Part shown: piece by piece, positions 1 to 64,000 of the stretch
How the letters are laid out: every line of letters starts with the position of its first letter
Numbering within the stretch: position 1 is the stretch's first letter
Sequence record: PZ476263.1
DNA length: 64,000 bases
Reading direction: 5' to 3' (one strand)
DNA from: a phage
The notes under the pieces: generated by a model
What the model saw: the letters and a program-made list of their open reading frames with translations, nothing else
Database searches by the model: none
Told to the model about the DNA's origin: nothing
Translations under genes and position numbers: made by a program

Positions 1-1
1 A

Positions 2-1729
2 AAAGGCGATATTGGTAGTGGCCTTATTGCTCGTGGAACTGTTGAAACATCTGTGCAATTGCCTAGTGACGCTGCAATCGGTGATTTTTACGTTGTAACT
101 TCCGAAGGTATTGGCTATGCTTGGGACGGTTCTGATTGGGTAGCCACAGGATTAGCACAAGGACCTATAGGTCCTGCTGGAGCTGATGGTGCCAAGGGTG
201 AAAAAGGCGACAAAGGAGATCAAGGAGAAAAAGGCGACGCTGGTACAGGTCTGACTCCGAAAGGTCTTGTTGACACATCTTCTGACTTACCTTCTTCTGC
301 TGAAGTTGGTGATTTCTACGTAGCTGCTGACACTGGTATTGGTTATGCTTGGGACGGCACTTCTTTTGTAGAGTCCGGCACTGTACGTGGACCACAAGGT
401 GAAGCGGGTCCTCAGGGCGAAGCAGGTCCAGAAGGTCCGCAAGGCCCTCAGGGTGGAATAGGTCCCGTTGGACCAGAAGGTCCGCAAGGTATCGCTGGCC
501 CTAAAGGGGATAAAGGTGACGTTGGTAGTGGTTTAATCCCTCGTGGAACAATCCCGACTATGGCAGACCTTCCTTTGACTGGTGAAGTTGGTGACTTTTA
601 CGTAGCCAATGATACGGGAATCGGCTATGCCTTTAACGGGACTGCTTTTATAGAGTCTGGGGTTGCTCGCGGCCCTCAGGGCGAGAAGGGTGAAACTGGT
701 GCAGTTGGACCGCAGGGTCCGGTTGGTGCTACTGGTGCAATTGGACCGCAGGGTCCTCAGGGTGCTCAAGGTGAACAGGGCATTCAAGGTGAACGAGGAG
801 AAATCGGTCCTCAGGGTGAGAAAGGTGACACTGGAGAGCAGGGTCCTCAAGGGGATATCGGTCCAGGGGTTGAGATCATCGGTAAATTCGATAACTCTTC
901 CGAACTTCCTTCTACTGGTCAATTAGGTCAAGGTTATCTGATCCAAGGTGATTTCTGGGGATGGACAGGTACTGCTTATGAAAACTTAGGTCGTATTCAA
1001 GGTCCTGTAGGCCCTGTAGGTCCGACTGGTAACCAAGGTCCACAAGGTCCTGTCGGTGTTAAAGGGGATAAAGGTGACCAAGGTACTTTGTGGATTGTAT
1101 TCGCAAGGGATCCTTTGGTAAGTGATGGTCGTGTCAACGACTTCTTCCTGAACTCTTCTACTTTGGAATACTTCCGTAAAACGTCTGCAACTAACTGGGC
1201 TTCCCTCGGATACTTGGGTGGTGGTAACGTTTATGATGCACCTGGGGATGGTAAAGCTTACGTCCGTCAAGATCAGGGCTGGTCTGAATTAACTTACCCT
1301 GTCAATGAAGCACCTACCGATGGCGGTGATTATGTTCGTAAGAATGGTACTTGGAGCACTCTGGTTATTCCGGTAACGGAAGCTCCGCTGGAAGGTGGAT
1401 TCTACGTCCGTGAAAACGGTGAGTGGGTGAAACTCGACAAATACGACTTGCGTGTAATTGCTTCTACTGGTGTGGTTGATGCATCTCAGGCCAACAGCTG
1501 GACTTTGGACGGAACAACCAGTAAGTCCTTGGTGATTAATAACCTTCCCGAAGGCCGAGCAATGACTCTTGTACTGAGATTCACTGGTAACGGTGGAAAC
1601 ATTACTTGGGACTCTAAGATCGCATGGTCTAATGGTACAGCACCTGTGCTGGGAGTTACCCGTACTATCCTGACTCTGTTCTGGGATGGTGAGTTCCTTA
1701 CTGGTACTCAAGCAATGACTGTTGGTTAA
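2..1729 (+). CDS. collagen-like fibre protein, 5' end outside window
   Basis: Frame open from window start. Gly-X-Y tracts (GPQGEAGPQG...) alternate with at least three copies of a module 'GSGLIxRGT..DLP..EVGDFYVA.DTGIGYAWDG'. C-terminal three-fold 'DG.YVR.NG.W' repeat. Confidence 0.6.
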   Translation, partial: KGDIGSGLIARGTVETSVQLPSDAAIGDFYVVTSEGIGYAWDGSDWVATGLAQGPIGPAGADGAKGEKGDKGDQGEKGDAGTGLTPKGLVDTSSDLPSSAEVGDFYVAADTGIGYAWDGTSFVESGTVRGPQGEAGPQGEAGPEGPQGPQGGIGPVGPEGPQGIAGPKGDKGDVGSGLIPRGTIPTMADLPLTGEVGDFYVANDTGIGYAFNGTAFIESGVARGPQGEKGETGAVGPQGPVGATGAIGPQGPQGAQGEQGIQGERGEIGPQGEKGDTGEQGPQGDIGPGVEIIGKFDNSSELPSTGQLGQGYLIQGDFWGWTGTAYENLGRIQGPVGPVGPTGNQGPQGPVGVKGDKGDQGTLWIVFARDPLVSDGRVNDFFLNSSTLEYFRKTSATNWASLGYLGGGNVYDAPGDGKAYVRQDQGWSELTYPVNEAPTDGGDYVRKNGTWSTLVIPVTEAPLEGGFYVRENGEWVKLDKYDLRVIASTGVVDASQANSWTLDGTTSKSLVINNLPEGRAMTLVLRFTGNGGNITWDSKIAWSNGTAPVLGVTRTILTLFWDGEFLTGTQAMTVG

Positions 1730-1739
1730 TTTTCAATAA

Positions 1740-1760
1740 GGGGGCTTCGGCCCCCATTTT
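1740..1760 (+). terminator. rho-independent terminator
   Basis: GGGGGC-TTCG-GCCCCC hairpin followed by ATTTT. Confidence 0.55.
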
Positions 1761-1771
1761 AAGGAGAAGTA

Positions 1772-2407
1772 ATGAGTATTAAAATTTATGGCTGGGTTCC
1801 AATGATTCGTATGTCCGACATGCGTTATCCTGTTTACCTTTCCGACTTTAAAGCTGAATATACCAACGTATCTACCGGAAGCTTCGTCTATGAAGAGGGT
1901 ATGGCTGAATTTGGTTATTACCCTGTTCTTGATGTTGATATTCCGCAAGGTGATGTAGTTACCGAAGGAGCACCAGTTCAAGGTGAGGATGGCAAATGGT
2001 ATAAATCTTGGAACTCTCGTGACTACACCGAAGAAGAGATCGCTGATAACCTTCGTCGTCAAAAAGAACAATTAATCTACTCTGCCAAATCTAATTTCGA
2101 AAATGAAAACATGGGGGGTGTAGAAGTTGATGGTAGTTTCTATTCTGTAGATTCAAATTCACTCTCTCTTTATCATTCTATTCTCTCTGTTGCAGAAATG
2201 TCTGAAGACGACAAATTGTTCAGTCTGTTAACTTACGACAATAAGGTTATCGAACATCTCCGTTTAGATGCAATCGAACTTATTGAAGAAATAATTTCCG
2301 TGTATGTAGAAAGCTACAATAATATGACGGCTTTCATTAAAGAAGTGAATGTTGCAAAAAATATGGAAGAATTACCTTCCGTACCTGAGTCTTTCCGCAT
2401 TGCTTAA
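1772..2407 (+). CDS. hypothetical protein, possible fibre-associated chaperone
   Basis: 211-aa ORF with SD AAGGAG, sitting between fibre genes. No motif recognised. Confidence 0.4.
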   Translation: MSIKIYGWVPMIRMSDMRYPVYLSDFKAEYTNVSTGSFVYEEGMAEFGYYPVLDVDIPQGDVVTEGAPVQGEDGKWYKSWNSRDYTEEEIADNLRRQKEQLIYSAKSNFENENMGGVEVDGSFYSVDSNSLSLYHSILSVAEMSEDDKLFSLLTYDNKVIEHLRLDAIELIEEIISVYVESYNNMTAFIKEVNVAKNMEELPSVPESFRIA

Positions 2408-2419
2408 TCGAGGTAATAT

Positions 2420-4036
<1,617 letters not shown>

Positions 4037-4074
4037 TTTAATTATAATTCACAGGGACGTGATTAGGAGATAAT

Positions 4075-5658
4075 ATGACGAATTCTGTAGTAGGTATGGC
4101 AGGTCACAATAATGGTGTATTTTATGGATACTCTCTTTATGACTTGGAGCAAAAAAGAAAGATAGCCTTTAAAGATTTAACTAAGGGTGACTCAGGGGCG
4201 AAGGGCGATAAGGGTGATCCTGGTCCAGAAGGTCCACAAGGTGATAAAGGAGATACCGGAGAGCAAGGCCCTGTAGGACCTCAAGGTCCTGCTGGTGCAC
4301 CAGGGCAACAAGGTGTGCCTGGTGAAAGAGGACCTCAAGGTCCCGAAGGCCCACAAGGCCCTCAAGGCCCAATTGGTCCCGAAGGACCAGTAGGACCAAT
4401 CGGCTCCCAAGGTCCCGAAGGTCCTAAAGGAGAGCAAGGTGAACAAGGCCCTTCTGGATCTCAAGGTCCTCAAGGATTAAAAGGGGATACAGGGGCACAA
4501 GGACCTCAAGGTCCCGTTGGACCCAGAGGAGAGACAGGTGCAACAGGACCTGTTGGACCTAAAGGGGACACAGGCCCAACAGGTCCAAAAGGAGAAACGG
4601 GTGAACAGGGACCCATTGGTCCGCAAGGACCTAAGGGTGATACAGGTCCCGTGGGTCCTGCAAGCTTAACCTTCAGAGGTTTCTATGAACCTCTTGAAGA
4701 ATACAACGAAAAGGATACAGTAGCTTATAATGGTTCTACTTATTTTGCGTTAAGAACCAGTACAGGAGCAACACCGGATATTTCTCCCGATGACTGGGCA
4801 TTACTTGCAGCTGAAGGTGCAGTTGGACCACAAGGACCTATGGGACCAGAGGGTCCGCAAGGTATCGCTGGTGCTCAAGGTCAGGAAGGCCCTATAGGAC
4901 CGCAAGGTGAACAGGGTCCGGTTGGACCTGTTGGCCCACAAGGCCCACAAGGTCCTGCGGGTCAGGAAGGAATAGAAGGCCCTCAGGGACCTCAAGGAGA
5001 AGAAGGCCCTATGGGACCTCAGGGACCACAAGGGATTGTAGGACCAACAGGTCCACAAGGCCCTCAAGGCCCCAAAGGGGACACTGGTGCAGTTGGACCA
5101 CAAGGTCCTCAAGGCCAACAAGGTCTTGATGGTCCACAAGGCCCTGCTGGTCCGCAAGGCGAAAGAGGTGTTACTGGACTAACCGGACCCCAAGGTCCCA
5201 AGGGTGATATCGGCCCTGTGGGTCCGGCTGGCCCTCAAGGTAAGGATGGTAATTCTTACACTATCTACAACTGGGGCAACATATCAACGGGCTATGGTGA
5301 GATGGTAATACCTGGTGTTACTAACACAGTATTCAGAGTGAGACGAGTAGGAACCACATTAGAATACAGTGTACTTAGTAAAGGTGGTGCGAATAGATAC
5401 CTTGACTTCCATACCATAATTCCAGCCCCCTCTACAGGGGGCGCTGTAATTATCCAATCAGGAAATACAACATTGACATCCTCCAGCTCTTTAAATGTTG
5501 TTACATCTGCACCTCCTGGTCTTGGTTTTCGACCAATATTCATCTCTTTAAAAGAGTGGGGAGATAGGGCAATAGTAACCATAGAGGTTTTCCACACAGG
5601 TAGAAGTGGAGATTCCAGTTACCCAATACATGTTCGTATGCTAACGACGAAGTATTGA
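4075..5658 (+). CDS. collagen-like fibre protein, paralog of 2420-4036
   Basis: Same N-terminal motif ('[22 protein letters not shown]') and Gly-X-Y architecture, different C-terminal domain. Confidence 0.65.
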
Positions 5659-5662
5659 CATG

Positions 5663-5691
5663 AAAGCCACCTTCGGGTGGCTTTATTTTTA
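5663..5691 (+). terminator. rho-independent terminator
   Basis: AAAGCCACC-TTCG-GGTGGCTTT hairpin followed by a T-run. Confidence 0.6.
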
Positions 5692-5748
5692 TACAAATGA
5701 CTTTCTTTTAATTTTGTGATAACATGTTTTAATACACTGGAGGATAAT

Positions 5749-6273
5749 ATGACTGATGCAGAAGTAGTACAGCTTGTTCGTAACTTTTTAGGCGGACTTA
5801 CTGAAGATGAAATGCCTGATAGCATGATTCTGTTTTTCTATAATAAATGGAAGGTTTGTTACGACTTAGAAAACAGGCCAGATCAATTTTCAATTATTCT
5901 GTACAATACCGTGCTTGATTGCGTACGTTGGCTTATTGTTCAGGAAGTTTCAAGTGGAGCTTCTGCAATTCGTGAACGATTCGAAAAAGTCGGTGATGAA
6001 ACCATATCCGTTAAATACGGGTCTAACTCTGGAAACTGGCAAGACTTCCTCGACTGGTTGACCGAACATCCTGAATATATTGATCCCTGCCTTAAGGATA
6101 ATGCCGTAGGTTCTGGGCTTGGTCTAATTATTATCGGTGGAACAAGAAAGGGGGAATTTGCAAGAGTTAAAAGAAATCGTGATTCTTTCAATGGCTTTAT
6201 GGAACCAGGTATTTTCCCTGCTGCGGGTACAAGAACTGGTGTCAAAAAGCGTAATCCTTGGATGGTCAACTAA
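5749..6273 (+). CDS. hypothetical structural protein, neck region
   Basis: ATG with SD GGAGGA; the ORF-track start at 5716 lacks an SD. Position between fibre and sheath genes. Confidence 0.4.
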   Translation: MTDAEVVQLVRNFLGGLTEDEMPDSMILFFYNKWKVCYDLENRPDQFSIILYNTVLDCVRWLIVQEVSSGASAIRERFEKVGDETISVKYGSNSGNWQDFLDWLTEHPEYIDPCLKDNAVGSGLGLIIIGGTRKGEFARVKRNRDSFNGFMEPGIFPAAGTRTGVKKRNPWMVN

Positions 6274-6335
6274 AGCTTTGACTTTGTTGCTTTTGCTCAT
6301 CTATTGTGGTAAAATAACTTTCATGGAGAATAACC

Positions 6336-6797
6336 GTGAAGAAAGTATCAACAATTGATTTTTCCGTCATGGACCACTATTACGACCAAATAACTGAATT
6401 GGAAGGCAAAGAAATAGAAGTAGGATTCTTTGACGAGCCTCACTATTCAGGTCTTAATATGGCAACTCTCGCCGCTATTCATGAAAACGGCTGGCACAAT
6501 CTCCCTGAACGTAATTTCATGCTTTCTACCGCTGTTCATTACAGGGGTGGACTCTATAAGAATCTTGCAAAACTTCATTCGGATATTCTCAAGCGTAAAC
6601 CTTATACTGTCGCTCTTAATAAGATCGGCAAGGATTATGCAGATAGTATCCGATTCACTATCGACCAAGGGACATTTACCAATAACCGAGTATCCTCGGA
6701 ATGGGCCAGTGTTAAGGGTTTCAGTGATGCAATGATTCACTACGGAGATCTTTACAGTTCAGCGAAGTTTAAGATTGTTGCACTAACGAAAGACTAA
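6336..6797 (+). CDS. hypothetical structural protein
   Basis: GTG start with SD GGAGA, 153 aa. Confidence 0.35.
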   Translation: MKKVSTIDFSVMDHYYDQITELEGKEIEVGFFDEPHYSGLNMATLAAIHENGWHNLPERNFMLSTAVHYRGGLYKNLAKLHSDILKRKPYTVALNKIGKDYADSIRFTIDQGTFTNNRVSSEWASVKGFSDAMIHYGDLYSSAKFKIVALTKD

Positions 6798-6806
6798 GGG
6801 GGCTGA

Positions 6807-7247
6807 ATGTCTCGCGGATATGCATTGCTGAGGGGACGTAACCAGCTTATTCCTCGTATAGAGGTTGAAGGTCGTCGCCGTACATATAAAAAAGTAGATT
6901 TAGATGACCCGTTCGACAATGGTGGTGTGGAAATTGAATACACACCAATAACCGCTGTAGAATGTGTCATCCAACCAATCAGGGGTAAGGCTTTACGTGA
7001 TCAAAACAACCAGCTAACTGCTGCGGGTGAAGAAGATTACGATTCTTACACTGTTTATTCAGAAACTGTGCTTTATCGAGCACAGGAAGGTACGGATAAA
7101 TTATCTGATCAGTTATGGCTTCCTAACTCTGTTGGGGAGCATAGTTGGTTTACCGTTATGAAAGCTGACCCTTATCCGAGTTCAGGTACGATGCGTTATC
7201 GCTACTATCTGATTGCTGTTCCTGTAGGAACGGAGGGTGGATTATAA
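6807..7247 (+). CDS. hypothetical protein, possible head-tail joining
   Basis: 146 aa, SD AGGGGG, stop overlaps next start. Function inferred from position only. Confidence 0.35.
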   Translation: MSRGYALLRGRNQLIPRIEVEGRRRTYKKVDLDDPFDNGGVEIEYTPITAVECVIQPIRGKALRDQNNQLTAAGEEDYDSYTVYSETVLYRAQEGTDKLSDQLWLPNSVGEHSWFTVMKADPYPSSGTMRYRYYLIAVPVGTEGGL

Positions 7248-7897
7248 TGGATCAACTTCCTAATGAGTTTACCAACTCCGACGAGATTATGGGTAATCTT
7301 ACAAAGACCATCGGTCGTCTATTGAAAGACGTAACCACCTATCGTGTGGTTGAAGCTAATGAAACAATCCCTAAAGTTGAGGGACCTTTCATTCTCGTAG
7401 ATCTTACAGATTTGACCCCTCTCGATTGGGAAACAAATAGTATTGTTGAAGATGGTGTTACCCACACTGTTCACAACTACACCGCAACATATAACCTTAC
7501 GGCATATCGTGGAAAACCTCACTGGGCGTTAACTCGATTCCATCAAGCGTTAAGTTTGGCTTGGATAAGAGATAAATACTTTCCAGTTGGTTCTCCTTTT
7601 GCCTATTCGTCATCTTCATCTATTGCAAGATTAAGAATACCTCTTAATGAACAATATTATGAAAACAGGGCGAGACTGCTTGTTACATTTAACGTTACGT
7701 TCGTTGAAAGTGACTTCGGTCAGTTTGAGGACATTGAAACTATCATCATTAGCACAACGACTGACCCTGAGGGGATCGAGAACGATGCGGTTGTTGATAT
7801 CAATTTTCCACCTGGAGGTGATGTCCCTATGTTGCCACCACAACCTGAACACGAATTAACTTACATCGACACTATCGTCACTGTCAATGAAAAGTAA
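7247..7897 (+). CDS. hypothetical structural protein
   Basis: 216 aa, start overlaps upstream stop (TAATG). Confidence 0.4.
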   Translation: MDQLPNEFTNSDEIMGNLTKTIGRLLKDVTTYRVVEANETIPKVEGPFILVDLTDLTPLDWETNSIVEDGVTHTVHNYTATYNLTAYRGKPHWALTRFHQALSLAWIRDKYFPVGSPFAYSSSSSIARLRIPLNEQYYENRARLLVTFNVTFVESDFGQFEDIETIIISTTTDPEGIENDAVVDINFPPGGDVPMLPPQPEHELTYIDTIVTVNEK

Positions 7898-7937
7898 ATC
7901 CGGTTATTGATAGGCACTTGCTTATCAGTGACAAATG

Positions 7938-7953
7938 AGGGGCTTCGGCCCCT
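7938..7953 (+). terminator. GC hairpin with UUCG loop, no U-tract
   Basis: AGGGGC-TTCG-GCCCCT; no T-run follows, so could be an RNA stability or processing element. Confidence 0.3.
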
Positions 7954-8007
7954 AATCAATTGGCACTTCCGTGCTAGTCAATAATCGTCTAGAAGCAGAG
8001 GATAAAC

Positions 8008-9423
8008 ATGGCTTATGAAGATAAGGTAGTTGACGTCGAGGTAACTCTTGGTACTCAGCCTATTGATACCGTAGGGTTCGAAACCCCGATGTTCTTAGCA
8101 GTTCATAATAACTTCCCAGAACGTGTACGTTTTTATGGATCATTGGAAAGTCTGGTAGGTGATGGTTTTGCAGTTGGTTCAGCTGCTTATCAGTTTGCCT
8201 CGAACGTATTTGCAGGTTCTTTTGCTGCAAGTCTGGTAGGTATCGGACGTATGTCTCTGGCAAGTTCTCGTGTAGATTTTACCGGAACAGTCAATGAAGA
8301 ACGCGTCGTTGTAAATATTACCATCAATGGTACTATTAAAGCAGTAACTATTTCGCTGCAAGTTGGAAACACCCCAGGTCAAGTTGCTACCGCTCTTGCA
8401 ACTGGTATTAATGATGATGTAGACCTCGCAGGTCGAGTTGTTGCTACTGTAGAAAACAGCACTGTTGTAGTGATCCAGTCTGCTGAGAAAGTTAGCATCG
8501 GGAAAGGTGAGGGCACTTATAAGATCGTAAACACCTCTGCTGAAACTGTTGCTACTGTATTGCCTCAGGTTCTGGCTGAAAACCACAACTGGTACTTCCT
8601 GTCCCATGAACAGCGTTCTGATGCAGATATCGTTGCTGCTGCCGAATTTGCTCAGGCAAACTACAAACTGCACGTTTATAACTCCAGCGATTCTGATGCA
8701 CTGGCGGCTGCTAACCAAAGCACCTCTGTCTTTGACACGCTGAAATCTTTGGGTTATAACTCCCTCGGGACCTACGACAAAGATGCAGATGTGGAATATA
8801 CCGAAGGTTCTGTAATCGGTGCAATGGCTGCAAACGATCCTTCTTACGGTGACTCTATCCACCTGAAGACAATGCCTGGTATGGCTCCTTCTACCATCTC
8901 TGAAACTCAGCGTATGAACGCATGGGGACGTAACGCAAACATTTATCGTGCAATGTACGGTACTAACAGCTATATCGAAGGTCGTACTTCCAGCGGTCAG
9001 TATGTTGACGTTATTCGCTTCTCCCACTGGCTGAAGTTCCGTATGGAAGAATCTGTATTTGGTTACATGAAGCGTCGTTCTGATCAAGGTCAGTCCATGA
9101 AGATGAGTGATGAAGATCTTCCGGTTCTGCGTTCTATCCTGTTTAACAACCCAATCAACATCGGTATTCGTAACGGTGGTATCTTGACGGGTTATGACAG
9201 TGTGAACCGTGTAAGCTACGATCCGATTATCACCATCCCACGTCGTGCTGAAATCCCGACTAACGATTTAGCTAACCGTATCCTGCGTGATGTTAAAGTT
9301 GAAGTAGTTTACAACAACTCTCTGCATTACGTCAAAATCCGCGCTGCTGTGGTTCTTGATCGTCCGGCAAATACGACTCAGAGCACCCAAGCTCCTTTCT
9401 CTAACTCTTCTGTAGGGGTGTAA
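8008..9423 (+). CDS. putative tail sheath protein
   Basis: 471 aa, immediately upstream of a 160-aa tube-like gene and a tape measure gene. Called from gene order and size. Confidence 0.5.
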   Translation: MAYEDKVVDVEVTLGTQPIDTVGFETPMFLAVHNNFPERVRFYGSLESLVGDGFAVGSAAYQFASNVFAGSFAASLVGIGRMSLASSRVDFTGTVNEERVVVNITINGTIKAVTISLQVGNTPGQVATALATGINDDVDLAGRVVATVENSTVVVIQSAEKVSIGKGEGTYKIVNTSAETVATVLPQVLAENHNWYFLSHEQRSDADIVAAAEFAQANYKLHVYNSSDSDALAAANQSTSVFDTLKSLGYNSLGTYDKDADVEYTEGSVIGAMAANDPSYGDSIHLKTMPGMAPSTISETQRMNAWGRNANIYRAMYGTNSYIEGRTSSGQYVDVIRFSHWLKFRMEESVFGYMKRRSDQGQSMKMSDEDLPVLRSILFNNPINIGIRNGGILTGYDSVNRVSYDPIITIPRRAEIPTNDLANRILRDVKVEVVYNNSLHYVKIRAAVVLDRPANTTQSTQAPFSNSSVGV

Positions 9424-9426
9424 TAA

Positions 9427-9909
9427 ATGGCTTCGAATCCTAAGTTAATTAGTCTCCAGGCGTATGACCCAGCGAAAGTTCTGATCTTTATTGGTGGACA
9501 ACGTGTTTCTGGATTTGCTGCCGATACCAAGGTCGTAATTTCTCGTAACAACGACAACATCACTCCGCTGTCTGGTGTGGATGGGGAGATCAGTTCTGCA
9601 ATTGTTCGTGATAACTCTGGTGTCGTAACTATTTCTCTCCAGAACACTTCCGTTTGGAATGGTTATCTGGCACAATGGCAGTTGCAAGCTCGTGTCACCG
9701 GACTCGTGTACTTCCCAATCCAGATTGAAGGTTCTCAGGGTCTGTCTCTGAACACCTTTGGATGGGTACAACGTCAACCGGACTTGACATATGGCTCAGA
9801 AGTTGGTCAAATGGACTGGGAAATCGGTGTTGTCGATGCTCAACTGTCCGCTGATCAGATTCAGGGAGTTGCAGCTGGCATTACTGGTATTCTTGGTTTA
9901 GATCAGTAA
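9427..9909 (+). CDS. putative tail tube protein
   Basis: 160 aa directly after the sheath candidate. Synteny-based. Confidence 0.5.
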   Translation: MASNPKLISLQAYDPAKVLIFIGGQRVSGFAADTKVVISRNNDNITPLSGVDGEISSAIVRDNSGVVTISLQNTSVWNGYLAQWQLQARVTGLVYFPIQIEGSQGLSLNTFGWVQRQPDLTYGSEVGQMDWEIGVVDAQLSADQIQGVAAGITGILGLDQ

Positions 9910-9984
9910 TTACGTGAGCCTCAGGGATGAGGCCCTTATTCACGGTATGGAAAATATTAACTAAGTGGACACAGGAGTGTAAAC

Positions 9985-10458
9985 GTGCAAGGTTTTAAAA
10001 TTAAAAAGAGTACAGATATTATCCTTTGCGGTGGTAAACGATTCACTATTTATCATTGGTCACCTACTCAAGTGATCCGTAACATGCCTAAGATTGGTAA
10101 ACTTGTTGCTGTTCCTCTGGGAACTATGGCAGGCTCTGCAATCTCTGGTGGGCAAGATTTTCAAGACGCTGTACCAACAGCAATCCTTTACATTCTGGAT
10201 CGTATCGATGAAGGCGGTCTGGATATAATCAACCTTCTTTTAGATGGTGTTGAAGTAGATAGTATGGGTGGCCCAATCGATATCGATGAAGTGTTCGATG
10301 GTCACGTTGAAGATTTGTTTAAATTACTGGCTGAAATTATTCAAGTGAACTACGGCTGTTTTTTCGGGAAGAGCGGTTTCGGGACAATCGAAAATCTCCT
10401 TCAGAAATTTGGTCTGGTTCGGAAGGTGAACGAGCTGGATCAGACGGAAGAAGCCTGA
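9985..10458 (+). CDS. putative tail assembly chaperone
   Basis: 157 aa acidic protein between tube and tape measure, GTG start with SD AGGAG. Confidence 0.4.
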   Translation: MQGFKIKKSTDIILCGGKRFTIYHWSPTQVIRNMPKIGKLVAVPLGTMAGSAISGGQDFQDAVPTAILYILDRIDEGGLDIINLLLDGVEVDSMGGPIDIDEVFDGHVEDLFKLLAEIIQVNYGCFFGKSGFGTIENLLQKFGLVRKVNELDQTEEA

Positions 10459-10484
10459 GGCCGCTTAGTACCGTAGAGAGGGCT

Positions 10485-10727
10485 TTGGACTACGCCAGAA
10501 GAAATTCCAGCTTGAAATGGTATGACTATCTTTATTTCCGTGTCATGGAACGCTTTAAGGGCGTTAATGAGTTATCTATCGAAAGTGGTGACATGGAGGA
10601 TCTTCTTAAAAAGAATGAATATCTTGATATTCAGGATTATCTGGAAGGTGCACAAGAGAAAGAGAAGGAATACGAGCGGCAACGTCAAGAACAAGAAGCC
10701 CTGTTAAAACGGAGAAGAGGTAAATAA
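10485..10727 (+). CDS. hypothetical protein
   Basis: 80-aa ORF with TTG start, charged and helical C-terminus. Existence uncertain. Confidence 0.25.
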   Translation: MDYARRNSSLKWYDYLYFRVMERFKGVNELSIESGDMEDLLKKNEYLDIQDYLEGAQEKEKEYERQRQEQEALLKRRRGK

Positions 10728-10780
10728 AAAGGGCTGGGGTCGAGAGACTCCGGCCTTTATTTTTATTATGAGGAGTTAAA

Positions 10781-13213
10781 ATGGCTGTAGAAGTAATTGC
10801 TACAACAAAGAACCGTGTCATATTTGAAACTGACAAAGGGTCTTATAAAAAGGCTCGTGATGAGATAAAGAAACTCTCTAACGAGTGGAAGAAGGCATCT
10901 ACGGAAGCCACCACCACATCTAGAAACTCTCCATCTGAGGTTTACAAGAAGTCTGCAAGAGAGATGCGACTTGTAAGTAAAAGATTGGCGGAGACTAGAA
11001 AACGGGAAGAGAAGCGAGAATCGGATTACAGGATCGCACTTGCCAAAAAGGAAGCGAAAGCAAAAGAGGCGGTAGCCAAAATATCTGCTTCGAGAATAAA
11101 ACAGCAGGTAAAAAGCTTAACTGCTGCAAGCCCTGGTTCAGCAGAGATGAGAAGATTCTACCAGCAGCAAGAAAAGGCTGCAAGAGCTGCATCGCGTTCT
11201 GCAAATAGGGCTGCTACGCCATTGCCACCTTTTAATGTTCAACGTGTGGAAGCTGCAAACCAGTTACTTTCCCGTGGACAACAACAGGCAGGTTCTGGTA
11301 TTGTTGGAGATCCAAATAGTCGTTTCCGCCCTGAACTGATTGCTGCACAGAACCGAGCTATGCAACAAAGTTCTCGTAATCAGGAAAAGTTACGTAAACA
11401 GCAAACAAGGGAAGAAGAAAGGCAGAAGATCAATGCTGCAAGGGCTGCTGCAAGGGTAGATGATGTTTCTGCACAACAGCGTATTCGATTAAGTTCTAAA
11501 TATGGAAGAGGCTACGCAGGTGCTTTGGGTAAAGATTCCGAAGGAAGGGGGATTGAGGATCTTAACAGACAATTCCGCGCTGGGACATTAACATCGGGTC
11601 AATACAGACAGAGCATCCAAGCATTAGAAAGACAGTTTAGAAGTGCCCAAGCAAGTGCAGGATCGTTTTCCTCTACTTTGGGGGATATTCGTTCTGGTCT
11701 TGTAAGTGCAACAGCAGCATATAGCGTATTCGCCGCAGGTGCTTCTGTTACTAGACAAGGACAATTCTTTGAAGGTATAAACGCCACCAGTTTACTTATT
11801 TCTGACTCTGCGGAAGAAGCAGGTCAAAGGGTTAAATTTGTAAGAGAAGAAGCTTATCGTTTAGGTCTTAACTTAAAAGAGGCATCTCAAGGCTTCACTC
11901 AGTTAGCGATTTCTGCCGAAGGTCAGATTTCAAAATCTGAAACCAATGAATTGTTCAGTGCATTCTCCGAATACTCAACGGCCTTGCAGGTTGATCCTGT
12001 TAGATATCAACGTGGTATTACAGCTATCCAACAGATCCTTGGTAAAGGCCAGGTAATGGCTGAAGAACTTAAAGGTCAGTTGTCGGAAGCGATACCTGGT
12101 TCTCTTCAGGTATTCTTAAAAGCAACTCAAGAGGCTTTTAATGATTCCTCTATAGATGTTGCTAAATTCCTGAAGTTAATGGAAGATGGTGAATTAAAAG
12201 CTTCTAAAATTATACCTCTTGTTGGTAAATATTATGCTGAGGCTGCTAGAAGGGGCGGTGCTCTTGATAAAGCTCTTGAAAGCAACCGAGTAGCTTATCA
12301 ACGTCTAAACCAGACTTTTGCAGAGTTCCAGAACAGAATATTCCAGGGTGGATTTGGAGAACAATTAACCCGAGTTTTCAACAATTTAGCCACTATTTTG
12401 TCAAGTAACGGTAATGTTGCAACAACTATCGGAAGATTCTTTGGTAATGTAATCGAAGGTTTTACCGACATGGTTCTCGAAGTCCATGACAACCTGGTTC
12501 TTCTTGATCGTGTCGTTACTTACTACTTCAAGAAGATTGGTGTAGAAGGTGATACCTTGAGACAGGTTTTCGACTGGGGTTCTTATCTACTCGGTATCGG
12601 CCTGTTTATCGGGGGTCTGACTAAGGTGTTTAACATCTTAGCGAAGATCGCAGGATTGAAAGGGGCCTTAAAAGAAATCCGTGGAACTCTCGGTGGTGAC
12701 CTTGCTACTGGTGGGAAAACCGGAACAGGTGCTAACACAACGGCTTCCGGCGGCGCAGGTACTGGTGGTACTACAGGAAAAACCAGTGTCGCAGGTAGAT
12801 TCAGCCAGTTGGGCAAACTCGGTAAGTTATTTGGCCTTGGTACGCTTTATTCCGCAGGATCAGAGATTAATGACCGCTTTATTCAGAGTGGTGAAAATCG
12901 TCTTGCAAATGCTGGGGTTGATACAGAAGCTTTCAAAAACACCTATGGCGTGACTCCGCAACCTGTAGGGCTTACGGATGTATTCAGAGAACTATTTGGC
13001 GGTTCTAAGAATATCACTGTAGATACTAATGCGATAAGCACCCCATCGGGAATAAGACCTTCTGGATTCCCTCTGACCGCTCCGCAAGAGCCACCTGAAG
13101 GTAAGATCACTGTTGAGATTAAGGCTGGCGAAATTCGTCAGTACATCAAAGCAGTTGTTGATGAAGAAAATAGATTCAATATCAACTTACTTACTCAGGG
13201 CGGTAACCAATAA
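10781..13213 (+). CDS. tail tape measure protein
   Basis: 810 aa, long helical Ala/Gln/Arg-rich N-terminal half, Gly/Thr-rich linker, position after tube and chaperone. Confidence 0.7.
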   Translation: MAVEVIATTKNRVIFETDKGSYKKARDEIKKLSNEWKKASTEATTTSRNSPSEVYKKSAREMRLVSKRLAETRKREEKRESDYRIALAKKEAKAKEAVAKISASRIKQQVKSLTAASPGSAEMRRFYQQQEKAARAASRSANRAATPLPPFNVQRVEAANQLLSRGQQQAGSGIVGDPNSRFRPELIAAQNRAMQQSSRNQEKLRKQQTREEERQKINAARAAARVDDVSAQQRIRLSSKYGRGYAGALGKDSEGRGIEDLNRQFRAGTLTSGQYRQSIQALERQFRSAQASAGSFSSTLGDIRSGLVSATAAYSVFAAGASVTRQGQFFEGINATSLLISDSAEEAGQRVKFVREEAYRLGLNLKEASQGFTQLAISAEGQISKSETNELFSAFSEYSTALQVDPVRYQRGITAIQQILGKGQVMAEELKGQLSEAIPGSLQVFLKATQEAFNDSSIDVAKFLKLMEDGELKASKIIPLVGKYYAEAARRGGALDKALESNRVAYQRLNQTFAEFQNRIFQGGFGEQLTRVFNNLATILSSNGNVATTIGRFFGNVIEGFTDMVLEVHDNLVLLDRVVTYYFKKIGVEGDTLRQVFDWGSYLLGIGLFIGGLTKVFNILAKIAGLKGALKEIRGTLGGDLATGGKTGTGANTTASGGAGTGGTTGKTSVAGRFSQLGKLGKLFGLGTLYSAGSEINDRFIQSGENRLANAGVDTEAFKNTYGVTPQPVGLTDVFRELFGGSKNITVDTNAISTPSGIRPSGFPLTAPQEPPEGKITVEIKAGEIRQYIKAVVDEENRFNINLLTQGGNQ

Positions 13214-13217
13214 TTCA

Positions 13218-13241
13218 AGAGGGCTTCGGCCCTCTTTTTTA
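13218..13241 (+). terminator. rho-independent terminator
   Basis: AGAGGGC-TTCG-GCCCTCT followed by TTTTTT. Confidence 0.6.
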
Positions 13242-13281
13242 TTGCTCGTATTCGTGTTAAAATACTGAAAGGAGGAAACTT

Positions 13282-14157
13282 ATGGCTACTGATTTAAAAC
13301 CTGGTACGTATCAAATGGGGACATTCTCCCCTCAGCAAATTGAAGCGATAGATAAAGCTTATCGCGAAACTCAGGCCGAAGAGGCAAGACAGAAGCAAAC
13401 TGTTGATAATGCCAAACTAAGGGGTGATGTACAGTATACTCTTTTCGCTTCGGGATTGAATACCGGAAGAGCTTCTTTGCTCGAAGGTAAAAATCAGACA
13501 AACGACATTGCAGTTTTGTTTGACGTTGTGACGAGACACACCTATACAAAGGATTATAACAAAACCAGTTATGCAGTTGAGTCAAAGGCGAAAGCTTCTG
13601 ATCATGTTGTAACTCAAGACGGTAAGTTTAGCTTCTCTGCAATCATAACTGATTCTCCTCTTGTCATCAATGAGAGAAACTATATTGATGCGGATACGGA
13701 CAAAGATGCTCCTCTCCAATCCAAGCGTCCAGCAAAGGCTGTTGAAATTCTCCGTCAGATGGCAGACAATCATCAATTGGTAACTCTGGTAACGGAAGAA
13801 GACATTCTCACAAACTATGTGATAACAAACTTTACTGTTGTTCGTGAGACTGGTCAAGGGGGCAGTGTTGCAATAGATATGAGCTTAGAAGAATTCCGCT
13901 TCAAGAATATATCTAAAACAGTCCTCGGAAGAACAACCGCAGATCCTAAGAAAGCGAAGAACGTTAACTCTGGTACGAAGCAGACTGCTGAAAACGGTGC
14001 TGTATCTGATAACGCACAAGGAAAGAGACAAACACCTTACCTCGGTAAGAATGCCGCTGCAAAGGAACGTATAGAGAATGCCTTGACGGGAACTACAGAT
14101 TTCTCTGGAGAAGCAGGCAAGAAATATGAATTCGATCCTTCATCTCTGAAGAGGTAA
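13282..14157 (+). CDS. hypothetical tail/baseplate-associated protein
   Basis: 291 aa after the tape measure gene. Confidence 0.4.
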   Translation: MATDLKPGTYQMGTFSPQQIEAIDKAYRETQAEEARQKQTVDNAKLRGDVQYTLFASGLNTGRASLLEGKNQTNDIAVLFDVVTRHTYTKDYNKTSYAVESKAKASDHVVTQDGKFSFSAIITDSPLVINERNYIDADTDKDAPLQSKRPAKAVEILRQMADNHQLVTLVTEEDILTNYVITNFTVVRETGQGGSVAIDMSLEEFRFKNISKTVLGRTTADPKKAKNVNSGTKQTAENGAVSDNAQGKRQTPYLGKNAAAKERIENALTGTTDFSGEAGKKYEFDPSSLKR

Positions 14158-14159
14158 AA

Positions 14160-14528
14160 ATGATTGACTTAGATAAGAAATACGTTAGAACTTTCGATTT
14201 TGAATTGAGTGGTTACCCTGACGAAACATTCCGTGTGGTATTGGACTCTGTAACATATGAAGTGAGATTTACTTGGAATGAAAGGGATGAATCTTGGTTC
14301 TTCTCTCTTGGAGATATCGGTGTCCCACCGACAATAACAACTAAACTCACATGTTATTCCGATATCATAGGCCCTTATCGTTATTTAGATAATGTGCCTG
14401 ATGGTAACCTTTACCTCTTTCCACTGAGAAACATTGAAACTCGTGTGGGAAGGTATAATGTTGGCCCACTTGCGGGTGTTCAAATGATCTATGCCTCGCA
14501 AGAAGAAGATGTGGAGACTATATTCTAA
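14160..14528 (+). CDS. hypothetical tail/baseplate protein
   Basis: 122 aa, tightly packed (3-nt gap; stop overlaps next start). Confidence 0.4.
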   Translation: MIDLDKKYVRTFDFELSGYPDETFRVVLDSVTYEVRFTWNERDESWFFSLGDIGVPPTITTKLTCYSDIIGPYRYLDNVPDGNLYLFPLRNIETRVGRYNVGPLAGVQMIYASQEEDVETIF

Positions 14529-15484
14529 TGAGAGCATTGGAAAGGACATATACTTTAGTTATCGGAAGACCTGTTTACATTGGTGAAAAGCCCGTCAATA
14601 TCGAGAGATATGCGAGTAACACTAACCAAGGTGAGGCATACAAGATTACAGATCTTCATATGACCTTTGAGTTGAAAAAAGATAACTCGAAGGAACCGAA
14701 TAAGGGATTTGTTAGTGTATTCAACCTTTCCGATGAAGTAGTTAACTACCTGTCTATCAACCAAAGAGAATCCTTGGCGGTTCTCTTATACGCAGGCTAC
14801 AATGGGGATGAGAAATTAATATTCTCGGGAACTATTGAATGGGTTCAAGATACCTTCAAAGACGAGACACGAGAAACAAAATTCATATTTGGAGATGGAA
14901 CTTTAAATTTAACTACTGCAACAACTGCCCGTTCTTATCGTAAAGGTACACCGACAAATCAGGTATTAAATGATCTTATTTCAGACCTGAAATTACCAAA
15001 AGGTAGAGTGGTAGATTTCGGTAATCAAACTATTCAAAACTCTATGGCTTTTACAGGATCTGCGTCTCAAAATCTTGATAACCTGGCAAAGAATACCGGA
15101 TCTACTTTCTCTGTTCAAGATGGGGCTGTGTACTGGACGAAAGAAGGCTCTCGATTCGCTAATGTAATGTTTGAAATATCTGAAGACGGTGGAATGGTTG
15201 GTGTCCCAACATTAAAACAGCCTGCGGTTTCTAAAAAGAAGAAGAAAAAGGATACTAAAGAGTCCGCGAAGACAAAAGAGAAGAATGTTAAAGAGGATGT
15301 TGGTCTTACGGTAACCACATTACTTAACGGTGCAATTCTTCCTGAGTCAACTGTGTACTTAAATACAAAGTACATAAAAGGATTTTATAAGGTGATTGAG
15401 TTAACCCATCGCGGAGGTTATGAGGGCGGCGACTGGACAACTGAATTAGGATTGGCAGAAACACGAGGGGAGTTGATAAGATAA
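14528..15484 (+). CDS. putative baseplate hub/assembly protein
   Basis: 318 aa, position in baseplate cluster. Has a Lys-rich stretch (KKKKKKD). Confidence 0.35.
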   Translation: MRALERTYTLVIGRPVYIGEKPVNIERYASNTNQGEAYKITDLHMTFELKKDNSKEPNKGFVSVFNLSDEVVNYLSINQRESLAVLLYAGYNGDEKLIFSGTIEWVQDTFKDETRETKFIFGDGTLNLTTATTARSYRKGTPTNQVLNDLISDLKLPKGRVVDFGNQTIQNSMAFTGSASQNLDNLAKNTGSTFSVQDGAVYWTKEGSRFANVMFEISEDGGMVGVPTLKQPAVSKKKKKKDTKESAKTKEKNVKEDVGLTVTTLLNGAILPESTVYLNTKYIKGFYKVIELTHRGGYEGGDWTTELGLAETRGELIR

Positions 15485-15487
15485 ATT

Positions 15488-16228
15488 ATGGCTTATGTAG
15501 ATCGCTACGATGCTGCACTTTCTGTATTCTTTTCCAGACATATGAGAAACGTGCATACAAATATCCGAGGGAGAGTTGTAGGCGTTAACTATGCAGTACC
15601 TTCCGTAGATGTTCAACCTATGGCACAAACTCAATTTGAGAATGGTACTGTGGATAAATTCCCTGTTCTTTATGATGTGCCTATAAACTTTCCTTCAGGT
15701 GCGGGTGGAAAGGCAAGATTGACTATGCCGATCAAAGTGGGGGATATGGTCGGCGTATCTTTTTCAGAAAGAAATGAATCAGATTTTAATGATGTTACCA
15801 CCCATCAATTATTCCCAGGGTGGGCAGTCACCCAAATATTTACAGACGGAAACTCTAAGGCTTCTCACCCAGACAACGTTGTGCTTGAAAATGATAAAGG
15901 ATCATTAACTTTCACGCCCGAGGGTAAAACAACATTGAAAAACGATGTTGCTACTTTTGACGTTTCTGAAACAGGTAAGCTTAACTATACAAATGGTCCC
16001 GCCAATCTTGAAATAGACGAATCGGGAAAAATGACATTCAGCAATGGGTCTGCGAACATAATAGCAAACCCTGGTGGATTGGTAACTGTAAACGGTTGTC
16101 AAATAACCCCTTCGGGGAACGTGATAACTGCATCCGGTATTGACTTAGAGCAATTCTACAGCGAATACAGAATCCATAAACACGGTGGTGTCGAAAGAGG
16201 TGGTGATATTAGTGGAGAACCAGTATAA
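15488..16228 (+). CDS. putative baseplate spike/plug protein
   Basis: 246 aa, position-based call. Confidence 0.3.
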   Translation: MAYVDRYDAALSVFFSRHMRNVHTNIRGRVVGVNYAVPSVDVQPMAQTQFENGTVDKFPVLYDVPINFPSGAGGKARLTMPIKVGDMVGVSFSERNESDFNDVTTHQLFPGWAVTQIFTDGNSKASHPDNVVLENDKGSLTFTPEGKTTLKNDVATFDVSETGKLNYTNGPANLEIDESGKMTFSNGSANIIANPGGLVTVNGCQITPSGNVITASGIDLEQFYSEYRIHKHGGVERGGDISGEPV

Positions 16229-16752
16229 TGGCAACAGTATTTAAAGATTTTCTTTTAAATCCGACAACTGGGGATCTTGATTTTAGTTCTCGAACCCTTG
16301 AGGTTGTCACATCTAACCAGATGAGCTTAAGACAAAGGCTTTATATCCGTTTTGGTATCTGGCAAGGAACTTGGTATTTCGATGAAGGTATTGGATTTCC
16401 TTACGGAATGTTTATCGCTAAGAAAACCTCTAAAACAGTTCTGGACAACAGGATAAAACAAGAAGTAAGACAAGAGCCAGATGTTATCGCAATAGAAGGC
16501 TTTACTTCTTCAATTGACGTGACTAGCAGAAGTTACAAATGCTTTTTTACGGTTGTTACTTCAGAAGGGGAAGAAATAAACTTTGCATTCTTAGGGGAGG
16601 ATGCTTTCGAATACCCTACCCCGCCAGAAGGTAACGTTGAATTGTGTGGTGATGTTGGTTCATTAATCGAATTTAAGAACAAGCTTTACTATCTTATCAA
16701 CTTCAGATTACCTAAATATGGTGATTCCACTTGGGTAAATAACTGGAAATAA
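16228..16752 (+). CDS. putative baseplate wedge protein (gpW/gp25/XkdS-like position)
   Basis: 174 aa immediately upstream of a J-like-sized gene; start overlaps upstream stop. Confidence 0.35.
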   Translation: MATVFKDFLLNPTTGDLDFSSRTLEVVTSNQMSLRQRLYIRFGIWQGTWYFDEGIGFPYGMFIAKKTSKTVLDNRIKQEVRQEPDVIAIEGFTSSIDVTSRSYKCFFTVVTSEGEEINFAFLGEDAFEYPTPPEGNVELCGDVGSLIEFKNKLYYLINFRLPKYGDSTWVNNWK

Positions 16753-16755
16753 CAC

Positions 16756-16780
16756 AAGGGAGCCTAGCGCTCCCTTTTCT
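16756..16780 (+). terminator. rho-independent terminator
   Basis: GGGAGC-CTAGC-GCTCCC followed by TTTTCTTTT. Confidence 0.5.
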
Positions 16781-16842
16781 TTTAATTCTCGGAATATTAT
16801 GATAAAATACGCTTATCGTCTAATTTTGGAGCAGGAGGAACA

Positions 16843-18327
16843 ATGGCGTCCAATTACGGTCTAACGGGTAGTGGATTTAACCTCCCGCCGATGGAAGACT
16901 TAGTTCAGGAAACGAAGAAAACCTTTAAGAATGAATTTGGTGAGGACTTCAATACTGAAAGCAACTCCGTCGCAGACAAACTAATTTCTATTTTCAACGA
17001 ACGTGAATACCAACTTTGGCTTTTGATGGGTTCTGTATATTACGCTCAGACAATGCAAGGTGCGGAAGGTATTTACCTTGATGATCTTCTATCTAAACGC
17101 GGTATCTATCGTAACGGCAAGACTCGAAGCACAGGTCAGGTACAAATGACCATTGGGTCAACTGTTCCTTACAATATGATCTATTCCGCGACGGCTTATA
17201 CCATTGACAATGATTATCGTCTTTCTAACGATGTACAGGTAGCAGGGAACATCTTTGCTCAAGTCATTAAAGGAACTGATCTTTCTGTTGGTAGTTATCG
17301 TCTACAGATCCAGAATATTAATGATCAATCCATAAAGGTCATGACTTATCAACTAACAGCCACTTCCGGTGCGCCTGTTATCGCATTCTTCTCAGCAATC
17401 AAAGAATTTATCGTCGAAAACACGATCCTTTCCAATACGGATAAGATCATCATCGACTCTGTGGAAAATGCAATCTACATTGGTTATGATACTAACAAGA
17501 ATCTTACAGGGTTGTCAAGTCGTATCGACTTCAGAACTCAACCCATTGCAGGTAACCGAACGATAACTTTAGATGTTCGTGCAACAGAGCCTGGTCCAAT
17601 ATCTCGTGATGCTTACAGTGTACGAGGTATAAGTCCTGTCCCTGCCGACTTCCTCGATCTTACAAACCTTGTGGCGTTCACGCCTGGTTCAGATGTAGAA
17701 TCTGATAACGAATATCGACTTCGTGCAATCGATGCAGTTAATACCGGAAAGGCAACAAGAACCGCGATCTTGGCTGCATTGCTGAACAAGGTTGAAGGTA
17801 TTGAAAAGGTAAGGATCTTCGCAAACAACACTGACAAGACTAATGCACTTGGTGTCCCTCCTTACTCGTTTATGCCAGTTGTTTATGGTGGTAACACCGC
17901 AGAGATTAGTCAAGTCCTTTACGACACAATCGCAGGTTCCAATAACACTTCGGGAACTACCTTCTACAACATCACGACTGAAGATGACCAGGTGGAAACT
18001 ATTTGGCATACAAAAGCTCAGGCAAGAAGATTGAGCTTACGTATCAGCTATCGTGGAAGACCTCTTTCTGTTGTTGAAGAAACAACGATATCAAATAGCT
18101 TGATTACTGCGATAAATGGAACTATGATAGCCGGAACACTGTATAACGTACAGCTCGTGGGTACTGTTATCAGTTCTACCGCATCCTCCCGCTTTACTCA
18201 AGTTTTTGTAGAGATAAAGAACGTAGAAGAACCTGAATCTTCCTACGTGGGAACGGATGTGTCTGCGGCAGTGACAGAAGTTTTTGCATTGTCGGCAGAA
18301 AATATTGAATTCCGTCAAATAGTTTAA
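16843..18327 (+). CDS. putative baseplate J-like protein
   Basis: 494 aa, typical size and position for baseplate J in contractile-tail modules. Confidence 0.45.
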   Translation: MASNYGLTGSGFNLPPMEDLVQETKKTFKNEFGEDFNTESNSVADKLISIFNEREYQLWLLMGSVYYAQTMQGAEGIYLDDLLSKRGIYRNGKTRSTGQVQMTIGSTVPYNMIYSATAYTIDNDYRLSNDVQVAGNIFAQVIKGTDLSVGSYRLQIQNINDQSIKVMTYQLTATSGAPVIAFFSAIKEFIVENTILSNTDKIIIDSVENAIYIGYDTNKNLTGLSSRIDFRTQPIAGNRTITLDVRATEPGPISRDAYSVRGISPVPADFLDLTNLVAFTPGSDVESDNEYRLRAIDAVNTGKATRTAILAALLNKVEGIEKVRIFANNTDKTNALGVPPYSFMPVVYGGNTAEISQVLYDTIAGSNNTSGTTFYNITTEDDQVETIWHTKAQARRLSLRISYRGRPLSVVEETTISNSLITAINGTMIAGTLYNVQLVGTVISSTASSRFTQVFVEIKNVEEPESSYVGTDVSAAVTEVFALSAENIEFRQIV

Positions 18328-18337
18328 GGAGTTAATT

Positions 18338-18979
18338 GTGGCAGAGAACGTAGAGAAAAAAGATGTTAACCACATCCATCCTCTGCCCGATTTCGTAAAA
18401 GGCGGTATAGATTACTTACCGCCCGAGATCTTTGAAAACAAAGATAACTTGCAGAAGGTCCTTGAGATCTTTCTGAAACGTCTTGAACTCATTGATCAAA
18501 AAGCTGTTGAACTTGCAGAGATGAGAACAATAATCAATGCGGAAGGTGAGACGCTTGACGAGATCGGAAGACAAAATGGGATATTCCGTAATGGACTCAA
18601 TGACCCTGAATATCGCGCGGTAATCATCATCCTAACGGGTGTTGGTTCTAAGAGCGGCACAAGGTCAGAAATAATATCCACACTGAAGCAGCTTTTCGGT
18701 GACGAAGGTGTTACTACCTATAAGGGTAAGAACTACCGAATGGATATTAACATATTTAACACATGTGTTGAAGTTGAACTTATTCTTGACCAGATCCTCG
18801 ATATGCTTCCTTTGGTTACTCACTTGAGACTTGTGGAGCATCAAGGGTATCCCTTTGGATTTGAGGGTGACCAACAAGCTTTCGGGTGGGCATCTGTCTA
18901 TGACAGTGAAAGAACTGGTGCAGGTGGATTATCAACTTTAGTTTATGTATCTGACGAAGAAGACCCTTGGAGCTTCTAA
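18338..18979 (+). CDS. putative baseplate/tail-fibre connector protein
   Basis: 213 aa, GTG start with SD AGGAG, between J-like and fibre genes. Confidence 0.35.
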   Translation: MAENVEKKDVNHIHPLPDFVKGGIDYLPPEIFENKDNLQKVLEIFLKRLELIDQKAVELAEMRTIINAEGETLDEIGRQNGIFRNGLNDPEYRAVIIILTGVGSKSGTRSEIISTLKQLFGDEGVTTYKGKNYRMDINIFNTCVEVELILDQILDMLPLVTHLRLVEHQGYPFGFEGDQQAFGWASVYDSERTGAGGLSTLVYVSDEEDPWSF

Positions 18980-18991
18980 TAGGAGAATTTA

Positions 18992-20626
18992 ATGGCTATA
19001 CCAACTACGCCGATTGTTGTTTTTGCGGCACAAGATGTTAACCTTCCTGGTACTGGAAGACCAAACAAATCAAAACCTATTGATGATCTGTTGGCGAAAG
19101 GTTATGACAAGGGCCAGAAACCTGCGGCGGAAGAATTTAACTATATCCTCCACCAATCTGGAGCTTGGCTTTCTTATATCATCAATGAGAAGTTCCCCGA
19201 GGTAGAAGAGGAATATCGCAGACTAATCAACGAGCTTGAAAATCGTATTAACGAACAGATCACTATTATTCGTCAAGACGTTGCTGCGGTAAGGCAAAAC
19301 GTAATTGAATTACGTCAATACTTGGATCAACAGGTGGCGAATCTTCGTCGTGAGATTACTGCGGTTGACCAACGGGTTACTCGTTTATCTCAAGACTTGG
19401 ATGCGGCTGTTGCTAACCTTACTTCACGTATAGATGCATTGGAGCCTCGTTTAGTTCCAATTGGTGCAATCCTTACATGGGCAGGACAAACCCCGCCTGC
19501 GGGTTATTTAGAGTGTAATGGTCAGGTATACAATACGAACCAAAACCCGAAACTCTATCAAGTTTTAGGAAGAAACGTAGTTCCTGATTATCGTGGTTTG
19601 TTCCTTCGTGGATGGGCGCATGGGTCTAACGCATACGATCCTGATTCTGGTCGTGCATTGGGATCTATTCAGGGCGATGCAATCCGAAACATTACGGGCG
19701 CAATGGGATATGAAAGTATCCGTACTGACCACGGTTATCGTGAAACTGGTGCACTTTATACTCAGTACAATTCCAACAGTGGTCCAGACCATGACCGTAA
19801 AAACCCTGCGGGTGATGTACGGTTTGATGCGAGCCGTGTAGTTCCTACCGCTCCTGAGAACAGACCAAAAAACGCCGCAGTTATGTATATCATAAAAACT
19901 GATCAGGCTCAGGGTACGGGAAGTCTTTCTCCTACGTCCTTGATTACTACACCTGATACGATAACTAACCGTGTTGGATTTACTCAAGGGATTAGTGCTC
20001 AAGTTCTTCCTGCAAACTTAGCTAGTCAGTATCCGGTAACTTGGACATCACAAAACGGTAATGTTGCAACCGTGGATAGTGCAGGTAACGTAAGATTGAC
20101 CGGACCTGGTGAGACGAATATTATTGCCTCTATATCTACGGGATTGTCGGCGCAGGTTAGAATTGTATCCTATACCGCACTAACAAGTATTAGTATTGGC
20201 ACTATTCCAACCATAGAAGTTAACGGGTCTGAAGTTGTACCTATTAACAGAGTACCTGCAAACTCCAATGAACCTCTGGTTTATTCAACCAGTAATGCAA
20301 ACGTGGCAGTAGTTACCCAAGGTGGTTATGTTTCAGGTGTTGCTCCAGGGACAGCTGTTATTACTGTGCGTGGCTCTATTTCTGGCGCTCAAGCTACAAG
20401 ACAGGTAACTGTAATTCCTGCGACTGTTGTTCAAACTATCGAAGATGTTCGTTTAGGTATTGAACAGCAAACCACTATGAACGGTGACAACTACACGAGT
20501 CCAGTTCGTGCTCCGGCAGGTTGTGTTATCACAGGTGTTGTTTCTGCGGGTCTTGGTCTTAACCAAGGTTATTATAAACCAATCCAGAAGCTTATGTCCG
20601 GCGTTTGGGTGACAGTTCAAGGATAA
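18992..20626 (+). CDS. tail fibre protein with collar domain
   Basis: Coiled-coil heptads, then the phage tail-collar signature 'PIGAILTWAGQTPPAGYLECNGQVYN...NPKLYQVLG', then Ig-like beta-rich C-terminal region. Confidence 0.65.
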   Translation: MAIPTTPIVVFAAQDVNLPGTGRPNKSKPIDDLLAKGYDKGQKPAAEEFNYILHQSGAWLSYIINEKFPEVEEEYRRLINELENRINEQITIIRQDVAAVRQNVIELRQYLDQQVANLRREITAVDQRVTRLSQDLDAAVANLTSRIDALEPRLVPIGAILTWAGQTPPAGYLECNGQVYNTNQNPKLYQVLGRNVVPDYRGLFLRGWAHGSNAYDPDSGRALGSIQGDAIRNITGAMGYESIRTDHGYRETGALYTQYNSNSGPDHDRKNPAGDVRFDASRVVPTAPENRPKNAAVMYIIKTDQAQGTGSLSPTSLITTPDTITNRVGFTQGISAQVLPANLASQYPVTWTSQNGNVATVDSAGNVRLTGPGETNIIASISTGLSAQVRIVSYTALTSISIGTIPTIEVNGSEVVPINRVPANSNEPLVYSTSNANVAVVTQGGYVSGVAPGTAVITVRGSISGAQATRQVTVIPATVVQTIEDVRLGIEQQTTMNGDNYTSPVRAPAGCVITGVVSAGLGLNQGYYKPIQKLMSGVWVTVQG

Positions 20627-20631
20627 TAATC

Positions 20632-21144
20632 ATGAGAATGAATAATTTTAAAGTATACTCGCCAGAGGTTAAAGCTTTTGGTGAAGGAGTTCAATATTTT
20701 CAAGATGAAAAGGGAAGGGACTTCTATGAATCTCGTGGACTATTCAAAAAGAAATATGTAGTTTTCTTTGATGAGCACAATATAGTTCGTGGATGGGCAA
20801 AAAGTGAAGAAGTTACCCGTCTTCACCCAGGTGGTTTATCCGTTGTCGACCTGAATACCTTGCCGAAAGAATTTTCTTTACAGGATGGTGTGTGGTCATT
20901 CAATGGGAAACAGGTCGTTAAAGCCGACTATGATCCGGTATTTACCACGGAAGTAAGAAAGGCAGGTATTTTGCAAGTAATTGGGTCTGTTATCGCCCCA
21001 CTTCAAGATGCTGTTGAATTAGGAGAGGCTACGGAAGAAGAGACTGAAAAATACAATCATCTCCGCAGGATGAGAGTTAAAGTCATGCGTATTCCAGATA
21101 GCACTTGCCCCGCCGATATAGACTGGTCAGAGTTTACTGTCTAA
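20632..21144 (+). CDS. tail fibre assembly protein
   Basis: Directly follows the fibre gene. Resembles Tfa-type fibre assembly proteins by position and C-terminal region. Start moved to the ATG after the upstream stop. Confidence 0.5.
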   Translation: MRMNNFKVYSPEVKAFGEGVQYFQDEKGRDFYESRGLFKKKYVVFFDEHNIVRGWAKSEEVTRLHPGGLSVVDLNTLPKEFSLQDGVWSFNGKQVVKADYDPVFTTEVRKAGILQVIGSVIAPLQDAVELGEATEEETEKYNHLRRMRVKVMRIPDSTCPADIDWSEFTV

Positions 21145-21156
21145 TCTTACATTTAT

Positions 21157-21174
21157 GTCGGGCTTCGGCCCGAC
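21157..21174 (+). terminator. GC hairpin with UUCG loop, no U-tract
   Basis: GTCGGGC-TTCG-GCCCGAC with no T-run after it. Confidence 0.3.
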
Positions 21175-21186
21175 TGTGGAGAATCT

Positions 21187-21519
21187 ATGATTGTTGATTT
21201 AATGGCAGTATTAAAAGCACTATGGGGCCTATTAACATTCATTCTTTTAGGTGCACTTAAGATATTTTATTCCGACTTCAAAAAATTGGAGTCCCGTCAA
21301 AGTGAACTTGAAAAGGATGTTCTGCGACTTAAAGAATCTGCGGTCACTAAGGATAGTATTGATGCGATCCTTGACCGAAAAATAAAACATATTACTGATA
21401 CCATTCAAGATATCCGCGAAGATATCACCGACATGAGAAGGGAGGCTAAGGAAGAGAACCATGCTCTTCAGCGTGATATTCGCGAATTGTTGAATAAGAT
21501 CATAGAGGGTCGTAAATGA
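21187..21519 (+). CDS. membrane-anchored coiled-coil protein (holin- or spanin-like)
   Basis: N-terminal hydrophobic helix then a charged coiled coil. Confidence 0.35.
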   Translation: MIVDLMAVLKALWGLLTFILLGALKIFYSDFKKLESRQSELEKDVLRLKESAVTKDSIDAILDRKIKHITDTIQDIREDITDMRREAKEENHALQRDIRELLNKIIEGRK

Positions 21520-21974
21520 TTACAGCCATAATATATGGCCTTTGTTTTGTAATCCTTGCAACCCGAAAAGAGAGTGGCACGAAGATGGTGGCGGGGATTT
21601 GCCTCGCCTACCTGATTATCGAAAATATAATTTTGTATTATTTCAGCGGTATGATCGTCTTTGACATTTCTCTTTATTTTAATGTCCTCTGGGCATTGGA
21701 TTCGATACTGCTTTTCACTTTAGGTTGCACAGTGAAAGGATTAAGACAAAAGCTAATAGTCGGACTCAGTATACCTTTTATGCTTGTCCAAGTGTTTGCA
21801 ATCCAATACCCAGAACTTTTCCCTCTTTGGGTGTATGAATTCGCTTTCAAGGATGCCCACAAATATTTCATAGAGGTATTTGTGTTTGTATTTTCTTGGA
21901 AGGATAATACAGTCCCTGAGTGGATCAGAACAGCCATAGTAATATTTCTGGTCTTGATTGCTCATTTGGTCTGA
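21516..21974 (+). CDS. polytopic membrane protein
   Basis: About four hydrophobic segments; ATGA overlap with upstream gene. Confidence 0.4.
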   Translation: MITAIIYGLCFVILATRKESGTKMVAGICLAYLIIENIILYYFSGMIVFDISLYFNVLWALDSILLFTLGCTVKGLRQKLIVGLSIPFMLVQVFAIQYPELFPLWVYEFAFKDAHKYFIEVFVFVFSWKDNTVPEWIRTAIVIFLVLIAHLV

Positions 21975-21996
21975 ACATTGATAATGAAGGTGATCC

Positions 21997-22257
21997 ATGT
22001 TAAAATTTCTGAAAGACCTAGTAACCTCCGCAATAGAACCAGATAAGGCTTCACATACGAAGTTTTGGTCCAATGTGGGTATGGCAGCTATGACTGCTGT
22101 CTTTTTATGGTATGGGTTTAATAATACATTACCAGAGTGGTACGTTTGGTTGTATGCCCCAACCGTGGTTGCTCCGCACCTGTTGAGTGACCTAATTAAC
22201 CTTCGCTGGGGATTATCTCTTAAAAAGGATAAAGACCCTTCAGACGAAAACAAGTAA
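21997..22257 (+). CDS. small membrane protein, holin-like
   Basis: 86 aa, two hydrophobic segments, charged C-terminus. Confidence 0.35.
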   Translation: MLKFLKDLVTSAIEPDKASHTKFWSNVGMAAMTAVFLWYGFNNTLPEWYVWLYAPTVVAPHLLSDLINLRWGLSLKKDKDPSDENK

Positions 22258-22269
22258 GAGGAGACAACT

Positions 22270-25200
22270 GTGTCGTCTAATACCGATATTTTAGCTTTGC
22301 TTAATACGGAAGCGGATCAAGCTGTGGACCAAATCATTGAAGACTCTAGAAGACTTCACTTGGTGGTCAATGGTACAGGAACAGAACAAGTAGTTACTGA
22401 AGATGGTAGCCTGATTCCTACAATCCGTAAAGCAATTATTGATAATTTTTATTTCAAAACTCCACCTTTACCTTGGAGAAATGGAGGATCGGTTGTTGAG
22501 TTTAACCAACTGTATGCTTTCACCGATCTGAATGGGAATGTATCTTGGTGGTATGCTCCTGGTGCGACGAGTGCTTCTCCTGTTGTGATGAGAGATAGCC
22601 CAATCAATGATGGTAAGTTTAGACCATTCTTTGATAAAGGTAATATTCAAGACACTTACGCTCCGCTTCTTTCTCCGGCTTTCCGTGGAAACCCTACAGT
22701 ACCACTCCCTCCTGAGGGAGATTCTTCCTTTACCATTGCACCAACTGCATGGGTATCTCGCGAAATTGAAAAGGTCCGTGGTGAAATAGTTGAAGAATCT
22801 CGCGGTGAATTTCAAAACATTATTGTAAGGGACGATGCATCTCTTAAAGACCTCTACGTAAGTGGGGAAGCGATCTTTACAAGTGAGAGAATTGCTGCAT
22901 TGGATTCCGAGCTGTCGCTTAAGCGCTTAAGAATGGCAGGTCCACAAGCGGAGATGGCTTTTGAGCAAAATGGATCCTCCCCTGCTGCGGGACTTACCAA
23001 AAAGACAAATATAAAGCCTTATGAAATAACCACTGGCAGGTTCATTTCCAATACTGTGCAGGCTGACGAGATTAAAGTTGGTGATACCTCTCGTTCAGTA
23101 AACAGTTTGGATGTTGAAGGTTACATGCAGGCTGATTATTTACATCTGGAAGGTAATGCCAATAACGATGCGGAAAGACCTCAGTTAATTGTTGACGGCA
23201 TCGCAGAGATTAAAACTCTTCGCGTTATAGATACAATTGAAGGGTTGAAAGCTGACGTTGAAGGTCTAGATATTAACCCCAATAGTGTCGTAGTTGAAAG
23301 AACTTCAAGGGTAAAAGGTGCAGCAACTTTTGATTCTACCGTAAATGTATCCGGCACAACGACTTTAAATAATGTGGTTATTGAAGGTACGCTAACGGGC
23401 GCAGGGATCGGTGTTGACGGAAAAGATATTGCTCCTCGTTCAGTAAATGCGACTTCTGTAACTGTTGCACAAAATCTTAACGTAACTGGTGAGACTTTTG
23501 CAGCTGGGGATATGACTGTAAATAACCTTAGGGTTAACGGTGCACTCATCGCAGATATCGATATTGAGGGAAGTGATCTTAACTTCACCAACATTAACGT
23601 CTCAGAAAAAGCCACAATAAAAGACCTTGAAGTGACAGGAACTGTAACCGGATTTACTGTAAGTGTTGACGGAGAGGATATTTCTCCTGCAACGGTAACA
23701 ACCTCCGGCAATGTAACTGTTGGAAATAACCTTCGTGTCTCTGGCGATCTTACTGTAGATGGTGAACTGGCAATACCTGCCTTAGATACAGGAGAGATCA
23801 CTGCGGGAGATATTTCAGGTAATTCTTTAACCCTCGACGGCGATCTTACCACAGGTCCAGAGTCTACCACTCGTCTTCATAATCTCGTTGTCACAGGAAC
23901 GACCACAGGCCTCACTGTAACAGCGAATGTAGATGGACAAGACATTCTCCCATCCAGTGTCGCTACAGGCAATCTGGATGCATCTGGAGAGGTTTCAGCG
24001 GCATCTCTGTCGGTTACTGGGGCAACGCAAGTAAAAGACCTGAATATTACAGGGACTGTTACCGGATTACAGATCGATCTTTCTGACGAGGCGGTATCTG
24101 TTGATTCAATAACGGCAAGAAGAACTTCCAACTTCGCAGATATTAGTACGACAAATATCACAAATGCTGAAAAGATTACAACTCAGGATTTACAAATCCT
24201 CGGTGATCTTACAGATGCTGACGGTAACCCATTCTATGCCAATGTGACTGGTCAAGACATCTTACCTAACAGTGTTCAATCTGCAACATCTGTCCGAACT
24301 AAAACTTTACGTGTTGAAGAAACATCTCTTCTTGAAGGAACAGTTACTTTAAATAACGGATTGATTGTTACTGACGGGGACATAACTTCAACGCAAGGTA
24401 TTGCAAAGTTTAACGATGTTCAGATATTTGGTTCTTTAACAGATGCGAATGGTAATGGTATTGGCACTGTTGAAAGTATCCAAGGAAGAGATATTGCCCC
24501 TCGAAGTGTTGTGGCTCAAGTTGATGTTCAGGCCGCAGCCTTAGAAATAACAGGGCAGGCACATGTAGGTTCTTTGATTGTTGATGGAGAAACTACAACG
24601 AGCAGCATAAACATTTCAGGTATTGCAACTGCTAATGAAGTTATTGTTGACACGGTAAGGTCTGGTCAGATAACTTCAGGAAACGTAGTAATAACAAGAA
24701 CTGTAGGCTCTTCTGATCCGGCACTTGAAGTACGTGGCCCAGGGCAGATTCAAGGCGATCTCAGTGTTACTGGAACAATCTCTGGAAACATTGACCTGTC
24801 TGCCAAAGATATCAGTGTAAACTCTTTAACCTCAGCAGGAGCTATAACCGGAATATCTGTTTCTTCCAGCACTTCTGTAACTGGATTGTCTGCTACTTTT
24901 GGTGAAGATTACCCTGAAGCACCTGCCTACGGGATTACATCTTTATCTGGTGCAAACATTAATAAAAACCTTCGTGTTGGTGGTAATTTAACTGTTGTTG
25001 GGAACATCTCTGGAAACATTGATCTTAGTGGGAAGACTATCTCTCCGCAAGAGGTTGATGCAACCACGATTGGAGCTACAAATGCCAATCTGACCAACCT
25101 TACAGTTACCGGAAACCTGACTTTACCTTCAGTACCTTTGACTTCTCAAAGTCTTACGGCGGAGGGTCTTGTTAGTGCAGCTAAGTTTAGCACAACTCCA

Positions 25201-25503
25201 AAAGAAAATACAACCAGTTCTTCTACCTACATCCCTGACGGAACTACAAGCGTTTATAACGTTAACGTAGTAAACGATGTGGAAGTAAGAGCACCGTTGA
25301 ATTTGCTTACAAGTGCTAAAGGAGAATCAATTTTCCTGTTCTTCGAACAAGACTCCATCGGAGGTCATGCTGTAACCTTCGGTTCTGATTTTGTTATTCA
25401 TGGAAGTGAAACCATCAACACGGATCCTAGTTCAATAACTGTGGTAAACATGGTTTATCGTGGTAAAGGTCCTTTGATTGACGTTTTCATCACCCGTCGC
25501 TAA
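22270..25503 (+). CDS. large tail fibre/spike protein with tandem beta-repeats
   Basis: 1077 aa, GTG start with SD AGAGGAG. About eight imperfect repeats of '..TG.(V/L)TG..V.VDG(K/E/Q)DI(A/S/L)P.SV..'. Confidence 0.6.
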   Translation: MSSNTDILALLNTEADQAVDQIIEDSRRLHLVVNGTGTEQVVTEDGSLIPTIRKAIIDNFYFKTPPLPWRNGGSVVEFNQLYAFTDLNGNVSWWYAPGATSASPVVMRDSPINDGKFRPFFDKGNIQDTYAPLLSPAFRGNPTVPLPPEGDSSFTIAPTAWVSREIEKVRGEIVEESRGEFQNIIVRDDASLKDLYVSGEAIFTSERIAALDSELSLKRLRMAGPQAEMAFEQNGSSPAAGLTKKTNIKPYEITTGRFISNTVQADEIKVGDTSRSVNSLDVEGYMQADYLHLEGNANNDAERPQLIVDGIAEIKTLRVIDTIEGLKADVEGLDINPNSVVVERTSRVKGAATFDSTVNVSGTTTLNNVVIEGTLTGAGIGVDGKDIAPRSVNATSVTVAQNLNVTGETFAAGDMTVNNLRVNGALIADIDIEGSDLNFTNINVSEKATIKDLEVTGTVTGFTVSVDGEDISPATVTTSGNVTVGNNLRVSGDLTVDGELAIPALDTGEITAGDISGNSLTLDGDLTTGPESTTRLHNLVVTGTTTGLTVTANVDGQDILPSSVATGNLDASGEVSAASLSVTGATQVKDLNITGTVTGLQIDLSDEAVSVDSITARRTSNFADISTTNITNAEKITTQDLQILGDLTDADGNPFYANVTGQDILPNSVQSATSVRTKTLRVEETSLLEGTVTLNNGLIVTDGDITSTQGIAKFNDVQIFGSLTDANGNGIGTVESIQGRDIAPRSVVAQVDVQAAALEITGQAHVGSLIVDGETTTSSINISGIATANEVIVDTVRSGQITSGNVVITRTVGSSDPALEVRGPGQIQGDLSVTGTISGNIDLSAKDISVNSLTSAGAITGISVSSSTSVTGLSATFGEDYPEAPAYGITSLSGANINKNLRVGGNLTVVGNISGNIDLSGKTISPQEVDATTIGATNANLTNLTVTGNLTLPSVPLTSQSLTAEGLVSAAKFSTTPKENTTSSSTYIPDGTTSVYNVNVVNDVEVRAPLNLLTSAKGESIFLFFEQDSIGGHAVTFGSDFVIHGSETINTDPSSITVVNMVYRGKGPLIDVFITRR

Positions 25504-25504
25504 T

Positions 25505-25530
25505 AAAGGCCCTTCGGGGCCTTTTCTTTT
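25505..25530 (+). terminator. rho-independent terminator
   Basis: AAAGGCCC-TTCG-GGGCCTTT followed by TCTTTT. Confidence 0.55.
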
Positions 25531-25541
25531 AAGGAGATAAC

Positions 25542-26774
25542 ATGATCCCTTTTCCAATTATAAACTTCGGTGCAGGACCTGTAATTCCGGCTGGGGTGAA
25601 AATTAAAAATATTCTTAATAATGTTTCTGGCGGAATCTATCTTTTGCTAACAAATGGTGATCTCTATGTTGTTGGTAATCAGGGCGGAAACGGTCTAGGA
25701 AAGAACGGAACAGCAAATATATTACCTTCTGGGTGGACCCTTACAAACACAGGTGTTGAGGAAGTCTATCCTGCAAGTATTACATATGGTTCTGGTGTGT
25801 GGGTTAAGAAGAATAATAATCTTTATGAGTATACGTCATCTTCAGTATTCCCTGCCGTAGCTACTGAACTAAATAACTCCTGGAACGTATTGCCTGCATC
25901 TTATTACACAATAGGAGGGGTTAATATACTGTCCTCCGCTGTCCAGATAACTAAAAACTACGCTATTCAACCTGACGGCACAGTTTACCAATTCAAAGCC
26001 ACAGGTCCTGAAGTGGCATGGCCCGAGAAGACTAAATACATTTTCGAAAATACCTTTAACCAAGTAAGGGTTGATGTTGACGGAAGTTTAAGATACAACG
26101 GTCCCAACGGGTACGACAGGATAGATGGCACTGTTTCTGGGGCAACTACCACATTGACTTGGAAAACAATAGGCGATTCCACAGTAAGATACGTGAAGGC
26201 AAAATGTTCGAGAGGTCAAATAAGAGATCCTTCCGGCGGGACTGGTGCGGTCCCTATAGTTGCTGTCTTTGCTCAAAGAGAAGATGGAGTTTGGGAAGGA
26301 TGCGGATCTACAGGTAGAGCAGGTTCCTCGCTTGGCAATTTACAAGGACCTACCTTGGGTGTAATGACCGACGTACCTGTGGGTAGTGACCTCTATACAG
26401 GTCAGGTATCCAGTTACAGAGAGGCGAGCTTAGGTGTGAGGACTGCCCTTCAAACATATATTGTAGATAGGGTTACCAATACGTACCTTTCCTCTGGCGG
26501 ACAAGGTGGTGAAACATACTCCCTGTACAGAAACTTACCTATCGCCACAAACTCTACCACTTATGCATCTATGGATCAACAGATAATTGATGATGGTGGT
26601 GTTCTGACGATTGCGGAAGGATTTGGAGATACCTTTGGACTACTTGCTACAAATAATGGGAGTCTTTATTGGGTTGGTAAGGGTTACAGTGGTACTAACT
26701 GGCCTTCTGACTTTAATAACACCTCTACTTATTTAAGTAAGTTCAATCTTGAAGGGATAGTGATTCCTGAATAA
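25542..26774 (+). CDS. putative tail fibre/receptor-binding protein
   Basis: 410 aa, Gly/Thr/Ser-rich beta-type composition, last gene of the late operon. Confidence 0.4.
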   Translation: MIPFPIINFGAGPVIPAGVKIKNILNNVSGGIYLLLTNGDLYVVGNQGGNGLGKNGTANILPSGWTLTNTGVEEVYPASITYGSGVWVKKNNNLYEYTSSSVFPAVATELNNSWNVLPASYYTIGGVNILSSAVQITKNYAIQPDGTVYQFKATGPEVAWPEKTKYIFENTFNQVRVDVDGSLRYNGPNGYDRIDGTVSGATTTLTWKTIGDSTVRYVKAKCSRGQIRDPSGGTGAVPIVAVFAQREDGVWEGCGSTGRAGSSLGNLQGPTLGVMTDVPVGSDLYTGQVSSYREASLGVRTALQTYIVDRVTNTYLSSGGQGGETYSLYRNLPIATNSTTYASMDQQIIDDGGVLTIAEGFGDTFGLLATNNGSLYWVGKGYSGTNWPSDFNNTSTYLSKFNLEGIVIPE

Positions 26775-26775
26775 T

Positions 26776-26810
26776 AAAAAAGGCTCCCAAAAGGGAGCCT
26801 TTATTTTTAT
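26776..26810. terminator. bidirectional terminator between convergent late and early units
   Basis: AAAAAGGCTCCC-AAAA-GGGAGCCTTTATTTTTAT, with T/A runs on both sides. Confidence 0.6.
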
Positions 26811-26819
26811 CCTTGAATA

Positions 26820-27977
26820 TTAGAATGGAATTTCATCATCGAAATCCATCATTCCGTCTGCAACCGACATATCGATGTGACCATCTGAAATCGTAGATTG
26901 AGGAGCATCTTCTTCACTAGGCTTCAGATCCTGCTGTTTTACAGGATCCTCTACCTTGCCACCATTTCGAATCTTATCTTCCAGAGAATTAATGAATCGG
27001 AATGTTTCTTCTGTTTTCTGAATAAATGCATCAATACTTTCATTTCCCCAACGAGCAGAAAGAATACCGGACTGACCTAAACGTGCACCAAATGCATAAT
27101 CATCTAAAGATTTAAATTCATCACGTAGCTTGGCTTTAACAGAATCCATAGCTTGAAGGATCTGTTCTACGATAACACCTTTTTCCAAAACTGATTGTTC
27201 AGGGAACATAGCTTCAGAAATTGAAAGGGCATTTCCGAGGCGAATAGGTAGATCATCTTTCTTACTGCCGCCGGACTTATTGCCTGTTGAGCCGCCTGAA
27301 TTTTTAGGACCATACGCTTTAAAGTTAGTTACTTTACCTTCACCATCCCGCAGACCTGCAATTCGACCATCTTTAGCAATTTGAGCCAACTGATCATTAG
27401 AAAGAACGACAAAAACTTCTTCACCACTTTCCACTTTCACAACCACACGATTCCCATCTACCGATGTAATATCACCATAGATTTTAGTTGCCGTTGCAGA
27501 AGACGTTTGCTGGCCTTGCTGTGCTGACTGTTGGCGAGCCTCTCGTGCACCGGAAGCGTCCGTAACCTTAATCTTAGATTTCTTACCTTCAATTGATTCA
27601 CCTTGCTCACCATTAGCACGAGTAAAGACTTTCTTTGAAACAGGTAGACGAATCTTCATACCCTCTTTCAGATCAACGTAGCCACCTTCAGGATTCTTAA
27701 TCTGGAACTGATTTTCATACTTCAGATTCTTAACTTCACCTTCACCAAAAGAAATCCAAGCCTGATCTTCACCTTCTTTCAACAGAACAGAATATCGATG
27801 AGTATTGTTAATGCTCTTTTGTTGGCCTGTGCTCTTATCCTTGAATGTCGTAACTCGTGGACTGCCGTCTTCATTAATACGTTTGATAACGATTCGCTCA
27901 ATAGTACCCGCAGCGATAGAAACAGTAACATCGTTAACAGCATCGTATACAGAATTAATAACTTTAACTTCAGACAT
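26820..27977 (-). CDS. single-stranded DNA-binding protein-like, acidic C-terminal tip
   Basis: 385 aa, Gln/Ser-rich linker, C-terminus '...MDFDDEIPF' closely matching the E. coli SSB tip (DFDDDIPF). Strong SD. Confidence 0.5.
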   Translation of the reverse strand: MSEVKVINSVYDAVNDVTVSIAAGTIERIVIKRINEDGSPRVTTFKDKSTGQQKSINNTHRYSVLLKEGEDQAWISFGEGEVKNLKYENQFQIKNPEGGYVDLKEGMKIRLPVSKKVFTRANGEQGESIEGKKSKIKVTDASGAREARQQSAQQGQQTSSATATKIYGDITSVDGNRVVVKVESGEEVFVVLSNDQLAQIAKDGRIAGLRDGEGKVTNFKAYGPKNSGGSTGNKSGGSKKDDLPIRLGNALSISEAMFPEQSVLEKGVIVEQILQAMDSVKAKLRDEFKSLDDYAFGARLGQSGILSARWGNESIDAFIQKTEETFRFINSLEDKIRNGGKVEDPVKQQDLKPSEEDAPQSTISDGHIDMSVADGMMDFDDEIPF

Positions 27978-28019
27978 TCAAACTCTCCTTTATTGATTAC
28001 CCTTTCGGGAACAGAAACT

Positions 28020-28048
28020 ATATTACTACTTCAAAACTTCAATTGCAA
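28020..28048 (-). promoter_or_regulatory. sigma70-like promoter
   Basis: Minus strand TTGCAA-N17-TAATAT upstream of the SSB-like gene. Confidence 0.4.
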
Positions 28049-28055
28049 CTACTTT

Positions 28056-28442
28056 TTACAAATAAACACGTTTAGTTTTAGAATCCACACCCTCAAAAAG
28101 TTCATTGATAATGTTTAAATCTTTGATAAAGCGAACAGTAAAGTCCTCATCTTTCAATGCTCGTAAACGGTCACGTTTTACAATCTTAGGTTCACCGTCA
28201 TCATAATTCAAAACATCAGTTAGATCAAAGAGAGTGATCGTAATTTTTGCGTAAGTTTCCTTATCTATTTTTTGGTTCTTGTCAATCCCATAGACTGACG
28301 CAATTTCAAGTTCGTCTGTATCTTTACTGTATACAATGTTGGTATTCATTGCATACTCTACATCAGTCCATTTTGTGATATTACGAGTTGCAGATTTAAT
28401 TTTCCAACTATCGTCTAATTCGTATTTATCAAAAACGCTCAT
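28056..28442 (-). CDS. hypothetical protein
   Basis: 128-aa acidic protein. Confidence 0.4.
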   Translation of the reverse strand: MSVFDKYELDDSWKIKSATRNITKWTDVEYAMNTNIVYSKDTDELEIASVYGIDKNQKIDKETYAKITITLFDLTDVLNYDDGEPKIVKRDRLRALKDEDFTVRFIKDLNIINELFEGVDSKTKRVYL

Positions 28443-28473
28443 CTTTATCTCCTTCGTTTAGGTTGAGGTAATC

Positions 28474-28502
28474 ATCTTACCCCAACCTTTATTACCTGTC
28501 AA
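28474..28502 (-). promoter_or_regulatory. sigma70-like promoter
   Basis: TTGACA-N17-TAAGAT on minus strand. Confidence 0.45.
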
Positions 28503-28942
28503 TACTCTGCGCGAGGTTTAACTACACCAGCTTTAGAAATTGGAAGCTCATCTGCATCTTTACCACGAAGACTATTGATCCATTCCCGTTCTGTCATGAC
28601 ATATTCGTGGTTGTCCTCTTTTGCTAGGCGAACATAAATTTCATAAGCTGACTCTCCGACGGGTCCCATATTACCTCGATCACCTTGTGGACCAGATAAA
28701 ATCTTTTCTACCTGTGCTTTTTCAACGACAGGTTTTGATTTGTATAGCGACCAAATCAGCAGGCCAGTCCAAATAGCCAGACCCGCAAAAGGGTAAATCG
28801 ACAATACAAGTCCCAACAAAGAAAGGATTAAAATAATGTGTTTGTTAAGATGGTCCCGCTTATAAGCGATAACTACAGGAACAAACCAGATCGCCAATAC
28901 AATTAAAGACAGAAAAAGAAAAATTACTATTGCAACATCCAT
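28499..28942 (-). CDS. membrane protein, superinfection-immunity-like N-terminus fused to fibre-like motif
   Basis: Two to three hydrophobic helices ('PVVIAYKRDHLNKHIILILSLLGLV...GLLIWSLY'), then 'GPQGDRGNMGPVGESAYEIYVRLAKED...EREWINSLRG'. Confidence 0.4.
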   Translation of the reverse strand: MDVAIVIFLFLSLIVLAIWFVPVVIAYKRDHLNKHIILILSLLGLVLSIYPFAGLAIWTGLLIWSLYKSKPVVEKAQVEKILSGPQGDRGNMGPVGESAYEIYVRLAKEDNHEYVMTEREWINSLRGKDADELPISKAGVVKPRAEY

Positions 28943-28957
28943 AATGACCTCCTCAGA

Positions 28958-29161
28958 TTAATCGCTTAAAGTAACAGTATCGAAAAACACATCCCGCATC
29001 CACTCTTCAGCGGGACGAATGTAATAACCAGTTTTACCTAGAGATTGGTAATATTTTAAAATCTCTTTGGCAATATCTTTAGTCAAACCTGCCGCTACAA
29101 TACAGCCACCAGGTCCAGAGACTACATGTGTTTTGTATTTATCATTTTTGTTTTTGCTCAT
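28958..29161 (-). CDS. hypothetical protein
   Basis: 67-aa ORF. Confidence 0.3.
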   Translation of the reverse strand: MSKNKNDKYKTHVVSGPGGCIVAAGLTKDIAKEILKYYQSLGKTGYYIRPAEEWMRDVFFDTVTLSD

Positions 29162-29450
29162 TATTCTCTCCCTCTAATTTTTGTTTAAGTTTTTCTGCAT
29201 CCCAACTGTATGAGCTTGGAAGCCCCATTTTAACGTCACTATCTGTAAATGTACATAAAACACCTTTTGCGTCCTGACCCCGTTTAATTATAGAACTATT
29301 ATTATAGTTCGGTTGACTTTTACAAAATTTGTGCAGACTAATAATTTCACTTGGGGTTAAGGATGGTAATTTAGAATAAGAATCTGGTTTTTCATCTTTT
29401 AAATCACAACCTGCAAGAAGAAAAATAAAAGCAACGATTAATTTTTTCAA
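29142..29450 (-). CDS. putative lipoprotein
   Basis: Signal peptide with lipobox (MKKLIVAFIFLLAGC), TTG start with SD GGAGGA. Confidence 0.4.
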   Translation of the reverse strand: MKKLIVAFIFLLAGCDLKDEKPDSYSKLPSLTPSEIISLHKFCKSQPNYNNSSIIKRGQDAKGVLCTFTDSDVKMGLPSSYSWDAEKLKQKLEGENNEQKQK

Positions 29451-29451
29451 T

Positions 29452-29601
29452 TCACGATCCTCCCCAATACTTAAACAATTCTACACATGCGATTGTTGAC
29501 AGTATGAACCATATGGCACTTACAACATTTACATACAGGAATCTACAACCTGCCATAGAAACCATTATAAAGAGGCAGACAAAAGTTTTATAATCAATCA
29601 T
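29452..29601 (-). CDS. small hydrophobic protein (49 aa), not in ORF track
   Basis: ATG overlaps upstream stop (ATGA); product MIDYKTFVCLFIMVSMAGCRF... has two hydrophobic segments. Confidence 0.25.
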   Translation of the reverse strand: MIDYKTFVCLFIMVSMAGCRFLYVNVVSAIWFILSTIACVELFKYWGGS

Positions 29602-30002
29602 TTCTTACTCTCCTTTTTTGATTTTTCGTCTGCATCTACCTGATCTTCCGCCAGACTAATTATCTGATAAACTGTTTCAGGGTTTTGAAGAAACTCTGTA
29701 TATTTCTTGATCCGAACTACGAGTTTTGAACGAACTTTTCTTTCTCTTTCTACTTGCTTGAAGTAATGACCCTTCTGAGTATAAGTCCACGCATAGTAAA
29801 CTGTTTTTGCACGATGGCGGGTTGATTTTAATTTCTCCGCCAGCTCCGTATACGGGTCATTATCTGTGGGACCAAAAAGAAAAATTTGTGCAAAATTCTC
29901 TTTCATAATTTGAGATTCTTCAGGTGTCAGTCGTGGACACTCTTCGGAACCGTACTTAGGACCTTTTACCATTGGTTTTTTAGGATAAACTTTACTATTC
30001 AT
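29598..30002 (-). CDS. hypothetical protein
   Basis: 134-aa basic protein. Confidence 0.4.
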   Translation of the reverse strand: MNSKVYPKKPMVKGPKYGSEECPRLTPEESQIMKENFAQIFLFGPTDNDPYTELAEKLKSTRHRAKTVYYAWTYTQKGHYFKQVERERKVRSKLVVRIKKYTEFLQNPETVYQIISLAEDQVDADEKSKKESKK

Positions 30003-30077
30003 ATTAATACCTCACTCCCGTTATGTTACTTTTACTCCGATGTAAGAGGGGTATTATAACCCCTCTCGATTTATTTA

Positions 30078-30707
30078 TCAATCACAACTTGAAGAACTTG
30101 AACCGCTATCATAAGAGCTACTGTCATAAGAGCTGGATGAACTCTCATAAGATGATGAAGAAGAACTTGAAGAACAAGATCGACTAGGTTCATCGCTCGC
30201 CATAACAGCGGCATACGTTCCAATACCTCCTAAAACACCTGCTGTTAATGGTACGTCATTGTTGCTGTTGACTTGAGTTGTTCCAGATCGAGATGTCGAA
30301 TTATGGGCCTCTTTAATAAATTTACGTTTAGCCTTTGGCGGCAGTTTCTTACCTTGTGCATAAACAGGAAGGTCAACTTCTTTCAATTTCTCATCTAAAG
30401 GTTTAGCCTTTTTAGGTGGAACTTTTTCAAGCTTAGAAACTTTAACAGTTTTCTTGTCGATGTTAACTCCAACGACGACTTCATTTTCTTCCAGATCGGT
30501 TTCAAATTTTTGAATCTTCGGCTTAGTGAAACGAACACTTTCAGACTTAACATTTAAACCAACAGCTTCAACATATTCTTTTACCTTTTGGGGAGCCTGA
30601 ACATTGTTCACATACTTCCGAGAATTAATATACTCATCAACTTTTGAAGTTTCGATCTTGACAGGTACAAAAATAGATTTCACCCAAGAAAATAATTTTT
30701 TAAACAT
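30078..30707 (-). CDS. hypothetical protein with Ser-rich C-terminal tail
   Basis: 209 aa, Lys-rich middle, one hydrophobic segment, C-terminal 'SCSSSSSSSSYESSSSSYDSSSYDSGSSSSSCD' from repetitive DNA. Confidence 0.4.
   Translation of the reverse strand: MFKKLFSWVKSIFVPVKIETSKVDEYINSRKYVNNVQAPQKVKEYVEAVGLNVKSESVRFTKPKIQKFETDLEENEVVVGVNIDKKTVKVSKLEKVPPKKAKPLDEKLKEVDLPVYAQGKKLPPKAKRKFIKEAHNSTSRSGTTQVNSNNDVPLTAGVLGGIGTYAAVMASDEPSRSCSSSSSSSSYESSSSSYDSSSYDSGSSSSSCD
30080..30180 (-). repeat. simple-sequence (Ser-codon) repeat inside CDS
   Basis: Reiterated short units (tcataagagct and gaagaacttgaa variants) on the plus strand. Confidence 0.4.
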
Positions 30708-30739
30708 AACTTCCTCCTTTCAATTTTTAATTCGAGGCT

Positions 30740-30768
30740 ATTGTAATTCAATAGCCTTTGCTTGTCAA
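30740..30768 (-). promoter_or_regulatory. sigma70-like promoter with -10 inside an inverted repeat
   Basis: TTGACA-N17-TACAAT; 9-bp inverted repeat AGGCTATTG/CAATAGCCT spans the -10. Confidence 0.5.
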
Positions 30769-30774
30769 TAAAAT

Positions 30775-31077
30775 TTAAATACCTTCTTCATCTTTTGGTC
30801 GACATTTCTTTTCCATAGCTTTTAGATTCTTATCAGTTTCTTCTGCGAGATCACGAAGTTTTTTAGCAAGAGGTTCACCAACAACGAACCATTTCTTTAC
30901 CGCAATCTTTGTCAACTTCGATAACCAATCGGCGAAATCTTCCATACGCCAAGCTACCCAACTGATAATCGCTGCAAAAATGTTTACAAACATCAACATA
31001 AATCGATGTGGGTTAATAATGCAAAGAATAACGATAAGGGAAAACATTTTTACAAAGTTAAATACAATTTTACTCAT
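30775..31077 (-). CDS. small membrane protein
   Basis: 100 aa, two hydrophobic helices. Confidence 0.35.
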   Translation of the reverse strand: MSKIVFNFVKMFSLIVILCIINPHRFMLMFVNIFAAIISWVAWRMEDFADWLSKLTKIAVKKWFVVGEPLAKKLRDLAEETDKNLKAMEKKCRPKDEEGI

Positions 31078-31481
31078 TTATTAATAGTCTCCTTAACAGT
31101 GTTTTGAATATTCTCATCCCATATTTCAAGGTCAAAGAATTCTAAAGGGCAATCGCCAATATCGTATGAGTTTGCAGTGCAAGGTGAAACCCAATAGCCT
31201 TCAGCAACTATTGATTGTACGCCTTCTGAACTAACAACATACTCAGTTATATAGGGAACCAAGATCGGTTCTACATCACCACAACCACATCCACAACAAA
31301 AATATTGACCATTTTTCAACTCATAGAGTTTATGTGGTGGTTTGATTATCACCTCTGCTAAAGGATATTCAGAGATGATTGCATCATTATACTGTTGGCC
31401 TCGGAACTTTGCAATAAATTTTAAAAAGTTTTGCGTATGTTTTTCTTGAGCTTCGTATTTACGTAAATTATCAATATTCAT
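31074..31481 (-). CDS. hypothetical Cys-rich protein
   Basis: 135 aa with 'YFCCGCGCGD' cluster; ATGA overlap. Confidence 0.35.
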   Translation of the reverse strand: MNIDNLRKYEAQEKHTQNFLKFIAKFRGQQYNDAIISEYPLAEVIIKPPHKLYELKNGQYFCCGCGCGDVEPILVPYITEYVVSSEGVQSIVAEGYWVSPCTANSYDIGDCPLEFFDLEIWDENIQNTVKETINK

Positions 31482-31714
31482 TTTTCTTCCTCTTTCCCTC
31501 CAAAGATACTAAAAGCTTTACTGTAGTCAATATGACCATCCACATAATGCTGTTCTTTCAACAGGCATTTCTTGCAAATACGGGATACTCTTGTCATATT
31601 GTCGGGATCATCTATGTACCGTCCTCTTATCGTGGTGTGCATATTTTCTGTTATGACCCACTCATGATTGCAAATAGTTTGAGGGTGTTCTTTTTTCTTT
31701 TTAAAAGGCCACAT
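31478..31714 (-). CDS. hypothetical Zn-finger-like protein
   Basis: Start taken at the internal ATG next to the upstream stop; C..H...C..C pattern. Confidence 0.3.
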   Translation of the reverse strand: MWPFKKKKEHPQTICNHEWVITENMHTTIRGRYIDDPDNMTRVSRICKKCLLKEQHYVDGHIDYSKAFSIFGGKEEEK

Positions 31715-31715
31715 G

Positions 31716-31913
31716 TTATTTTCCTTTCTTTGTAATGATGAGTTTAAATTTACCATACACTGAATCAGAAAACAAGACATCAACTAAAGAATTATCGTCC
31801 GCTTTAACTTTAAGAAAGTTGCGATTGCCACATTGATTAATGACTTCATACTCCTTACCTTCACTAAAAAGACCCCAACCCTTAAAATTACTTTTCTCAC
31901 AGAGTAGCTTCAT
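31716..31913 (-). CDS. hypothetical protein
   Basis: 65-aa ORF. Confidence 0.3.
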   Translation of the reverse strand: MKLLCEKSNFKGWGLFSEGKEYEVINQCGNRNFLKVKADDNSLVDVLFSDSVYGKFKLIITKKGK

Positions 31914-31945
31914 ATTTTATCCCCTTCTCGTCATTTGATGTAGAG

Positions 31946-31975
31946 ATTATAGTTCATAAAGTATGGACCTGTCAA
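31946..31975 (-). promoter_or_regulatory. sigma70-like promoter
   Basis: TTGACA-N18-TATAAT on minus strand. Confidence 0.45.
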
Positions 31976-31984
31976 CATATTTAT

Positions 31985-32010
31985 ATAAATAAAAAGGCCA
32001 CCCGAAGGTG
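31985..32010 (-). terminator. rho-independent terminator (minus strand)
   Basis: On minus-strand RNA: GGUCACC-UUCG-GGUGGCC followed by UUUUUAUUU. Confidence 0.55.
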
Positions 32011-32021
32011 ACCTTAATAAA

Positions 32022-32432
32022 TTAATCTTCCAGTGCTGCCAGTGCTGCCAGTTCCGCACGAAGTTCTTCTGGCGTTTTGTTCTTCAGTTCACGAAGTTCT
32101 GCATCTGCAAGCTGATCAATCAGGATCTGACGTTTACGCTTGATTTCTGCACGTTTTGCTGCTTCATCTTCTTCAGCTTTACGGATTTTAATTACCTCTT
32201 TAACAACGGCAAGAGCGAGATCCAGTTTCTTATCTTCTTGAGGTTTATCGTCCACAAAAGAAACTCCACCGAGGCTTTTAATTTCATCATCCAGGTCAAC
32301 AGCAATTCGGTTCAAAGAAAGTTCTGGACCACGAAGATGCAGTGTAAACAGGTCTTCAGTTGTGATATTGCCACGTACAGTTTTAAAACGCAGGTGCTGA
32401 CGAATAGCCTGTTCAAATACATTGTTACTCAT
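32022..32432 (-). CDS. hypothetical protein
   Basis: 136 aa with charged helical C-terminus. Confidence 0.4.
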   Translation of the reverse strand: MSNNVFEQAIRQHLRFKTVRGNITTEDLFTLHLRGPELSLNRIAVDLDDEIKSLGGVSFVDDKPQEDKKLDLALAVVKEVIKIRKAEEDEAAKRAEIKRKRQILIDQLADAELRELKNKTPEELRAELAALAALED

Positions 32433-32458
32433 GATAATCTCCTCTGTTATTTATTAAA

Positions 32459-32734
32459 TTATTCTTTTTCGAAAGGGCCGCCAAGGGACACTTTAAGATC
32501 AAAAGATTTTGATAAAATAAAATCAGCGTCCTCATTAAAGAAGTCAAACTGAATAAAACATTCGTTTAGGCTCACACAAACCCCAACCGATTTTACACCG
32601 TTGACATCTTTCATCAGATATTCATATTCAGGTAATAATTTTACATCATAAAAATAAAAGACTCCAGAATCAATTTCGTCCCAACCATCCCAAGATTTAA
32701 CAAATTTACCTTCAATACCTTTTAAGTCGCTCAT
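32459..32734 (-). CDS. hypothetical protein
   Basis: 91-aa acidic protein. Confidence 0.35.
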   Translation of the reverse strand: MSDLKGIEGKFVKSWDGWDEIDSGVFYFYDVKLLPEYEYLMKDVNGVKSVGVCVSLNECFIQFDFFNEDADFILSKSFDLKVSLGGPFEKE

Positions 32735-32763
32735 TCTAATCTCCTCTCGTTGTTGATGTGATG

Positions 32764-32792
32764 ATTATAGGCTTCCTTGCCCAATGTGTCAA
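32764..32792 (-). promoter_or_regulatory. sigma70-like promoter
   Basis: TTGACA-N17-TATAAT (consensus hexamers). Confidence 0.5.
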
Positions 32793-34805
32793 TTAAAAAG
32801 TTACTTCAATTACACGATTAAATTTACCAGCTACTTTCAGAATCACAGATTTGCCAGAGGTTTCTGAGAAACCGATACCTGCCAGTTGCTGATCAGATGG
32901 TGCAACTTTCATCTTCTCTGCCAGAACTTCAAATACCTTCTTATGTTTGTTCAGCTCTGGGCGAAGGTATTCATTATAGAATCCACGAGTACCTTCTGGA
33001 TTTGCACAACCTTCCAACATAAAGAAGTAGTGGCGCAGGCCAGTTTTGTTGTTATCCCAATGGTTAGGTGAATTCATAATTACAGAGACTTTCTTAAAGT
33101 TTTCTGTGTTGATTCCCCATACCTTTTTGGAGACTGGTGCAGCCGCCTTCATTTTGCCAGTAATCTTTTCCACCTTACCATTAACAATCTTCACAGAGGC
33201 CACCTGAATTTTGTTGCCATCCTGCGGATTGTTCTCGGCACTCATGTTGTAAATTTCCCCGTTCACCTCCACTTGGATAGAGAAACCTGAACGAGTATTT
33301 GAACGACGACGATAGTTGTGAACAAAGATACCATAAACCCCATCAACGAGATCAGAATAGTAAATATTCTCAACTGGATCCACATCATTCCCAATTCCGC
33401 CTGCATTCATATCTACATCCAATTGACCACCCATTGGAGATCGACGATTACGGTTACCGAAGTAAACTGTGTAATTGCCTGGTTCAACAACAGACAGATC
33501 AAGGTCATCCCCGTTTGACCAAGACAAAGATACACGGAAAGGTGAATCTGTATTGCCGCCTGCTGCTTTAACGCGCTCTTTAATAGAGTCGGTTACTTCA
33601 CCATTGTACGACCAAGAGAAGTTGTTGTCCCACTTAAGCATGTTTGTAGCATCTGCATGTACAGGTGCGATCAGGGATACAAAGTTACCCGCCAGATTGT
33701 TACCAACAAACGCATCAATTCGTTCAGCCGATGGAAGAATATTCTTAAAGAAGTGCTCAGCACTTACCTTTTCCACCTTGTTCAGACTACGAGATGAACC
33801 TTTTGCAGACTCCTCTGAAAGCTCCTCAAACACATTGAACAGCTTCTTAGCTTCACGGTTAGCAAAGAGTACATTGTTAATCGTAATGTCTTCAATCGTC
33901 GCATATCGACGTGCAAGAGAGTCTTCCATACCCAACTCTGCAACTGTTTTCTGAGCCTGTTCAATCATACCTTTGGTGATCAAAGACGTTGGGCGCTTAT
34001 AGTTTGTCGGAGCCATAACTTTTTCCCAAGCTTTAACCGCAGCTTCCAGATCCATATCGTTAGATAAGTTTTCAAGCAACGTTCCTAAAGCTGTGTTACG
34101 GAATTTAAGAACATAGTTATGTTCAACTGCCATCGTCCACAAGAAACCTTGTTTCTCTGAAATGGAGCGACGATCATATTCCTTTTTCAGTTTAATAAAC
34201 AGGTCTACTAAACCACGGAATTCATTACCGCGATACAGAGAGCCTTGAGCAGTCAGTTCTTTGATCGTCTCAGCTGCATCAAGAGTAAGTTCTTTCATGC
34301 TGCGCTCAAAAACTTGAACAATACCACGGATATCGTTCTGCTTGGTTGGGATCACACCTTTATCATACACAACATTGCTCGGAAGAACTGCATAAAAGTG
34401 ATTATAAGTTACAACCTGCCCATTTTCAATAACGTTGTTTTTCTCTAAGCCAACACGGCGTTCATGATGGAAAAACTGATCAACAACATTGCTATTACGA
34501 ACTTTGTTGGCAAGAGAATCAACCACGGCCTGATAGTAGCCAGGGACAGTGATATCCCACACGGACACGATCTCATTGTCGACAAAAGTAACTACACGAC
34601 CAACGTCACGAATAAAGTTTTTGCAGCAATTGCAATCGTACTCACGACGCTCACGGTATACATTGTTAGTCCCTTCAGGGAAAGAATCAAGGTAAAGGTT
34701 GTAAAATTCATCTTTATCAATATCGACAACGAACAGTCCGGTTTTAGACATTTTAGCCAGTTGTTTCTGAATCTCGGTTACGAAAGCGTGGTAGTTGTTA
34801 GACAT
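32793..34805 (-). CDS. large early protein of unknown function
   Basis: 670 aa, N-terminal Cys cluster 'YDCNCCKNF'. No ligase KxDG or P-loop motif seen. Confidence 0.5.
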   Translation of the reverse strand: MSNNYHAFVTEIQKQLAKMSKTGLFVVDIDKDEFYNLYLDSFPEGTNNVYRERREYDCNCCKNFIRDVGRVVTFVDNEIVSVWDITVPGYYQAVVDSLANKVRNSNVVDQFFHHERRVGLEKNNVIENGQVVTYNHFYAVLPSNVVYDKGVIPTKQNDIRGIVQVFERSMKELTLDAAETIKELTAQGSLYRGNEFRGLVDLFIKLKKEYDRRSISEKQGFLWTMAVEHNYVLKFRNTALGTLLENLSNDMDLEAAVKAWEKVMAPTNYKRPTSLITKGMIEQAQKTVAELGMEDSLARRYATIEDITINNVLFANREAKKLFNVFEELSEESAKGSSRSLNKVEKVSAEHFFKNILPSAERIDAFVGNNLAGNFVSLIAPVHADATNMLKWDNNFSWSYNGEVTDSIKERVKAAGGNTDSPFRVSLSWSNGDDLDLSVVEPGNYTVYFGNRNRRSPMGGQLDVDMNAGGIGNDVDPVENIYYSDLVDGVYGIFVHNYRRRSNTRSGFSIQVEVNGEIYNMSAENNPQDGNKIQVASVKIVNGKVEKITGKMKAAAPVSKKVWGINTENFKKVSVIMNSPNHWDNNKTGLRHYFFMLEGCANPEGTRGFYNEYLRPELNKHKKVFEVLAEKMKVAPSDQQLAGIGFSETSGKSVILKVAGKFNRVIEVTF

Positions 34806-34836
34806 TTAATATTCTCCTTTGTGTTTTGATGTGGTA

Positions 34837-34865
34837 ATACTACTTACTTTTCTTTTTGTTGTCAA
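34837..34865 (-). promoter_or_regulatory. sigma70-like promoter
   Basis: TTGACA-N17-TAGTAT upstream of the 670-aa gene. Confidence 0.45.
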
Positions 34866-35010
34866 CCTCTTTGTAGAATTCTTTTAAAAATTCTTCGGGA
34901 GGGACTCCCTTTTTATAGTAAGGTAAGCAATCAGAGATCACAAACCACCTGTGTGTTTTCATAGACCAAACGATCTTCTCACACTCGGCAATATACTGGA
35001 TAAAGGTCAT
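34840..35010 (-). CDS. small protein (56 aa), not in ORF track
   Basis: ATG overlaps upstream stop (TAATG); overlaps the downstream promoter. Confidence 0.2.
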   Translation of the reverse strand: MTFIQYIAECEKIVWSMKTHRWFVISDCLPYYKKGVPPEEFLKEFYKEVDNKKKSK

Positions 35011-35216
35011 TAATCCTTTTTCCCATAAGAAAGAGATTCAAACTGAGATGAATCATTTTCAAAGGACACTTGCTTAGAGTCTTGTTGAGTCTGCTTGTCG
35101 ATCTGGATCAGGCATGTTTCAATCACCGACCCTAAAGGCATTCTCATGCTTTTGCTATAGGCAAGTAAAAACTTAAGTGCTTCTGCTTCTTCTTTTGACA
35201 TGTTTAGTGTAATCAT
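35010..35216 (-). CDS. hypothetical small protein
   Basis: Start at the internal ATG with SD AAGAGAG. Confidence 0.3.
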   Translation of the reverse strand: MITLNMSKEEAEALKFLLAYSKSMRMPLGSVIETCLIQIDKQTQQDSKQVSFENDSSQFESLSYGKKD

Positions 35217-35235
35217 TGTTTTCTCTCTTTTAGTA

Positions 35236-35421
35236 TTATACGTGAACAACAAACCAGACTTGATTTTTATTATTGTAAACTTCATAAGATTTTAGTATGG
35301 AGTAACAATATTTTTGAAATCCTTTTACTAAGATCGTTGTTTTCTCTTCAGGGATTTCTGAAATATCTACATCAAATATTTCCATAACTACCTCACCGCT
35401 TTCAATTATGCGAATATTCAT
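35236..35421 (-). CDS. hypothetical small protein
   Basis: 61-aa ORF. Confidence 0.25.
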   Translation of the reverse strand: MNIRIIESGEVVMEIFDVDISEIPEEKTTILVKGFQKYCYSILKSYEVYNNKNQVWFVVHV

Positions 35422-35431
35422 ATCAGTACCA

Positions 35432-35806
35432 CTATTTAAGTTTTTTCATCTTTTTGATCTGTGATGGCAAAATATAAGTTACTTCATTGAAGATTTCAAG
35501 ATCTTCTTTTTCAACCCATACTCGGCCCGTGTCTGGACAGAAAGTATGACCAACGAGGACAGTCATTGTGTTCTCTTCCCCGATCCCGTAGCAGGGTTGA
35601 CCATCACCATAGTTACTGAAAACAAAGTTTTCATTAGGTTTAAGTGCTTCACCTTGGACAAAGATAACGTAACCAGCTTCTTTCATCGCTTGGATTTCTT
35701 TTGCTCGTTCAAAGCCTTTCATGAAACGAGTGTAAGAGTGTTTATTGGCGAAATCTTTAATTTTGATCTCTTCTAACTTGATGTGGCGGATGTTCAAATG
35801 AGACAT
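35432..35806 (-). CDS. hypothetical protein
   Basis: 124-aa ORF. Confidence 0.4.
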   Translation of the reverse strand: MSHLNIRHIKLEEIKIKDFANKHSYTRFMKGFERAKEIQAMKEAGYVIFVQGEALKPNENFVFSNYGDGQPCYGIGEENTMTVLVGHTFCPDTGRVWVEKEDLEIFNEVTYILPSQIKKMKKLK

Positions 35807-35818
35807 TTTGTTTTCCTC

Positions 35819-35995
35819 TTATTTGTTAATGAATTGGCTAAGGATTTCGATAAGATCTTTAGCTTGTTTCTTGTCGAGAATCACGCTGTCTCCTGCGTGG
35901 AGGATTTCAATAACATCCTCTTCTGCATGATATTCAACTTCCTTTGCATGAAAATCTTCAGTTTCTTTAATCACTTTTACAATGCGCTGTGTCAT
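35819..35995 (-). CDS. small acidic protein (58 aa), not in ORF track
   Basis: ATG with SD AAGGAGAG; the 108-aa plus-strand ORF here is antisense to it. Confidence 0.3.
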   Translation of the reverse strand: MTQRIVKVIKETEDFHAKEVEYHAEEDVIEILHAGDSVILDKKQAKDLIEILSQFINK

Positions 35996-36105
35996 CTTGT
36001 TTCTCTCCTTTTCTCTCTTTCATCGTTTAGTTTCGATAAGGTGATAGTACATCAACTAACCAATTATTATTTAGCAATTAGTGCTAAACGCCATAATCAA
36101 TCTTA

Positions 36106-36348
36106 TTAATTTTCATTTAATACCCTTAGTGATTTCTTTTCACAAATATCCCTGAGCCTGACTACCTCTCCTATTAGATAGGAAATAGCCTTAGCTTGTA
36201 CTGGTTCATCGTAATCCCCAACTGTCCCAAACACTTCATCGAGAGATAGGAAGAACCCTGAAGAGTAAATACTGTTTTGATCTTCTATAGCACGGTCTGC
36301 ATTAAATTTAATATCTTCCAGGGTGCTATTACTGATATTCATAGTCAA
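36106..36348 (-). CDS. hypothetical protein
   Basis: 80-aa ORF, ATGA overlap with downstream gene. Confidence 0.3.
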   Translation of the reverse strand: MTMNISNSTLEDIKFNADRAIEDQNSIYSSGFFLSLDEVFGTVGDYDEPVQAKAISYLIGEVVRLRDICEKKSLRVLNEN

Positions 36349-36725
36349 ACTCCATAATCTATCTTAACAAGCTTCCCTTTGTAGTATCCAAAGTTTTTAG
36401 GAAATGCGTCGTACTCGAAGAAATCTCGGTCAAGGGTTCTATCTTTATCGTTATCAATCTCATCATAAAGTTTTTGTAGATCAGCTTTAAATAATTCCTC
36501 ATTTTCTACTGGTTTAGCCTTGTGCATCACAACCATAAGTCCGAACCTGTTTGAGTGAGCTATTGGGCACAGATGCGGGTTATTATACCCTTTCCACTGA
36601 CCCTCTGTCATATTGCTGAGCATTCCTTGAACAAACGCCTTCCATGAATTAAATCTTGGGAACTTAATCGCATACTTGTTTGTGATTATGACAATTCTCG
36701 TCCCGCCACTCCTGTTTATCTGCAT
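36345..36725 (-). CDS. hypothetical protein
   Basis: Start set at the internal ATG with SD GGAG, because the ORF-track start lies inside the promoter -10. Confidence 0.35.
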   Translation of the reverse strand: MQINRSGGTRIVIITNKYAIKFPRFNSWKAFVQGMLSNMTEGQWKGYNNPHLCPIAHSNRFGLMVVMHKAKPVENEELFKADLQKLYDEIDNDKDRTLDRDFFEYDAFPKNFGYYKGKLVKIDYGV

Positions 36726-36765
36726 CTTAATATCTCCAGACCTCGTTACTTGTTTCGATGAGGGC

Positions 36766-36793
36766 ATCATACCAGAATGAATCTGTGTGTCAA
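36766..36793 (-). promoter_or_regulatory. sigma70-like promoter
   Basis: TTGACA-N16-TATGAT on minus strand. Confidence 0.4.
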
Positions 36794-36807
36794 CACTTTT
36801 TATTCAG

Positions 36808-36834
36808 GCAATAAAAAACCACCCCGAAGGGTGG
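36808..36834 (-). terminator. rho-independent terminator (minus strand)
   Basis: On minus-strand RNA: CCACCC-UUCG-GGGUGG followed by UUUUUUAUU, just downstream of the polymerase 3' exon. Confidence 0.55.
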
Positions 36835-36852
36835 CTTAAGATTAAAGTTTCA

Positions 36853-37755
36853 TTAGTGACAATCTCCCCAGCTGTATCCACACAAGTATTCCCCTGTGAT
36901 ATGCACTGGTGATTTCATCATCTTAGCTGCTTGTTCGACACAACGAACAACCATCTCTCCTACAGGGCAGTATGTAATAGTGAAGATACCATTTTCATCT
37001 GGATCACACTTAAACTTACCTTCCTTGACACAATGGCCTTCGAGGACCATCTTCTTAGCAAGACATGCCTCAACAAAAGCTTTTGCATCAGCTTCGTTAT
37101 CAAACTTCCATACCTTTTTGAACTTCTCCGGCACTTCAAGCTGGTACTCGTCATGGTAATAAATTGTACGACGTACACCTTGATCATACCAACCTTTTTT
37201 AACCAGCTGCCAATGCAACAGGATACCTACCAAGTCAAACATGGCAGCACCACCGTTCTGTTGGAAAGCGTTAAGCAATGAGTGTTTGGATCGGGTATAG
37301 ATCTTACGACCATCAAGACCATAAATGAATCGTTTACCGTTGGCTTCCCAAAACTTCTCAAGTGCTTCTTTACGACCTTTCAAACCTAAGTTGCTATCCC
37401 AAAATGCATCGATTACTGCTTGTGCTTTCTCCAATGAAATTCCAAGCATGGATGCAATCTTAGCTGCTTGAGCACCGTACATAATTCCATAGGTGATCCC
37501 CTTTCCTTCCCCACGAGATACTTTCTTACCCGCTGCCTTGGTATATGCTTCTGCGTTTCGACTATGAGCATCACCACTTTCCATAATTCGGAGGTAAGCA
37601 CCACCATCGAATTCATAACTTCCCCATGCAGCGACCATACCCTCTAAGTTAGAACCGTCTATACCTACCTGATACTTACCCTCGGGTACAGTGAAAAGGT
37701 CACGCATTTCTTTACCTAGAAGAACCTTAGGATCAGGCTTCGGCACGTTAGCACA
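36853..37755 (-). CDS. DNA polymerase (family A), 3' exon
   Basis: Contains motif A-like 'VGIDGSNLEGM', motif B-like 'ITYGIMYGAQAAKIA' and motif C 'YHDEYQLEV'. Frame stays open upstream of the GTG ('..ANVPKP', cf. PNLxNIP). Confidence 0.75.
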   Translation of the reverse strand, partial: CANVPKPDPKVLLGKEMRDLFTVPEGKYQVGIDGSNLEGMVAAWGSYEFDGGAYLRIMESGDAHSRNAEAYTKAAGKKVSRGEGKGITYGIMYGAQAAKIASMLGISLEKAQAVIDAFWDSNLGLKGRKEALEKFWEANGKRFIYGLDGRKIYTRSKHSLLNAFQQNGGAAMFDLVGILLHWQLVKKGWYDQGVRRTIYYHDEYQLEVPEKFKKVWKFDNEADAKAFVEACLAKKMVLEGHCVKEGKFKCDPDENGIFTITYCPVGEMVVRCVEQAAKMMKSPVHITGEYLCGYSWGDCH

Positions 37756-38959
37756 ATATGTTCGTTAAAGGTCGCAACTCTTTAACCGGGATCGTATACA
37801 CCTGAAGAAATATCTCTTCACACTTTCGAGTACGATTCCTGTTTCTTTTGCTACGTCACAGAAATCTTTCCCATCAAGTATCATTTTTGTTATCTCTAGT
37901 TCCAACTCTTCTTTAGTTTTGTTTCTTAACTTACTGACCCCAAAAGTTTTATCTTCGGCAAATTTACCGATAAAAAATCTAACTGTCGGTTTCTCTAAGT
38001 TTAGGATCTCACAAATCTTTAAAAGAGTCGCACCTTTCCACCATAAAGATCTTGCTTCTTCTGCAAGATGTTTCTTTTCTTCCACTTCAGAAACACATTT
38101 CCCCATGTCGAAAGTTTTTAAGTATCTTGCTGCAAAGTGCCTTTCTTGTCCAAGGTCCAGAGAGATTTTTGCATACGAATCACCTGCCAGATATCTTTTA
38201 TGGATGTGCAGATACATCTCTCCATAGTTATCAAAGCCGGATTGTTTTGCTCTATTATCTCTTTTTGCCATTGAACTTCTTTCAGATGCGATAGTTTTTA
38301 TGGACTCACCAAAAGAGTTTCCAATTGCATCTGGACTAGGACTCACCGCTGAAAAAGTATTATTAGTCATGTTATAGAATTCTGTATTGTTGGCTGCATC
38401 ATTCTCTAAAAGAACTTTTTCTTCGATTTCACGAAGGAGATCTCTTTTGTCTACAACTTCCAACACCTCAGCTACAAATCTATGACCACTTTTTAAATCC
38501 TTTTTCATATCTGGATTGGAAGAGGACCCAAGATAAGGTTTTCCACTCTTAATCGAGATTATTGTGGGGATTCCATCCACATCTATCACTTTGCATTCAC
38601 TTTTACTTCCGATATATTTGTTCGGGTATTCTTCTTTATCGATGTTTTTCAAGAGATAAACAATGTTCATGTATACGTCCTCCGCTGTATCTTTCAACAC
38701 AGTTCAGACTATATCTTTGACACACTAAAGGATAGCTGAACCAATCTACCCCTAATGTATCACAAACCACTTCGATTGTCTACGCTTACAATCTACGCCT
38801 TCCGGCTAGTCGTTGAACCTTCTACCTGTCTGGTAGCTTGGCTGCTGATTGCCCAATCCTTTAACTTTTTAAACCTTCGCTTTGTATTCCTACTCGCAGT
38901 GGTATAAAGGCTCTAAGGGGTTCCCAGCAATTCAATTTGTTTTATACTGAGGCAGCTTT
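37756..38959 (-). mobile_element. group I intron (with homing endonuclease ORF) in the DNA polymerase gene
   Basis: Minus-strand RNA carries the conserved elements in order: P-like AAUUGCUGGGAAC (38920-38931), Q-like AAUCAGCAGCC (38840-38850), R-like GUUCAACGACUAG (38806-38818), S-like AAGAUAUAGUC (38707-38717). Boundaries approximate. Confidence 0.7.
37765..38670 (-). CDS. GIY-YIG family homing endonuclease (intron-encoded)
   Basis: Starts 'MNIVYLLKNIDKEEYPNKYIGSK...' (IVY...YIGS, cf. I-TevI GIY...YVGS); SD GGAGGA; ORF lies 3' of the intron core. Confidence 0.6.
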   Translation of the reverse strand: MNIVYLLKNIDKEEYPNKYIGSKSECKVIDVDGIPTIISIKSGKPYLGSSSNPDMKKDLKSGHRFVAEVLEVVDKRDLLREIEEKVLLENDAANNTEFYNMTNNTFSAVSPSPDAIGNSFGESIKTIASERSSMAKRDNRAKQSGFDNYGEMYLHIHKRYLAGDSYAKISLDLGQERHFAARYLKTFDMGKCVSEVEEKKHLAEEARSLWWKGATLLKICEILNLEKPTVRFFIGKFAEDKTFGVSKLRNKTKEELELEITKMILDGKDFCDVAKETGIVLESVKRYFFRCIRSRLKSCDL

Positions 38960-40694
38960 AGTTTACCACAGTGTGTTTACGACGGCCTGTATTCGTTATT
39001 CCAGTATAACGTGCAGGTAATTTACCGTCCACCGCAAGTCGAGGATGGTTTAACCAACCTGTATCTACTTTATCCTCTTTCAAAGGATCAAGAACACTTC
39101 GACGGTTACGAAGAGATAGCCATTTTACAATCTGCTTTGCCATATCACCATCGACTCGCTCAAGGTTAGGACAAAGGCCCTGCTGATCCTTAAGCTGCGG
39201 TGATGTTGGTAATGCTCTTGCCTTCTTCCTGAAGAACTTATACATCTTCTCTTTATCTTGCCACTGCTTACCACTGATACCTAAACTTTTCAGAATCAGA
39301 TCGCGATATTCAGTCTGGTCAAGATCATCAATGTATTGACGAACAATGATATCGACTTCGTTATCGGGACGTTGTTTCTTAAACTGGTCCTTCGTCGCAT
39401 CTTTGGTTCGCCACAATGTTGGGACCCAACCCGCATCACGAATAAGGAATTTTTTAACGTCATCCTGATTACCAATACGCATCGGAATCATAATATCCGG
39501 CATCTTTTGATCTTTGATATCCATCAATGCACGGGCCATGTCTTCCGGTGGCAAAGGTACAAGATTTTCCTTTTTCACATTTTGAGAACGAATAAATTCA
39601 GCCATTTTGGATTCATCTTCTACACCATGCTCTACACAATACTTAATTGCAGCAGATGTGAGTGAACCATCGCCCTTAAACGGCTTACTTGGAGCGCCTT
39701 TAAATTCAAGAGCTTCCCAATTCACATTGTAACCTAACTTCTCTAACCATTTCCAGCCCGTACCAGAAAGAGATCCATCTCCTTTAAACGGCTTAGACGG
39801 GAAAGTAGGCTGTGCTGACTTGGACATCTCTTTCTTCGGCAGCTTTGGTTCAACCTCTTCTTCAATTTCTTTCATCATCGTATCAATACGATCACGCAAA
39901 GCTAAACCTTTCTCCACGTCGAAAGTAACACCCTGAATTTCTTGCTCAACCATCAAATAGTCGGTAAGCATACCTCGACGCAAGGCATTCTTCCAATTGA
40001 TGAGCTTCATCTTCTTCGGATCTTTGTCCGATTCATCTTTGTACATGAAACGTTTATCATCCGGCATAGAGTCACATGAAATTTCTTTCATGAGGGCATC
40101 CCATACCATTTCGTTGATGATTACGTCTTCAATAATACGATCACAATATTTCCACAAAGGGAGTCCACGCCAATCTTCGATTGCTACCTTCTGGTTTGCT
40201 ACTCGCATACCCCAAGCTTCAAGTCCATGAGGGCCTACAGGCTTCATTTTACCTGTAACTGGGTTCTTTACCATCTCGGGACAACCGCGCGGCAGAGGGC
40301 GATCTGGATACAGTGTACGGGACATTGAAAGGGTATCGAAGATGTTAACTTGTTTACCATTGATAGTCCCCATGCAACCAGGGTCTGCAAACATATCGTA
40401 TGTTGTTCCAAACATCTTTTTAAACAGCTGTAAGTCATAGCCGAAGATATTATGGATAGCAACAGCTTTTGGTTCAGTCACAAACCACTCATTAAGTTCT
40501 TCCAACTTACGGATCTTAAAGTTCTTACCTTTGGATTGAATAAACTTAACCGCTTGCTCGTAGCCTTCGCGGTTCGGATCGATAAAAATATTCCAATTGT
40601 CCTTTTTGTACTCTTTAAAAAGAACACAGTGAACAAGATCAACTTCTGTCAACAGGCCGTTAGCCTCTGCATCTCCAATAAACAAACCTTTCAT
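38958..40694 (-). CDS. DNA polymerase (family A), 5' exon with 3'-5' exonuclease domain
   Basis: N-terminus 'MKGLFIGDAEANGLL' matches the T7-type Exo I motif; ends '...YTGITNTGRR' (cf. TGR..PNL.NIP) before running into intron sequence. Confidence 0.75.
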   Translation of the reverse strand: MKGLFIGDAEANGLLTEVDLVHCVLFKEYKKDNWNIFIDPNREGYEQAVKFIQSKGKNFKIRKLEELNEWFVTEPKAVAIHNIFGYDLQLFKKMFGTTYDMFADPGCMGTINGKQVNIFDTLSMSRTLYPDRPLPRGCPEMVKNPVTGKMKPVGPHGLEAWGMRVANQKVAIEDWRGLPLWKYCDRIIEDVIINEMVWDALMKEISCDSMPDDKRFMYKDESDKDPKKMKLINWKNALRRGMLTDYLMVEQEIQGVTFDVEKGLALRDRIDTMMKEIEEEVEPKLPKKEMSKSAQPTFPSKPFKGDGSLSGTGWKWLEKLGYNVNWEALEFKGAPSKPFKGDGSLTSAAIKYCVEHGVEDESKMAEFIRSQNVKKENLVPLPPEDMARALMDIKDQKMPDIMIPMRIGNQDDVKKFLIRDAGWVPTLWRTKDATKDQFKKQRPDNEVDIIVRQYIDDLDQTEYRDLILKSLGISGKQWQDKEKMYKFFRKKARALPTSPQLKDQQGLCPNLERVDGDMAKQIVKWLSLRNRRSVLDPLKEDKVDTGWLNHPRLAVDGKLPARYTGITNTGRRKHTVVN

Positions 40695-40778
40695 GTTCTA
40701 AAACCCTCCTCATCTTCTCTTTACCTTTGACCATATGACCGACTAACTATCTTACACATGATCAAAGAGAAAGACAAC

Positions 40779-41012
40779 TTAATCTTCAATCAATTCGAAT
40801 TCTGGAGCGAAGAGAACTATATTTTGGTCCTCTTCACCTGCCCAGATCCTTGCTGTACAAGGCTTGCCGCTTTTACAACAAAAGTAAACATCGGCCTCGT
40901 AGATATCTCCTACAGAAATTCCATAAGAAGAAAGACTAACGCCATTGGTATCGGGAATGTCGTTCTTTCTGATCTTTATCGAAATTTCTTTTTCTACATA
41001 TGTATTTCTCAA
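40779..41012 (-). CDS. hypothetical small protein, possibly distant array relative
   Basis: 77 aa, 'GDIYEA' and acidic end 'LFAPEFELIED'. Confidence 0.3.
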   Translation of the reverse strand: MRNTYVEKEISIKIRKNDIPDTNGVSLSSYGISVGDIYEADVYFCCKSGKPCTARIWAGEEDQNIVLFAPEFELIED

Positions 41013-41452
41013 CGTTCAATCTCCTTCTTTTTGGACATAGTGATGAAATAGTTCTGACCTTTCTTGCACTGGTTAAACCAGCCAACAAGATATCCATCTT
41101 CGATACGAATATCATACTCAGGGTATTCGCCCGTTCCACTGATTATATGGAAAAGTTTACCGAAGTCAATAAAGGTCAGATTATACTGAAAGTTTTCCTC
41201 GTCCTGGAAGATTGCAACAGCAGAGCTTCGGCCCTTTGACGTAGTAATAAACTTAAGTTTAAGTTCACGATGCTCATGATCGACAATGTTAACTTTTCTC
41301 TCAAGCAAGTAATTTGGGTCAACACGGGGCCAATGAGCTTTAAATCTTTCAGCGCCTTCTTCAGTAAAGGCATCACCATCGTAACCAGTAAACCATTTAC
41401 CATTATCTTTTACGTAGCCATGATAACTACGCTTACCTTTTACTTTAATCAT
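41009..41452 (-). CDS. hypothetical protein
   Basis: 147-aa ORF, ATGA overlap. Confidence 0.4.
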   Translation of the reverse strand: MIKVKGKRSYHGYVKDNGKWFTGYDGDAFTEEGAERFKAHWPRVDPNYLLERKVNIVDHEHRELKLKFITTSKGRSSAVAIFQDEENFQYNLTFIDFGKLFHIISGTGEYPEYDIRIEDGYLVGWFNQCKKGQNYFITMSKKKEIER

Positions 41453-41652
41453 TCCGTTATCTCCTCTTGTTCTGGATCTTCGATCATTGAGCTTTTAACT
41501 CTTGACCCGTATGTGGTCATTTCACCCGACCTACTCGAACCCTCAGGTGCTCTTATGACAGCATGACCTCTTAATAGTGTTCCTTCGTAGGTTTGTCCAA
41601 CTACAAAACCCATTTGGGAAACACCATTATCTCTATAACAAAGTAAATTCAT
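41449..41652 (-). CDS. tandem small-protein family, member 11 (divergent)
   Basis: 'VVGQTYEG' ... 'IEDPEQEEITE'. Start uncertain. Confidence 0.35.
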   Translation of the reverse strand: MNLLCYRDNGVSQMGFVVGQTYEGTLLRGHAVIRAPEGSSRSGEMTTYGSRVKSSMIEDPEQEEITE

Positions 41653-41863
41653 CGTTCTCTATTTTAATTTCCTCTGTGATTTTATTTTCGGGATCAAGAA
41701 TAAGGCATGACTTTTTACACGGCACGGAATAAAACAACCCCCGCTCGTTTGGACAGATAATTAAAATATTTCGACCTCCCATATCTTTACCCTCGTAAGA
41801 CTCTCCTACCATTACCCCTTTGTCCCTCAGGAAACTATCCTCTTTTATGTAGATATACCTCAT
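41633..41863 (-). CDS. tandem small-protein family, member 10
   Basis: 'MRYIYIKED...VGESYEG...CLILDPENK'; pairs with member 4. Confidence 0.45.
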   Translation of the reverse strand: MRYIYIKEDSFLRDKGVMVGESYEGKDMGGRNILIICPNERGLFYSVPCKKSCLILDPENKITEEIKIENDEFTLL

Positions 41864-42060
41864 AGGCTGTTTTCCTCAGGGTCAAGAATAAAATGTTTAT
41901 CTTCGCAAAATCCCCAGTTATTTTCTCGTCCTAATGGATAGATACAGAGAATATTTTTCTTTATACTTGCATATTTCCCTTCATAAGTACAGCCTATTTC
42001 TACATGTTTCCAAGTAGGAACACTTAAGCATATGTATTTTTTAAATGTTTCTTCATTCAT
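41860..42060 (-). CDS. tandem small-protein family, member 9
   Basis: 'KKYICLS...GCTYEG...LCIYP...FILDPEENSL'. Confidence 0.45.
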   Translation of the reverse strand: MNEETFKKYICLSVPTWKHVEIGCTYEGKYASIKKNILCIYPLGRENNWGFCEDKHFILDPEENSL

Positions 42061-42256
42061 TTTGGTCCTCCCCCTCAGGGTCAATAACGAAGTGTATAGA
42101 ATTTAAATATCTTATCCCACCATCCAACCCTGTCGGGTAGATACAAAGATAGTGAAGCATTACGCTATCTTCACATCCATAATAAGTCGATCCTAAAGAA
42201 ACTTGACTGCTTGCTTTATCTGATAAGCAGATGTACTTTTTTAAATCCTGTTTCAT
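42053..42256 (-). CDS. tandem small-protein family, member 8
   Basis: 'KKYICLS...GSTYYG...LCIYP...FVIDPEGEDQNE'. Confidence 0.45.
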   Translation of the reverse strand: MKQDLKKYICLSDKASSQVSLGSTYYGCEDSVMLHYLCIYPTGLDGGIRYLNSIHFVIDPEGEDQNE

Positions 42257-42459
42257 TCATTAACCTCCTCAGGGTCGAGAATGAAATCATTAAAATCGCA
42301 AATTATCCAATCAGCAGACCAAGGGTGATGACCATCAGGGAAAATATATAGAACACCAGGTATCATTCCCCCTATAAAACCTGTATATGTCTCGCCTATT
42401 TTGACAAGATCCTCGTTACTTTTTATACAGAGGAACTTTTTAGTGTTTTTATCTCTCAT
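42253..42459 (-). CDS. tandem small-protein family, member 7
   Basis: 'KKFLCIKS...GETYTG...LYIFP...FILDPEEVNE'. Confidence 0.45.
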   Translation of the reverse strand: MRDKNTKKFLCIKSNEDLVKIGETYTGFIGGMIPGVLYIFPDGHHPWSADWIICDFNDFILDPEEVNE

Positions 42460-42662
42460 TTTTTAATATCCTCTGGTTCCTTTGCAAAACTCTTAGTGCC
42501 TATATATACCCATCCACTACCTATTCCATGAGGATATATACAAAGTGCATCCGACATTGTACTGTCGAATCCTGAATAAGTCTCCCCCAAATTAAGATTT
42601 GAGCATCCTTTGGTGCTTATGCATATGTAATTTTGAATATACATTTCAGGTTTTTGTTTCAT
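42456..42662 (-). CDS. tandem small-protein family, member 6
   Basis: Start at the ATG with SD GAGGAG: 'MKQKPEMYIQNYICIS...GETYSG...LCIYP...AKEPEDIKK'. Confidence 0.45.
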   Translation of the reverse strand: MKQKPEMYIQNYICISTKGCSNLNLGETYSGFDSTMSDALCIYPHGIGSGWVYIGTKSFAKEPEDIKK

Positions 42663-42666
42663 TTTA

Positions 42667-42864
42667 TTACTCCTCGTGCTCGGGGTCAAGAACGAAGTCC
42701 GCAGAATGATAGTACACACCATAAGTTTCTATCCCTTTCGGAAAAATATGAAGATAGTTGCTCATTAAAATATCTTTACGACCATAATAGGTCAATCCTT
42801 GAGAGATTGCTGTACCTGCCTCATCAGATATGCAAAGATACTTTTTAAATCCTATTTCACTCAT
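42667..42864 (-). CDS. tandem small-protein family, member 5
   Basis: 'KKYLCIS...GLTYYG...LHIFP...FVLDPEHEE'. Confidence 0.45.
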   Translation of the reverse strand: MSEIGFKKYLCISDEAGTAISQGLTYYGRKDILMSNYLHIFPKGIETYGVYYHSADFVLDPEHEE

Positions 42865-43053
42865 TTAATCTCCTTCCGGATCAGCCGCTAAGCAAGATCC
42901 CTTACAAGGTGCTGACCTGAGCCAACCCTCATCGTTTAAATAGTAAATGATAATAACAGCATCTCCTATACCCTCAGTGCCTTCGTAAGATTCTCCTATT
43001 ATCAACGGGTAGTCTTCCAAAAGGCGATCTTCTTTTATGTAGATATATTTCAT
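42865..43053 (-). CDS. tandem small-protein family, member 4
   Basis: 'MKYIYIKED...IGESYEG...CLAADPEGD'. Confidence 0.45.
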   Translation of the reverse strand: MKYIYIKEDRLLEDYPLIIGESYEGTEGIGDAVIIIYYLNDEGWLRSAPCKGSCLAADPEGD

Positions 43054-43245
43054 TTATTCATCGCCTTCGGGATCTTCGACAAAATTATCTAACTTTACAG
43101 GCATAGATAAATTATCAGTCACCTTCACTGTGATGTAAATACTTTGAAAAGATTTAAATTTATTCTCTTCCCGATAAGTCTCGCCAACTACCAAGAGTTT
43201 AGAGTCCTTATTTTGTATGCATAGATAATTTGTCATTGTTTTCAC
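43054..43245 (-). CDS. tandem small-protein family, member 3
   Basis: 'NYLCIQN...VGETY...FVEDPEGDE'. Confidence 0.45.
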   Translation of the reverse strand: MKTMTNYLCIQNKDSKLLVVGETYREENKFKSFQSIYITVKVTDNLSMPVKLDNFVEDPEGDE

Positions 43246-43445
43246 CTGTATTCAGGGTCTTCCGTGAAACTCTCCTTATTGAAAAATAGAGTAGTATCTT
43301 CATTTGGGAACGTTATAGGTATGTACTTACCCCGAGGAATACTATCGTTTATAAAGTAAGTCATACCTAATTGAAGTTTAGTGCTGTGTATGTTACTTAT
43401 ACATATAACCCCGACAAATCTTTCACCCTTCCTCTCCTTCTTCAT
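43242..43445 (-). CDS. tandem small-protein family, member 2
   Basis: 'VGVICIS...LGMTYF...FTEDPEYR'. Confidence 0.4.
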   Translation of the reverse strand: MKKERKGERFVGVICISNIHSTKLQLGMTYFINDSIPRGKYIPITFPNEDTTLFFNKESFTEDPEYR

Positions 43446-43632
43446 ATATTTCAGGATCCTCTACAAAATCAGATTTCTTAAGCCATAGTTCCAAAGTATC
43501 ACTTACCCTTACGGATATCTGCCCACCAAATATTTTAGATGGTCTTACATAGTAAGTTTCTCCGATTACAAGTTTGTAAGTAGACCTATTGCTAACGCAG
43601 AGAAACTTAACATATTTTTGCTGTATACTCAT
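43423..43632 (-). CDS. tandem small-protein family, member 1
   Basis: 'VKFLCVS...IGETYY...FVEDPEIYEEGEEG'. Confidence 0.45.
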   Translation of the reverse strand: MSIQQKYVKFLCVSNRSTYKLVIGETYYVRPSKIFGGQISVRVSDTLELWLKKSDFVEDPEIYEEGEEG

Positions 43633-43949
43633 GCAAGGCTTCGAACATACTCAAAGACTTTTTCATAATCTTCACCAAAGGAAACATAACCACTTCCCTT
43701 CGGATTGTCTAAACCATATGAATCGTCTTCAAATTTTTCCAGAATGATCCCGCCAGTGTATTCGATATACATCAAATCTCGTACTTTTGTCCACTTACCT
43801 ATACCAAAGGAAGCGAGATCTTTTTTGCAAATTTTAACATGCATATCTTTCTCTCCAGTATGATAGATATAAACATCCCCACTTTGGAGCTGTTCAACAA
43901 TGACCTCTGGAAAGATACCGCTTTGTGATTTACCGAATACCTTTTTCAT
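43629..43949 (-). CDS. hypothetical protein
   Basis: 106-aa ORF immediately upstream of the array, ATGA overlap. Confidence 0.4.
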   Translation of the reverse strand: MKKVFGKSQSGIFPEVIVEQLQSGDVYIYHTGEKDMHVKICKKDLASFGIGKWTKVRDLMYIEYTGGIILEKFEDDSYGLDNPKGSGYVSFGEDYEKVFEYVRSLA

Positions 43950-43963
43950 TTTACCCCCAATAA

Positions 43964-44644
43964 TTAGTGATTGAATTTAAAAACTGCCCGTGCAAAACCT
44001 TCTGGTGTTAGTGATCGCAATTGTTTTGTCCGATCAGACTTTCCACCTAAATACCGCCATCCCCAAAAACATCCAATATGTTCAACAGGTTTCTTTTCAG
44101 GCATTATAAACCCATTTCCTGACCAAAGGCAAGTCTTTTTAGTGTAGGCATTCTGTAAAGGCATCTGAGGATGATAAGAACCTTCGTGTGGTTCCAGATA
44201 ACCCCCATACTCATACGGATCAAAGTAATGGTCAGGTTTTCGCCATAGGGTACTCATCTTTCCTACAGGATTCTCCACAAACCAAGGACAATTAAATGTA
44301 TTCGCAATCCGCTCTACCATTTTTGCATTGATGATTGACTCCATCAACTGATCATTAGTCCTCTCATGTTTTGCACCCGCTACCGTTAAGTTTGTGCAAG
44401 AAGGGAAAGAGAAGATGATATCTGGCTTTGGGATACCCGCTTTGGCTGCAAAGGCTTCAAAATTATCATCAATCCAACAATTCACATACTCAATATTTGG
44501 ATGCTCTTTACGCATCTTGTACTGACCGTGATCCGCCGTATCGGCATTGAAGCAATAAACTTTCCAACCTGCCTTTGCATACTCATAGCCCATAAAGCCA
44601 CTACCGTCAAAAAGCGACCAAACCACTTTAAAAATATTAATCAT
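43964..44644 (-). CDS. methyltransferase-like protein with C5-cytosine-MTase-type motifs
   Basis: 'SLFDGSGFMG' (motif I-like F.G.G), 'FPSCTNLTVAG' (Pro-Cys motif IV-like), 'FVENPVG' (ENV-like motif VI). Only 226 aa, no obvious target-recognition domain. Confidence 0.35.
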   Translation of the reverse strand: MINIFKVVWSLFDGSGFMGYEYAKAGWKVYCFNADTADHGQYKMRKEHPNIEYVNCWIDDNFEAFAAKAGIPKPDIIFSFPSCTNLTVAGAKHERTNDQLMESIINAKMVERIANTFNCPWFVENPVGKMSTLWRKPDHYFDPYEYGGYLEPHEGSYHPQMPLQNAYTKKTCLWSGNGFIMPEKKPVEHIGCFWGWRYLGGKSDRTKQLRSLTPEGFARAVFKFNH

Positions 44645-44645
44645 A

Positions 44646-44975
44646 TTATCCTCGGATTGAAAGTTTCGCCAAATAAAATATAACCAGGTACAAGCCGTAT
44701 GCTAACGCAACCGAACTCAGTATTGTAATTGTGACAGGCAAGGCCCATAAAAGAACGATAATCATCATCGTTAAACCGAATGCTCCACCAAAACACTCTA
44801 AAAAAGCTTCACTTCCGAACTTAATGGGGTCCAAAGATTTCTTTATCTTGTCCCTTAGGAAAAGAAAAGACATAATAACAAATATTGCGATCCCCAGCAA
44901 GACCCATTGGGTAACAGAGGTGTTTTGTCGGATAAAATGATACCATGCATCATAAATTACTGTCAAGTTTTCCAT
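44646..44975 (-). CDS. membrane protein
   Basis: 109 aa, three hydrophobic helices. Confidence 0.4.
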   Translation of the reverse strand: MENLTVIYDAWYHFIRQNTSVTQWVLLGIAIFVIMSFLFLRDKIKKSLDPIKFGSEAFLECFGGAFGLTMMIIVLLWALPVTITILSSVALAYGLYLVIFYLAKLSIRG

Positions 44976-45301
44976 TAGGTCCTCACTGATAGTTTAACAA
45001 GGATTTCAATAATTTTTACAAGTACAAAGATTAAGACTGCAAAAATAGACACAAAAATAATCAAAGGTAAAAGGTATATTGTCCCTGTGATCAATGCTGA
45101 AATAAGTAAGGAAAAGAAAATCTCCGGTACACCATCCCAACACCACAGTTGCTTACTCTTTTTGTATTGATACCTTAAAATACCAAATAAAGATACAATT
45201 GAAAAAGATATGAAAATGATAAATGGTGTTTCCTTCGAGATCAAGAAACTTATTACATCATTAAACCAAAATATTACGACTCTCTGTGCGAATTCAATCA
45301 T
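44975..45301 (-). CDS. membrane protein
   Basis: Start at the ATG overlapping the upstream stop; three hydrophobic helices. Confidence 0.35.
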   Translation of the reverse strand: MIEFAQRVVIFWFNDVISFLISKETPFIIFISFSIVSLFGILRYQYKKSKQLWCWDGVPEIFFSLLISALITGTIYLLPLIIFVSIFAVLIFVLVKIIEILVKLSVRT

Positions 45302-45507
45302 TTCTTTTTCCTCTCTTTCTTCTCTGGTTTTACATCGCAAATTTTGGCTTCATATGCAATTGGTGTTACATAGCGCCAAGTCTTTTTGTAATGGTCGAGG
45401 AGTTCTCTCATATTCTCCTCGTCCTTTGCCCAACCACAAACGTGAGGTATTTCATCAACAGACATTTGACACTTAATATACCAACGCGTTTCTGTGTTTT
45501 TATTCAT
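45298..45507 (-). CDS. hypothetical small protein
   Basis: Start at the ATG overlapping the upstream stop; basic C-terminus. Confidence 0.3.
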   Translation of the reverse strand: MNKNTETRWYIKCQMSVDEIPHVCGWAKDEENMRELLDHYKKTWRYVTPIAYEAKICDVKPEKKERKKK

Positions 45508-45740
45508 GATTTTTTCACCAGTTCGTAAATCTCGAAGTCGGATTTCTTTACACACGCTCGCCAACCTGAAGATAAGCAACGAGCAACAACAAAGTCGTCT
45601 GGTAAAGAGGGTGTATTGTTTTCAACCATCAACACATCGCCTTTGAAAACATTAATTTCTATGCTTGTATTATCCCAACATACGTAAGAATAATTATCAT
45701 TTTTGGCAACTAAGAACATTTTAATATTTTTAATTGTCAT
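45504..45740 (-). CDS. hypothetical protein
   Basis: 78-aa ORF. Confidence 0.35.
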   Translation of the reverse strand: MTIKNIKMFLVAKNDNYSYVCWDNTSIEINVFKGDVLMVENNTPSLPDDFVVARCLSSGWRACVKKSDFEIYELVKKS

Positions 45741-46021
45741 TTTACCAACCCCAATTCATATGCCGAGTATAAATCATTTCCTTCGTACCCGTCAACAATA
45801 ATTTTCACATTTTTATCGCGACGCTCATCAACAACCATTCGAGATCCTGCGCCGGATTTAACAAGGTAGGTGTCCTTATTAACCCTTACCGTTTGTGTTC
45901 TTCTTGCAGAAACAATCTCAACCTGTGTATTTTTAGGAACAAATTTAACAATCTCCACCATAGTACCTTCGGTCCCCATTTCCATAAGGTCATACTTAAT
46001 AGCTTTCATTAATGTAGTCAT
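45737..46021 (-). CDS. hypothetical protein
   Basis: 94-aa ORF. Confidence 0.4.
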   Translation of the reverse strand: MTTLMKAIKYDLMEMGTEGTMVEIVKFVPKNTQVEIVSARRTQTVRVNKDTYLVKSGAGSRMVVDERRDKNVKIIVDGYEGNDLYSAYELGLVK

Positions 46022-46191
46022 TGTGCATTCTCCTCTGAAGGGCCTTCTTTAGCCTTTGCAATTGCGTTAATAGTGATTATATAGCTATCTTGTAAGTTTT
46101 CAAGCTCTTTCTTAGTGTCAAAAGGATACCATCCATCTTTAGACATCTTGGCTATGGTTTCGTAATCATCAAATTTCACATCTGAAGGCAT
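46018..46191 (-). CDS. small protein (57 aa), not in ORF track
   Basis: ATG overlaps upstream stop (TAATG) and its stop overlaps the next ATG (ATGA); product MPSDVKFDDYETIAKMSKDGWYPFD... Confidence 0.3.
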   Translation of the reverse strand: MPSDVKFDDYETIAKMSKDGWYPFDTKKELENLQDSYIITINAIAKAKEGPSEENAQ

Positions 46192-46568
46192 TAGCATAAT
46201 TTTACCTCTTTGTTCAGAAAGTCTTTGGCAATAAGACGGATAATTTCTTCTGCGTTTTCAGAATTTACCACACCATAGTTCTTGAAAGGTAAAATGGTGT
46301 CTTCACAAACTTCTTCGAAGAATTTAAATTCGTCATCACATATTTCAAAATATTCGTCACCATTCTCCAGGCAAGTTAACTTTTTTCCATTTATACACAA
46401 AGCCTCTTCAATAAAATAAACCTCATTGAAAAGTCCAATTTTCGTAGGACAAAACACACCACCATTAGAATTAAGTAAATTTACCATTGGGGTGTTGGAA
46501 CGAGGATTATCCTCGACAAACTCAGAGACACGAGATTCTTTTAATTTGTACCATTTACCTAATTCCAT
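46191..46568 (-). CDS. hypothetical protein
   Basis: 125-aa ORF. Confidence 0.4.
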   Translation of the reverse strand: MELGKWYKLKESRVSEFVEDNPRSNTPMVNLLNSNGGVFCPTKIGLFNEVYFIEEALCINGKKLTCLENGDEYFEICDDEFKFFEEVCEDTILPFKNYGVVNSENAEEIIRLIAKDFLNKEVKLC

Positions 46569-46601
46569 CTTCTTTTCCTCTTTTATTGTGTTGATGAGAT
46601 A

Positions 46602-46630
46602 AGTATAAGGATATTTTAGGTGGCTGTCAA
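46602..46630 (-). promoter_or_regulatory. sigma70-like promoter
   Basis: TTGACA-N17-TATACT on minus strand. Confidence 0.45.
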
Positions 46631-46635
46631 TAGAA

Positions 46636-46662
46636 AAACCACCCCGAAGGGTGGTTTATTTT
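46636..46662 (-). terminator. rho-independent terminator after primase-helicase gene
   Basis: AAACCACCCC-GAA-GGGGTGGTTT with T-runs. Confidence 0.5.
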
Positions 46663-46670
46663 GAAAAATA

Positions 46671-48713
46671 TCAGAAAGGTGCTTCCTCGTCGAAATCCAC
46701 ATCTTCAACTTCCGGTACGTCTGGAATGTTTGCTGCCGCTTCGACAATATCTTGTTGCTCCCAAATCTCTTCCATAGGTTGTCCAAGTTCTTCCATTACT
46801 TCCTTCATCTCTTGCTTCTGAGCTTCAAGGAAGTTTTCATCCGGATCTGGAATGTCCTCTTCTGTGATATCCGAACGGGTAAGGTCCGAATTACTTTCCG
46901 ACAGAGGCTGGATTTCAGCTGCCTTTGGCTTAAAGTCTGGAGAACGATGATCATCTTCTGGATGTGCTGCATACCATTCCCGAAGAGTCTCATATGGACT
47001 GTCCAAAAAGCCTTCTGGCGGCTCAAGGTAATCACCCGTGTCAATGTCATAGAACACAGGGAATTTACCAGCACGACCGTGTTTACGGTCATCCAGAATA
47101 ACAAACCATGAAGTATTTCGTTGCTTCATAGGTAGTTCTGGATCTTTGTTACGCTCAATACCCCACATGTAATACGTGTTACGCATCATTGCACGACTAC
47201 CAGCAAACTGAGCTGATTGAACTTGACCACCAAACTCGTGTGGCTTACCTGCATCTGGCTTATTGAGGTGGCAGAAGCAATAATAAGTAAAACCAAGTTC
47301 TTTAGCCAGCTTGGAGATCTCATCAGAGAACCGCTCAAGTTCCTGGTTAGCCTCTGACGCACTCATACCCTGAACAAGTCGAGTGATCGGGTCAATAAAG
47401 ATATCTTCACACCCTTCTACGATTACAGCATGGCGGATAGCACCTTTCAGTTCATCCCATACTGCACGACCATAGTTGTTATAGTAAATTACACTATCAC
47501 CAACTTCATCTGTCGCCTTGATCAGCTCTTCCTGCTTAAAGTATCCACGTTGACCTTCAAAAACTTCATTGCCCCAAATGTCACGGTAAGTCCCGTCAGG
47601 TTGCGGAAGCATTACTTTTTCTGCGTTAACGAAGTCTTTATGATATCGCTTACCTGCAATCTTCTTACAGGTGATTTCGTTCTCTTCTTCAAACTTAAAT
47701 ACCGCTGCTTTTGCTTTCTCTACGCCAGTGATATGTTCAACCAGCTGGTTAAGCAATTCACTCTTACCCATTTTTACACCCGCACCAATGAAGTAACCTT
47801 CACCGAGGCGACGGCCCAAAGTAAGTTTTGTCAGTGTAGGCCAAGGGAATTTTTTACCCAGCTTAGGGATTTCATGAGCCTTTTCACGGAATTGTGAATA
47901 AGTTGAAAAACCGTCCGGTACATATTCCTTTGGTTTCATTGCTGCCCAAAACAACTGATCAGCAAGACCTTTGTTATACATGTCACAAGGGTCCATATCT
48001 TCAGGGATATCGACCACCTTCATTTGAGGAATAACAGAGTAAACTGCGGCAACCGCATCTTTACCCTTCATAATTCCTTTTGCTTTTTCTGCTTCAGTTG
48101 CCCGATCCGCATCGAAAGCTACAATAATCTCATCAAACTTACTTAACAGCTTATAGTTGTTCTTTTGTGACAAGTTCTGAACAGCGTTAGAAGTTCCGTT
48201 AGAGATGGAAACAACTGTGAAGTTCGGTTTACGTGTCGCACCATCTTTGGGTTTATACTTTTCACGAAGAACTTGCCAAAGAACGGCAGCATCGTATTCA
48301 CCCTCAGTGATAAAGATCATTCGTTTGGAGGATTTATTAGCACCTTCAAGACCAAACAGATCACAAGCTACCGATTGAAAACCGATAGTTGTAAAATGAC
48401 CTTTCTGCTGTTTTGGGATTGTAAGATCACGCTTCTTAAAACCTACAATCTTCCCATCCAAAGTATACGGAAAGTAATGTGCTTCTGCCGAAAGACCGTC
48501 TTTTGCGGAAAGCTTAGTACGAATACCAAAACGCTCTGCTGTCTTTTCATCGATACCACGCTCAGGGATTGCTTTGAACGGATAAGTCATTACATCTGCA
48601 ACTGTTTCTTCTACTCGCGAAGAACTGCTACCAAAACTACGTTGAACACTGGCCTTTGGATTCTTATGCCCAAATTTGTAACCGCCAAACAAACTTTCTC
48701 CGATGGTACTCAT
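46671..48713 (-). CDS. primase-helicase (TOPRIM plus DnaB/gp4-like helicase)
   Basis: TOPRIM-like 'IFITEGEYDAAV', helicase Walker A 'GAGVKMGKSE', acidic C-terminus '...DVDFDEEAPF'. No N-terminal Cys4 zinc ribbon seen. Confidence 0.7.
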   Translation of the reverse strand: MSTIGESLFGGYKFGHKNPKASVQRSFGSSSSRVEETVADVMTYPFKAIPERGIDEKTAERFGIRTKLSAKDGLSAEAHYFPYTLDGKIVGFKKRDLTIPKQQKGHFTTIGFQSVACDLFGLEGANKSSKRMIFITEGEYDAAVLWQVLREKYKPKDGATRKPNFTVVSISNGTSNAVQNLSQKNNYKLLSKFDEIIVAFDADRATEAEKAKGIMKGKDAVAAVYSVIPQMKVVDIPEDMDPCDMYNKGLADQLFWAAMKPKEYVPDGFSTYSQFREKAHEIPKLGKKFPWPTLTKLTLGRRLGEGYFIGAGVKMGKSELLNQLVEHITGVEKAKAAVFKFEEENEITCKKIAGKRYHKDFVNAEKVMLPQPDGTYRDIWGNEVFEGQRGYFKQEELIKATDEVGDSVIYYNNYGRAVWDELKGAIRHAVIVEGCEDIFIDPITRLVQGMSASEANQELERFSDEISKLAKELGFTYYCFCHLNKPDAGKPHEFGGQVQSAQFAGSRAMMRNTYYMWGIERNKDPELPMKQRNTSWFVILDDRKHGRAGKFPVFYDIDTGDYLEPPEGFLDSPYETLREWYAAHPEDDHRSPDFKPKAAEIQPLSESNSDLTRSDITEEDIPDPDENFLEAQKQEMKEVMEELGQPMEEIWEQQDIVEAAANIPDVPEVEDVDFDEEAPF

Positions 48714-48870
48714 TCCTTCTCCTTAATCATTGTCGCCAAATAAATTGTGTTGCCATTACTATTTACACCTATAGTTACTGATCCTACAAGATGATAACCA
48801 TGACCATAGCACTTCCCTATGATATTTTCAAGAATCGCTAAATTGGTATAACATAATAATTTAACCTCCA

Positions 48871-49146
48871 TTAAAAACCTCCAGTTTCTTCATTGAATGC
48901 TCGTTCGAGTTGAGCATTACGAACCTGATTTTCAATGTTACGATACACTACAGAGTAAGGAATATCAAGAGCAACTTCTTCACCATCTTCATAAACAGTT
49001 ACCGACCAAATGTCCATATAATCACTTGCGTCCCAGTCACTTGCGGCTTCTTCAATACCTTTGGTAAGGATAACTTCAGCCTCAACAACAACTTCTTTAC
49101 CAATTTCTTCGTTAAACATGGTGAATTCGATATTTACTGTACGCAT
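48871..49146 (-). CDS. hypothetical acidic protein
   Basis: 91-aa ORF. Confidence 0.4.
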   Translation of the reverse strand: MRTVNIEFTMFNEEIGKEVVVEAEVILTKGIEEAASDWDASDYMDIWSVTVYEDGEEVALDIPYSVVYRNIENQVRNAQLERAFNEETGGF

Positions 49147-49180
49147 TTATTGTCTCCTGATATTTTATATTTATTCTATA

Positions 49181-49375
49181 TTACTTTTGAGAAGTGATCT
49201 GATCTTCTCTAACCTGAACCTTAGTTCCGTCTGGCATTTCAACAAGATATGCGTTGCATGTCAAGTATTCTTGTTGGAGAAGAATTTTACCTTCTCCGTT
49301 GTAATCCCATTTTTGACTACCTTGCTCAAAATTAACCGAATCGTTGATCTCGTACTTGAAGGTCGTACTCTTCAC
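49181..49375 (-). CDS. hypothetical small protein
   Basis: 64-aa ORF. Confidence 0.3.
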   Translation of the reverse strand: MKSTTFKYEINDSVNFEQGSQKWDYNGEGKILLQQEYLTCNAYLVEMPDGTKVQVREDQITSQK

Positions 49376-49571
49376 TTGTCAATACCTCCCCAATCTTTTC
49401 AAAGTTGTCTTTATTCAGATAAAAGTTCATAGTACCTTTATCTACCGGAAGAATCAACCACATTTCATCTTTTTCACAACCATAGTAATTAATTCCGTAC
49501 CCTAAATCACAGGCCCGATCAAAGTCACCTTGGCCTTTTACAACTTTACAACGGCATTCGTTTCTCATCAT
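49332..49571 (-). CDS. hypothetical Cys-rich small protein
   Basis: 79 aa, 'CRCK...C...GC'. Confidence 0.3.
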   Translation of the reverse strand: MMRNECRCKVVKGQGDFDRACDLGYGINYYGCEKDEMWLILPVDKGTMNFYLNKDNFEKIGEVLTSEEYDLQVRDQRFG

Positions 49572-49837
49572 TTACCTCTCGTATGTGGATGGTCAGGAAC
49601 AACATATTTAGAAATAACCTTCGAGATCTGCGTCCGACATTGTTGTGTGTTACCATATTTCTCTGTTGTTTCCATAATCTCGATGATCAACTTATTATAA
49701 AGATCAGGACGAATACGGGGAACTTTGTCTTCAGTCTTTAAAAGCTCCTCAATCGCATCATAAGCGATGCTTTTCATTTGCTGAGCGTTTCCATGATCAG
49801 CTTCGTCAAACCTTTCCCACAAGCGTTCTGGAGTCAT
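49568..49837 (-). CDS. hypothetical protein
   Basis: 89-aa ORF, ATGA overlap. Confidence 0.4.
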   Translation of the reverse strand: MTPERLWERFDEADHGNAQQMKSIAYDAIEELLKTEDKVPRIRPDLYNKLIIEIMETTEKYGNTQQCRTQISKVISKYVVPDHPHTRGK

Positions 49838-50067
49838 TAATCGTCACTCCCGATAACCTTTAGACCACCATCCATTTCATAGATGACGTGTTCTTTATTT
49901 TCGATCTCTTCTAATCGAGCAATAACGGCATCAAGAAAATTTTGTTCGTCTTTAATTTGTGCCTTAAGACGCTGTAAATTTTGAGAGCTAATGTCACGCA
50001 AGCTTAAGATCTGTGCCTTGTTCAGTTTTGAAAGGTCTTTGCTGTAATCAACAACTTCTAATTTCAT
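49837..50067 (-). CDS. hypothetical coiled-coil protein
   Basis: 76-aa ORF. Confidence 0.4.
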   Translation of the reverse strand: MKLEVVDYSKDLSKLNKAQILSLRDISSQNLQRLKAQIKDEQNFLDAVIARLEEIENKEHVIYEMDGGLKVIGSDD

Positions 50068-50149
50068 TTGTTATCTCCTGTTCTTAAGTATGTGTGTACT
50101 CTATCATAAGTTTTGAAAGGTGCAAGTGTTAATTACACCTTTCTTAAAA

Positions 50150-51502
50150 TTATTGAAAAATTGTCGGGAACTTTTCCTTATAGAAAGCCACAACATCTTG
50201 ATCAACGATAACATCCTTTACTCGCAAACGCTTAAGTAAGCGAAGACCGCTAGTATCTGTCGCACGAGAAAGCATAACGTAAGCCTGACCAGGTGAGAAT
50301 GTCCCATATCCTAGATCAATGTTAACTTTACCAAGTGTAAGACCCTGTGCTTTGTGTCCGGTGATCGCATATCCCAACTTAAATGGATACTGAATATATT
50401 CACCAATTGACTTATCAACCAAAACTGTTTTCTCTACCATCTTCTTAATGGTCTTCTTAGTCCCATCCGGCATATCAATCTCTACGTCTTCGAGAACATT
50501 TTTCTTTTCAGGGACTTGTGTAATATTGTTCCAAGTGAACGGTGCAATCGGGACCATTTTACCATCGATCTCTACAACAACGAAAGTTTTAGCGATACGT
50601 CGAATAATTCCAACAGTACCATTCACATAATCAGGGGTCTTTTTCTTCTGATCATTGTCATTAACGACAATCATAACCTTAAGACCTTCTTTGAGCATTA
50701 ATTTTTCATTAACAGGACGCTCAGTAAATTCACCTGTGATACGTGCATTGAATTCATGAGGTTCTGCCTTAATTTTAGAAAATTCTTTATTGTTAATCTC
50801 TTCCGCGAGCTTGTTTGTTGTTGTAAGAGTTACAGCACCCTCTAAAGAAGGCCCATAGCATTTACTGTTAAAGTAATTCACCGCATCAGGAATGTTTTTA
50901 CCGATACGAATATTATTGAGATGTTCAGCAAATTCTGGATCTGTTTGGCGATGAACCTTAGGCAAGTAAGCATAAGTCATATCCAAGGATTCCCAAGCCT
51001 CACAACCAAAAGGGATTTCTTTACCGTGAAGTTCACGGAATGTTGGAACTTCTTCTTTTTTAAGGACAGGCTTGATCTGGAAGCCATCACCAAACATGAT
51101 TACCTGCAAGCCACCGAAAGGCTCATTAACTTTACGATGATAACGCAGCTTCATATCGATCTCTTTAAGCTTGTCACTACGTGTCATGCCGATCTCATCG
51201 AATACGATTGCATCCAATGCTTCAGATGCCATAAGCATAGCGGGTTTCTTTGATTTAGCTTTATAATCTTCGCTTGTGGTTACTCCAAAGGTGAGTCCAA
51301 AAGCTTTATGAGTCGTCACACCACGGATATTCAATGAAGCTACGCCAGTTGGTGCGACAAAAAGAAAACTGTCAGCAAAGAATTCACGCAGAGAAGCGAT
51401 CATCATACTTTTACCACTACCACCAGGGCCTGTAACGAAAACATTCTTCCCTGCCATAATCTCTGCCATAGCCGCTTCTGTACCGATAACATAATTACTC
51501 AT
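50150..51502 (-). CDS. Dda/Pif1/RecD-like superfamily 1 DNA helicase
   Basis: Walker A 'VTGPGGSGKS', 'FVAPTGVAS', Walker B 'IVFDEIGM'. Confidence 0.65.
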   Translation of the reverse strand: MSNYVIGTEAAMAEIMAGKNVFVTGPGGSGKSMMIASLREFFADSFLFVAPTGVASLNIRGVTTHKAFGLTFGVTTSEDYKAKSKKPAMLMASEALDAIVFDEIGMTRSDKLKEIDMKLRYHRKVNEPFGGLQVIMFGDGFQIKPVLKKEEVPTFRELHGKEIPFGCEAWESLDMTYAYLPKVHRQTDPEFAEHLNNIRIGKNIPDAVNYFNSKCYGPSLEGAVTLTTTNKLAEEINNKEFSKIKAEPHEFNARITGEFTERPVNEKLMLKEGLKVMIVVNDNDQKKKTPDYVNGTVGIIRRIAKTFVVVEIDGKMVPIAPFTWNNITQVPEKKNVLEDVEIDMPDGTKKTIKKMVEKTVLVDKSIGEYIQYPFKLGYAITGHKAQGLTLGKVNIDLGYGTFSPGQAYVMLSRATDTSGLRLLKRLRVKDVIVDQDVVAFYKEKFPTIFQ

Positions 51503-51692
51503 TAATGTATTCTCCTACTTCTTCAGGATAAAGGACGTATGATTTACCATCTTTAAGGCTCTGTGCATAATAACAGAATACACTACCATCGGAAACAACT
51601 TCATCATACTCGATGTCTAAAACTTTAAAAATATCATTTGCTTTTGGATGATCGTCTCGGTCGCTGTAATCAGCCTTTAAAAAGATTTTCAC
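51495..51692 (-). CDS. hypothetical small protein
   Basis: GTG start with SD GAGGAG overlapping the hydrolase stop; the 90-aa track ORF would overlap the hydrolase C-terminal frame. Confidence 0.3.
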   Translation of the reverse strand: MKIFLKADYSDRDDHPKANDIFKVLDIEYDEVVSDGSVFCYYAQSLKDGKSYVLYPEEVGEYINE

Positions 51693-52205
51693 TTTTTCTT
51701 CTCCTCTTTGTCTTTGTAAAAAACATGATTTTCTATTGTAACCGTACGCTTGAGAAGTTTTCTCCAAATTGGTTTAACCTTCTTCGTATGATAGTACAGA
51801 GATCCGTATGTCGGGTCAAGTCTTTTATAAAGTAATTCATTATCTTTTATTTTGTGAACAAACTTAGATATGTTTATCGCAACTTCCCATGAATCTTTAT
51901 CAGTGATTCGATAATCAGATTTAACAAGTGTCCATGAAAATTGTGAAGACTGGTAAAAACACCCCCTTCATGGTGGTAGGGAACTTATCATGTTTCATTC
52001 TGTTCATGGTCACAAAAGCAACAGCCATCTGACCATTAACTGTCTCACCTCTCGCCTCCATATAGACATTACAGGCAAGAGATTTTACAGAATTATCCTT
52101 CTTACTGCATTTATGGATAACCTTCTGTGCTCTCTCTTTGGCATAAGTAAAGCCTGGTGCCAGAGACAGAGTACAAACTAAAACACCTAAAACAATATTT
52201 CTCAT
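51689..52205 (-). pseudogene. SleB-type cell-wall hydrolase with signal peptide, frameshifted
   Basis: N-terminal frame: signal peptide plus 'YMEARGE...MAVAFVTMNRMK...FPTTMKGV'. The continuation 'QSSQFSWT...YYHTKKVKPIWR' is in the +1 frame, with the break in an A5/C5 homopolymer near 51956-51966. Confidence 0.5.
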
Positions 52206-52226
52206 CTTTCCTCCAATTGAGGACCC

Positions 52227-52255
52227 AGTTTATCACTGGGTCGCTCTCTTGTCAA
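52227..52255 (-). promoter_or_regulatory. sigma70-like promoter with -10 inside an inverted repeat
   Basis: TTGACA-N17-TAAACT; 8-bp inverted repeat GACCCAGT/ACTGGGTC spans the -10. Confidence 0.45.
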
Positions 52256-52635
52256 TTCCCTTTTTTACTTACAATCTGATCAGCGATCCCTTTCCACAGA
52301 TCATTTAAGAAAGGATTGCTGGTGATAACTTCACCCAACCAAGGACCATACAGACGATAAACATAATCATCTGTTATCGCATACAAAGAACCTTGACGTA
52401 CTGCAAGTCCACGAACAAGGGAAGTTGTTACTCGTCTACCATAATCCCCTGTTTCTTTTGCAACGGATTCTTTGTTTTCAATATAACCAACAAGATTTAC
52501 GAGTTTATCAATACCATCGATCTTGAATCCACACTTACTTTCAAGATCTTCTTGCAAAGTACTAAAACCTTCCAAGCATAAATTGCCACCGAATTTTAAA
52601 CCATACTTAGCTGCAAATTTATCTTGTGAATTCAT
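52252..52635 (-). CDS. hypothetical protein
   Basis: 127-aa ORF. Confidence 0.4.
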   Translation of the reverse strand: MNSQDKFAAKYGLKFGGNLCLEGFSTLQEDLESKCGFKIDGIDKLVNLVGYIENKESVAKETGDYGRRVTTSLVRGLAVRQGSLYAITDDYVYRLYGPWLGEVITSNPFLNDLWKGIADQIVSKKGN

Positions 52636-52838
52636 CAGTATTTCCCTGTTTGGATTTTTCGGGTCTGTTCAGCAATATTTTCAACAGTTTGCTTAACTTT
52701 AATAATCGCTCCATCCACTAAAGTAACTTCAACATGATTACCGTATAGTTCGTTATAACGCTCACGAAAATACAAGACAGATTCTGCACGAACACCGATT
52801 TTAGTATCATCACCACAAATTTCTAATTCTACAAACAT
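52635..52838 (-). CDS. hypothetical small protein
   Basis: Start at the internal ATG with SD AAGGAGG; the longer track ORF overlaps the upstream gene. Confidence 0.35.
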   Translation of the reverse strand: MFVELEICGDDTKIGVRAESVLYFRERYNELYGNHVEVTLVDGAIIKVKQTVENIAEQTRKIQTGKY

Positions 52839-52839
52839 A

Positions 52840-53103
52840 TCATTCCTCCTTTTCTGCTTCATAACGACGAAGAACAGCTTCACAAATGCCAAGAAATTCT
52901 TGAGTGGAGATATCTTTACCTGCCATACCGATTGTATTGAATAAAACTTCAAGGTCAATAGCTTTTGTATCTTTCTTGAGTTTCAGGGAACCATCTTTAT
53001 TGTACTTCAATTTTTCCAAGAAGAGCATTTGTGGATGTTTACCATTCGGATCAGTGGTTGCAAGATAATCCATAATGTCTTCACGAGGTTCAACGATATT
53101 CAT
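52840..53103 (-). CDS. hypothetical protein
   Basis: 87-aa ORF. Confidence 0.4.
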   Translation of the reverse strand: MNIVEPREDIMDYLATTDPNGKHPQMLFLEKLKYNKDGSLKLKKDTKAIDLEVLFNTIGMAGKDISTQEFLGICEAVLRRYEAEKEE

Positions 53104-53104
53104 A

Positions 53105-53548
53105 TTATTCTCCTGTTAAGTTAAGCTTTGTACCTTTACGAGATTCTAAGAAATTTTTCAAATCTCCGAACTTACCCTTGGGTTTTTCTAAATAAGATGG
53201 TGCTTTATTATAATCCCACTCTTCCTTGGTCTTGTCAATGTCTTTTACACGATCCTCTATGAGTTTTCGAAAAGTGTAAGCTGAATAACCAGAGCGAATA
53301 ACTTTTGGAGGTACGTAGCGCATAAGTCCTGCATCTATCGCCCTTTTGGACAGCCTCAGCTTTTGGTTGTGCATCTTTATACATTTTAAAACATATTGAG
53401 AAAATTCTTCTTTGAATGCTGGATGAATCAATGATTCAGGTGCACCAAACTGAACCTTATTGTAATTTCCATTTCCATCATTAAAGTAACATACTTCTGG
53501 ACGACCTGCAATCACTTCAACATTAAATTCTTCAACTGTGAACTTCAT
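53105..53548 (-). CDS. hypothetical protein
   Basis: 147-aa ORF. Confidence 0.4.
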   Translation of the reverse strand: MKFTVEEFNVEVIAGRPEVCYFNDGNGNYNKVQFGAPESLIHPAFKEEFSQYVLKCIKMHNQKLRLSKRAIDAGLMRYVPPKVIRSGYSAYTFRKLIEDRVKDIDKTKEEWDYNKAPSYLEKPKGKFGDLKNFLESRKGTKLNLTGE

Positions 53549-53581
53549 AATAAAAATGCCCTCACTGTTTCCAATAAGGGC

Positions 53582-53610
53582 ATATTAATATAATTTTAAC
53601 TACCTGTCAA
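53582..53610 (-). promoter_or_regulatory. sigma70-like promoter
   Basis: TTGACA-N17-TAATAT; a 7-bp hairpin (ATGCCCT...AGGGCAT) follows in the leader. Confidence 0.45.
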
Positions 53611-53615
53611 TCACT

Positions 53616-54023
53616 TTAAGAGACAAATACAAAATCTTCGAACTTCTCTTTAACCACTCTCCATTTCCACAGGTGACCATCAAGAGGTAACTCTTCCCCT
53701 TTTTCCCAACCACCACCATTTTTGAAAGATTTGTCCTGAGTTAAACGAAACCTTTTATTATCTACAAAAACCCCTTTAACTTTTTCACCAAGTGAAATAG
53801 TGGAACTCTTAGATGCAATGCATTCAAAAACAAGAGATTCAACATCTAAAGAGTCACGATGCATCTCTTCAAAATTTATCTCTAAAACCTTGGCGACAAC
53901 GGGAAGACCCGCTTCAATCTTTTCTTTAGCTTTCAACAGGAATTCCAGATCATCAGAGTCTTTTTCAAATTTGAACTCTTCATCATTATTCCATTTTGTC
54001 CACAATTGGTATTTCTTGATCAT
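53616..54023 (-). CDS. hypothetical protein
   Basis: 135-aa ORF. Confidence 0.4.
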   Translation of the reverse strand: MIKKYQLWTKWNNDEEFKFEKDSDDLEFLLKAKEKIEAGLPVVAKVLEINFEEMHRDSLDVESLVFECIASKSSTISLGEKVKGVFVDNKRFRLTQDKSFKNGGGWEKGEELPLDGHLWKWRVVKEKFEDFVFVS

Positions 54024-54037
54024 CTTTTAATCCTTCT

Positions 54038-54358
54038 TTAATTGAGTAGTTGGATTTTTGGAGTTGTGTCTGCTTTAGCTTCATCACGGAGTCGTTGACG
54101 AACATACAGTTCAATATCTGTTGGTCGCCACAGTTCAACAATAACGACTTCAAATCGGTTAGGATGAGCACCTAGTTGGCTGTTCATATGCTCTGCCATA
54201 AGATCTGCACTGGTTTTGTCTGCAAATACTGCCTTCGCGACAATATTTTTACCGTCTGCCGTCTGGCCCATGCTCATCGATGGGATGTTGTGACCCGCAT
54301 CGTTATCACGAATAGCGAATACCAGTGTAGTGCTTGCATCTTTTAGTAAATCAGTCAT
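54038..54358 (-). CDS. hypothetical protein
   Basis: Start at the ATG with SD GGTGGAG overlapping the upstream stop. Confidence 0.35.
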   Translation of the reverse strand: MTDLLKDASTTLVFAIRDNDAGHNIPSMSMGQTADGKNIVAKAVFADKTSADLMAEHMNSQLGAHPNRFEVVIVELWRPTDIELYVRQRLRDEAKADTTPKIQLLN

Positions 54359-54563
54359 TAATAATCTCCACCTTGTCTGTAATTGAACCCATGTAACACA
54401 AACCCTCAGGACCGCCAAACGGGACCAGTATCTTATTTTTGTACTCCATAGCATCATCCGATGCTTCAAAGATCATACTGTATACTGGCTTACCGAATAA
54501 GTCACAGTCTGTAATATAACGGAACTTATCTCCCTTTACAATATCTTTCGCAAGTTTATTCAT
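54351..54563 (-). CDS. hypothetical small protein
   Basis: 70-aa ORF, start overlaps upstream stop. Confidence 0.35.
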   Translation of the reverse strand: MNKLAKDIVKGDKFRYITDCDLFGKPVYSMIFEASDDAMEYKNKILVPFGGPEGLCYMGSITDKVEIIND

Positions 54564-55254
54564 TTTCTTTATTCTCCAGGGTGATTGGTGATATACCTAA
54601 ACCTTCCATACCCTTATTTAAGATTACACGGTGTACACTAGCTTCAAACTCAGCCTGTGCTTGTGCCTTGATCACTTCGGTATTCTCCTCGAACATACGG
54701 ACAGCAAAATCTGTAGTTTCAGGCAGTTTTCGATGAATCTCTGTCAGTTTGGAGTAAGCTATCGCAAGTTTTCCTTTGGTCACTTTACCACTCGTAATCA
54801 TATTTTCAATATCTGAAAGACCATCTTCATAGTCTTTGAGCATCTTTTGTAAATCCTTTTTAATGTCTACACCAGATAATTCAGATGTACTCTTTTGACC
54901 GACAATACGCGGGATCGGGCCTTCACCTTTTACATGACGTAAAGTAGCCGGAACACCTTGACCACTATGGCAAGACACGAGACTGGCCCATTGGTAAGCG
55001 GTCATTTCAACTTCAACAATACGCTGGCGAGATTTTTCATAATATGTTGGGATACCTGAAGTAACATCCTGATAGCCTTGACTAATCCGTAAACAAACAC
55101 GCTGGTTATGTGTGGTATCTGATCCAAACATTTCCATGTCACCACCCTGAGGATGAGTAATAGTCACCATCCCATAAGCAGGGTGTTCTTGAATAAGACG
55201 GTCCATCGAACCTACTTGCTGAACTTTAACTTCTGGTTTTTGTTTGTTGCTCAT
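54556..55254 (-). CDS. hypothetical protein
   Basis: 232-aa ORF. Confidence 0.45.
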   Translation of the reverse strand: MSNKQKPEVKVQQVGSMDRLIQEHPAYGMVTITHPQGGDMEMFGSDTTHNQRVCLRISQGYQDVTSGIPTYYEKSRQRIVEVEMTAYQWASLVSCHSGQGVPATLRHVKGEGPIPRIVGQKSTSELSGVDIKKDLQKMLKDYEDGLSDIENMITSGKVTKGKLAIAYSKLTEIHRKLPETTDFAVRMFEENTEVIKAQAQAEFEASVHRVILNKGMEGLGISPITLENKENE

Positions 55255-55258
55255 ATGA

Positions 55259-55564
55259 TCACTCCTTCAAAGATTCAATGCATTCTTCCAAAATCTGTTT
55301 TGCATGTTTAAGTTTAATGTTGTTTTGACTTTGTTTTTGTTTTTCACGAATTTCTTCAAAGAAAAGATGATCAGCCAAGTTCATAAGTTCTGTTGCTAAT
55401 TCACGGGCCTCTTCACGAGACAAACGGATGCCTGCCGCTGCTGATTTGCCACTTGCAATCTGCGTCATGTTGGTTTCAATAACAATCTTACCCCTTTCAA
55501 TCTCGGAGGGAGAGATACACAAAGAACCTTCATATTGTGAACTTTTTTCTTTATACAATTTCAT
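55259..55564 (-). CDS. hypothetical protein
   Basis: 101-aa ORF. Confidence 0.4.
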   Translation of the reverse strand: MKLYKEKSSQYEGSLCISPSEIERGKIVIETNMTQIASGKSAAAGIRLSREEARELATELMNLADHLFFEEIREKQKQSQNNIKLKHAKQILEECIESLKE

Positions 55565-55574
55565 ACTTTTCTCC

Positions 55575-56117
55575 TTATTTACGTTTAAATTTGTTATGGC
55601 CTTTTCCTTTCTTCAATTTCGATTGTTTCCAATCTGAAGTATTTGAATTTCCAATTTCAATCGGGCTTGCAAACCAACTTGTAAGATCTTTCTTAGTGAT
55701 ATGCTTCCCAATAGTAGGACATGCACCAAGTAATACAGCTTTAGATTTAATTTCTACAACAGCTTCATTAACTTCATCTTTAAAAGAATCCATAAATTTA
55801 CCAGTTGTCTCAATATCGTAATTACTGTATGAATGAACATAAAGCATAGTTTTAAGCTCATGACGGTTACTTACAACAACTTTAAAACCAGTGTAAGTCC
55901 TCAATCTTGAAAAGATTTCCTGAATGTCATCTGCATCTACAACCGAATCTTTGTCAAGAGACTGAATCAATAAGTATTTAAAATCGAATTTGTAGTCAGA
56001 TTTTGGATTCTTGATTGTTTCAACATACTCTTCAAGACGTTCCCACTCAGTAGGATCATTAATAAGGTCTTCAATACGAAAGATAAAGGGATGCTTGCGA
56101 TTTTGTTGAACTGTCAT
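55575..56117 (-). CDS. hypothetical protein with basic C-terminus
   Basis: 180-aa ORF. Confidence 0.4.
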   Translation of the reverse strand: MTVQQNRKHPFIFRIEDLINDPTEWERLEEYVETIKNPKSDYKFDFKYLLIQSLDKDSVVDADDIQEIFSRLRTYTGFKVVVSNRHELKTMLYVHSYSNYDIETTGKFMDSFKDEVNEAVVEIKSKAVLLGACPTIGKHITKKDLTSWFASPIEIGNSNTSDWKQSKLKKGKGHNKFKRK

Positions 56118-56147
56118 TTTATTATCCTCTTTTGTTTAAGTAGGGTC

Positions 56148-56175
56148 ATTATACATGACCCTTATTGTGTGTCAA
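56148..56175 (-). promoter_or_regulatory. sigma70-like promoter with -10 inside an inverted repeat
   Basis: TTGACA-N16-TATAAT; 7-bp inverted repeat GGGTCAT/ATGACCC spans the -10. Confidence 0.5.
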
Positions 56176-56423
56176 GCAAAAATTAAAGAAAGTACCTTAA
56201 CAACGACCTGTGGGAACAGGATGATATAATAAACCCCTAAAAGTAAGAAAGGGATAATCAATAACTTTGACTTTACACTGAAAGTTTTATTGAACAAAGA
56301 TTTAATCTGTTCGTAAGTATTGATGATTGTCTGATAATAGGCGGCAGATCCTGAAAAAATACCGATAAGAATCAGAACCATTACACTCGCATTTTCAGAA
56401 ATTGTAAAAATTGCATCGATCAT
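56172..56423 (-). CDS. small membrane protein
   Basis: 83 aa, two hydrophobic helices. Confidence 0.35.
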   Translation of the reverse strand: MIDAIFTISENASVMVLILIGIFSGSAAYYQTIINTYEQIKSLFNKTFSVKSKLLIIPFLLLGVYYIILFPQVVVKVLSLIFA

Positions 56424-56425
56424 TT

Positions 56426-56674
56426 TTATTCTCCTTGGTTAATGGTGGAAACTGAAATACGGGTTTTACCTGTGCTGTAAGATGTACTTACCTGTGCACT
56501 TGGACAATAGATTGCACGTAGTGCAGGACCTTGACCACGTACAACGTAAATCTCACAACCTTTTGCCACAAGCTCTGGAGGAAGAACATAGCTATCTGAT
56601 ACTTTTTCCGTTTGTCGGTCGTCACATGCACTAATCATAAACACTAATGCGATTACTGTCAACAACTTTTTCAT
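56426..56674 (-). CDS. putative lipoprotein
   Basis: Signal peptide with lipobox (MKKLLTVIALVFMISAC). Confidence 0.4.
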   Translation of the reverse strand: MKKLLTVIALVFMISACDDRQTEKVSDSYVLPPELVAKGCEIYVVRGQGPALRAIYCPSAQVSTSYSTGKTRISVSTINQGE

Positions 56675-57034
56675 TTAATCAACCCTCTTAAAGTAAACCC
56701 TAACCTTAACGACATCAAGAATCTTATTGCTATTCCCGCCGCAATTTTGTAGTCGACGACGTTTATCATCGGCTTCACTGTAGTCCCCAAATAAGTAAAA
56801 ATCTTTTCCAATTGTGGGGATATTATCCTGACCACGAATGGCTAATGCATATTTAATGCCGTCGCCTTCGATAAGTCCACGACTTACTTGTTTACTTACC
56901 CATTTCTCAAACTCCTTTGGTGTGGTGTCTTCAATCTCTTTGTAACCTTCCATTCCCCAAAGCTTATCCCAAAACTTGTCTTCAATCAAGATAATTTTAT
57001 CTTTTAATTTCTTAATGCTATTTTTAATCTTCAT
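56675..57034 (-). CDS. hypothetical protein
   Basis: 119-aa ORF. Confidence 0.4.
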   Translation of the reverse strand: MKIKNSIKKLKDKIILIEDKFWDKLWGMEGYKEIEDTTPKEFEKWVSKQVSRGLIEGDGIKYALAIRGQDNIPTIGKDFYLFGDYSEADDKRRRLQNCGGNSNKILDVVKVRVYFKRVD

Positions 57035-57491
57035 CTATAATTTTCATCCAACTTGGTTTAGAGAATCCCATCGCAAGAGTATCAATCTCTTGCTTAGCCT
57101 TTTGTTCTATTACATTTTGCAATACGATTTCGTTTGCCTCTGGTAAACTAGAATACGCTTCTCTGATTACCCTGTCAAACTTTTCCTTCATCTTTTTAAC
57201 TTCAACCTTAATTTCTACTTCGTCCATTGCATCTTTACAAACACAACAATGACCCTTAAAGTTTAATGTTGACCTGTCTTGTATTGGGAGTGCCACTCTC
57301 CCACAATAAGCACATACGGGAGTACCATAATCACCGATCATCACTGTTTTTGTGGGACGCAAACCAGTTTTAGTAGGGTTCCAGTCAGAAACCCAACCAT
57401 CTTTTCCATAAAGAGTGGAAAAGAAAGGGTATGCTCTTTCATCTACATGATCTTCATCTTTATTTTTCGTCTTTCCTAAGAATTTTATCAT
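57024..57491 (-). CDS. hypothetical Cys-rich (Zn-ribbon-like) protein
   Basis: 'CAYCGR...CCVCKD'; start set at the ATG with SD GAGGA, since the track start is a TTG inside the promoter. Confidence 0.4.
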   Translation of the reverse strand: MIKFLGKTKNKDEDHVDERAYPFFSTLYGKDGWVSDWNPTKTGLRPTKTVMIGDYGTPVCAYCGRVALPIQDRSTLNFKGHCCVCKDAMDEVEIKVEVKKMKEKFDRVIREAYSSLPEANEIVLQNVIEQKAKQEIDTLAMGFSKPSWMKIIDED

Positions 57492-57520
57492 CTTCGTATC
57501 CTCGTCGTTTTGATGATTCA

Positions 57521-57549
57521 AATTTACGAGAACTTGAGGGAGAAGTCAA
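57521..57549 (-). promoter_or_regulatory. sigma70-like promoter, first of the leftward early unit
   Basis: TTGACT-N17-TAAATT on minus strand, in the divergent intergenic region. Confidence 0.4.
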
Positions 57550-57612
57550 TACTTGATTTTCATTTATTTTGTGATATTCTTCTCTCAACTTAAACGAGAA
57601 GGAGAGTAATAG

Positions 57613-58143
57613 ATGAAAAAAGATAAAGAGCTTGCAATTGCAATCAGTCTTGCAGCACATCACCACGTTGATCAAACAGATAAAGGAGGTAACGTATACA
57701 TCCTTCACCCTTTGGAAGTTATGAATACTCTAGCAAGTCGTGGTGATTATCATCTTATGGCTGCTGGTGTTCTTCACGACATTCTGGAGGATTGCCCTGT
57801 TACTGAACAAGATTTATTGGACGCAGGGATTAGTATAAAGACAGTAAGAACAGTGAAGAAAGTTACAAAGGTTAAGGGTCAGAAACCTCGGGACTATCTC
57901 TTAGGTATCTTGTATGACATTAACGCTTCAAAAGTTAAGTTGGCAGATCTTAAGCATAACTTGGATCTTCTACGTGTTCGTGAAATCGACGAGAAAGCAG
58001 TAAAAAGAATTAAAAAATATGTTGACATGTATACCGTAATAGAGCAATCTATTGCCTGGCAACAAAAGAACTTTGAAGATTCGGATTCTTACTATAATGC
58101 AAGAGATGAGTATCTGGAGGAGTTAATCAAAATACTGAAATAA
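57613..58143 (+). CDS. HD-domain protein of the RelA/SpoT hydrolase type (putative small alarmone hydrolase)
   Basis: 'LAAHHHVDQTDKGGNVYILHPLEV...AAGVLHDILEDCPV' matches the (p)ppGpp-hydrolase HD signature. Confidence 0.55.
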   Translation: MKKDKELAIAISLAAHHHVDQTDKGGNVYILHPLEVMNTLASRGDYHLMAAGVLHDILEDCPVTEQDLLDAGISIKTVRTVKKVTKVKGQKPRDYLLGILYDINASKVKLADLKHNLDLLRVREIDEKAVKRIKKYVDMYTVIEQSIAWQQKNFEDSDSYYNARDEYLEELIKILK

Positions 58144-58159
58144 ATTATTAAAAAAGTTA

Positions 58160-58188
58160 TTGACACGATAAACAAAACGCTCCATAAT
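58160..58188 (+). promoter_or_regulatory. sigma70-like promoter
   Basis: TTGACA-N17-CATAAT upstream of the AAA+ gene. Confidence 0.5.
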
Positions 58189-58220
58189 GAGCACATCAAC
58201 TAAACGAAAGGAGAAACAAA

Positions 58221-59450
58221 ATGCAAGCAACTTATCAACGTATGGACCAGAGCATGTTCAAAAAACGTATCAGCATTCGTCATATGGAAGCGCTTATTCG
58301 CTTGGGTGCATCGATTGGTAAAACTGTGTTCTTTTATGGCGGCGCTGGTCTGGGTAAATCCGAGAAAGTTCGTCAGATCGCAGACGCAATGTTCCCAAAT
58401 CGCGTAGGTAATAACCTCTGTGATGTTCGTCTGTCCGATAAAGAACCACAAGACGTTGCAGGTATTCCGATCCCTGTTACCTTGATTGATGAGAAAACTG
58501 GTAAAGAAGTTACTCGTACCGTTTATGCTGTACCAAACTTCTGGCCTACCGATCCTGATTGGCAGGGTATTGTTTTCCTTGATGAACTGCCTAACGCCCC
58601 GCTGGGTACTCAGCACTCGGCATATCAGGTAATTCTGGATCACGTTGCAGGTGAGCATAAATTCCCTGAAGGCTGCGTGTTTGTAGGTGCGGGTAACCGT
58701 GATACCGATGGTGCAGGTACTACCACAATGCCAGGTCCATTGGTTAACCGTATGATCTTGGCAGAAATTGATTATAACTTGGATGTTTGGATTGAAGATT
58801 ATGCGATTCCTTATCGTTTACATCCGAACGTAATTGGTTTCCTCAAGCAATTCCCTGAACATTTTTACACAGGGGATGTTGAGAACCGAAGCACTCAGGT
58901 ATTCGCTTCGCCTCGCCAATGGAAAACTGTTTCAGATATCCTTTATAAATATGATCAAGGAACTATGTCTGAATTTATCGCAGAGGTGGCGATTGCAGGT
59001 ACAGTTGGCGAAGGTCTTGAAGTTCAAGTATTGGCTTATCATATGCGTACTAAAGAACTTCCGGCGATTGAAGACATTTTCAGCGGTAAAACTAAAGAGC
59101 ATAAGTTGGATCGTAGTAAAAACGACCTGGTTTATGTATTGGCACAGACTGGTCTTCGTAAGATGGAAGATGAAGTCATGGATAATGAGATTAAGGATGA
59201 AGATTTCCTGGAGCGTTCAGGTAACTTCTTAACCTTTATGTACAATAACTATTACGATAACAACAAGGATACTCTGATTGCGATGATCTTGGGTGTATTC
59301 CGTGGTCCAAATGACAAGCCGTCCATTTTGACTGTTAACCCTCGTCGTCAGAAGATGATCCCGATGATGCGTAAGACTTGTCCGACCATCTCAGCTGTTG
59401 TTATGGAGTACATGACTCGTTATGGTCAACTGATTAAAGATTTTGAATAA
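58221..59450 (+). CDS. AAA+ ATPase, MoxR/CobS-like
   Basis: Walker A 'GGAGLGKSE', Walker B 'IVFLDELPNA'; followed by a VWA-domain gene. Confidence 0.55.
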   Translation: MQATYQRMDQSMFKKRISIRHMEALIRLGASIGKTVFFYGGAGLGKSEKVRQIADAMFPNRVGNNLCDVRLSDKEPQDVAGIPIPVTLIDEKTGKEVTRTVYAVPNFWPTDPDWQGIVFLDELPNAPLGTQHSAYQVILDHVAGEHKFPEGCVFVGAGNRDTDGAGTTTMPGPLVNRMILAEIDYNLDVWIEDYAIPYRLHPNVIGFLKQFPEHFYTGDVENRSTQVFASPRQWKTVSDILYKYDQGTMSEFIAEVAIAGTVGEGLEVQVLAYHMRTKELPAIEDIFSGKTKEHKLDRSKNDLVYVLAQTGLRKMEDEVMDNEIKDEDFLERSGNFLTFMYNNYYDNNKDTLIAMILGVFRGPNDKPSILTVNPRRQKMIPMMRKTCPTISAVVMEYMTRYGQLIKDFE

Positions 59451-59455
59451 AATCG

Positions 59456-59484
59456 TTGACAACAAAATCTAACTGACTTATTAT
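59456..59484 (+). promoter_or_regulatory. sigma70-like promoter
   Basis: TTGACA-N17-TATTAT. Confidence 0.5.
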
Positions 59485-59496
59485 AGGGGCATCTCG

Positions 59497-59517
59497 AAAG
59501 GGGTGTCCCTTTTTAAT
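59497..59517 (+). terminator. terminator-like hairpin between promoter and start codon
   Basis: AAAGGG-GTGT-CCCTTT followed by TTT, located between the -10 and the SD of the VWA gene. Confidence 0.35.
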
Positions 59518-59532
59518 ACCGGAGGATATGTA

Positions 59533-61050
59533 ATGATTGACCAAAAAGAAAAAGATATGATTCAACAACAAGACTCAGAAGCTGTTCGTATTATCGAGGC
59601 AGCAAGCCTTCAGTTGATGCGATTTAAACCGTTTTACGGAGTCATGCTGTCATCCATGCCCGTTAAGAACGGTACTTCATGGTGCTCCACAATGGCAACT
59701 GATGGTCGTAACCTCTATTATCATCCAGAATTTATCGCAGGGATGACAGATGAGCGTAAACAGTTAGTTCTTTCACGCCTGAAAGCTTCTGTGAGCGATC
59801 CTCAGCGCCTTAAAGAACTTACCCTGTACATCGAGTCATTTTATCGTCGTAAGACCGCCAGAGAGGTCGCTCTTATCCTTGAGCACGAATGTGACCACGT
59901 AGTTTCTGATCACGCCAGTCGTGGGAAAGGTTTTAATCACGAGCTTTACAATATTGCTGCGGATCATCGTATCAATACAACGGCAGTCCTGATCCATCAA
60001 AAAGGTGATGCATTAGGTAAGGCTTGGTTCCCTCAGGGTGAAAAGACAGTATTTGATCCGTTGCAAGAGTTTGGTTTTATGCATTGGGCTTATTGTGATT
60101 TCAAATTCAAAGATATGTATACAGAGCAGATCTATGAAATTTTGAACAAAGAAGAAAATGAGAAAGATAAATCTGATGGGAAAGGAAATGGATCGGGTAA
60201 CGGTGGGCCGGATGGCGATCTGAAAGGTGTTGACCAACACACAGATGAAAACGGTGATCCTGATGATGGTAATAATGATGTTGAAGATGCATTAGGTATC
60301 GACAAGAAAAGCAAACCAAAGCAGACAGCCGAAGAGCGTCAATATAACGATGGTGTAATGCGTCGAGCTATTGAGAATGCTGTTCAGGCGGCGGGTTCTG
60401 GTGCGCCGGAAGATGCTCGTCTCTTTGTTGAAGCTGACGGTAAGCCAAAGATTAACTACCTTCGTTTGCTTCGTCGTACTATTGAGCGTTTATTTAAACA
60501 GGATGTGTCTTATCGTCGTTTATCTCGTCGTAGTCACTCTTTGACTCGTACATTGCGTGGTGCTGGTTATATTAGTTCTCGACAAACTGTTGGTTTACCT
60601 TCTCACAACAAGCAGAAGACTATTCGTGCGGGTGTTTTCTTTGATGTGTCGGGTTCTTTTAACGATGAACTTCTTAAGCCAACAATGCGAGAGATCAGGG
60701 GTCTTTGTAATCTTTATGATGAGTTTGAAGTTACAATGGCCTGTTGGTCAACTAAGGTTGGTAACATAGAAACTTACACCAAAAAGAATATTAAGGACAT
60801 GGCTAACTATAAGATTAAGACTACTTTTGGTACGGACGTATCTTGTGTCTTTGAAGAGCTAGATAAGATGGAAAATCCTATGGATCAGATCATTATCTAT
60901 ACGGATGGTTACTTCTCTGATGTTTCTCAAACAAAAGATTGGGCCAAAAAGTATGGTAAGAATGTTCTTTGGATCATCCTTGGTCGTGGAGGAAATTCTT
61001 TCAAACCTCCATTCGGCAACGCGATTGATTTTGATAAGTACGTTAAGTAA
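59533..61050 (+). CDS. VWA-domain protein with N-terminal HExxH motif
   Basis: ATG with SD GGAGGA. 'LEHECDHVV' (HExxH), acidic Gly/Asp-rich linker, MIDAS-like 'FFDVSGSF'. Confidence 0.55.
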   Translation: MIDQKEKDMIQQQDSEAVRIIEAASLQLMRFKPFYGVMLSSMPVKNGTSWCSTMATDGRNLYYHPEFIAGMTDERKQLVLSRLKASVSDPQRLKELTLYIESFYRRKTAREVALILEHECDHVVSDHASRGKGFNHELYNIAADHRINTTAVLIHQKGDALGKAWFPQGEKTVFDPLQEFGFMHWAYCDFKFKDMYTEQIYEILNKEENEKDKSDGKGNGSGNGGPDGDLKGVDQHTDENGDPDDGNNDVEDALGIDKKSKPKQTAEERQYNDGVMRRAIENAVQAAGSGAPEDARLFVEADGKPKINYLRLLRRTIERLFKQDVSYRRLSRRSHSLTRTLRGAGYISSRQTVGLPSHNKQKTIRAGVFFDVSGSFNDELLKPTMREIRGLCNLYDEFEVTMACWSTKVGNIETYTKKNIKDMANYKIKTTFGTDVSCVFEELDKMENPMDQIIIYTDGYFSDVSQTKDWAKKYGKNVLWIILGRGGNSFKPPFGNAIDFDKYVK

Positions 61051-61059
61051 GGAGGTATC

Positions 61060-61431
61060 TTGGACCAGTACGGTACTAAACACAGTATCCTTCGTAAAGG
61101 AGGACACCTCACTGTGTTCTCTATGGATCCCAAAGGGAATTTTAAATCAGAATGGATAATAACTTACAACGGCAAGGGTTTTAAAATGACAAGGTACACT
61201 TACCCTAGTTTTATTAGAAAAGATATTGTCAGCGAAGATACATTCTTGTATCCTGATAAGCTTAAGGATGAGGATATTGATTTTATCGAGGCACTCTTAG
61301 GGACACTAACTGATCAAGAGAGATCTTTGATTAAGCTTTGTTCCTTACTTGTTGCAAAATGGGCGGCGGGTCATTCAGAAGAAGATTTGTTAACAACGAC
61401 TAACAACGTAGTTAAGAGTTGGTCTAACTAA
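61060..61431 (+). CDS. hypothetical protein
   Basis: TTG start with SD AAGGAGG right after the VWA gene stop. Confidence 0.4.
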   Translation: MDQYGTKHSILRKGGHLTVFSMDPKGNFKSEWIITYNGKGFKMTRYTYPSFIRKDIVSEDTFLYPDKLKDEDIDFIEALLGTLTDQERSLIKLCSLLVAKWAAGHSEEDLLTTTNNVVKSWSN

Positions 61432-61530
61432 CAACATTCTCTTTATGCCCGTTTAGGCATACAATACTATATTAGATAATAAAACCCCTCGCTACGCTCA
61501 CCATTCTGGCCCTGGGGTTTTATATATCTA

Positions 61531-61577
61531 TTAAAAAATTAACCACACTCACATCCGTTCGGTACTTAATTTTTTAA
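61531..61577. repeat. 12-bp perfect AT-rich inverted repeat
   Basis: TTAAAAAATTAA ... TTAATTTTTTAA flanking a 23-bp core, upstream of the promoter at 61595. Confidence 0.45.
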
Positions 61578-61594
61578 GTTTTCCCAAAATTGTG

Positions 61595-61623
61595 TTGACA
61601 CACAAACATACTGAAGATATAGT
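61595..61623 (+). promoter_or_regulatory. sigma70-like promoter
   Basis: TTGACA-N17-TATAGT. Confidence 0.5.
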
Positions 61624-61640
61624 GAGTTAAAGGAAAAGAT

Positions 61641-61775
61641 ATGAATGTTAATGATTTATATAGTAAACTATCCAAAAGGTTCTTTACTTTCTATGGATTG
61701 ATGTTGATTGGTTTAGTTATGTTCTTAGTTGGATCTGTAGGTAAGTTGATCTTAAAATTGTTGGAGGTAATATGA
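61641..61775 (+). CDS. small membrane protein (44 aa), not in ORF track
   Basis: ATG after SD AAAGGAAAAG; one hydrophobic helix; ATGA overlap with next ORF. Confidence 0.3.
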   Translation: MNVNDLYSKLSKRFFTFYGLMLIGLVMFLVGSVGKLILKLLEVI

Positions 61776-61891
61776 TCACAGTTACAAACATGAAGTGGTG
61801 GGCATTAGCTCAAGTGGCTAATGATCAAGATGGTGGTGATGGTAAACGTGCAGTGGCACAGATCTATGTGTATGGTAAAGGAGGTAACTGA
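61772..61891 (+). CDS. small protein (39 aa), not in ORF track
   Basis: SD GGAGGT; stop overlaps next ATG (TGATG). Confidence 0.25.
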   Translation: MITVTNMKWWALAQVANDQDGGDGKRAVAQIYVYGKGGN

Positions 61892-62262
61892 TGTTGGAAT
61901 TTATTAATAATCTTGATTGGTATTTAGTAGCTTTAGTGGTTGTATACCTTATTTGTGTACCTTTGGTGTTATTCAACTTTGTGGACCTACTGGCCCTAGA
62001 TGATAAATCTGAAACTGCCACTTTTGGTGATCATCTAATGGCGATAGTTTGTGTATTGTCTGCACCCTTGGCACTGCTGTGCTTCTATTTTGTGGCCTTT
62101 GCTTTCTATTTCCCAAAAAGCAAATATGGGAAAAAGTACATTGCATGGAAGATTGAACGAAAACTACGTCGTAAGAAGATTATTAGTCCACTTGATTGGG
62201 CAGTGACCAAACGCCGCATTAGCCGAAAGGAGAAGAGAGATGAAACAGATAACCAAGTTTAA
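61891..62262 (+). CDS. membrane protein
   Basis: 123 aa, two hydrophobic helices, basic C-terminus. Confidence 0.4.
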   Translation: MLEFINNLDWYLVALVVVYLICVPLVLFNFVDLLALDDKSETATFGDHLMAIVCVLSAPLALLCFYFVAFAFYFPKSKYGKKYIAWKIERKLRRKKIISPLDWAVTKRRISRKEKRDETDNQV

Positions 62263-62392
62263 GTGGAAGTTTTGGGAGTACACTCTGATCATTGCTGGTT
62301 GGTTATTTGGCTATGGTCATGAAGTGTATTACAATGTGAAACATAAGAGAAATATGGCTTACATTCGTCATGTCTTCCACAAAAGAGGTTAA
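62240..62392 (+). CDS. small membrane protein (50 aa), not in ORF track
   Basis: ATG inside the upstream gene's 3' end; one hydrophobic helix. Confidence 0.25.
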   Translation: MKQITKFKWKFWEYTLIIAGWLFGYGHEVYYNVKHKRNMAYIRHVFHKRG

Positions 62393-62393
62393 G

Positions 62394-62921
62394 ATGAAAA
62401 TTGAAAGATCAATGGTTGAGAAGATTACCATCATGGGTCTTAAGAATTACACACCTATCACGGTGATTGTTGAAAATGGAGAGACGGAAGAGCAAGCGAA
62501 CATTAAAATATCTTGCTTTGGTGAAACTTGGTCACACTATTGGGGCAGTATGGGGTCATCGATTGGGGACTTCTTTAATCGTTGCGATAACGATTATCTG
62601 ATCTCTAAGTTAACCAATATCCCTCAAAAAGAAGAGGACTTGTTCCTTGATTGGAAAGTTATGCGTGATATTGTGCTAAAGGCAAGACGTAGACGAGAAA
62701 TTTCAGAGACAGATGCAAGACAGGCTTATTACTACATTTTATTTTATAAACCTGATCGTCATGAATTTGGAAATGGGTTGCCAGACGACCTTCAGCCTAT
62801 TGAAGAGTTGAGAGAATACTGGTATATTGACTGGCCTATGCGAGATAACCCGAAGTACAACTACATTTATGGGATCATTGATGCAGTACGAATTGCATTG
62901 AATACTGAAAAAGGTTGTTGA
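62394..62921 (+). CDS. hypothetical protein
   Basis: Start at the ATG with SD AAGAGG; the track start at 62370 lacks an SD. Confidence 0.4.
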   Translation: MKIERSMVEKITIMGLKNYTPITVIVENGETEEQANIKISCFGETWSHYWGSMGSSIGDFFNRCDNDYLISKLTNIPQKEEDLFLDWKVMRDIVLKARRRREISETDARQAYYYILFYKPDRHEFGNGLPDDLQPIEELREYWYIDWPMRDNPKYNYIYGIIDAVRIALNTEKGC

Positions 62922-62946
62922 CAACACCACATGGGTGCAGTAAGAT
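62918..62946 (+). promoter_or_regulatory. sigma70-like promoter with -10 inside an inverted repeat
   Basis: TTGACA-N17-TAAGAT; ATGGGT ... ACCCAT flanks the -10. Confidence 0.45.
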
Positions 62947-62976
62947 GTACCCATCAAGACAGAAGAGGGAAACAAA

Positions 62977-63657
62977 ATGAGTCATCTTATCGCAAAAATT
63001 AAACCAAACAAACTGGAAGAATTTCTTAAACGTGATTCTGCAAATAAATCTATTTATCATTCTTTGGGTGATAAATTTAAAATTAAACCTGCCAATTCAA
63101 GATGCCGAACAGCGGCCCCTGTACTTTTACCTCAGTATGGGTTCAGTGCAGAAGAAATTGAATATTTCATGAATGTAGTCCCAGATGAAAAATGTGAAGG
63201 GTTTGAATTTAAAGTTGTGTACACTGGAAATAAGGAACGGATGTCTTCTTACCTTGGAAGTTTGTTTGACGGAAAAGAGTTGGATTTTGAATTCACTGTT
63301 GAATTGAAATCCCTGAAATATGGCAGTACAGGAGAATTGGCTTGGTATTTTAAAGACCATCGGATTGACTTTTGTTTAAGTCATGGAGCATTTATTAAAG
63401 ATTTTTCCTTGACTTTAGATTCTGTTTTGGCATACTTAAAACATGTTCAAGAGAAACAAGACGCGGCAAATAAGAAACTAGAGGAGAGTCGAATGAATCC
63501 TAAGAATATTGCATCTCAACGCTACAACGGTTCTACAGTGCAGAGCATCCCTCTTGAGCTAGTAGTGGAAAAGAAAGTTGTAATCCATGATCTTGAAATC
63601 ACTAAACAAAACATTCAAGAAGTTTTTAAGAAAATCTCAAAAATGTTGGAGGACTGA
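62977..63657 (+). CDS. hypothetical protein
   Basis: 226-aa ORF. Confidence 0.45.
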   Translation: MSHLIAKIKPNKLEEFLKRDSANKSIYHSLGDKFKIKPANSRCRTAAPVLLPQYGFSAEEIEYFMNVVPDEKCEGFEFKVVYTGNKERMSSYLGSLFDGKELDFEFTVELKSLKYGSTGELAWYFKDHRIDFCLSHGAFIKDFSLTLDSVLAYLKHVQEKQDAANKKLEESRMNPKNIASQRYNGSTVQSIPLELVVEKKVVIHDLEITKQNIQEVFKKISKMLED

Positions 63658-63659
63658 TT

Positions 63660-63962
63660 ATGAACATTGATGTAGATATTGAAAAACTTTCTCAGGTATT
63701 TGCTGTTCGTGAAAAAATTGCGGTTGACTTTGAGTTTGAAGAAGATGGTCATAAAGACCTTGATTGGTCAAAACTGGAAAAGGATTTCTTAGATGATTTT
63801 CATGACCAAAGTTTTTCAGAGTTTGTTGAAATTACAGGGGATGATTCGGTATGGATGACCTTCTATATGGAAGCTGAAATTGATAATAAGTCTCACTTCC
63901 TTCAAGCACTGGCTTGGATCGAGGCTTACCAACAAGTTATTAATTTAAATATCGTTCGATAA
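63660..63962 (+). CDS. hypothetical acidic protein
   Basis: 100-aa ORF. Confidence 0.4.
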   Translation: MNIDVDIEKLSQVFAVREKIAVDFEFEEDGHKDLDWSKLEKDFLDDFHDQSFSEFVEITGDDSVWMTFYMEAEIDNKSHFLQALAWIEAYQQVINLNIVR

Positions 63963-63972
63963 GGGGGCTTAT

Positions 63973-63999
63973 ATGAGTACGAAGGACGTAAAATTTTAT
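63973..63999 (+). CDS. hypothetical protein, 5' end only
   Basis: ATG after SD AAGGGGG; runs off the window. Confidence 0.2.
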
Positions 64000-64000
64000 A

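Follow-up and report, generated by a model that had tools for sequence, protein, structure and literature searches.

Phage K42, a strain of KarlJaspers with 95.4% genome identity to it, carries a Dcm-like gene of 711 bp, and four of the four escapers from retron defense had lesions in this gene or just upstream of it (bioRxiv 10.1101/2023.08.16.553469). Expressed alone from a plasmid, K42 Dcm was toxic only when retron Ec86 was present, and LC-MS revealed high 5-methylcytosine (5mC) in the Ec86 msDNA with the wild-type enzyme, which was seen neither with the C82A/E128A/K175A/K176A mutant nor with the empty vector; K175 and K176 had been assigned to substrate binding by superposition on DNMT3A (bioRxiv 10.1101/2023.08.16.553469). 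Mutation of either C of the msDNA CCTGG site led to a loss of defense, from which the target of K42 Dcm was inferred by the authors (bioRxiv 10.1101/2023.08.16.553469). These experiments were performed in strain MG1655, in which the msDNA contained little 5mC and the retron was silent until the phage enzyme was expressed (bioRxiv 10.1101/2023.08.16.553469). MG1655 has its own dcm gene; the msDNA result in this strain indicates that either the dosage matters or the preference of the phage enzyme differs from that of the host Dcm. A 2025 PLoS Biology paper on a retron was set aside as evidence, given that the trigger described there is the N6-adenine methyltransferase of Bas51, which belongs to a different family.

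In the genome of KarlJaspers (Bas06; MZ501090, accession taken from the BASEL supplement), the gene bas06_0055 is labeled 'Dcm-like C5 cytosine methyltransferase', measures 711 bp and encodes a protein of 236 aa, with C82, E128, K175 and K176 at exactly those numbers. We equate it with K42 Dcm on the basis of the 95.4% genome identity, the 711 bp length and the matching residue numbers. Another relative, gp52 of the Pantoea phage AAS23, matched a Shigella C5-methyltransferase (C5-MTase) in HHpred with a probability of 99.7%, and digests of AAS23 with a panel of enzymes including EcoRII were taken by the authors to mean that the phage DNA carries Dam and Dcm methylation (PMC8004638). In the BASEL study, such genes could not be linked in any simple way to resistance to restriction, and Vequintavirinae and relatives were described as exceptionally sensitive to restriction-modification systems (PMC8594841). 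The nearest relative in sequence is CR9_073 of Cronobacter phage CR9, a protein of 223 aa annotated as 'putative site-specific DNA methylase', an annotation that is itself a prediction.

The gene presented here is a further member of this family, which is already known, widely annotated and partly characterized. It lies in a stretch of 64,000 nucleotides (record PZ476263.1, hereafter the window) from an rV5/CR9-like myovirus. The product falls in the compact phage 'Dcm-like' family (PHROG 757), and we consider it likely to be a SAM-dependent DNA C5-cytosine methyltransferase that works on its own. The features on which this reading is based are as follows.

43964-44644, minus strand: coding sequence of a compact Dcm-like DNA C5-cytosine methyltransferase of 226 aa, stop codon included; from the ORF list and its translation, PHROG 757 and homology to CR9_073 and bas06_0055.
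44649-44653, minus strand: Shine-Dalgarno-like GAGGA, read from the sequence, 4 nt upstream of the ATG and inside the end of the upstream ORF.
44597-44611, minus strand: motif I, F12-D13-G14-S15-G16 (FxGxG), the putative SAM-binding loop after strand beta-1; from conservation, alignments and the structure model, in which strand E7-11 precedes it.
44396-44404, minus strand: motif IV, P81-S82-C83, with Cys83 as the predicted catalytic nucleophile; from conservation, alignments with M.HaeIII and Dcm, and C82 of K42 Dcm as counterpart.
44267-44275, minus strand: motif VI, E124-N125-P126, ENV-like, with a Glu predicted to protonate N3 of the cytosine; from conservation, 'LENV' of Dcm and E128 of K42 Dcm.
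44135-44140, minus strand: K169-K170 within Y167-T-K-K-T-C-L-W174 (strand 171-176); from conservation and K175/K176 of K42 Dcm as counterpart.
44003-44017, minus strand: C-terminal R210-S-L-T-P214, start of the terminal helix (…TKQLRSLTPEGFARAVF); from conservation and the model helices H204-211 and H215-225.
46657-46636, minus strand: terminator-like hairpin, from a consensus scan only.
46630-46602, minus strand: best promoter-like site, TTGACA-17-TATACT, right after the hairpin, from a consensus scan only.

The initial annotation had proposed a 226-aa ORF at 43964-44644 located between two membrane proteins and an array of paralogues, and both the ORF and its surroundings were recovered in our analysis. 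The plus-strand frame of this interval is full of stops, and the methyltransferase is read from the minus strand, with its ATG at 44644-44642 and GAGGA as ribosome-binding site. The TAA of the upstream ORF occupies 44648-44646 and the ATG begins one base further, and this layout of GAGGA, TAA and ATG suggests that the two genes are translationally coupled as parts of an operon. Directly upstream are two ORFs (44646-44975 and 44975-45340) that contain hydrophobic, transmembrane-like stretches, and downstream of the methyltransferase gene an ORF of 106 aa precedes small paralogues arranged in tandem. From 46568 down to 41449, every ORF is read from the minus strand, and the ORFs are tightly packed or overlap. 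The paired hairpin and promoter-like site come shortly after the primase/helicase gene (46671-48713), and the minus-strand unit of small genes to which the methyltransferase gene belongs probably starts there, between 46602 and 46657, with transcript boundaries predicted from these signals. The methyltransferase gene is found between the primase/helicase gene and the DNA polymerase genes, as in CR9, where CR9_073 has the same position among small ORFs; the adjacent small ORFs differ in number and size between CR9 and the window.

With regard to the family, the protein matched phrog_757 'DNA methyltransferase' in PHROGs with E=3.4e-82 over residues 6-225 of 226. PHROG 757 also holds CR9_073, the Dcm of phage MikeNSara, which is KarlJaspers-like (E=2e-84), AAS23 gp52 and GeorgBuechner gp36. 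In contrast, scans of the window protein against Pfam and NCBIfam gave no match even at E<=10, which explains why the protein looked odd at first reading. The profile search suggested in the initial annotation gave no match to the Pfam DNA_methylase model, and the match to PHROG 757 was very strong. Among 63 diverse relatives, sub-threshold matches to PF00145 were found in just 5, with a best E of 0.0067, and the relative P0091 carries a precomputed PF00145 match. A single-sequence phmmer search of PDB sequences returned only a spurious match to a topoisomerase. With the family profile, the best match among PDB sequences was a weak one to M.HaeIII (E=0.054), covering motifs I-IV, and nothing else was found at E<=10; in this alignment, window residues 4-87 lie on M.HaeIII residues 2-79, with FDGSG on FSGAGG and FP(S)C on GPPC. 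When the family alignment was compared by hhalign with the single sequence of E. coli Dcm (MG1655), FxGxG, PC and ENV lined up, with motif I 'LFAGIGG' and motif VI 'LENV' as the Dcm counterparts; the probability of this alignment was 0.4%, which is not significant, and it serves as a motif map only, not as evidence of homology.

The distribution of the family is wide. By tblastn against 50,697 phage records, the protein was found in 1,504, and near full length in 1,440, the best match being that of Cronobacter phage CR9 (85% identity). Most carriers are phages of Escherichia, Klebsiella, Salmonella and Shigella that belong to several unrelated groups (Vequintavirinae-type myoviruses, Phapecoctavirus, Drexlerviridae, Webervirus and Dhillonvirus), and the GenBank labels vary between 'Dcm-like C5 cytosine methyltransferase', 'DNA cytosine methyltransferase' and 'hypothetical protein'. 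When 1.84 billion cluster representatives were searched exhaustively with the profile, 1,802 clusters were recovered at E<=0.001, of which 743 at E<=1e-10. The near-full-length representatives are mostly of 200-260 aa, and the shorter entries are fragments; thus the small size is a property of the family and not the result of a truncation. The initial annotation had noted this shortness. With 327-328 residues, M.HhaI and M.HaeIII exceed the protein by about 100 aa, and E. coli Dcm (472 aa) exceeds it by 246 aa.

Motifs I, IV and VI are present in the canonical order of C5-MTases, with P-x-C in place of PC and ENP in place of ENV. The three segments initially pointed out, SLFDGSGFMG, FPSCT and FVENPVG, are all in the protein, but the initial reading has to be modified in two details, since the Pro and the Cys of the second are not adjacent and the third has ENP rather than ENV. 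The homologues of KarlJaspers and MikeNSara carry FPPC at motif IV. This pattern of motifs is not due to chance: among 32 homologues of 57-85% identity there is no variation at D13, G14, S15, G16, P81, C83, E124, N125 and P126, and C83, E124 and P126 are invariant across the 63 diverse members (30-56% identity). In the latter set, Y167, W174 and R210 are also invariant, and K169, T171, S211, P214, G216 and A220 nearly so. At the acidic position of motif II, where most of the wider family has a D, the window protein has N33; the active KarlJaspers enzyme likewise has an N there. After motif VI, conservation is found in W134-R-K-P137 and in the strand Y167-T-K-K-T-C-L-W174, followed by a short segment (177-203) that differs from clade to clade and by an almost invariant C-terminal block, T206-K-Q-L-R-S-L-T-P214…A-R-A-V-F. 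The QxRxR of motif VIII is absent from the window protein, and the Y167-T-K-K-T171 strand stands in its place. The KK strand is probably the counterpart of motif VIII and an element in contact with the substrate, judging from its position and from the K42 residues. In the same way, the RSLTP helix is probably the counterpart of motif X that would close the SAM pocket, and we presume that it resembles the 'GRSWSVP' of motif X in DNMT3. Between the YTKKT strand and the TKQLRSLTP…ARAVF block there are only about 25-30 residues. At the corresponding place, bacterial C5 enzymes have a target recognition domain (TRD) of 80-200 residues.

The structure model is in agreement with this picture. The AlphaFold2 model, built from a 32-sequence alignment, had a mean pLDDT of 83.1 and a pTM of 0.85 and consists of one Rossmann-type domain in which strands and helices alternate. 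In Foldseek, the top 41 PDB matches were all catalytic domains of DNMT3A/B/C, with E values from about 4e-7 to 4e-5 and a probability of 1.00. In structure comparisons, the model scored 12.8 against DNMT3B (187 residues aligned), 11.8 against the prophage C5-MTase 3g7u, 11.4 against DNMT3A, 11.2 against the C5-carboxymethyltransferase 8yf3 and 10.4 against M.HhaI. The predicted fold is that of the C5-MTases, closest to those members that have the smallest recognition region. Structure prediction had been proposed initially as a check for a SAM-binding fold, and the model contains a class I SAM-methyltransferase fold whose nearest solved structures are C5-MTases. Together with PHROG 757, this proximity to DNMT3A/B/C and bacterial C5-MTases supports the core of the initial annotation, which was a C5-MTase-type protein that lacks the usual large TRD.

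The protein can be compared with several known enzymes. The KarlJaspers/K42 Dcm, whose product has been measured, is 47% identical over the full length (E=2e-67) and has in common with the window protein PHROG 757, the compact architecture, the Asn at motif II and the four residues that were mutated, C82/E128/K175/K176 being aligned to C83/E124/K169/K170. KarlJaspers is a Drexlerviridae siphovirus, whereas the window phage is an rV5/CR9-like myovirus; its Dcm has PPC at motif IV and the window protein has PSC. The two proteins also differ in the length and sequence of two loop regions, by a deletion of 5 residues after motif IV and by the residues at 151-166 and 183-199. AAS23 gp52 is 51% identical to the window protein. 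The E. coli Dcm/M.EcoRII-type enzymes (PF00145) share the order of motifs I, IV and VI and the Rossmann-type C5-MTase fold, and the product is presumed to be the same, but the 472 aa of E. coli Dcm include an extension at the N-terminus and, between motifs VIII and IX, a large TRD, whereas the 226-aa window protein has at most about 25-30 residues at the position of the TRD and YTKKT in place of QxRxR. The mammalian DNMT3A, DNMT3B and DNMT3C, which are the nearest in fold, have just 11-17% sequence identity to the window protein, and the DNMT3 constructs are about 50-65 residues longer (272-291 aa). DNMT3 enzymes are eukaryotic and CpG-specific, and they work as tetramers assisted by DNMT3L.

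From the family and from the canonical chemistry of C5-MTases, a mechanism can be proposed for the window enzyme. The FDGSG loop and the C-terminal RSLTP helix would hold SAM, and the target cytosine would be flipped out of the DNA; Cys83 would then attack C6 while Glu124 protonates N3, the methyl group would be moved to C5, and beta-elimination would free the enzyme. Since motifs VIII and IX do not enclose a large recognition domain, the recognition of DNA would have to come from short conserved loops, for which the segments rich in aromatic and basic residues at about 134-170 and about 177-203 are candidates, comparable to the very small loop of DNMT3. The gene would be co-expressed with further small genes of the early or middle phase beside the replication module, and the enzyme may methylate the phage DNA and, incidentally, the host DNA, with CCWGG as presumed target. 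The benefit would most likely be a protection from EcoRII-type, that is CCWGG-directed, restriction, and the cost might be that the methylation is sensed by defenses such as retron Ec86 (Retron-Eco1). Given that 5mC was seen for the 47%-identical homologue, we think that the window protein is likely to be an active DNA C5-MTase, and by analogy with K42 Dcm it may produce 5mC and trigger Ec86.

Other explanations have to be weighed against a stand-alone, active C5-MTase. The very short protein, which has no recognizable TRD and shares its operon with several small uncharacterized proteins, might be one half of a split methyltransferase or might depend on a partner encoded by the phage or the host for target recognition, as the initial annotation had suggested. 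Split C5-MTases do exist, M.AquI being an example. Nevertheless, the motif IX/X-like RSLTP…ARAVF block is in the same polypeptide, so that the catalytic domain is complete; the window, CR9, MikeNSara, KarlJaspers, GeorgBuechner and AAS23 have entirely different genes around it, which leaves no conserved neighbor as a partner; and K42 Dcm alone was sufficient in E. coli for both 5mC formation and retron activation. A partner is for these reasons highly improbable in our opinion. The same low chance is given to the transfer of another group, for example carboxymethyl from Cx-SAM, or to an action on another pyrimidine or on RNA, as by a DNMT2-like or an m5U enzyme; the idea of another pyrimidine modification had also been raised initially and does not agree with the homologue, which has the same Asn at motif II and whose product on DNA was 5mC by LC-MS. 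Structure matches to enzymes of these kinds fall within the same C5-MTase superfamily and score lower than DNMT3, and no CmoA-like Cx-SAM synthase gene was noticed near the methyltransferase gene. That the protein is a relic without catalytic activity, or binds DNA but no longer methylates it, might be considered in view of the failure of the curated Pfam and NCBIfam models and of the reported restriction-modification sensitivity of Vequintavirinae and relatives, but the catalytic positions are all intact and strongly conserved across hundreds of clusters, and the ORF is of full length and preceded by a good ribosome-binding site; we regard a dead enzyme as very unlikely, if slightly less so than the two preceding explanations.

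The recognition site is the part of the stand-alone C5-MTase reading on which we are the most cautious, and we give about even weight to CCWGG being the site of the window enzyme and to its not being so. In the window, CCWGG is present at 52 sites, whereas shuffles predict 87 and a Markov model 107, which is an approximately 2-fold depletion; CCSGG occurs once versus 28 expected, and the 6-bp palindromes CTGCAG, GGTACC, GGGCCC, AGGCCT and TCCGGA are absent. This k-mer pattern shows a general avoidance of restriction sites and does not single out the target. The depletion of CCWGG is compatible with a partial shielding or with a decay of sites by deamination of 5mC. A phage whose CCWGG sites were fully protected would have no need of such a depletion, an observation that counts against our main explanation.

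An active C5-MTase with a target or substrate unlike that of host Dcm, which is the inner C of CCWGG, is possible, although we hold it for unlikely. It might modify the outer C, a shorter and commoner motif, or hairpin or single-stranded DNA. The recognition region is minimal, and DNMT3, the closest fold, reads only a dinucleotide. Moreover, the loops that probably contact the DNA (151-166 and 183-199) differ by clade, as 'EHIGCFWGWRY' in the window protein versus 'KEEDKDNPGWAKT' in KarlJaspers. The host Dcm of dcm+ MG1655 neither methylated the Ec86 msDNA nor activated the retron, and the phage enzyme did both; the phage Dcm is also toxic on its own according to the authors of the retron study (bioRxiv 10.1101/2023.08.16.553469). 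On the other hand, the defense was abolished when either C of the msDNA CCTGG was mutated, the AAS23 digests were read as Dcm methylation in addition to that by Dam, the k-mer statistics of the window point to no other motif, and the difference from host Dcm could reflect the expression level alone. We tentatively extend the same idea to the family, with no greater confidence: the TRD-less phage 'Dcm-like' enzymes may read a shorter site than C(5mC)WGG or a different one, or may prefer hairpin or single-stranded DNA. Such a difference in site preference would explain why the Ec86 msDNA was methylated by the phage enzyme and not by host Dcm. If this is true, 5mC in the phages that carry the gene, the rV5/CR9-like phage included, could be denser than assumed or differently distributed, and the variable loops at about 151-166 and about 183-199 would set clade-specific specificities.

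To conclude, what is of wider interest in this enzyme is how so small a protein reads its site. In practice, the presence of this gene predicts 5-methylcytosine in the DNA of the phage, which may resist EcoRII-type enzymes and may also be recognized by methylation-sensing defenses such as retron Ec86. Such a recognition would be of relevance to host range and to the use of rV5-like phages in phage therapy.

The stretch around the compact Dcm-like methyltransferase gene (226 aa, minus strand) holds a feature that is more unusual than the methyltransferase itself, namely an array of small paralogous ORFs, and this lies in the same minus-strand run of small genes as two hydrophobic ORFs:

41449-43632, minus strand, paralogue array: 11 tandem small ORFs of 62-88 aa, packed closely or overlapping
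44646-44975, minus strand, 109-aa ORF directly upstream of the methyltransferase, with transmembrane-like segments
44975-45340, minus strand, small 121-aa ORF upstream of the methyltransferase, with transmembrane-like segments
46602-46657, minus strand, terminator-like hairpin and promoter pair just downstream of the primase/helicase gene

Pairwise identity among the 11 paralogues is only ~20-30%, and they have three motifs in common: K-Y-[IL]-C-[IL]-S near the N-terminus, G-x-T-Y-x-G in the middle, and D-P-E near the C-terminus, after which comes an acidic tail. A PHROG search of two array ORFs gave no match. The ORF at 45504-45740 (minus strand) is possibly a further member. Both upstream ORFs are strongly hydrophobic (19-residue Kyte-Doolittle maxima of 2.4 for the 109-aa and 3.2 for the 121-aa product), and translational coupling to the methyltransferase is suggested for the two of them. 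Neither was matched in a Pfam search; the 121-aa ORF matched phrog_15955, a family of unknown function. At 46602-46657, a near-consensus sigma-70-type promoter-like site (TTGACA-17-TATACT) comes no more than 6 nt after a strong hairpin that resembles an intrinsic terminator (AAACCACCC-TTCG-GGGTGGTTT and a run of T), and this putative pair likely marks a transcription-unit boundary.

Across the window (G+C 40.7%, no tRNA genes found within its 64,000 nt), palindromic restriction sites are strongly avoided: CTGCAG, GGTACC, GGGCCC and ACCGGT do not occur, and TCCGGA (4 observed vs 35 expected), AGGCCT (2 vs 28) and CCSGG (1 vs 28) are rare. GGCC is not depleted in the window.

The DNA polymerase gene appears to be split (36853-40694, minus strand), and a helicase ORF matches its family in part:

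38958-40694, minus strand, 578-aa polymerase part, phrog_17 positions 670-980
37765-38700, minus strand, 311-aa ORF between the two polymerase parts, weak GIY-YIG SegE-like and HTH matches
36853-37746, minus strand, 297-aa polymerase part, phrog_17 positions 986-1233 and entire phrog_8888
50150-51502, minus strand, 450-aa helicase ORF, phrog_30356 positions 1-384 only, of 823

The 311-aa ORF, whose GIY-YIG SegE-like/HTH matches fall below threshold (E=0.0025), is probably a homing endonuclease inserted into the polymerase gene. HNH homing endonucleases are present in the helicase region of related phages. The helicase gene at 50150-51502 may likewise be interrupted or truncated.

Follow-up and report, generated by a model that had tools for sequence, protein, structure and literature searches.

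Frame break in the SleB-like hydrolase gene of a Septuagintavirus-related phage: probably a young pseudogene or a sequencing error rather than programmed frameshifting

The hydrolase locus

We analysed a 64 kb stretch of DNA from an rV5-like E. coli phage (64,000 nucleotides, 40.7% GC, sequence record PZ476263.1), the whole of which is here called the window. On its minus strand a gene for a secreted, SleB-like cell wall hydrolase is present in two pieces that lie in different reading frames. The features of the locus, in the direction of transcription, are the following.

52222..52255, minus strand: sigma-70-like promoter, TTGACA-N17-TAAACT with TG before the second hexamer (consensus match and conservation)
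52210..52214, minus strand: ribosome-binding site GGAGG, read from the sequence, intact, 4 nt before the ATG
51921..52205, minus strand: N-terminal ORF as written, 94 codons, ATG at 52205 and TAA at 51923..51921
52140..52205, minus strand: predicted Sec-type signal peptide, residues 1–22, MRN / IVLGVLVCTLSLA / PGFTYA, followed by KE
51954..51968, minus strand: break site, codons 80–84, AAG GGG GTG TTT TTA
51689..51967, minus strand: C-terminal two thirds of the hydrolase domain, in the +1 frame only, TGA at 51691..51689
51495..51692, minus strand: downstream ORF of 65 aa, acidic and hydrophilic, its GTG start overlapping the hydrolase stop (GTGA)

As written, the N-terminal ORF gives the product MRNIVLGVLVCTLSLAPGFTYAKE...YMEARGE...MNR...KFPTTMKGVFLPVFTIFMDTC, in which the stretch ...CNVYMEARGETVNGQMAVAFVTMNRMKHDKFPTTMKGV comes after the signal-peptide region and the last 11 residues before the TAA are out of frame and unrelated to the hydrolase. 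The predicted signal peptide begins with an n-region that is short and charged, continues with a hydrophobic core spanning residues 4–22 (Kyte-Doolittle 1.86) and ends in a cleavage-type T-Y-A motif followed by K, a pattern that is kept in the relatives. The continuation of the hydrolase, ...YQSSQFSWTL...GSLYYHTKKVKPIW...HVFYKDKEEKKK, is read in the +1 frame, which is open from 51967 to the TGA. None of ATG, GTG or TTG was found in this frame within 51689..51967, so the C-terminal half cannot be translated on its own, and its independent translation was ruled out. A signal-peptide-like N-terminus, a stop after 94 codons and a continuation in the +1 frame had all been described in the original prediction, which was made from the letters alone, and on these points it agrees with our analysis.

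Directly upstream of the gene, the sigma-70-like promoter overlaps an 8-bp hairpin (GACCCAGTgataAACTGGGTC). This promoter-like element occurs once in the window and is kept in relatives better than the flanking coding sequence. On the other side of the gene, the closest relative likewise has a 65-aa ORF at the same position, downstream of the hydrolase. Small ORFs with predicted hydrophobic segments cluster at 28499–31077 and 44646–45340 (minus strand), possibly the holin-like cluster mentioned in the original prediction; none of these adjoins the hydrolase gene. Elsewhere, the window carries three consecutive tail-fibre-like genes with collagen triple-helix repeats (53–1729, 2420–4036 and 4075–5658, plus strand), the first of which also has a fibritin C-terminal domain. 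No tRNA genes were found in the window.

Domain, fold and orthologues

Deletion of one base (one T) at the break gives a repaired protein of 171 aa, which matches Pfam PF07486 Hydrolase_2 over profile positions 1–100 of 100 (78.1 bits, E 8.8e-22; the gathering cut-off is 27 bits). The 94-aa ORF alone covers only profile positions 1–30, with 30.7 bits. The YMEARGE of the window protein aligns with the YGESRGE of the SleB catalytic domains 4F55 and 4FET, and Glu50 of the EARGE motif is invariant in eight homologues. We take Glu50, the first Glu of the E-x-R-G-E motif, to correspond to the catalytic residue in SleB. SleB itself acts as a lytic transglycosylase, and its catalytic glutamate is essential (PMC12331253). 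Both the SleB/Hydrolase_2 motifs recognised in the original prediction and the hydrolase homology that they implied were borne out by these alignments. As to the bond cleaved, annotations alternate between amidase and transglycosylase.

A structural view was obtained through the orthologue P0001, which is 98% identical to the window protein and for which an AlphaFold2 model reached a mean pLDDT of 75.3. The sole significant PDB matches found with Foldseek were 4f55 and 4fet (probability 1.0, target TM 0.63–0.67, 128–133 aligned columns). As this match takes in essentially the whole target, the model indicates that one compact domain spans the break site. The 94-aa fragment retains the presumed catalytic Glu50 and lacks about 70% of the fold, and it is presumed inactive.

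The phages found to be collinear with the window, Escherichia phage A73 and its relatives W70, A7_1, A5-4, LTH01 and UPEC06, are all members of the Vequintavirinae (proposed genus Septuagintavirus), in which a family of SleB-like hydrolases has been described (PMC11370258). Around the hydrolase gene, identity to these six E. coli phages is about 78% in DNA and 83–85% in amino acids, and uncultured relatives are about 90–93% identical to the window DNA. The original prediction had suggested a comparison with related phages, and the gene proved to be intact wherever we looked. In six of six phages tblastn returned a single piece across the break site, i.e. an unbroken gene of 171 aa; the A73 and UPEC06 annotations give it as a single CDS of 516 nt whose neighbours match those in the window. 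The intact 171-aa P0001 (98% amino acid identity) lies on contigs from four separate metagenome assemblies/sequencing runs, one of them 141 kb long, and the homologues P0002–P0008 are likewise in one frame. The single uninterrupted ORF of about 171–183 aa that is expected of the group is absent from the window, where a stop follows after 94 codons. By its high identity and its conserved neighbourhood, the window gene is the orthologue of the secreted SleB-like hydrolase gene of the Vequintavirinae (Septuagintavirus/Certrevirus-type). Such an orthologous gene is already known, and in this respect the finding is ordinary and covered by known biology.

The break site

On the plus strand, the break site contains an A5 run (51955–51959) and a C5 run (51962–51966), which are T5 and G5 on the coding strand. 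The site as written in the window is GGGGGTGTTTTTACC, and its in-frame, relative-like counterpart is GGGGGTTGTTTACC. Codon by codon, the closest relatives read ATG AAA GGA GT-T GTT TAC CAG (M K G V V Y Q) and the window reads ATG AAG GGG GTG TTT TTA CCA G at the same site, so that the two differ by one inserted base (codons 82–84) together with an adjacent G->T change, and not by a pure change of run length. The proposal of the original prediction, that the frames join if one base is removed from either run, was correct as to the place of the junction and the restoration of 171 aa; it did not hold as a simple lengthening of a run, given the adjacent G->T change. The minimal history is one insertion plus this substitution, most simply one complex event, GTT -> TTTT. 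Every one-base repair yields G-V-F-Y or G-C-F-Y, i.e. a Phe at position 83, which in 157 family representatives is occupied by Val (143), Ile (12) or Leu (2) and never by an aromatic residue. At the preceding position, 82, 155 of the 157 have Val or Ile. A nearby direct or inverted copy able to template GTGTTTTTAC was searched for and not found.

Over 6.3 kb aligned to L006 at 93% identity there is exactly one gap, the break itself. Relative to L005, any indel other than the break either has a length divisible by three, belongs to a compensated pair in a divergent gene or falls between genes. A tblastn comparison of the A73 ORFs with the window showed no other frame break in real genes, save in the intron-interrupted DNA polymerase. 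The window contains 295 homopolymer runs of 5 or more bases, all of them 5–6 bases long; runs of 7 or more are absent. In a gene-position collection, an exact look-up with the 94-aa product gave no match, and flexible DNA patterns spanning the break, which permitted either run length, found none in IMG/VR or the JGI metagenomes, so the collections searched hold no second copy of this allele. The flexible break-spanning pattern had been validated by its matches to the window and to L005–L008.

The polymerase gene just mentioned, of family A (36853–40694, minus strand), is split into ORFs of 578 and 297 aa; in the closest relative it is a single gene of 876 aa. The insert has a full-length match to the Rfam group I intron RF00028 (73.8 bits, E 4.7e-18, core at 38685–39052), and the intron is followed by a 311-aa ORF (37765–38700) with weak SegE-type GIY-YIG and HTH matches (E 0.0025, below the gathering score). 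The polymerase gene of A73 is interrupted at a different place. About 4 kb of the window (~32730–36780) have no counterpart in A73 and include a 670-aa ORF (32793–34805, minus strand) with no Pfam match.

Age of the break and selection on the gene

Downstream of the break, reading in the +1 frame, we counted 9 synonymous and 2 non-synonymous differences to the closest relative (dN/dS ~0.05). When changes were assigned to lineages with A73 and UPEC06 as reference for polarity, the whole gene showed 10 synonymous and 3 non-synonymous changes (V19F, V83F and V146I) in the window lineage, and 8 synonymous and none non-synonymous in that of the closest relative. Four neighbouring genes (4.2 kb) gave 104 synonymous to 10 non-synonymous changes versus 112 to 9; window-specific non-synonymous changes are not in excess, and the sequence is thus otherwise clean. 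The gene has therefore been under purifying selection for nearly all of the history of the window lineage. Because this holds even for the downstream half, which is without a start codon of its own, the break is either very young or an artefact.

Mutation or sequencing error

The leading explanation, which we hold at about even confidence, is a young pseudogene created by a recent genuine mutation in a conserved hydrolase gene. The conserved gene encodes a single domain with the SleB/CwlJ lytic-transglycosylase fold behind a predicted Sec signal peptide, and it has its own ribosome-binding site and a sigma-70-like promoter that is kept in relatives. At codons 82–84 a lesion that is very recent and not programmed, in effect GTT -> TTTT, would then have shifted the frame, and the gene as written would yield only a truncated secreted fragment of 94 aa with the EARGE motif. 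The extra base would in that case presumably be present in the phage DNA and not just in the reads. Lysis would rest on a separate Peptidase_M15 endolysin, which in relatives is encoded elsewhere in the genome; since the relatives carry this enzyme, loss of the hydrolase gene would plausibly be tolerated. A mutation is favoured because two edits are needed, a family-invariant residue is lost and the rest of the sequence is clean, and also because the gene product, going by the report on its homologue, is toxic and the clade has a second endolysin. As any one-base repair leaves Phe83, a simple run-length miscall on a functional gene becomes less likely. Against this, the lesion sits in adjacent G5 and T5 runs, a typical context for errors, and a downstream half free of further lesions, with its dN/dS of ~0.05, is equally expected of an artefact. 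Moreover, every genus of the subfamily is reported to have the gene (PMC7344957), an argument for its usefulness.

It is also quite conceivable, at somewhat below even confidence, that the phage has an intact 171-aa gene and that the extra base, possibly along with the G/T call next to it, reflects a mistake in the consensus of G5-T-G-T5 that arose in sequencing or assembly. In assemblies made from long reads only, one such error in 64 kb is realistic. The homopolymer context is in keeping with such an error, and so are the intact ribosome-binding site and promoter-like element and a C-terminal half perfectly preserved under purifying selection, in a gene that is conserved across the subfamily (PMC7344957) and intact in every relative examined. 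Even so, with 295 runs of 5 or more bases in the window, this is the sole frame break found, and the 4.2 kb of neighbouring genes show no window-specific non-synonymous excess. A single-base correction would still leave Phe where 157 of 157 representatives have Val, Ile or Leu, so an error would need two edits or would have to sit atop an unusual substitution. On balance, we place a genuine recent mutation slightly ahead of a sequencing or assembly error, and consider it very probable that one or other of the non-programmed explanations applies.

Possible programmed +1 frameshifting

Programmed frameshifting, which the original prediction had listed among its options, is disfavoured by the fact that every relative is unbroken, and we regard it as improbable. 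It would take the form of a +1 shift on GUG UUU UUA, in which tRNA-Phe moves from UUU onto the UUU that overlaps it, making UAC the following codon (candidate shift site of ~40 nt around the break, ACCATGAAGGGGGTGTTTTTACCAGTCTTCAC; predicted junction peptide of the recoded product, ...GVFYQSSQFSWTLVK). The Shine-Dalgarno (SD)-like string AAGGGGGUG immediately upstream would aid a prfB-like shift, and the outcome would be a low dose of a full-length, otherwise toxic hydrolase. Several features of the site are compatible with this. UUU_U would permit perfect +1 re-pairing of the P-site codon, and AAGGGGGUG, with 2 nt between its G5 and the UUU codon, could form 9 base pairs with the anti-SD, one of them G.U. 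The shifted product, GVFYQSSQFSW, is in register with the family, and the C-terminal part has no start codon, which would make frameshifting the sole route to its expression.

However, the break is absent from the six related phages, the four close metagenome contigs and the other homologues. The unbroken relatives also have an SD-like string (AAAGGAGUU; the AAAGGAG equivalent), because it encodes K-G-V. The 0-frame A-site codon, UUA, is neither a stop nor rare (15.8 per 1000, the second commonest Leu codon in the window), in-frame TTT TTA is found 6 more times in window genes, and the 0-frame stop lies 11 codons beyond the break. The recoded product would still carry Phe83 at the family-invariant position. 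A 106-nt fold around the break was no better than shuffles (z -0.22). Given that the break is not conserved, that the next 0-frame codon is common and that no RNA structure was detected at the site, programmed +1 frameshifting is not supported. Efficient slippage during transcription takes an A/T homopolymer of about 8 bases or more. With T5 and G5 the site falls short of this length, and no run in the window reaches 7.

A variant that combines both ideas is that a real lesion at AAGGGGGUG-UUU-UUA happens to form an accidental prfB-like shifty site, where a few ribosomes would make the full-length secreted hydrolase. We consider this very unlikely; if true, recoding would have emerged only recently at this site and would act as attenuation, reducing the dose of a protein that is reported to be toxic. 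Recoding and useful leakiness together receive only a small share of our confidence. Finally, the idea that the match is spurious, i.e. two chance ORFs and no hydrolase gene, is hardly credible in view of the full-length Pfam match (E 8.8e-22), the 98% and 85% identical orthologues in conserved synteny and the fold, which matches SleB, and nothing was found in its support.

Other lysis genes and implications

The suggestion that this may be the only murein hydrolase of the window fits the Pfam matches: 93 other ORFs of the window matched 30 Pfam families and, among the 25 of these that were listed, no other peptidoglycan hydrolase family was present. In UPEC06, the protein annotated as 'putative endolysin' matches Peptidase_M15_4 (E 6.3e-15) and its gene is found in the region for nucleotide metabolism, to which the window does not extend. 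A separate endolysin of this peptidase type (M15) is encoded by the relatives (PMC11370258). A role of the SleB-like hydrolase as the only endolysin of the phage was accordingly rejected for the clade, which has the M15 peptidase (PMC11370258).

Whether the break is a recent mutation, as we prefer, or an error, annotation should treat the two pieces as a single, disrupted gene for a SleB-like hydrolase (either as a pseudogene or in a form corrected according to the reads), and labels such as a 94-aa 'cell wall hydrolase' or a recoding site are to be avoided. If the mutation is real, a conserved secreted SleB-like hydrolase would be dispensable for the propagation of this phage, which would help to separate its role from that of the M15 endolysin in the Vequintavirinae. 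Beyond annotation and the respective roles of hydrolase and endolysin, we see no wider consequence.

Comparison with known systems

The germination-specific lytic transglycosylases SleB/CwlJ of Bacillus (4F55, 4FET) have the Hydrolase_2 domain, the E-x-R-G-E motif and the fold in common with the phage protein. [quoted passage not shown] Its source is also a phage whose Gram-negative host has no muramic-delta-lactam cortex.

The recoding site most similar to the break is that of prfB, where AGGGGG lies 3 nt before CUU. In the +1 frameshift architecture described for prfB (RF2), as in the window, an SD-like G-rich element is closely followed by a P-site codon that can re-pair after a +1 shift (PMC6815119). 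The window site differs from prfB in that its A site holds neither an in-frame stop nor a hungry codon and in a spacing of 2 nt versus 3. It differs further in that the break is conserved in no homologue and the SD-like string is explained by the coding of K-G-V.

Closer to the phage itself, the SleB-like proteins of Certrevirus (CB7_83) and of Cronobacter phage CR3 (CR3_087) share about 54–56% amino acid identity and the Hydrolase_2 domain with the window protein. CB7_83 is reported to carry a signal peptide and to be toxic to E. coli cells that express it; it has been linked to lysis, and homologues of it are reported from all genera of the Vequintavirinae (PMC7344957). In Certrevirus, a 65-aa holin candidate with two transmembrane domains overlaps the 3' end of the hydrolase gene (PMC7344957). 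The overlapping 65-aa ORF of the window is, in contrast, hydrophilic and has no transmembrane segment, and here the hydrolase gene is broken.

The nearest counterparts are the SleB-like hydrolases of Septuagintavirus (A73_73, the homologues of W70, A7_1 and A5-4, and QUL77346.1 of UPEC06, a 'putative cell wall hydrolase SleB'), which have the same 171-aa frame. Their neighbours also match those of the window, with a 127-aa ORF upstream and, downstream, a small ORF and then a PIF1-like helicase, and the upstream promoter-like element and hairpin are common to both. The Septuagintavirus copies are unbroken; in the window copy one base is inserted, and residues 19 and 83 are Phe.

Follow-up and report, generated by a model that had tools for sequence, protein, structure and literature searches.

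Six predicted host-type promoters of an rV5-like coliphage have a short RNA hairpin around the -10 box

Promoter cassettes of the PeSL type in an rV5-like phage

We analyzed a stretch of phage DNA of 64,000 nucleotides (PZ476263.1; hereafter the window) that belongs to a Vequintavirinae (rV5-like) myovirus, a coliphage. As predicted from its sequence, six host-type promoters of this phage carry a short RNA hairpin around the -10 box. The feature is real but its kind is already known: it is a PeSL (promoter-early stem-loop) cassette, described in the T4-type phages RB49/phi1, PST/T4 and nt-1/KVP40 (Arbiol et al. 2010, PMC2839356; Comeau et al. 2014, PMC4122927). Until now such cassettes have been described only in T4-type myoviruses, a range that is not a mechanistic requirement and outside which the window falls. 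We found no report of PeSLs in rV5-like phages in the literature searched, and the papers on PeSLs dealt with T4-type phages or cited the concept. The six cassettes do not overturn current understanding; they extend a little-cited design from T4-type phages to the rV5-like subfamily. We demonstrate their anatomy, non-randomness, conservation of structure and strand bias below, and argue that the hairpin probably acts on transcripts arriving from the upstream gene.

Anatomy of the six cassettes

The original prediction placed inverted repeats at four promoters (30735-30757, 52222-52242, 56143-56161 and 62931-62954), and all four were found. The repeat given as GGGTCAT/ATGACCC at 56143-56161 was correctly located and is really 8 bp long, at 56142-56162. 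Each repeat overlaps a sigma-70-like promoter from an independent scan; three of these promoters lie on the minus strand and the fourth on the plus strand. Two more promoters of the same layout had been missed, with repeats at 30045-30066 and 28461-28487. Cassettes are named here after the first base of the -35 hexamer (Table 1).

Table 1. Positions of predicted promoters and associated hairpins in the window
Feature	Position	Strand	Description
Stem-loop	52222-52242 (core)	-	GACCCAGT/ACTGGGTC, loop GATAA; 8 bp, 5-nt loop, over -10
Sigma-70-like promoter	52227-52255	-	TTGACA (52255-52250), 17 nt, TG-extended TAAACT (52232-52227)
Stem-loop	56142-56162	-	AGGGTCAT-GTATA-ATGACCCT; 8 bp over -10; -12.8 kcal/mol, z = -3.8
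Predicted promoter	56148-56175	-	TTGACA, 16 nt, TATAAT (12/12); downstream ORF starts at 56117
Stem-loop	30735-30757	-	AGGCTATTG-AATTA-CAATAGCCT; 9 bp, 5-nt loop over -10; -11.9 kcal/mol, z = -4.8
Predicted promoter	30740-30768	-	TTGACA, 17 nt, TACAAT (11/12); downstream ORF starts at 30707
Stem-loop	62931-62954	+	AUGGGUGCA-GUAAGA-UGUACCCAU; RNA 9 bp, one G·U, 6-nt loop, over -10
Predicted promoter	62918-62946	+	TTGACA, 17 nt, TAAGAT (10/12); downstream ORFan 62977-63657
Stem-loop	30045-30066	-	AGAGGGGT-TATAAT-ACCCCTCT; loop exactly the -10 hexamer (30053-30058); -15.8 kcal/mol, z = -5.0
Predicted promoter	30053-30081	-	-10 is the loop of stem-loop 30045-30066
Stem-loop	28461-28487	-	GGUUGGGGUAA-GAUGA-UUACCUCAACC; 11 bp, one G·U, over -10 TAAGAT (28474-28479)
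Predicted promoter	28474-28502	-	-10 TAAGAT inside stem-loop 28461-28487
Same family, other register	53556-53610	-	Promoter 53582-53610, then directly hairpin and U-run 53556-53583
Same family, other register	59456-59510	+	Promoter 59456-59484, then directly hairpin and U-run 59485-59510
Same family, other register	50103-50143	-	Hairpin 50115-50143 (-14.3 kcal/mol) encloses -35 of promoter 50103-50132
Same family, other register	46602-46657	-	Canonical terminator 46636-46657 (TTCG loop, U-run) abuts promoter 46602-46630
Terminator/promoter pair	36816-36837 with 36766-36793		Equivalent to 46602-46657
Terminator/promoter pair	31994-32015 with 31946-31975		Equivalent to 46602-46657

The promoters match the sigma-70-like consensus at 10-12 of 12 positions, and all six have a -35/-10 spacing within the 16-18 nt that characterize PeSLs. 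The register of the hairpin is likewise uniform across the six: it begins 5-9 nt past the TTGACA-like -35 (11-15 nt from the first -35 base), runs across the -10 hexamer and stops 5-13 nt beyond it. Extended over 52219-52246, the stem at the 52255 promoter reaches 11 pairs with a bulge (-18.9 kcal/mol, z = -7.2) and has no U-tract. A U-tract on the sense strand is absent from every one of the six hairpins, which are followed by 2-3 U in the 8-9 nt past the stem. The hairpin at 62931-62954 folds at -13.5 kcal/mol in the sense and -8.6 kcal/mol in the antisense orientation (z = -3.8), and that at 28461-28487 at -12.0 versus -8.0 kcal/mol. As a DNA repeat the former is ATGGGT/ACCCAT, with 6 perfect bp, which taken alone is near chance because many non-credible promoter hits also have 6-bp repeats.

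The intergenic gaps measure 46-75 nt, and the cassettes fill them, reaching from the stop of the upstream gene to the Shine-Dalgarno sequence and start codon of the next. At five of the six sites the upstream TGA lies within the -35 hexamer (T-TGA-CA); at the 52255 promoter this is the stop codon of ORF 52252-52635, and the gene downstream of the predicted promoter is the ORF starting at 52205. Start codons lie 21-50 nt past the -10 (21-32 nt at five sites), and at the four sites originally predicted a Shine-Dalgarno sequence precedes them. An AT-rich tract stands 5' of the -35 at 52255, 56175, 30768 and 62918 (e.g. gaaaaaggttgTTGACA); at 30081 and 28502 the sequence there is coding and not AT-rich. 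A tblastn search of GenBank phages gave no homolog of ORF 62977-63657, the ORF after the 62918 cassette. No Rfam family matched at any cassette site, and no tRNA genes were found in the window.

Hairpins coincide with promoters far more often than expected by chance

The overlap between hairpins and promoters is far from chance. Folds of -11.9 kcal/mol or lower occur at six of about 17 credible intergenic promoters compared with 1.6% of all 35-mers in the window, for which our own binomial estimate, made from these two figures, is p ~1e-7 to 1e-6. The six hairpins have energies of -11.9 to -18.9 kcal/mol and z scores of -3.8 to -7.2 against dinucleotide shuffles, and at each site no more than 2 of 200 shuffles matched the native energy. 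The window contains 13 perfect inverted repeats with stems of 8 bp or more and loops of 3-8 nt, versus 6.8 +/- 2.6 in Markov-1 simulations, and 4 of the 13 fall on a promoter -10. The sense fold was stronger than the antisense fold at 8 of about 10 independent sites (e.g. -11.5 vs -6.0 kcal/mol), with a p value of only ~0.05.

Hairpins are a general companion of promoters in the window. By our reading of the scans, 13 of 16 intergenic promoters have an associated hairpin, which precedes or covers the -35 or covers or follows the -10, and at least 13 promoter-hairpin combinations occur within 37 kb. Outside the -10 class, true compensatory changes were seen in relatives: both the 59456-59510 and the 50103-50143 cassettes show a G:C to A:T change. 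The hairpin at 53556-53583 folds at -18.6 kcal/mol with 7 U in its tail; in phage A73 the stem differs and pairing is kept.

Stem sequences change in relatives and structure is kept

The covariation comparison covered four GenBank genomes of a sister clade, each site being represented by 2-3 distinct sequences; no closer relatives turned up when IMG/VR was scanned with the proteins encoded after the 56175 and 52255 cassettes. Pairing is maintained across a nucleotide divergence of about 20-30%. In the three relatives with an orthologue of the 52255 cassette (A73, UPEC06 and LTH01), the -35 is conserved and one A to G change gives a U·G pair. All three one-sided changes among the 56175 orthologues are kept as G·U on the sense strand only, and none is broken. 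The 28502 orthologues have a different stem, GTGGGGC/GCCCCAC, around CATAAT; here an indel distorted the automatic alignment, and the hairpins were compared by eye and by single-sequence folds, with the pair table left unused. Two or three substitutions do disrupt helix ends (A73 10532 vs LTH01 31520; the UPEC06 orthologue of 28502).

At the 30081 position the relatives have a hairpin with a GAAA loop, no -10 box and no U-tract. Because this hairpin stands without a promoter, it has a role of its own. The original argument that one architecture built from different sequences speaks for a structural role was sound. Stems differ both between sites and between orthologues with the structure kept. 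Together with the G·U pairs on the sense strand, this points to RNA structure in upstream read-through transcripts.

When the 26 MEME-derived promoters of rV5 (Table S4) were folded, strong hairpins formed only over the -35 (P150 and P164), and P224 had a weak one over the -10. The feature therefore does not appear uniform across the subfamily, the published sequences being a weak test that stops 7 nt past the -10.

Comparison with the PeSLs of T4-type phages

Like the cassettes in the window, T4-type PeSLs combine a sigma-70 consensus promoter and a stable G/C-rich stem-loop in variable register. In PeSLs an A-rich tract often precedes the promoter, and an AT-rich one does so at four of the six sites here. 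Both kinds of cassette take up all of the space between two genes, up to the Shine-Dalgarno sequence and ATG of the second, and occur in many copies amid small genes and ORFans. PeSLs are also associated with indel junctions, which the cassettes in the window may share. PeSL stem-loops take five registers, most often between -35 and -10 or overlapping the -10 (PMC2839356). As a control, the same approach applied to RB49 revealed the identical layout, a hairpin spanning the -10 with no U-tract, at PeSLs 186/185, 193/192, 199/198 and 205/204. An nhmmer profile built from 12 RB49 PeSLs matched three cassettes in the window (E = 1e-5 to 5e-3), the best being the 62918 cassette (E = 1.2e-5), and had no match in 10 simulated windows. 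The original prediction had not recognized the described element type.

There are also differences. The carrier is an rV5-like rather than a T4-type phage, and the stems in the window are heterogeneous, unlike the G(n)-loop-C(n) stems of T4-type PeSLs. The subclass between -35 and -10 dominates RB49 and is absent from the window, where the -10-spanning subclass dominates. The upstream stop, within the -35 hexamer at five of six sites here, lies 5' of the -35 in T4-type PeSLs. Finally, our cassettes are known from their sequence, and those of RB49/phi1 from reporter assays. In the latter, the decrease in lacZ expression caused by the PeSL211/210 stem-loop was similar to that caused by the rrnB T1 terminator, and PeSL206/205 drove ~13,000 Miller units (Arbiol et al. 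2010, PMC2839356). RB49/phi1 are the only phages for which promoter activity, reduced read-through and formation of mini-circles have been reported (PMC2839356); from them we infer promoter activity and an attenuating effect on read-through in the window.

The 62918 cassette shares AGTAAGAT...CCCATCAAGACA with RB49 PeSL205/204, and the pattern TTGACA-N17-TAAGAT-N3-CCCATCAAGAC derived from it occurred only in RB49-like genomes among 2.9 million viral contigs. A blastn search of GenBank phages with this cassette gave no match, the query being too short for a database of that size. With the 56175 cassette of the relatives it has 70% identity across 64 nt, and a leader sequence is common to both. 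We considered horizontal transfer from RB49-like phages as the source of the shared CATCAA leader and then downgraded it. Lambda PL has the same start-site motif (GAGCACATCA) and T7 A1 has CATCGA, so convergence on an optimum of the host polymerase is at least as likely as transfer.

A probable role of the hairpin in upstream read-through

We think it probable that the six are PeSL-type composite cassettes in which an RNA hairpin attenuates or terminates upstream read-through or marks its 3' boundary. In such a cassette a host sigma-70 promoter would be superimposed on a short G+C-rich hairpin, with the 5' arm in the promoter spacer, the AT-rich -10 hexamer as the loop and the discriminator just before the start site as the 3' arm. 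The hairpin would act as RNA and could form only when transcription continues past the end of the upstream gene; such transcripts would be attenuated or terminated there or would at least have their 3' boundary marked. The promoter's own transcripts, starting at the 3' arm or within it, would not contain the 5' arm and would thereby escape. Promoter and hairpin overlap because the genome is very compact, as the short gaps and the TGA codons inside the -35 indicate, and the spacer and discriminator would be the only promoter positions free for stem sequence.

Hairpins that stop read-through from the upstream gene were among the original proposals, and this is the option that we favor, given the G·U pairs found on the sense strand only, the relatives' hairpin at 30081 and the analogy with RB49/phi1. 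Attenuation or termination of upstream read-through is the most likely function; true termination is no more than a candidate, since no U-tract follows. Like intrinsic terminators, the hairpins are G+C-rich and lie directly past a stop codon. However, intrinsic terminators are recognized by about 5 or more U in the 8-9 nt past the stem on the transcribed strand, which none of the six has, and in the six it is the -10 hexamer that determines the AT-rich loop of 5-6 nt. By the accepted rules for E. coli RNA polymerase, hairpins with 2-3 U in the tail would be poor intrinsic terminators. It also counts against termination that the same genome has canonical U-run terminators elsewhere (46636-46657, 36816-36837, 31994-32015, 53556-53583 and 59485-59510).

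The absent U-tract, common to all six hairpins, would also suit intercistronic RNA stability barriers rather than terminators, a possible but rather unlikely reading. Endonucleolytic cleavage would occur in the A/U-rich leader downstream, the stem-loop would shield the upstream message from 3'-to-5' exonucleases, and neighboring genes would thereby differ in mRNA half-life. The sequence just 3' of the hairpin is single-stranded and A-rich (e.g. ACUUAAACAAAAG), the relatives' 30081 hairpin has neither U-tract nor promoter, the G·U bias of the sense strand fits any RNA-level role, and the RB49 reporter measured lower lacZ expression, not termination itself. However, these features fit attenuation equally well, and a stability barrier alone would leave unexplained why hairpins accompany promoters so regularly whatever the register, even where a clear U-run is present. 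We also considered the hairpins as RNase III sites and rejected this, since stems of 8-11 bp are too short; typical RNase III substrates span about two helical turns. It is unlikely, in our view, that PeSL cassettes are a cross-family module exchanged between unrelated coliphages, instead of a peculiarity of the T4 lineage, and that, in addition, a -10 hairpin without a U-tract stops read-through non-classically, for example in dependence on a polymerase bound at the overlapping promoter.

The remaining explanations move the function off the sense transcript. A terminator scan flagged the repeats at 30045-30066, 52222-52242 and 56142-56162 on the plus (antisense) strand only, with 5 T in the 8-nt tail, as if the opposite-strand hairpin, followed by the T-rich promoter spacer and TGTCAA, stopped polymerases entering the presumed early-gene block against the grain. 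Such antisense terminators are improbable: the G·U pairs of the sense strand are A·C mismatches on the antisense strand, antisense folds are weaker at most sites (e.g. -8.6, -8.0, -6.0 and -4.5 kcal/mol), all three substitutions at the 56175 site keep the sense structure only, and the tails are only moderately T-rich. A DNA-level role, with the promoter tuned or silenced through binding sites of a dimeric repressor, small cruciforms or supercoil-sensitive elements, would draw on the perfect palindromic arms centered on the -10 at four of the six repeats and on the G+C-rich discriminator given by the 3' arm, the G+C content of the discriminator being known to affect open-complex stability in E. 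coli promoters. We hold it to be quite improbable. The operator option of the original prediction is not supported because no half-site is shared between sites (arms AGGCTATTG, GACCCAGT, AGGGTCAT and AGAGGGGT) or between orthologous promoters, whose arms differ. Cruciform or single-stranded promoter elements, proposed alongside operators, fare no better: at 8-9 bp the stems are short for extrusion of a cruciform, pairing at two sites and in several orthologues depends on G·T, which is an A·C mismatch on the other strand, and the relatives' 30081 hairpin exists without any promoter. Promoters of the phage N4 virion RNA polymerase and Frpo of plasmid F also have a hairpin at the promoter, but there hairpins with conserved sequences create the promoter in single-stranded DNA, and the N4 promoters need a virion RNA polymerase; in the window the -35 and -10 have normal sigma-70 duplex spacing and stems are not conserved between sites. 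That the overlap has no function, the repeats being recombination scars or hitch-hikers between cassettes or chance repeats in constrained sequence, is very improbable. Repeats of 6 perfect bp, all that the weakest site has, are common by chance, and cassettes lie near indel junctions, but the strong enrichment of hairpins at promoters, their fixed register, pairing maintained across the divergence of the relatives and the same design in an unrelated phage family all speak against it.

Promoter-coupled terminators of bacteria likewise place a terminator hairpin and the next promoter in the same DNA between tandem genes, saving space. Their hairpin overlaps the -35, a T-tract directly precedes the -10, and the 3' end falls ~10 bp before the start site; a weak terminator can become more efficient through the promoter coupled to it (Fletcher et al., bioRxiv 2026, doi 10.64898/2026.08.19.745784). 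The 50103-50143 cassette roughly fits this arrangement, with its hairpin over the -35 and a T-rich 3' flank in the spacer; the six hairpins described here differ in that they span the -10, end at the start site and lack a T-tract.

Implications and genomic setting

These observations suggest that a promoter with a built-in stem-loop may be a general solution for densely packed early regions of phages, in which each small gene would have its own strong promoter and insulation from its upstream neighbor. For annotation, terminator predictors that require a U-run will miss these hairpins, and promoters overlap stop codons. For engineering, the cassettes may serve as compact insulator-plus-promoter parts.

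Cassettes may also provide short conserved sequences where genes are swapped. Three of the six (30768, 56175 and 62918) coincide with junctions of gene indels or replacements in a comparison with the A73 clade, whose members are distant relatives; A73 has an extra gene, A73_111, and no cassette at the 30768 position. In the cassette region about 40% of the genes are without homologs anyway, which bears on this association. Between A73 and UPEC06, three of about eight non-intron indels break within or beside a cassette.

Hairpins over the -10 hexamer

The original prediction had placed perfect inverted repeats at the -10 of four promoters. All four repeats are present at those coordinates, one of them (56142-56162) a pair longer than listed, and an independent consensus scan found a sigma-70-type promoter over each. 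Folded as RNA, the repeat at 62931-62954 forms a 9-bp stem, including one G·U, with a 6-nt loop. Each of the four promoters is followed 21-32 nt downstream by a start codon with a Shine-Dalgarno sequence, and all genes between about 26.8 and 57.7 kb lie on the minus strand. A census of promoter-like matches and an RNA-fold census identified two further sites of the same geometry. Promoter-hairpin cassettes are named here by the first base of the -35.

Coordinates of promoters, hairpins and associated signals
Feature	Coordinates	Strand	Details
Inverted repeat	30735-30757	-	9 bp, loop 5 nt
Inverted repeat	52222-52242	-	8 bp, loop 5 nt
Inverted repeat	56142-56162	-	8 bp
Inverted repeat	62931-62954	+	6 perfect bp, spacer 12 nt
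Promoter TTGACA-17-TACAAT	30768..30740	-	consensus scan
Promoter TTGACA-17-TAAACT, TG extension	52255..52227	-	consensus scan
Promoter TTGACA-16-TATAAT	56175..56148	-	consensus scan
Promoter TTGACA-17-TAAGAT	62918..62946	+	consensus scan
Hairpin AGAGGGGT-TATAAT-ACCCCTCT	30045-30066	-	loop is the exact -10 hexamer of TTGATA-17-TATAAT
Hairpin GGUUGGGGUAA-GAUGA-UUACCUCAACC	28461-28487	-	11 pairs, one G·U; encloses -10 TAAGAT of promoter 28502..28474
-35 hexamers containing TGA stop	52250-52255, 56170-56175, 62918-62923, 28497-28502, 30076-30081		
Hairpin and U-run directly 3' of -10	53556-53583	-	promoter 53610..53582
Hairpin and U-run directly 3' of -10	59485-59510	+	promoter 59456..59484
Hairpin enclosing -35	50115-50143	-	promoter 50132
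Canonical terminators, TTCG loop, abutting -35	46636-46657, 36816-36837, 31994-32015	-	

In all six hairpins the 5' arm starts 11-15 nt from the first -35 base and the 3' arm ends 5-13 nt beyond the -10, at the expected start site or slightly downstream of it. None of the six has a sense-strand U-run (tails CGAAUUAAA, CUCAAUUGG, ACUUAAACA, CAAGACAGA, UACAUCGGA and UAAACGAAG). The intergenic gaps at these sites measure 46-75 nt, and at five of them the TGA stop of the upstream gene falls inside the -35 hexamer (T-TGA-CA or T-TGA-TA), a direct overlap of coding and promoter signals that, with gaps of this size, leaves no room for a separate hairpin. The stem arms occupy the spacer and discriminator, the sole promoter positions free for stem sequence. 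Including the other registers, a hairpin accompanies 13 of 16 intergenic promoters by our own reading of the scan and fold results.

At the 53556-53583 hairpin, the 3' arm holds GAGGG, the only Shine-Dalgarno-like sequence ahead of the start codon at 53548, and the predicted start site of promoter 53610 lies inside the 5' arm; the ribosome site is thus predicted to be hidden in read-through RNA and exposed in promoter-initiated RNA. This purine-rich 3' arm is kept in phages A73 and UPEC06.

Perfect repeats of 8 bp or more with loops of 3-8 nt number 13 in the window, compared with 6.8 ± 2.6 in Markov-1 simulations, and four of the 13 occupy a promoter -10. Folding at or below -11.9 kcal/mol was found for 1.6% of all window 35-mers and for 6 of about 17 credible intergenic promoters, figures that give an estimated binomial p of about 1e-7 to 1e-6. 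Against dinucleotide shuffles, the six hairpins have z-scores of -3.8 to -7.2. Spurious promoter matches often carry a 6-bp repeat with a long spacer, so the predicted repeat at 62931-62954, unremarkable by itself, stands only through its extended RNA pairing. The feature is real, and its sequence has a functional look.

The genome-wide hairpin background is inflated by GGxCCx-type triplet runs (collagen-like Gly-X-Y coding repeats) at about 100-5300 (+), which lie within large ORFs of the plus strand (53-1729, 2420-4036 and 4075-5658) and form strong local hairpins by the dozen on both strands.

Conservation in related phages

In its tail-sheath protein the phage shares 90% identity with Escherichia phages A73 (classified in the Vequintavirinae), A5-4, W70, A7_1, LTH01 and UPEC06, and about 74% with Certrevirus phages. 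Early-region nucleotide similarity to the A73 clade is patchy (66-84%), and IMG/VR held no closer relatives for the two proteins searched. Together these results place the phage in a lineage of rV5-like myoviruses that has no close representative in the collections searched.

We aligned orthologous sites from the early regions of A73, UPEC06 and LTH01, a comparison offering only two or three distinct sequences per site. At 56175 the stem is identical in UPEC06, A73 carries CA->TG in its 5' arm and LTH01 carries A->G in its 3' arm. Each of these three changes stays paired as sense-strand G·U, and no pair is broken. At 52255, the 3' arm shows A->G in every one of the three relatives, and the pair becomes U·G. 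The relatives have another stem at 28502, GTGGGGC/GCCCCAC, surrounding a -10 CATAAT. At 30081 they retain a hairpin, GAGGGGCC-GAAA-GGCUCCUC, without a -10 box, so the hairpin is the older element and its role is independent of the promoter. True compensatory double changes occur outside the -10 class, in the hairpins at 50132, 53610 and 59456. Across the comparison as a whole, two or three substitutions, located at helix ends, are disruptive. Sense RNA folds better than antisense at 8 of about 10 independent sites, a bias that is only marginally significant. Further -10-spanning hairpins are found in the relatives, at 10532 and 49472 in the A73 locus and at 46123 in UPEC06.

A different promoter class occupies the relatives' plus-strand block of tiny genes (A73 locus 44618-48707 (+) and the equivalent L003 positions). 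Here, a G/C-rich hairpin of 8-9 bp starts about 12 nt past the -10, a few nt from the expected start; it would belong to the promoter's own transcript, possibly as a 5' stabiliser. One replacement breakpoint between A73 and UPEC06 lies within a hairpin of this class.

Possible roles of the hairpins

It had been suggested that different sequences sharing one architecture have a structural role, and the fixed register, the stems unshared between sites and the retention of structure despite sequence change bear this out. Together with wobble pairs on the sense strand only and one promoter-less hairpin, they point to sense-strand RNA as the level at which the structure matters. With its 5' arm upstream of the -10, the hairpin must be absent from transcripts initiated at the promoter and can be present solely in RNA that reads through from the upstream gene. 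Its simplest function would be to attenuate or end this RNA, or in a weaker version at least to set its stable 3' boundary, while the overlapping promoter would restart transcription for the next gene. Of the roles originally proposed, the evidence favors hairpins that stop read-through; the absence of a U-run from all six counts against intrinsic termination.

The other roles originally proposed fare less well. Operators are unlikely because the arms have no common half-site. Cruciforms are unlikely given short stems and G·T positions that turn into A·C on the opposite strand, and single-strand promoters since the -35 and -10 stand at normal duplex spacing. Termination of antisense transcription is suggested by the terminator scan, which marks three sites on the opposite strand, but the sense-over-antisense folding bias runs against it.

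Similarity to PeSLs

The feature is an already described kind of element, the promoter-early stem-loop (PeSL). PeSLs were described in T4-type phages RB49 and phi1 as repeated units in which a stable stem-loop accompanies a sigma-70 consensus promoter with an AT-rich tract upstream (Arbiol et al. 2010, PMC2839356). In that study the PeSL211/210 stem-loop lowered expression of lacZ to an extent similar to that of the rrnB T1 terminator, and PeSL 206/205 gave an activity of about 13,000 Miller units. Later work added further T4-like pairs, whose stem consensus sequences differ (Comeau et al. 2014, PMC4122927). With the RB49 region containing ORFs 185-216 as positive control, we found that PeSLs 186/185, 193/192, 199/198 and 205/204 have a hairpin around the -10 as in the window, and the experimentally tested 211/210 hairpin, GGGGATCACGTATCCCC then TATACTACAC, lacks a U-run, as do our six. 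A profile of 12 RB49 PeSLs matched the window at 62911-62961 (E = 1.2e-5), 36734-36801 (2.1e-5) and 58152-58220 (4.7e-3) and had no matches in ten simulated windows.

Promoter-coupled terminators are reported to be widespread in bacteria, and the same preprint shows that a weak terminator can be strengthened by the coupled promoter (doi 10.64898/2026.08.19.745784). Their preferred geometry, a hairpin over the -35 with a T-tract in the spacer and a 3' end about 10 bp before the start (doi 10.64898/2026.08.19.745784), differs from that of our six hairpins over the -10. Since PeSL descriptions in the literature searched concern T4-type phages only, and the rV5-like genome papers searched list sigma-70 promoters with no note of embedded hairpins, occurrence in the Vequintavirinae appears unreported.

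The cross-family resemblance between the 62918 cassette and RB49 PeSL205/204 is intriguing; their common pattern retrieved only RB49-like contigs from IMG/VR. The motif (C/A)CATC(A/G)A lies 4-8 nt past the -10 at promoters 32792, 34865, 46630, 58160, 31975, 36793 and 62918, presumably at the start site, and is followed by an A/C-rich leader as far as the Shine-Dalgarno sequence. RB49 PeSLs also carry this motif, which is probably an optimum for E. coli RNA polymerase, and the shared CATCAA of 62918 and RB49 probably reflects convergence on the host polymerase. Lambda PL and T7 A1 start similarly.

Gene content around the cassettes

PeSLs lie mostly ahead of ORFans in hyperplastic regions and at indel junctions (PMC2839356), and the positions of indels and replacements at our cassettes agree with this picture. 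Relative to the A73 clade, the 30768 cassette stands in place of gene A73_111. The 56175 cassette is conserved, its downstream gene aligns over 29 residues only and its upstream gene has no detectable homolog in the clade. For the gene after 62918, no homolog was found in A73-clade relatives or GenBank phages. A window-specific block of roughly 4 kb (32793-36770 (-)) holds eight genes, including one for a 670-aa protein without a Pfam match, and has no homolog in three A73-clade loci except for a 58-aa ORF (35819-35995) matching UPEC06. It is flanked by a terminator/promoter (36837-36766) and a promoter (32792-32764), and UPEC06 homology stops within the spacer of the 36793 promoter. Between A73 and UPEC06, three of about eight non-intron indels, as a simple count, break inside or beside a promoter-hairpin cassette.

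A group I intron at 38685-39052 (-) (Rfam RF00028, 73.8 bits) splits the DNA polymerase gene into pieces at 38958-40694 and 36853-37746. A 311-aa ORF (37765-38700 (-)) begins within the intron match and takes up most of the interval separating the exons; its GIY-YIG (SegE-like) match is weak, below the cut-off, and no homolog was found in the A73-clade loci. The A73 polymerase is interrupted too, at a different place. Directly downstream of the 52255 cassette, a SleB-like cell-wall hydrolase gene (51680-52205 (-)) has a frameshift near codon 82, with residues 1-82 of the 171-aa A73 protein aligning in one frame and 80-163 in the next. A pseudogene, a programmed frameshift or an error in sequencing could each account for this.

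Follow-up and report, generated by a model that had tools for sequence, protein, structure and literature searches.

An early locus of an rV5-like phage places a predicted small alarmone hydrolase gene beside an N4 gp24/gp25-type AAA+/VWA gene pair

The stretch of DNA analysed here (64,000 nucleotides; "the window") comes from an rV5-like phage of the Vequintavirinae, a 140-kb non-jumbo virulent myophage. At 57613-61050 it carries three consecutive plus-strand open reading frames, which encode an HD protein, an AAA+ ATPase and a protein that joins a zincin-like domain to a VWA domain. The locus lies at a bidirectional early-promoter hub, and the three genes, with the HD gene in first position, stand at the start of the rightward early unit. 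The AAA+/VWA pair belongs to the early/middle region, and the structural block, at about 1-26 kb, is far away. Both the gene arrangement and the three domain calls made in the first-pass annotation (HD hydrolase, AAA+ and HExxH/VWA) hold. The features of the locus are as follows.

57553..57580, plus strand: candidate moderate sigma-70-like promoter of the HD gene, TTGATT-N16-TATTCT with a TG upstream of the -10, 8/12
57613..58143, plus strand: HD protein, predicted single-domain RelA/SpoT-type small alarmone hydrolase of the Aph1/PbcSpo type, 176 aa
58160..58188, plus strand: near-consensus sigma-70 promoter of the AAA+ gene, TTGACA-17-CATAAT, 11/12
58221..59450, plus strand: MoxR/midasin/dynein-clade AAA+ ATPase, N4 gp24 homologue, 409 aa
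59456..59484, plus strand: near-consensus sigma-70 promoter of the VWA gene, TTGACA-17-TATTAT, 11/12
59485..59510, plus strand: terminator-like hairpin just after the -10 of the VWA promoter
59533..61050, plus strand: protein with a zincin-like domain (DUF2201_N, HExxH), a linker and a VWA/MIDAS domain, N4 gp25 homologue, 505 aa
nt 59884-59898, plus strand: HExxH motif of the zincin-VWA protein
nt 60175-60261, plus strand: predicted disordered linker of the zincin-VWA protein
about nt 60598-61047, plus strand: VWA domain of the zincin-VWA protein
nt 60643-60657, plus strand: DxSxS motif of the zincin-VWA protein

The third frame opens at a GTG at 59503, and its likely start is the ATG at 59533, which is preceded by GGAGG at 59521-59525. 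A near-consensus promoter had been proposed for each of the three genes; this stands for the AAA+ and VWA genes and fails for the HD gene, whose 8/12 candidate falls below the scan threshold of 9/12, with its position conserved in UPEC06 as TTGATT-N16-TATACT (9/12). The TTGAC of the AAA+ promoter is conserved in UPEC06 and CR3, and the TTGACA of the VWA promoter is invariant in four phages. These two sites are unlikely to be chance occurrences because sites scoring at least 11/12 are enriched in the window (17 observed versus 2.6 in shuffles), all of them co-oriented with local genes. The hairpin downstream of the VWA promoter consists of an eleven-pair GC-rich stem, a GAAA loop and a U-run (folding dG -19.1 kcal/mol, z -3.9), and its position between the AAA+ and VWA genes is conserved in UPEC06, CR3 and a further related locus (L004), with differing stem sequences. 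Its terminator-like form suggests that it separates the AAA+ and VWA transcription units.

The sequence of the HD protein predicts a small alarmone hydrolase of the Aph1/PbcSpo type. The RelA/SpoT hydrolase signature noted at first reading is borne out by a match to Pfam HD_4 (PF13328) of 36.9 bits against a cut-off of 27.2 (E 3.9e-9), and by a match of 1.2e-15 to the N-terminal region of NCBIfam spoT_relA, confined to positions 1-144 of the 687-position model. Only the hydrolase domain is present, with no synthetase or regulatory domains. Neither the metal-binding H...HD...D residues (H32, H55-D56 and D112) nor the catalytic ED pair (E59-D60) vary among 11 homologues, and both align with the Rel/Aph1 motifs; a word-indexed homologue search with the HD protein returned only 10 relatives. 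Among solved structures, the best match is Aph1 (7smg, 9.7e-18), followed by Rel/SpoT hydrolase domains at 1e-10 to 1e-7. In a pairwise HMMER alignment to 7smg, which compares sequences only, D23, R121 and Y136 correspond to Aph1 D24, R119 and Y134. The first two Aph1 residues give (p)ppApp specificity and the third contacts the pyrophosphate (PMC10083569); across the phage HD homologues, D23 and R121 reach at least 90% conservation. This Aph1-like signature suggests that adenosine 3'-pyrophosphates, namely (p)ppApp and tRNA A76, are the substrates to which the Vequintavirinae enzymes are adapted.

Two relatives help to place the protein. Firstly, it is 48% identical over 136 residues to gp220 of Salmonella phage PVP-SE1, a PbcSpo-subfamily protein, with which it shares the phage subfamily, the catalytic residues and an early-gene place just right of a bidirectional promoter hub. 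Unlike gp220, the window protein carries 35 additional residues at its C-terminus, an extension common to UPEC06 and CR3-type proteins. The PVP-SE1 SAH, expressed alone in E. coli, neutralised every toxSAS tried (CapRel, PhRel, PhRel2, FaRel and FaRel2; PMC7229694). Since gp220 is the only HD_4 match in the PVP-SE1 genome, it is probably the SAH assayed there. tRNA that has been pyrophosphorylated by toxSAS can also be restored by SAHs (bioRxiv 10.1101/2021.04.30.441581). Secondly, Aph1, from a prophage of Bacteroides caccae (PDB 7SMG), is likewise a single HD domain with the specificity and pyrophosphate-contacting residues in common. Aph1 comes from a temperate phage, where it serves as an immunity protein beside a (p)ppApp synthetase toxin fused to MuF; the window HD gene is an early gene of a virulent myophage and stands alone, and none of the homologous loci examined has a synthetase gene.

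In the mechanism we propose, the HD protein would be a Mn2+-dependent adenosine/guanosine 3'-pyrophosphohydrolase, produced early, that strips the 3'-pyrophosphate set by toxSAS on ATP/ADP (as (p)ppApp) or on the CCA end of tRNA. Its action would pre-empt toxSAS-type abortive infection, and host alarmone signalling may be blunted too. Such a role against alarmone-based abortive infection has a direct experimental precedent in a relative (PMC7229694). Its main job might instead be to degrade host (p)ppGpp and so block the stringent response, as its homology to Rel/SpoT hydrolase domains allows and as phage SAHs are often annotated or discussed (PMC12846349, PMC7824862). We regard this as unlikely, given that (p)ppApp-specific Aph1 is a better match than Rel (1e-17 versus 1e-10), that the residues corresponding to the Aph1 specificity determinants are present, and that the PVP-SE1 orthologue neutralises toxSAS, tRNA-modifying ones included (PMC7229694).

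The AAA+ protein was called MoxR-like at first reading, a call upheld by the family profile, the predicted fold and the Walker motifs. Walker A (G40-S47, GGAGLGKS) and Walker B (D121-E122) are both invariant; among 23 sequences, G43, G45, K46, S47, D121, E122, the sensor-1 asparagine N159, R177 and R232 do not vary. The family profile finds midasin AAA domains at 1.3e-20, and the modelled fold is closest to MoxR-clade members rather than to clamp loaders, terminases or other clades, with CbbQ and NorQ as the nearest solved structures. A single-sequence search of the PDB gave no match, and it took a family profile together with a structure model to place the protein. The AAA_5 profile search suggested as a check likewise found nothing at E <0.01: the protein has no match in Pfam or NCBIfam with E up to 0.01, AAA_5 and AAA_3 included, and a Desulfovibrio homologue reaches these two families at only 3e-4, below both cut-offs. 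A C-terminal helical extension of about 190 residues runs from about residue 200 to 409. The ATPase is present in 844 of 50,697 phage records, and RaK2-type jumbo phages are among its tblastn matches.

The zincin-VWA protein matches DUF2201_N (PF13203) with 86.7 bits against a cut-off of 23.2. The N-terminal HExxH motif reported at first reading corresponds to H118, E119 and H122; these residues do not vary among 25 homologues with identities as low as 21%, and conservation of H127 in that set is at least 90%. Because of this motif and the Pfam name, the N-terminal domain may be proteolytic; this 'metallopeptidase' domain has no detectable solved structural relative, NCBIfam holds no match for the protein, and searching the literature for DUF2201 turned up no study of its function. 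The disordered linker also proposed at first reading falls at residues 215-243, where the structure model has pLDDT <50 and disorder is predicted. The MIDAS (D371-x-S373-x-S375, T434 and D458) is complete and invariant in the 25 homologues down to 21% identity, and the C-terminal part is modelled as a VWA fold whose nearest solved relatives include NorD. The label 'HNH endonuclease', carried by phrog_1314 and by the RefSeq entry for N4 gp25, is contradicted by Pfam and by the fold. The first-pass annotation had itself listed observations that would count against its domain calls, and each turned out the other way: the HD catalytic residues are present, the ATPase is a MoxR-clade member, not a clamp loader or a packaging ATPase, and the VWA motif does not vary among homologues.

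Together, the AAA+ and zincin-VWA proteins would form a MoxR-VWA couple of the N4 gp24/gp25 type. Phage N4 gp24 (ATPase) and gp25 (vWFA protein) are homologous to them (hhalign 4.4e-39 and 1.8e-45), adjacent, in the same order and of the same early/middle class. The N4 proteins are shorter (352 and 380 aa), and gp25 lacks a roughly 75-residue insert before the HExxH and most of the acidic linker. Both are core genes of N4-like phages and are middle transcripts (PMC4193335). In this proposal, a MoxR-class ATPase, acting as a hexamer, would power an adaptor whose MIDAS takes hold of an acidic residue in a target protein. The N-terminal HExxH domain of the adaptor would probably cut either that target or the adaptor; that the two proteins form a complex, that one of them is a peptidase and that there is such a target are all inferred. 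Unlike the ATPases of CbbQ-CbbO, NorQ-NorD, RavA-ViaA and midasin, the window ATPase has the extra C-terminal helical domain and no AAA_5/AAA_3 match, and its VWA partner has a zincin-like domain that CbbO, NorD and ViaA lack.

Group 2.2 jumbo phages have a pair of the same architecture, a MoxR AAA+ with a vWA partner bearing an N-terminal metallopeptidase, for which a role in virion assembly was suggested by analogy with the MoxR-VWA system for tail development in the archaeal virus ATV (Iyer et al. 2021, PMC7824862); the window pair differs in coming from a non-jumbo phage of 140 kb and in its early-promoter context. The window pair might likewise be an assembly chaperone and protease that folds structural proteins and processes them, with the HD gene unrelated; N4-like roseophages have a second set of virion-protein genes near their gp24/gp25 homologues (PMC4193335). 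We consider this rather unlikely, as the window pair lies in the early/middle region behind near-consensus sigma-70 promoters at a distance from the structural block, N4 gp24/gp25 are not late transcripts (PMC4193335), and the Desulfovibrio cellular homologues sit among non-phage genes. A metal- or cofactor-insertion chaperone of the CobS/CobT, BchI/BchD, NorQ/NorD or CoxD/CoxE type, activating a phage or host metalloenzyme such as ribonucleotide reductase and using the HExxH to bind metal rather than to cut peptides, would fit the structural neighbours CbbQ, NorQ and NorD, the CobS or MoxR annotation of some phage homologues, and a CobW-type metallochaperone GTPase 5 kb from a Desulfovibrio homologue pair. 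Its chances are slim, because neither protein matches a CobS, CobT or chelatase family in Pfam or NCBIfam, the conserved HExxH(x4)H is a zincin-type motif, and the N4-like neighbourhood examined holds no obvious metalloenzyme client. A CobS/CobT cobaltochelatase identity, often given to phage homologues in annotations, was also rejected, since neither protein matches those families in Pfam or NCBIfam.

The first-pass annotation had called the linkage of the HD gene to the pair unusual and had seen in it the mark of a functional module, a claim that fails. Under such a reading, the three proteins would act together on host physiology or against defence; the MoxR-VWA couple might, for instance, pull out or degrade an enzyme of the toxSAS or RelA type, and the HD protein would remove what that enzyme makes. 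The genes are indeed consecutive, co-oriented and at the start of the rightward early unit, and in all of several diverged Vequintavirinae genera (AAA+ identity down to 37%) the HD gene is a few kb or less upstream of the AAA+ gene; two loci with a different AAA+ clade (L106 and L152) also have an HD gene 2-5 kb upstream on the same strand. Against this, the phyletic patterns are largely independent. The VWA gene directly follows the AAA+ gene in the window and in most of roughly 90 related loci, and about 60 environmental viral loci and 26 Desulfovibrionaceae loci have the two side by side; the Desulfovibrionaceae loci come from a search with a single narrow pattern from the AAA+ alignment that recovered almost only this family and under-samples bacterial diversity. 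An HD gene occurs in 18 of 81 AAA+-centred loci, all 18 Vequintavirinae-like; none lies within 8 kb in the 60 non-Vequintavirinae loci, none in the 26 pair-bearing Desulfovibrionaceae loci, and none within the 10 kb examined in N4. The pair without the HD gene is seen in N4-like phages, about 60 environmental viral contigs, Desulfovibrionaceae genomes and rV5-type phages (L007, L012 and L020). Conversely, 69 of 80 HD-centred viral loci have no AAA+/VWA gene within 10 kb, and only 11 have the pair.

Gene order is loose as well within the lineage that has both: in PVP-SE1, four genes separate the HD and AAA+ genes, and the VWA gene is on the opposite strand. The separate promoters and the terminator-like hairpin, and the ability of the PVP-SE1 SAH to act by itself on toxSAS in E. 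coli (PMC7229694), argue in the same direction, and the one-module reading is highly improbable. Some recurrent association of the HD gene with the pair may nonetheless exist. The HD gene and the pair are neighbours through lineage-specific synteny, that is, shared ancestry rather than mutual need, and they make up no new three-part machine. PADLOC gave no meaningful match for the HD, AAA+ or VWA protein, and the main text of the CRISPRi-ART paper contains no mention of MoxR, ATPase, vWA or metallopeptidase. There is a small chance that the pair is an early 'grip, pull and cut' machine directed at a host complex (a defence or stress factor) rather than a virion chaperone, kept beside the HD gene in Vequintavirinae-like phages because the two would share one counter-defence programme that starts from the bidirectional early-promoter hub. 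The explanation we favour, and hold to be probable, is that two independent early/middle functions, an alarmone hydrolase and an N4 gp24/gp25-type MoxR-VWA couple, lie side by side at a bidirectional early-promoter hub.

The family of the AAA+/VWA-zincin pair is very widespread; the pair is part of the N4-like core gene set and has cellular homologues too. The locus reveals no new system; for work on the function of the pair, it supplies useful constraints in the form of an early-promoter context, a conserved promoter-hairpin between the two genes and independence from the HD gene. The HD gene adds one more phage-encoded small alarmone hydrolase to a class with demonstrated neutralising activity against toxSAS toxins and with a bearing on how phages escape immunity of the CapRel/FaRel type.

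The first-pass annotation had read 57613-61050 as an unusual three-gene module. Its three ORFs were confirmed in the window, its interpretation of the HD, AAA+ and VWA domains was right, and its sequence observations are sound except for the HD promoter. The three proteins are further members of already known kinds. Megablast, run on the locus region as well as on the first 25 kb, matched the E. coli phages W70, A73, A5-4, A7_1, UPEC06 and LTH01. The first four make up the genus Septuagintavirus (PMC11370258), and UPEC06 is classified in Vequintavirinae in its database record. These matches reach only ~78-81% identity, and the window is therefore a new relative of Septuagintavirus. A metagenomic contig of 141 kb encodes an AAA+ protein 99% identical to that of the window. 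The genes are arranged in three blocks, and the point at which the minus- and plus-strand blocks diverge is the exact start of the HD/AAA+/VWA stretch.

~1-26 kb, plus strand: gene block with the structural genes
~26-57.5 kb, minus strand: gene block
from 57.6 kb, plus strand: second gene block

Two further features lie in the minus-strand block.

38685-39052, minus strand: group I intron (Rfam RF00028, 73.8 bits, E 7e-17)
56426-56674, minus strand: 82-aa protein with a lipoprotein-type signal, MKKLLTVIALVFMISAC, and a near-consensus promoter ahead (56662-56634)

The intron appears to interrupt a family-A DNA-polymerase-like gene (ORFs 38958-40694 and 36853-37746, flanks 36853-40694), and a 311-aa ORF between the polymerase-like ORFs (37765-38700) could be an intron-encoded endonuclease. 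In PHROGs, the 82-aa protein weakly matches (3.7e-4) the Cor superinfection-exclusion proteins.

The HD protein scores above the Pfam HD_4 threshold, and in NCBIfam its match to the spoT_relA model is confined to the N-terminal hydrolase portion. Its closest solved structure is the (p)ppApp hydrolase Aph1 (7SMG, 9.7e-18), followed by Rel/SpoT hydrolase domains, and residues H32, H55-D56, E59-D60 and D112 are invariant across its homologues. In Aph1, D24 and R119 are reported to confer (p)ppApp specificity and Y134 contacts the pyrophosphate (PMC10083569); these residues align with D23, R121 and Y136 of the HD protein. A preference for adenosine-3'-pyrophosphate would fit both (p)ppApp and, we infer, the modified A76 of tRNA. 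Among relatives, the UPEC06 'GTP pyrophosphokinase' is 51% identical to the HD protein and PVP-SE1 gp220 is 48% identical. Jimmy et al. found that 'the SAH of Salmonella phage PVP-SE1 (PbcSpo subfamily)', a small alarmone hydrolase, neutralised the toxic small alarmone synthetases (toxSAS) CapRel, PhRel, PhRel2, FaRel and FaRel2 (PMC7229694); we infer this protein to be gp220, the sole HD match in the PVP-SE1 genome. Kurata et al. reported that tRNA pyrophosphorylated by toxSAS can be restored by SAHs (10.1101/2021.04.30.441581). The anti-alarmone role suggested in the first pass is thus already established by experiment for a syntenic relative, and it is predicted from sequence for the window protein. 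Longer, fused forms also occur: in a Pectobacterium phage phiTE-type locus (L002 6247-7485; contig 142,349 bp), the Aph1-like HD domain makes up the last 175 residues of a protein of 413 aa whose Cys/His-rich N-terminal ~235 residues gave no Pfam or PDB sequence match, and PHROGs 990 and 30929 likewise model longer fused HD forms.

The AAA+/VWA pair forms a unit that is both old and widespread. By profile-profile comparison, N4 gp24 and gp25 are homologues of the AAA+ and VWA proteins (4.4e-39 and 1.8e-45); both belong to the N4-like core set of 14 genes and are middle transcripts of unknown function (PMC4193335). Of 50,697 phage records, 844 carry the ATPase by tblastn, among them N4-like, rV5-like and RaK2-type jumbo phages and a cyanophage. 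Iyer et al. described a MoxR/vWA pair of this same architecture in group 2.2 jumbo phages and proposed a role in virion assembly (PMC7824862). The two genes are also contiguous or overlapping in genomes of Desulfovibrionaceae, and the D. falkowii homologues are surrounded by ordinary cellular genes. The VWA-zincin family is labelled 'HNH endonuclease' in PHROG 1314 and in the N4 RefSeq record (NC_008720 gp25; L083 4165-5307); Pfam contradicts this label, as do the predicted fold and the invariance of the MIDAS. A5-4 and A7_1 carry an annotated HNH homing endonuclease inside the corresponding region.

The claim that the linkage itself is unusual was not supported by comparison of viral loci. 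Neither AAA+ nor VWA lies within 10 kb in 69 of 80 HD-centred loci, and the VWA gene adjoins the AAA+ gene in most of the 81 AAA+-centred loci, of which only 18 have HD within 8 kb, all Vequintavirinae-like. HD-bearing and AAA+-bearing phages overlap little in host genera. Even inside this lineage gene order varies: Septuagintavirus, phiTE and CR3 types have HD, then 0-2 genes, then AAA+-VWA; PVP-SE1, 4MG and Hena1 types have HD, then 1-4 small genes, then AAA+, with VWA 4-6 kb off on the opposite strand; and three rV5-type loci (L007, L012, L020) are without HD. Because relatives have 1-4 extra small genes of unknown function between HD and AAA+ (UPEC06, L001 5424-5957; PVP-SE1, L082 6420-7967) and the window has none, this junction is a hotspot for the gain and loss of genes. 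The other 11 HD-centred loci comprise nine Vequintavirinae-like loci and two environmental viral contigs, L106 (1905-2405; 7695-11254) and L152, in which an HD hydrolase is encoded on the strand of the AAA+ gene, 2-5 kb upstream of it; their AAA+ protein is of a different clade and shares 64% identity with a large clade that lacks HD (the L022 group). These two outliers are the sole HD/AAA+ co-localisation outside Vequintavirinae-like phages among the loci examined, and they give recurrent association a slight chance. In rV5 and PVP-SE1, a bidirectional promoter region is flanked by the MoxR and VWA genes (PMC3606486 and our own locus comparison). The best reading of the association between HD and the pair is that, in one lineage, several early genes have kept their place around this bidirectional promoter hub.

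Promoters were scanned with the consensus TTGACA-N16-18-TATAAT, counting sites at ≥11/12 positions. The window holds 17 such sites versus 2.6 ± 1.7 in shuffles, all oriented with the local genes. Since 16 of these co-oriented sites fall within 30000-62000 (the other, 8732-8760, is inside the structural block), their concentration marks 30000-62000 as a putative host-RNA-polymerase-dependent early/middle region. The near-consensus promoter proposed for each gene held for AAA+ and VWA; upstream of HD there is only an 8/12 site with an upstream TG, its position kept in UPEC06.

58160-58188, plus strand: sigma-70-like promoter of the AAA+ gene (≥11/12), in the short gap before the gene, kept in relatives
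59456-59484, plus strand: sigma-70-like promoter of the VWA gene (≥11/12), in the short gap before the gene, kept in relatives
59485-59510, plus strand: terminator-like hairpin of 11 pairs with a GAAA loop and U-run (dG -19.1 kcal/mol, z -3.9)

The VWA ORF opens at GTG 59503; its most likely start is ATG 59533, which has a GGAGG box ahead, and VWA homologues match the window protein in length. The hairpin begins right behind the -10 of the VWA promoter, an arrangement kept in UPEC06, CR3 and a further related locus (L004) with differing stem sequences. AAA+ transcripts reaching the hairpin would probably stop there, and those from the VWA promoter would have their 5' start inside the stem, so the hairpin may terminate upstream transcripts and let promoter-initiated ones pass. 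For these reasons, AAA+ and VWA would form separate expression units. On the N4 gp24/gp25-type MoxR-VWA-zincin pair the analysis contributes only context: early-type promoters, transcription units predicted to be separate, and the pair's independence of HD.
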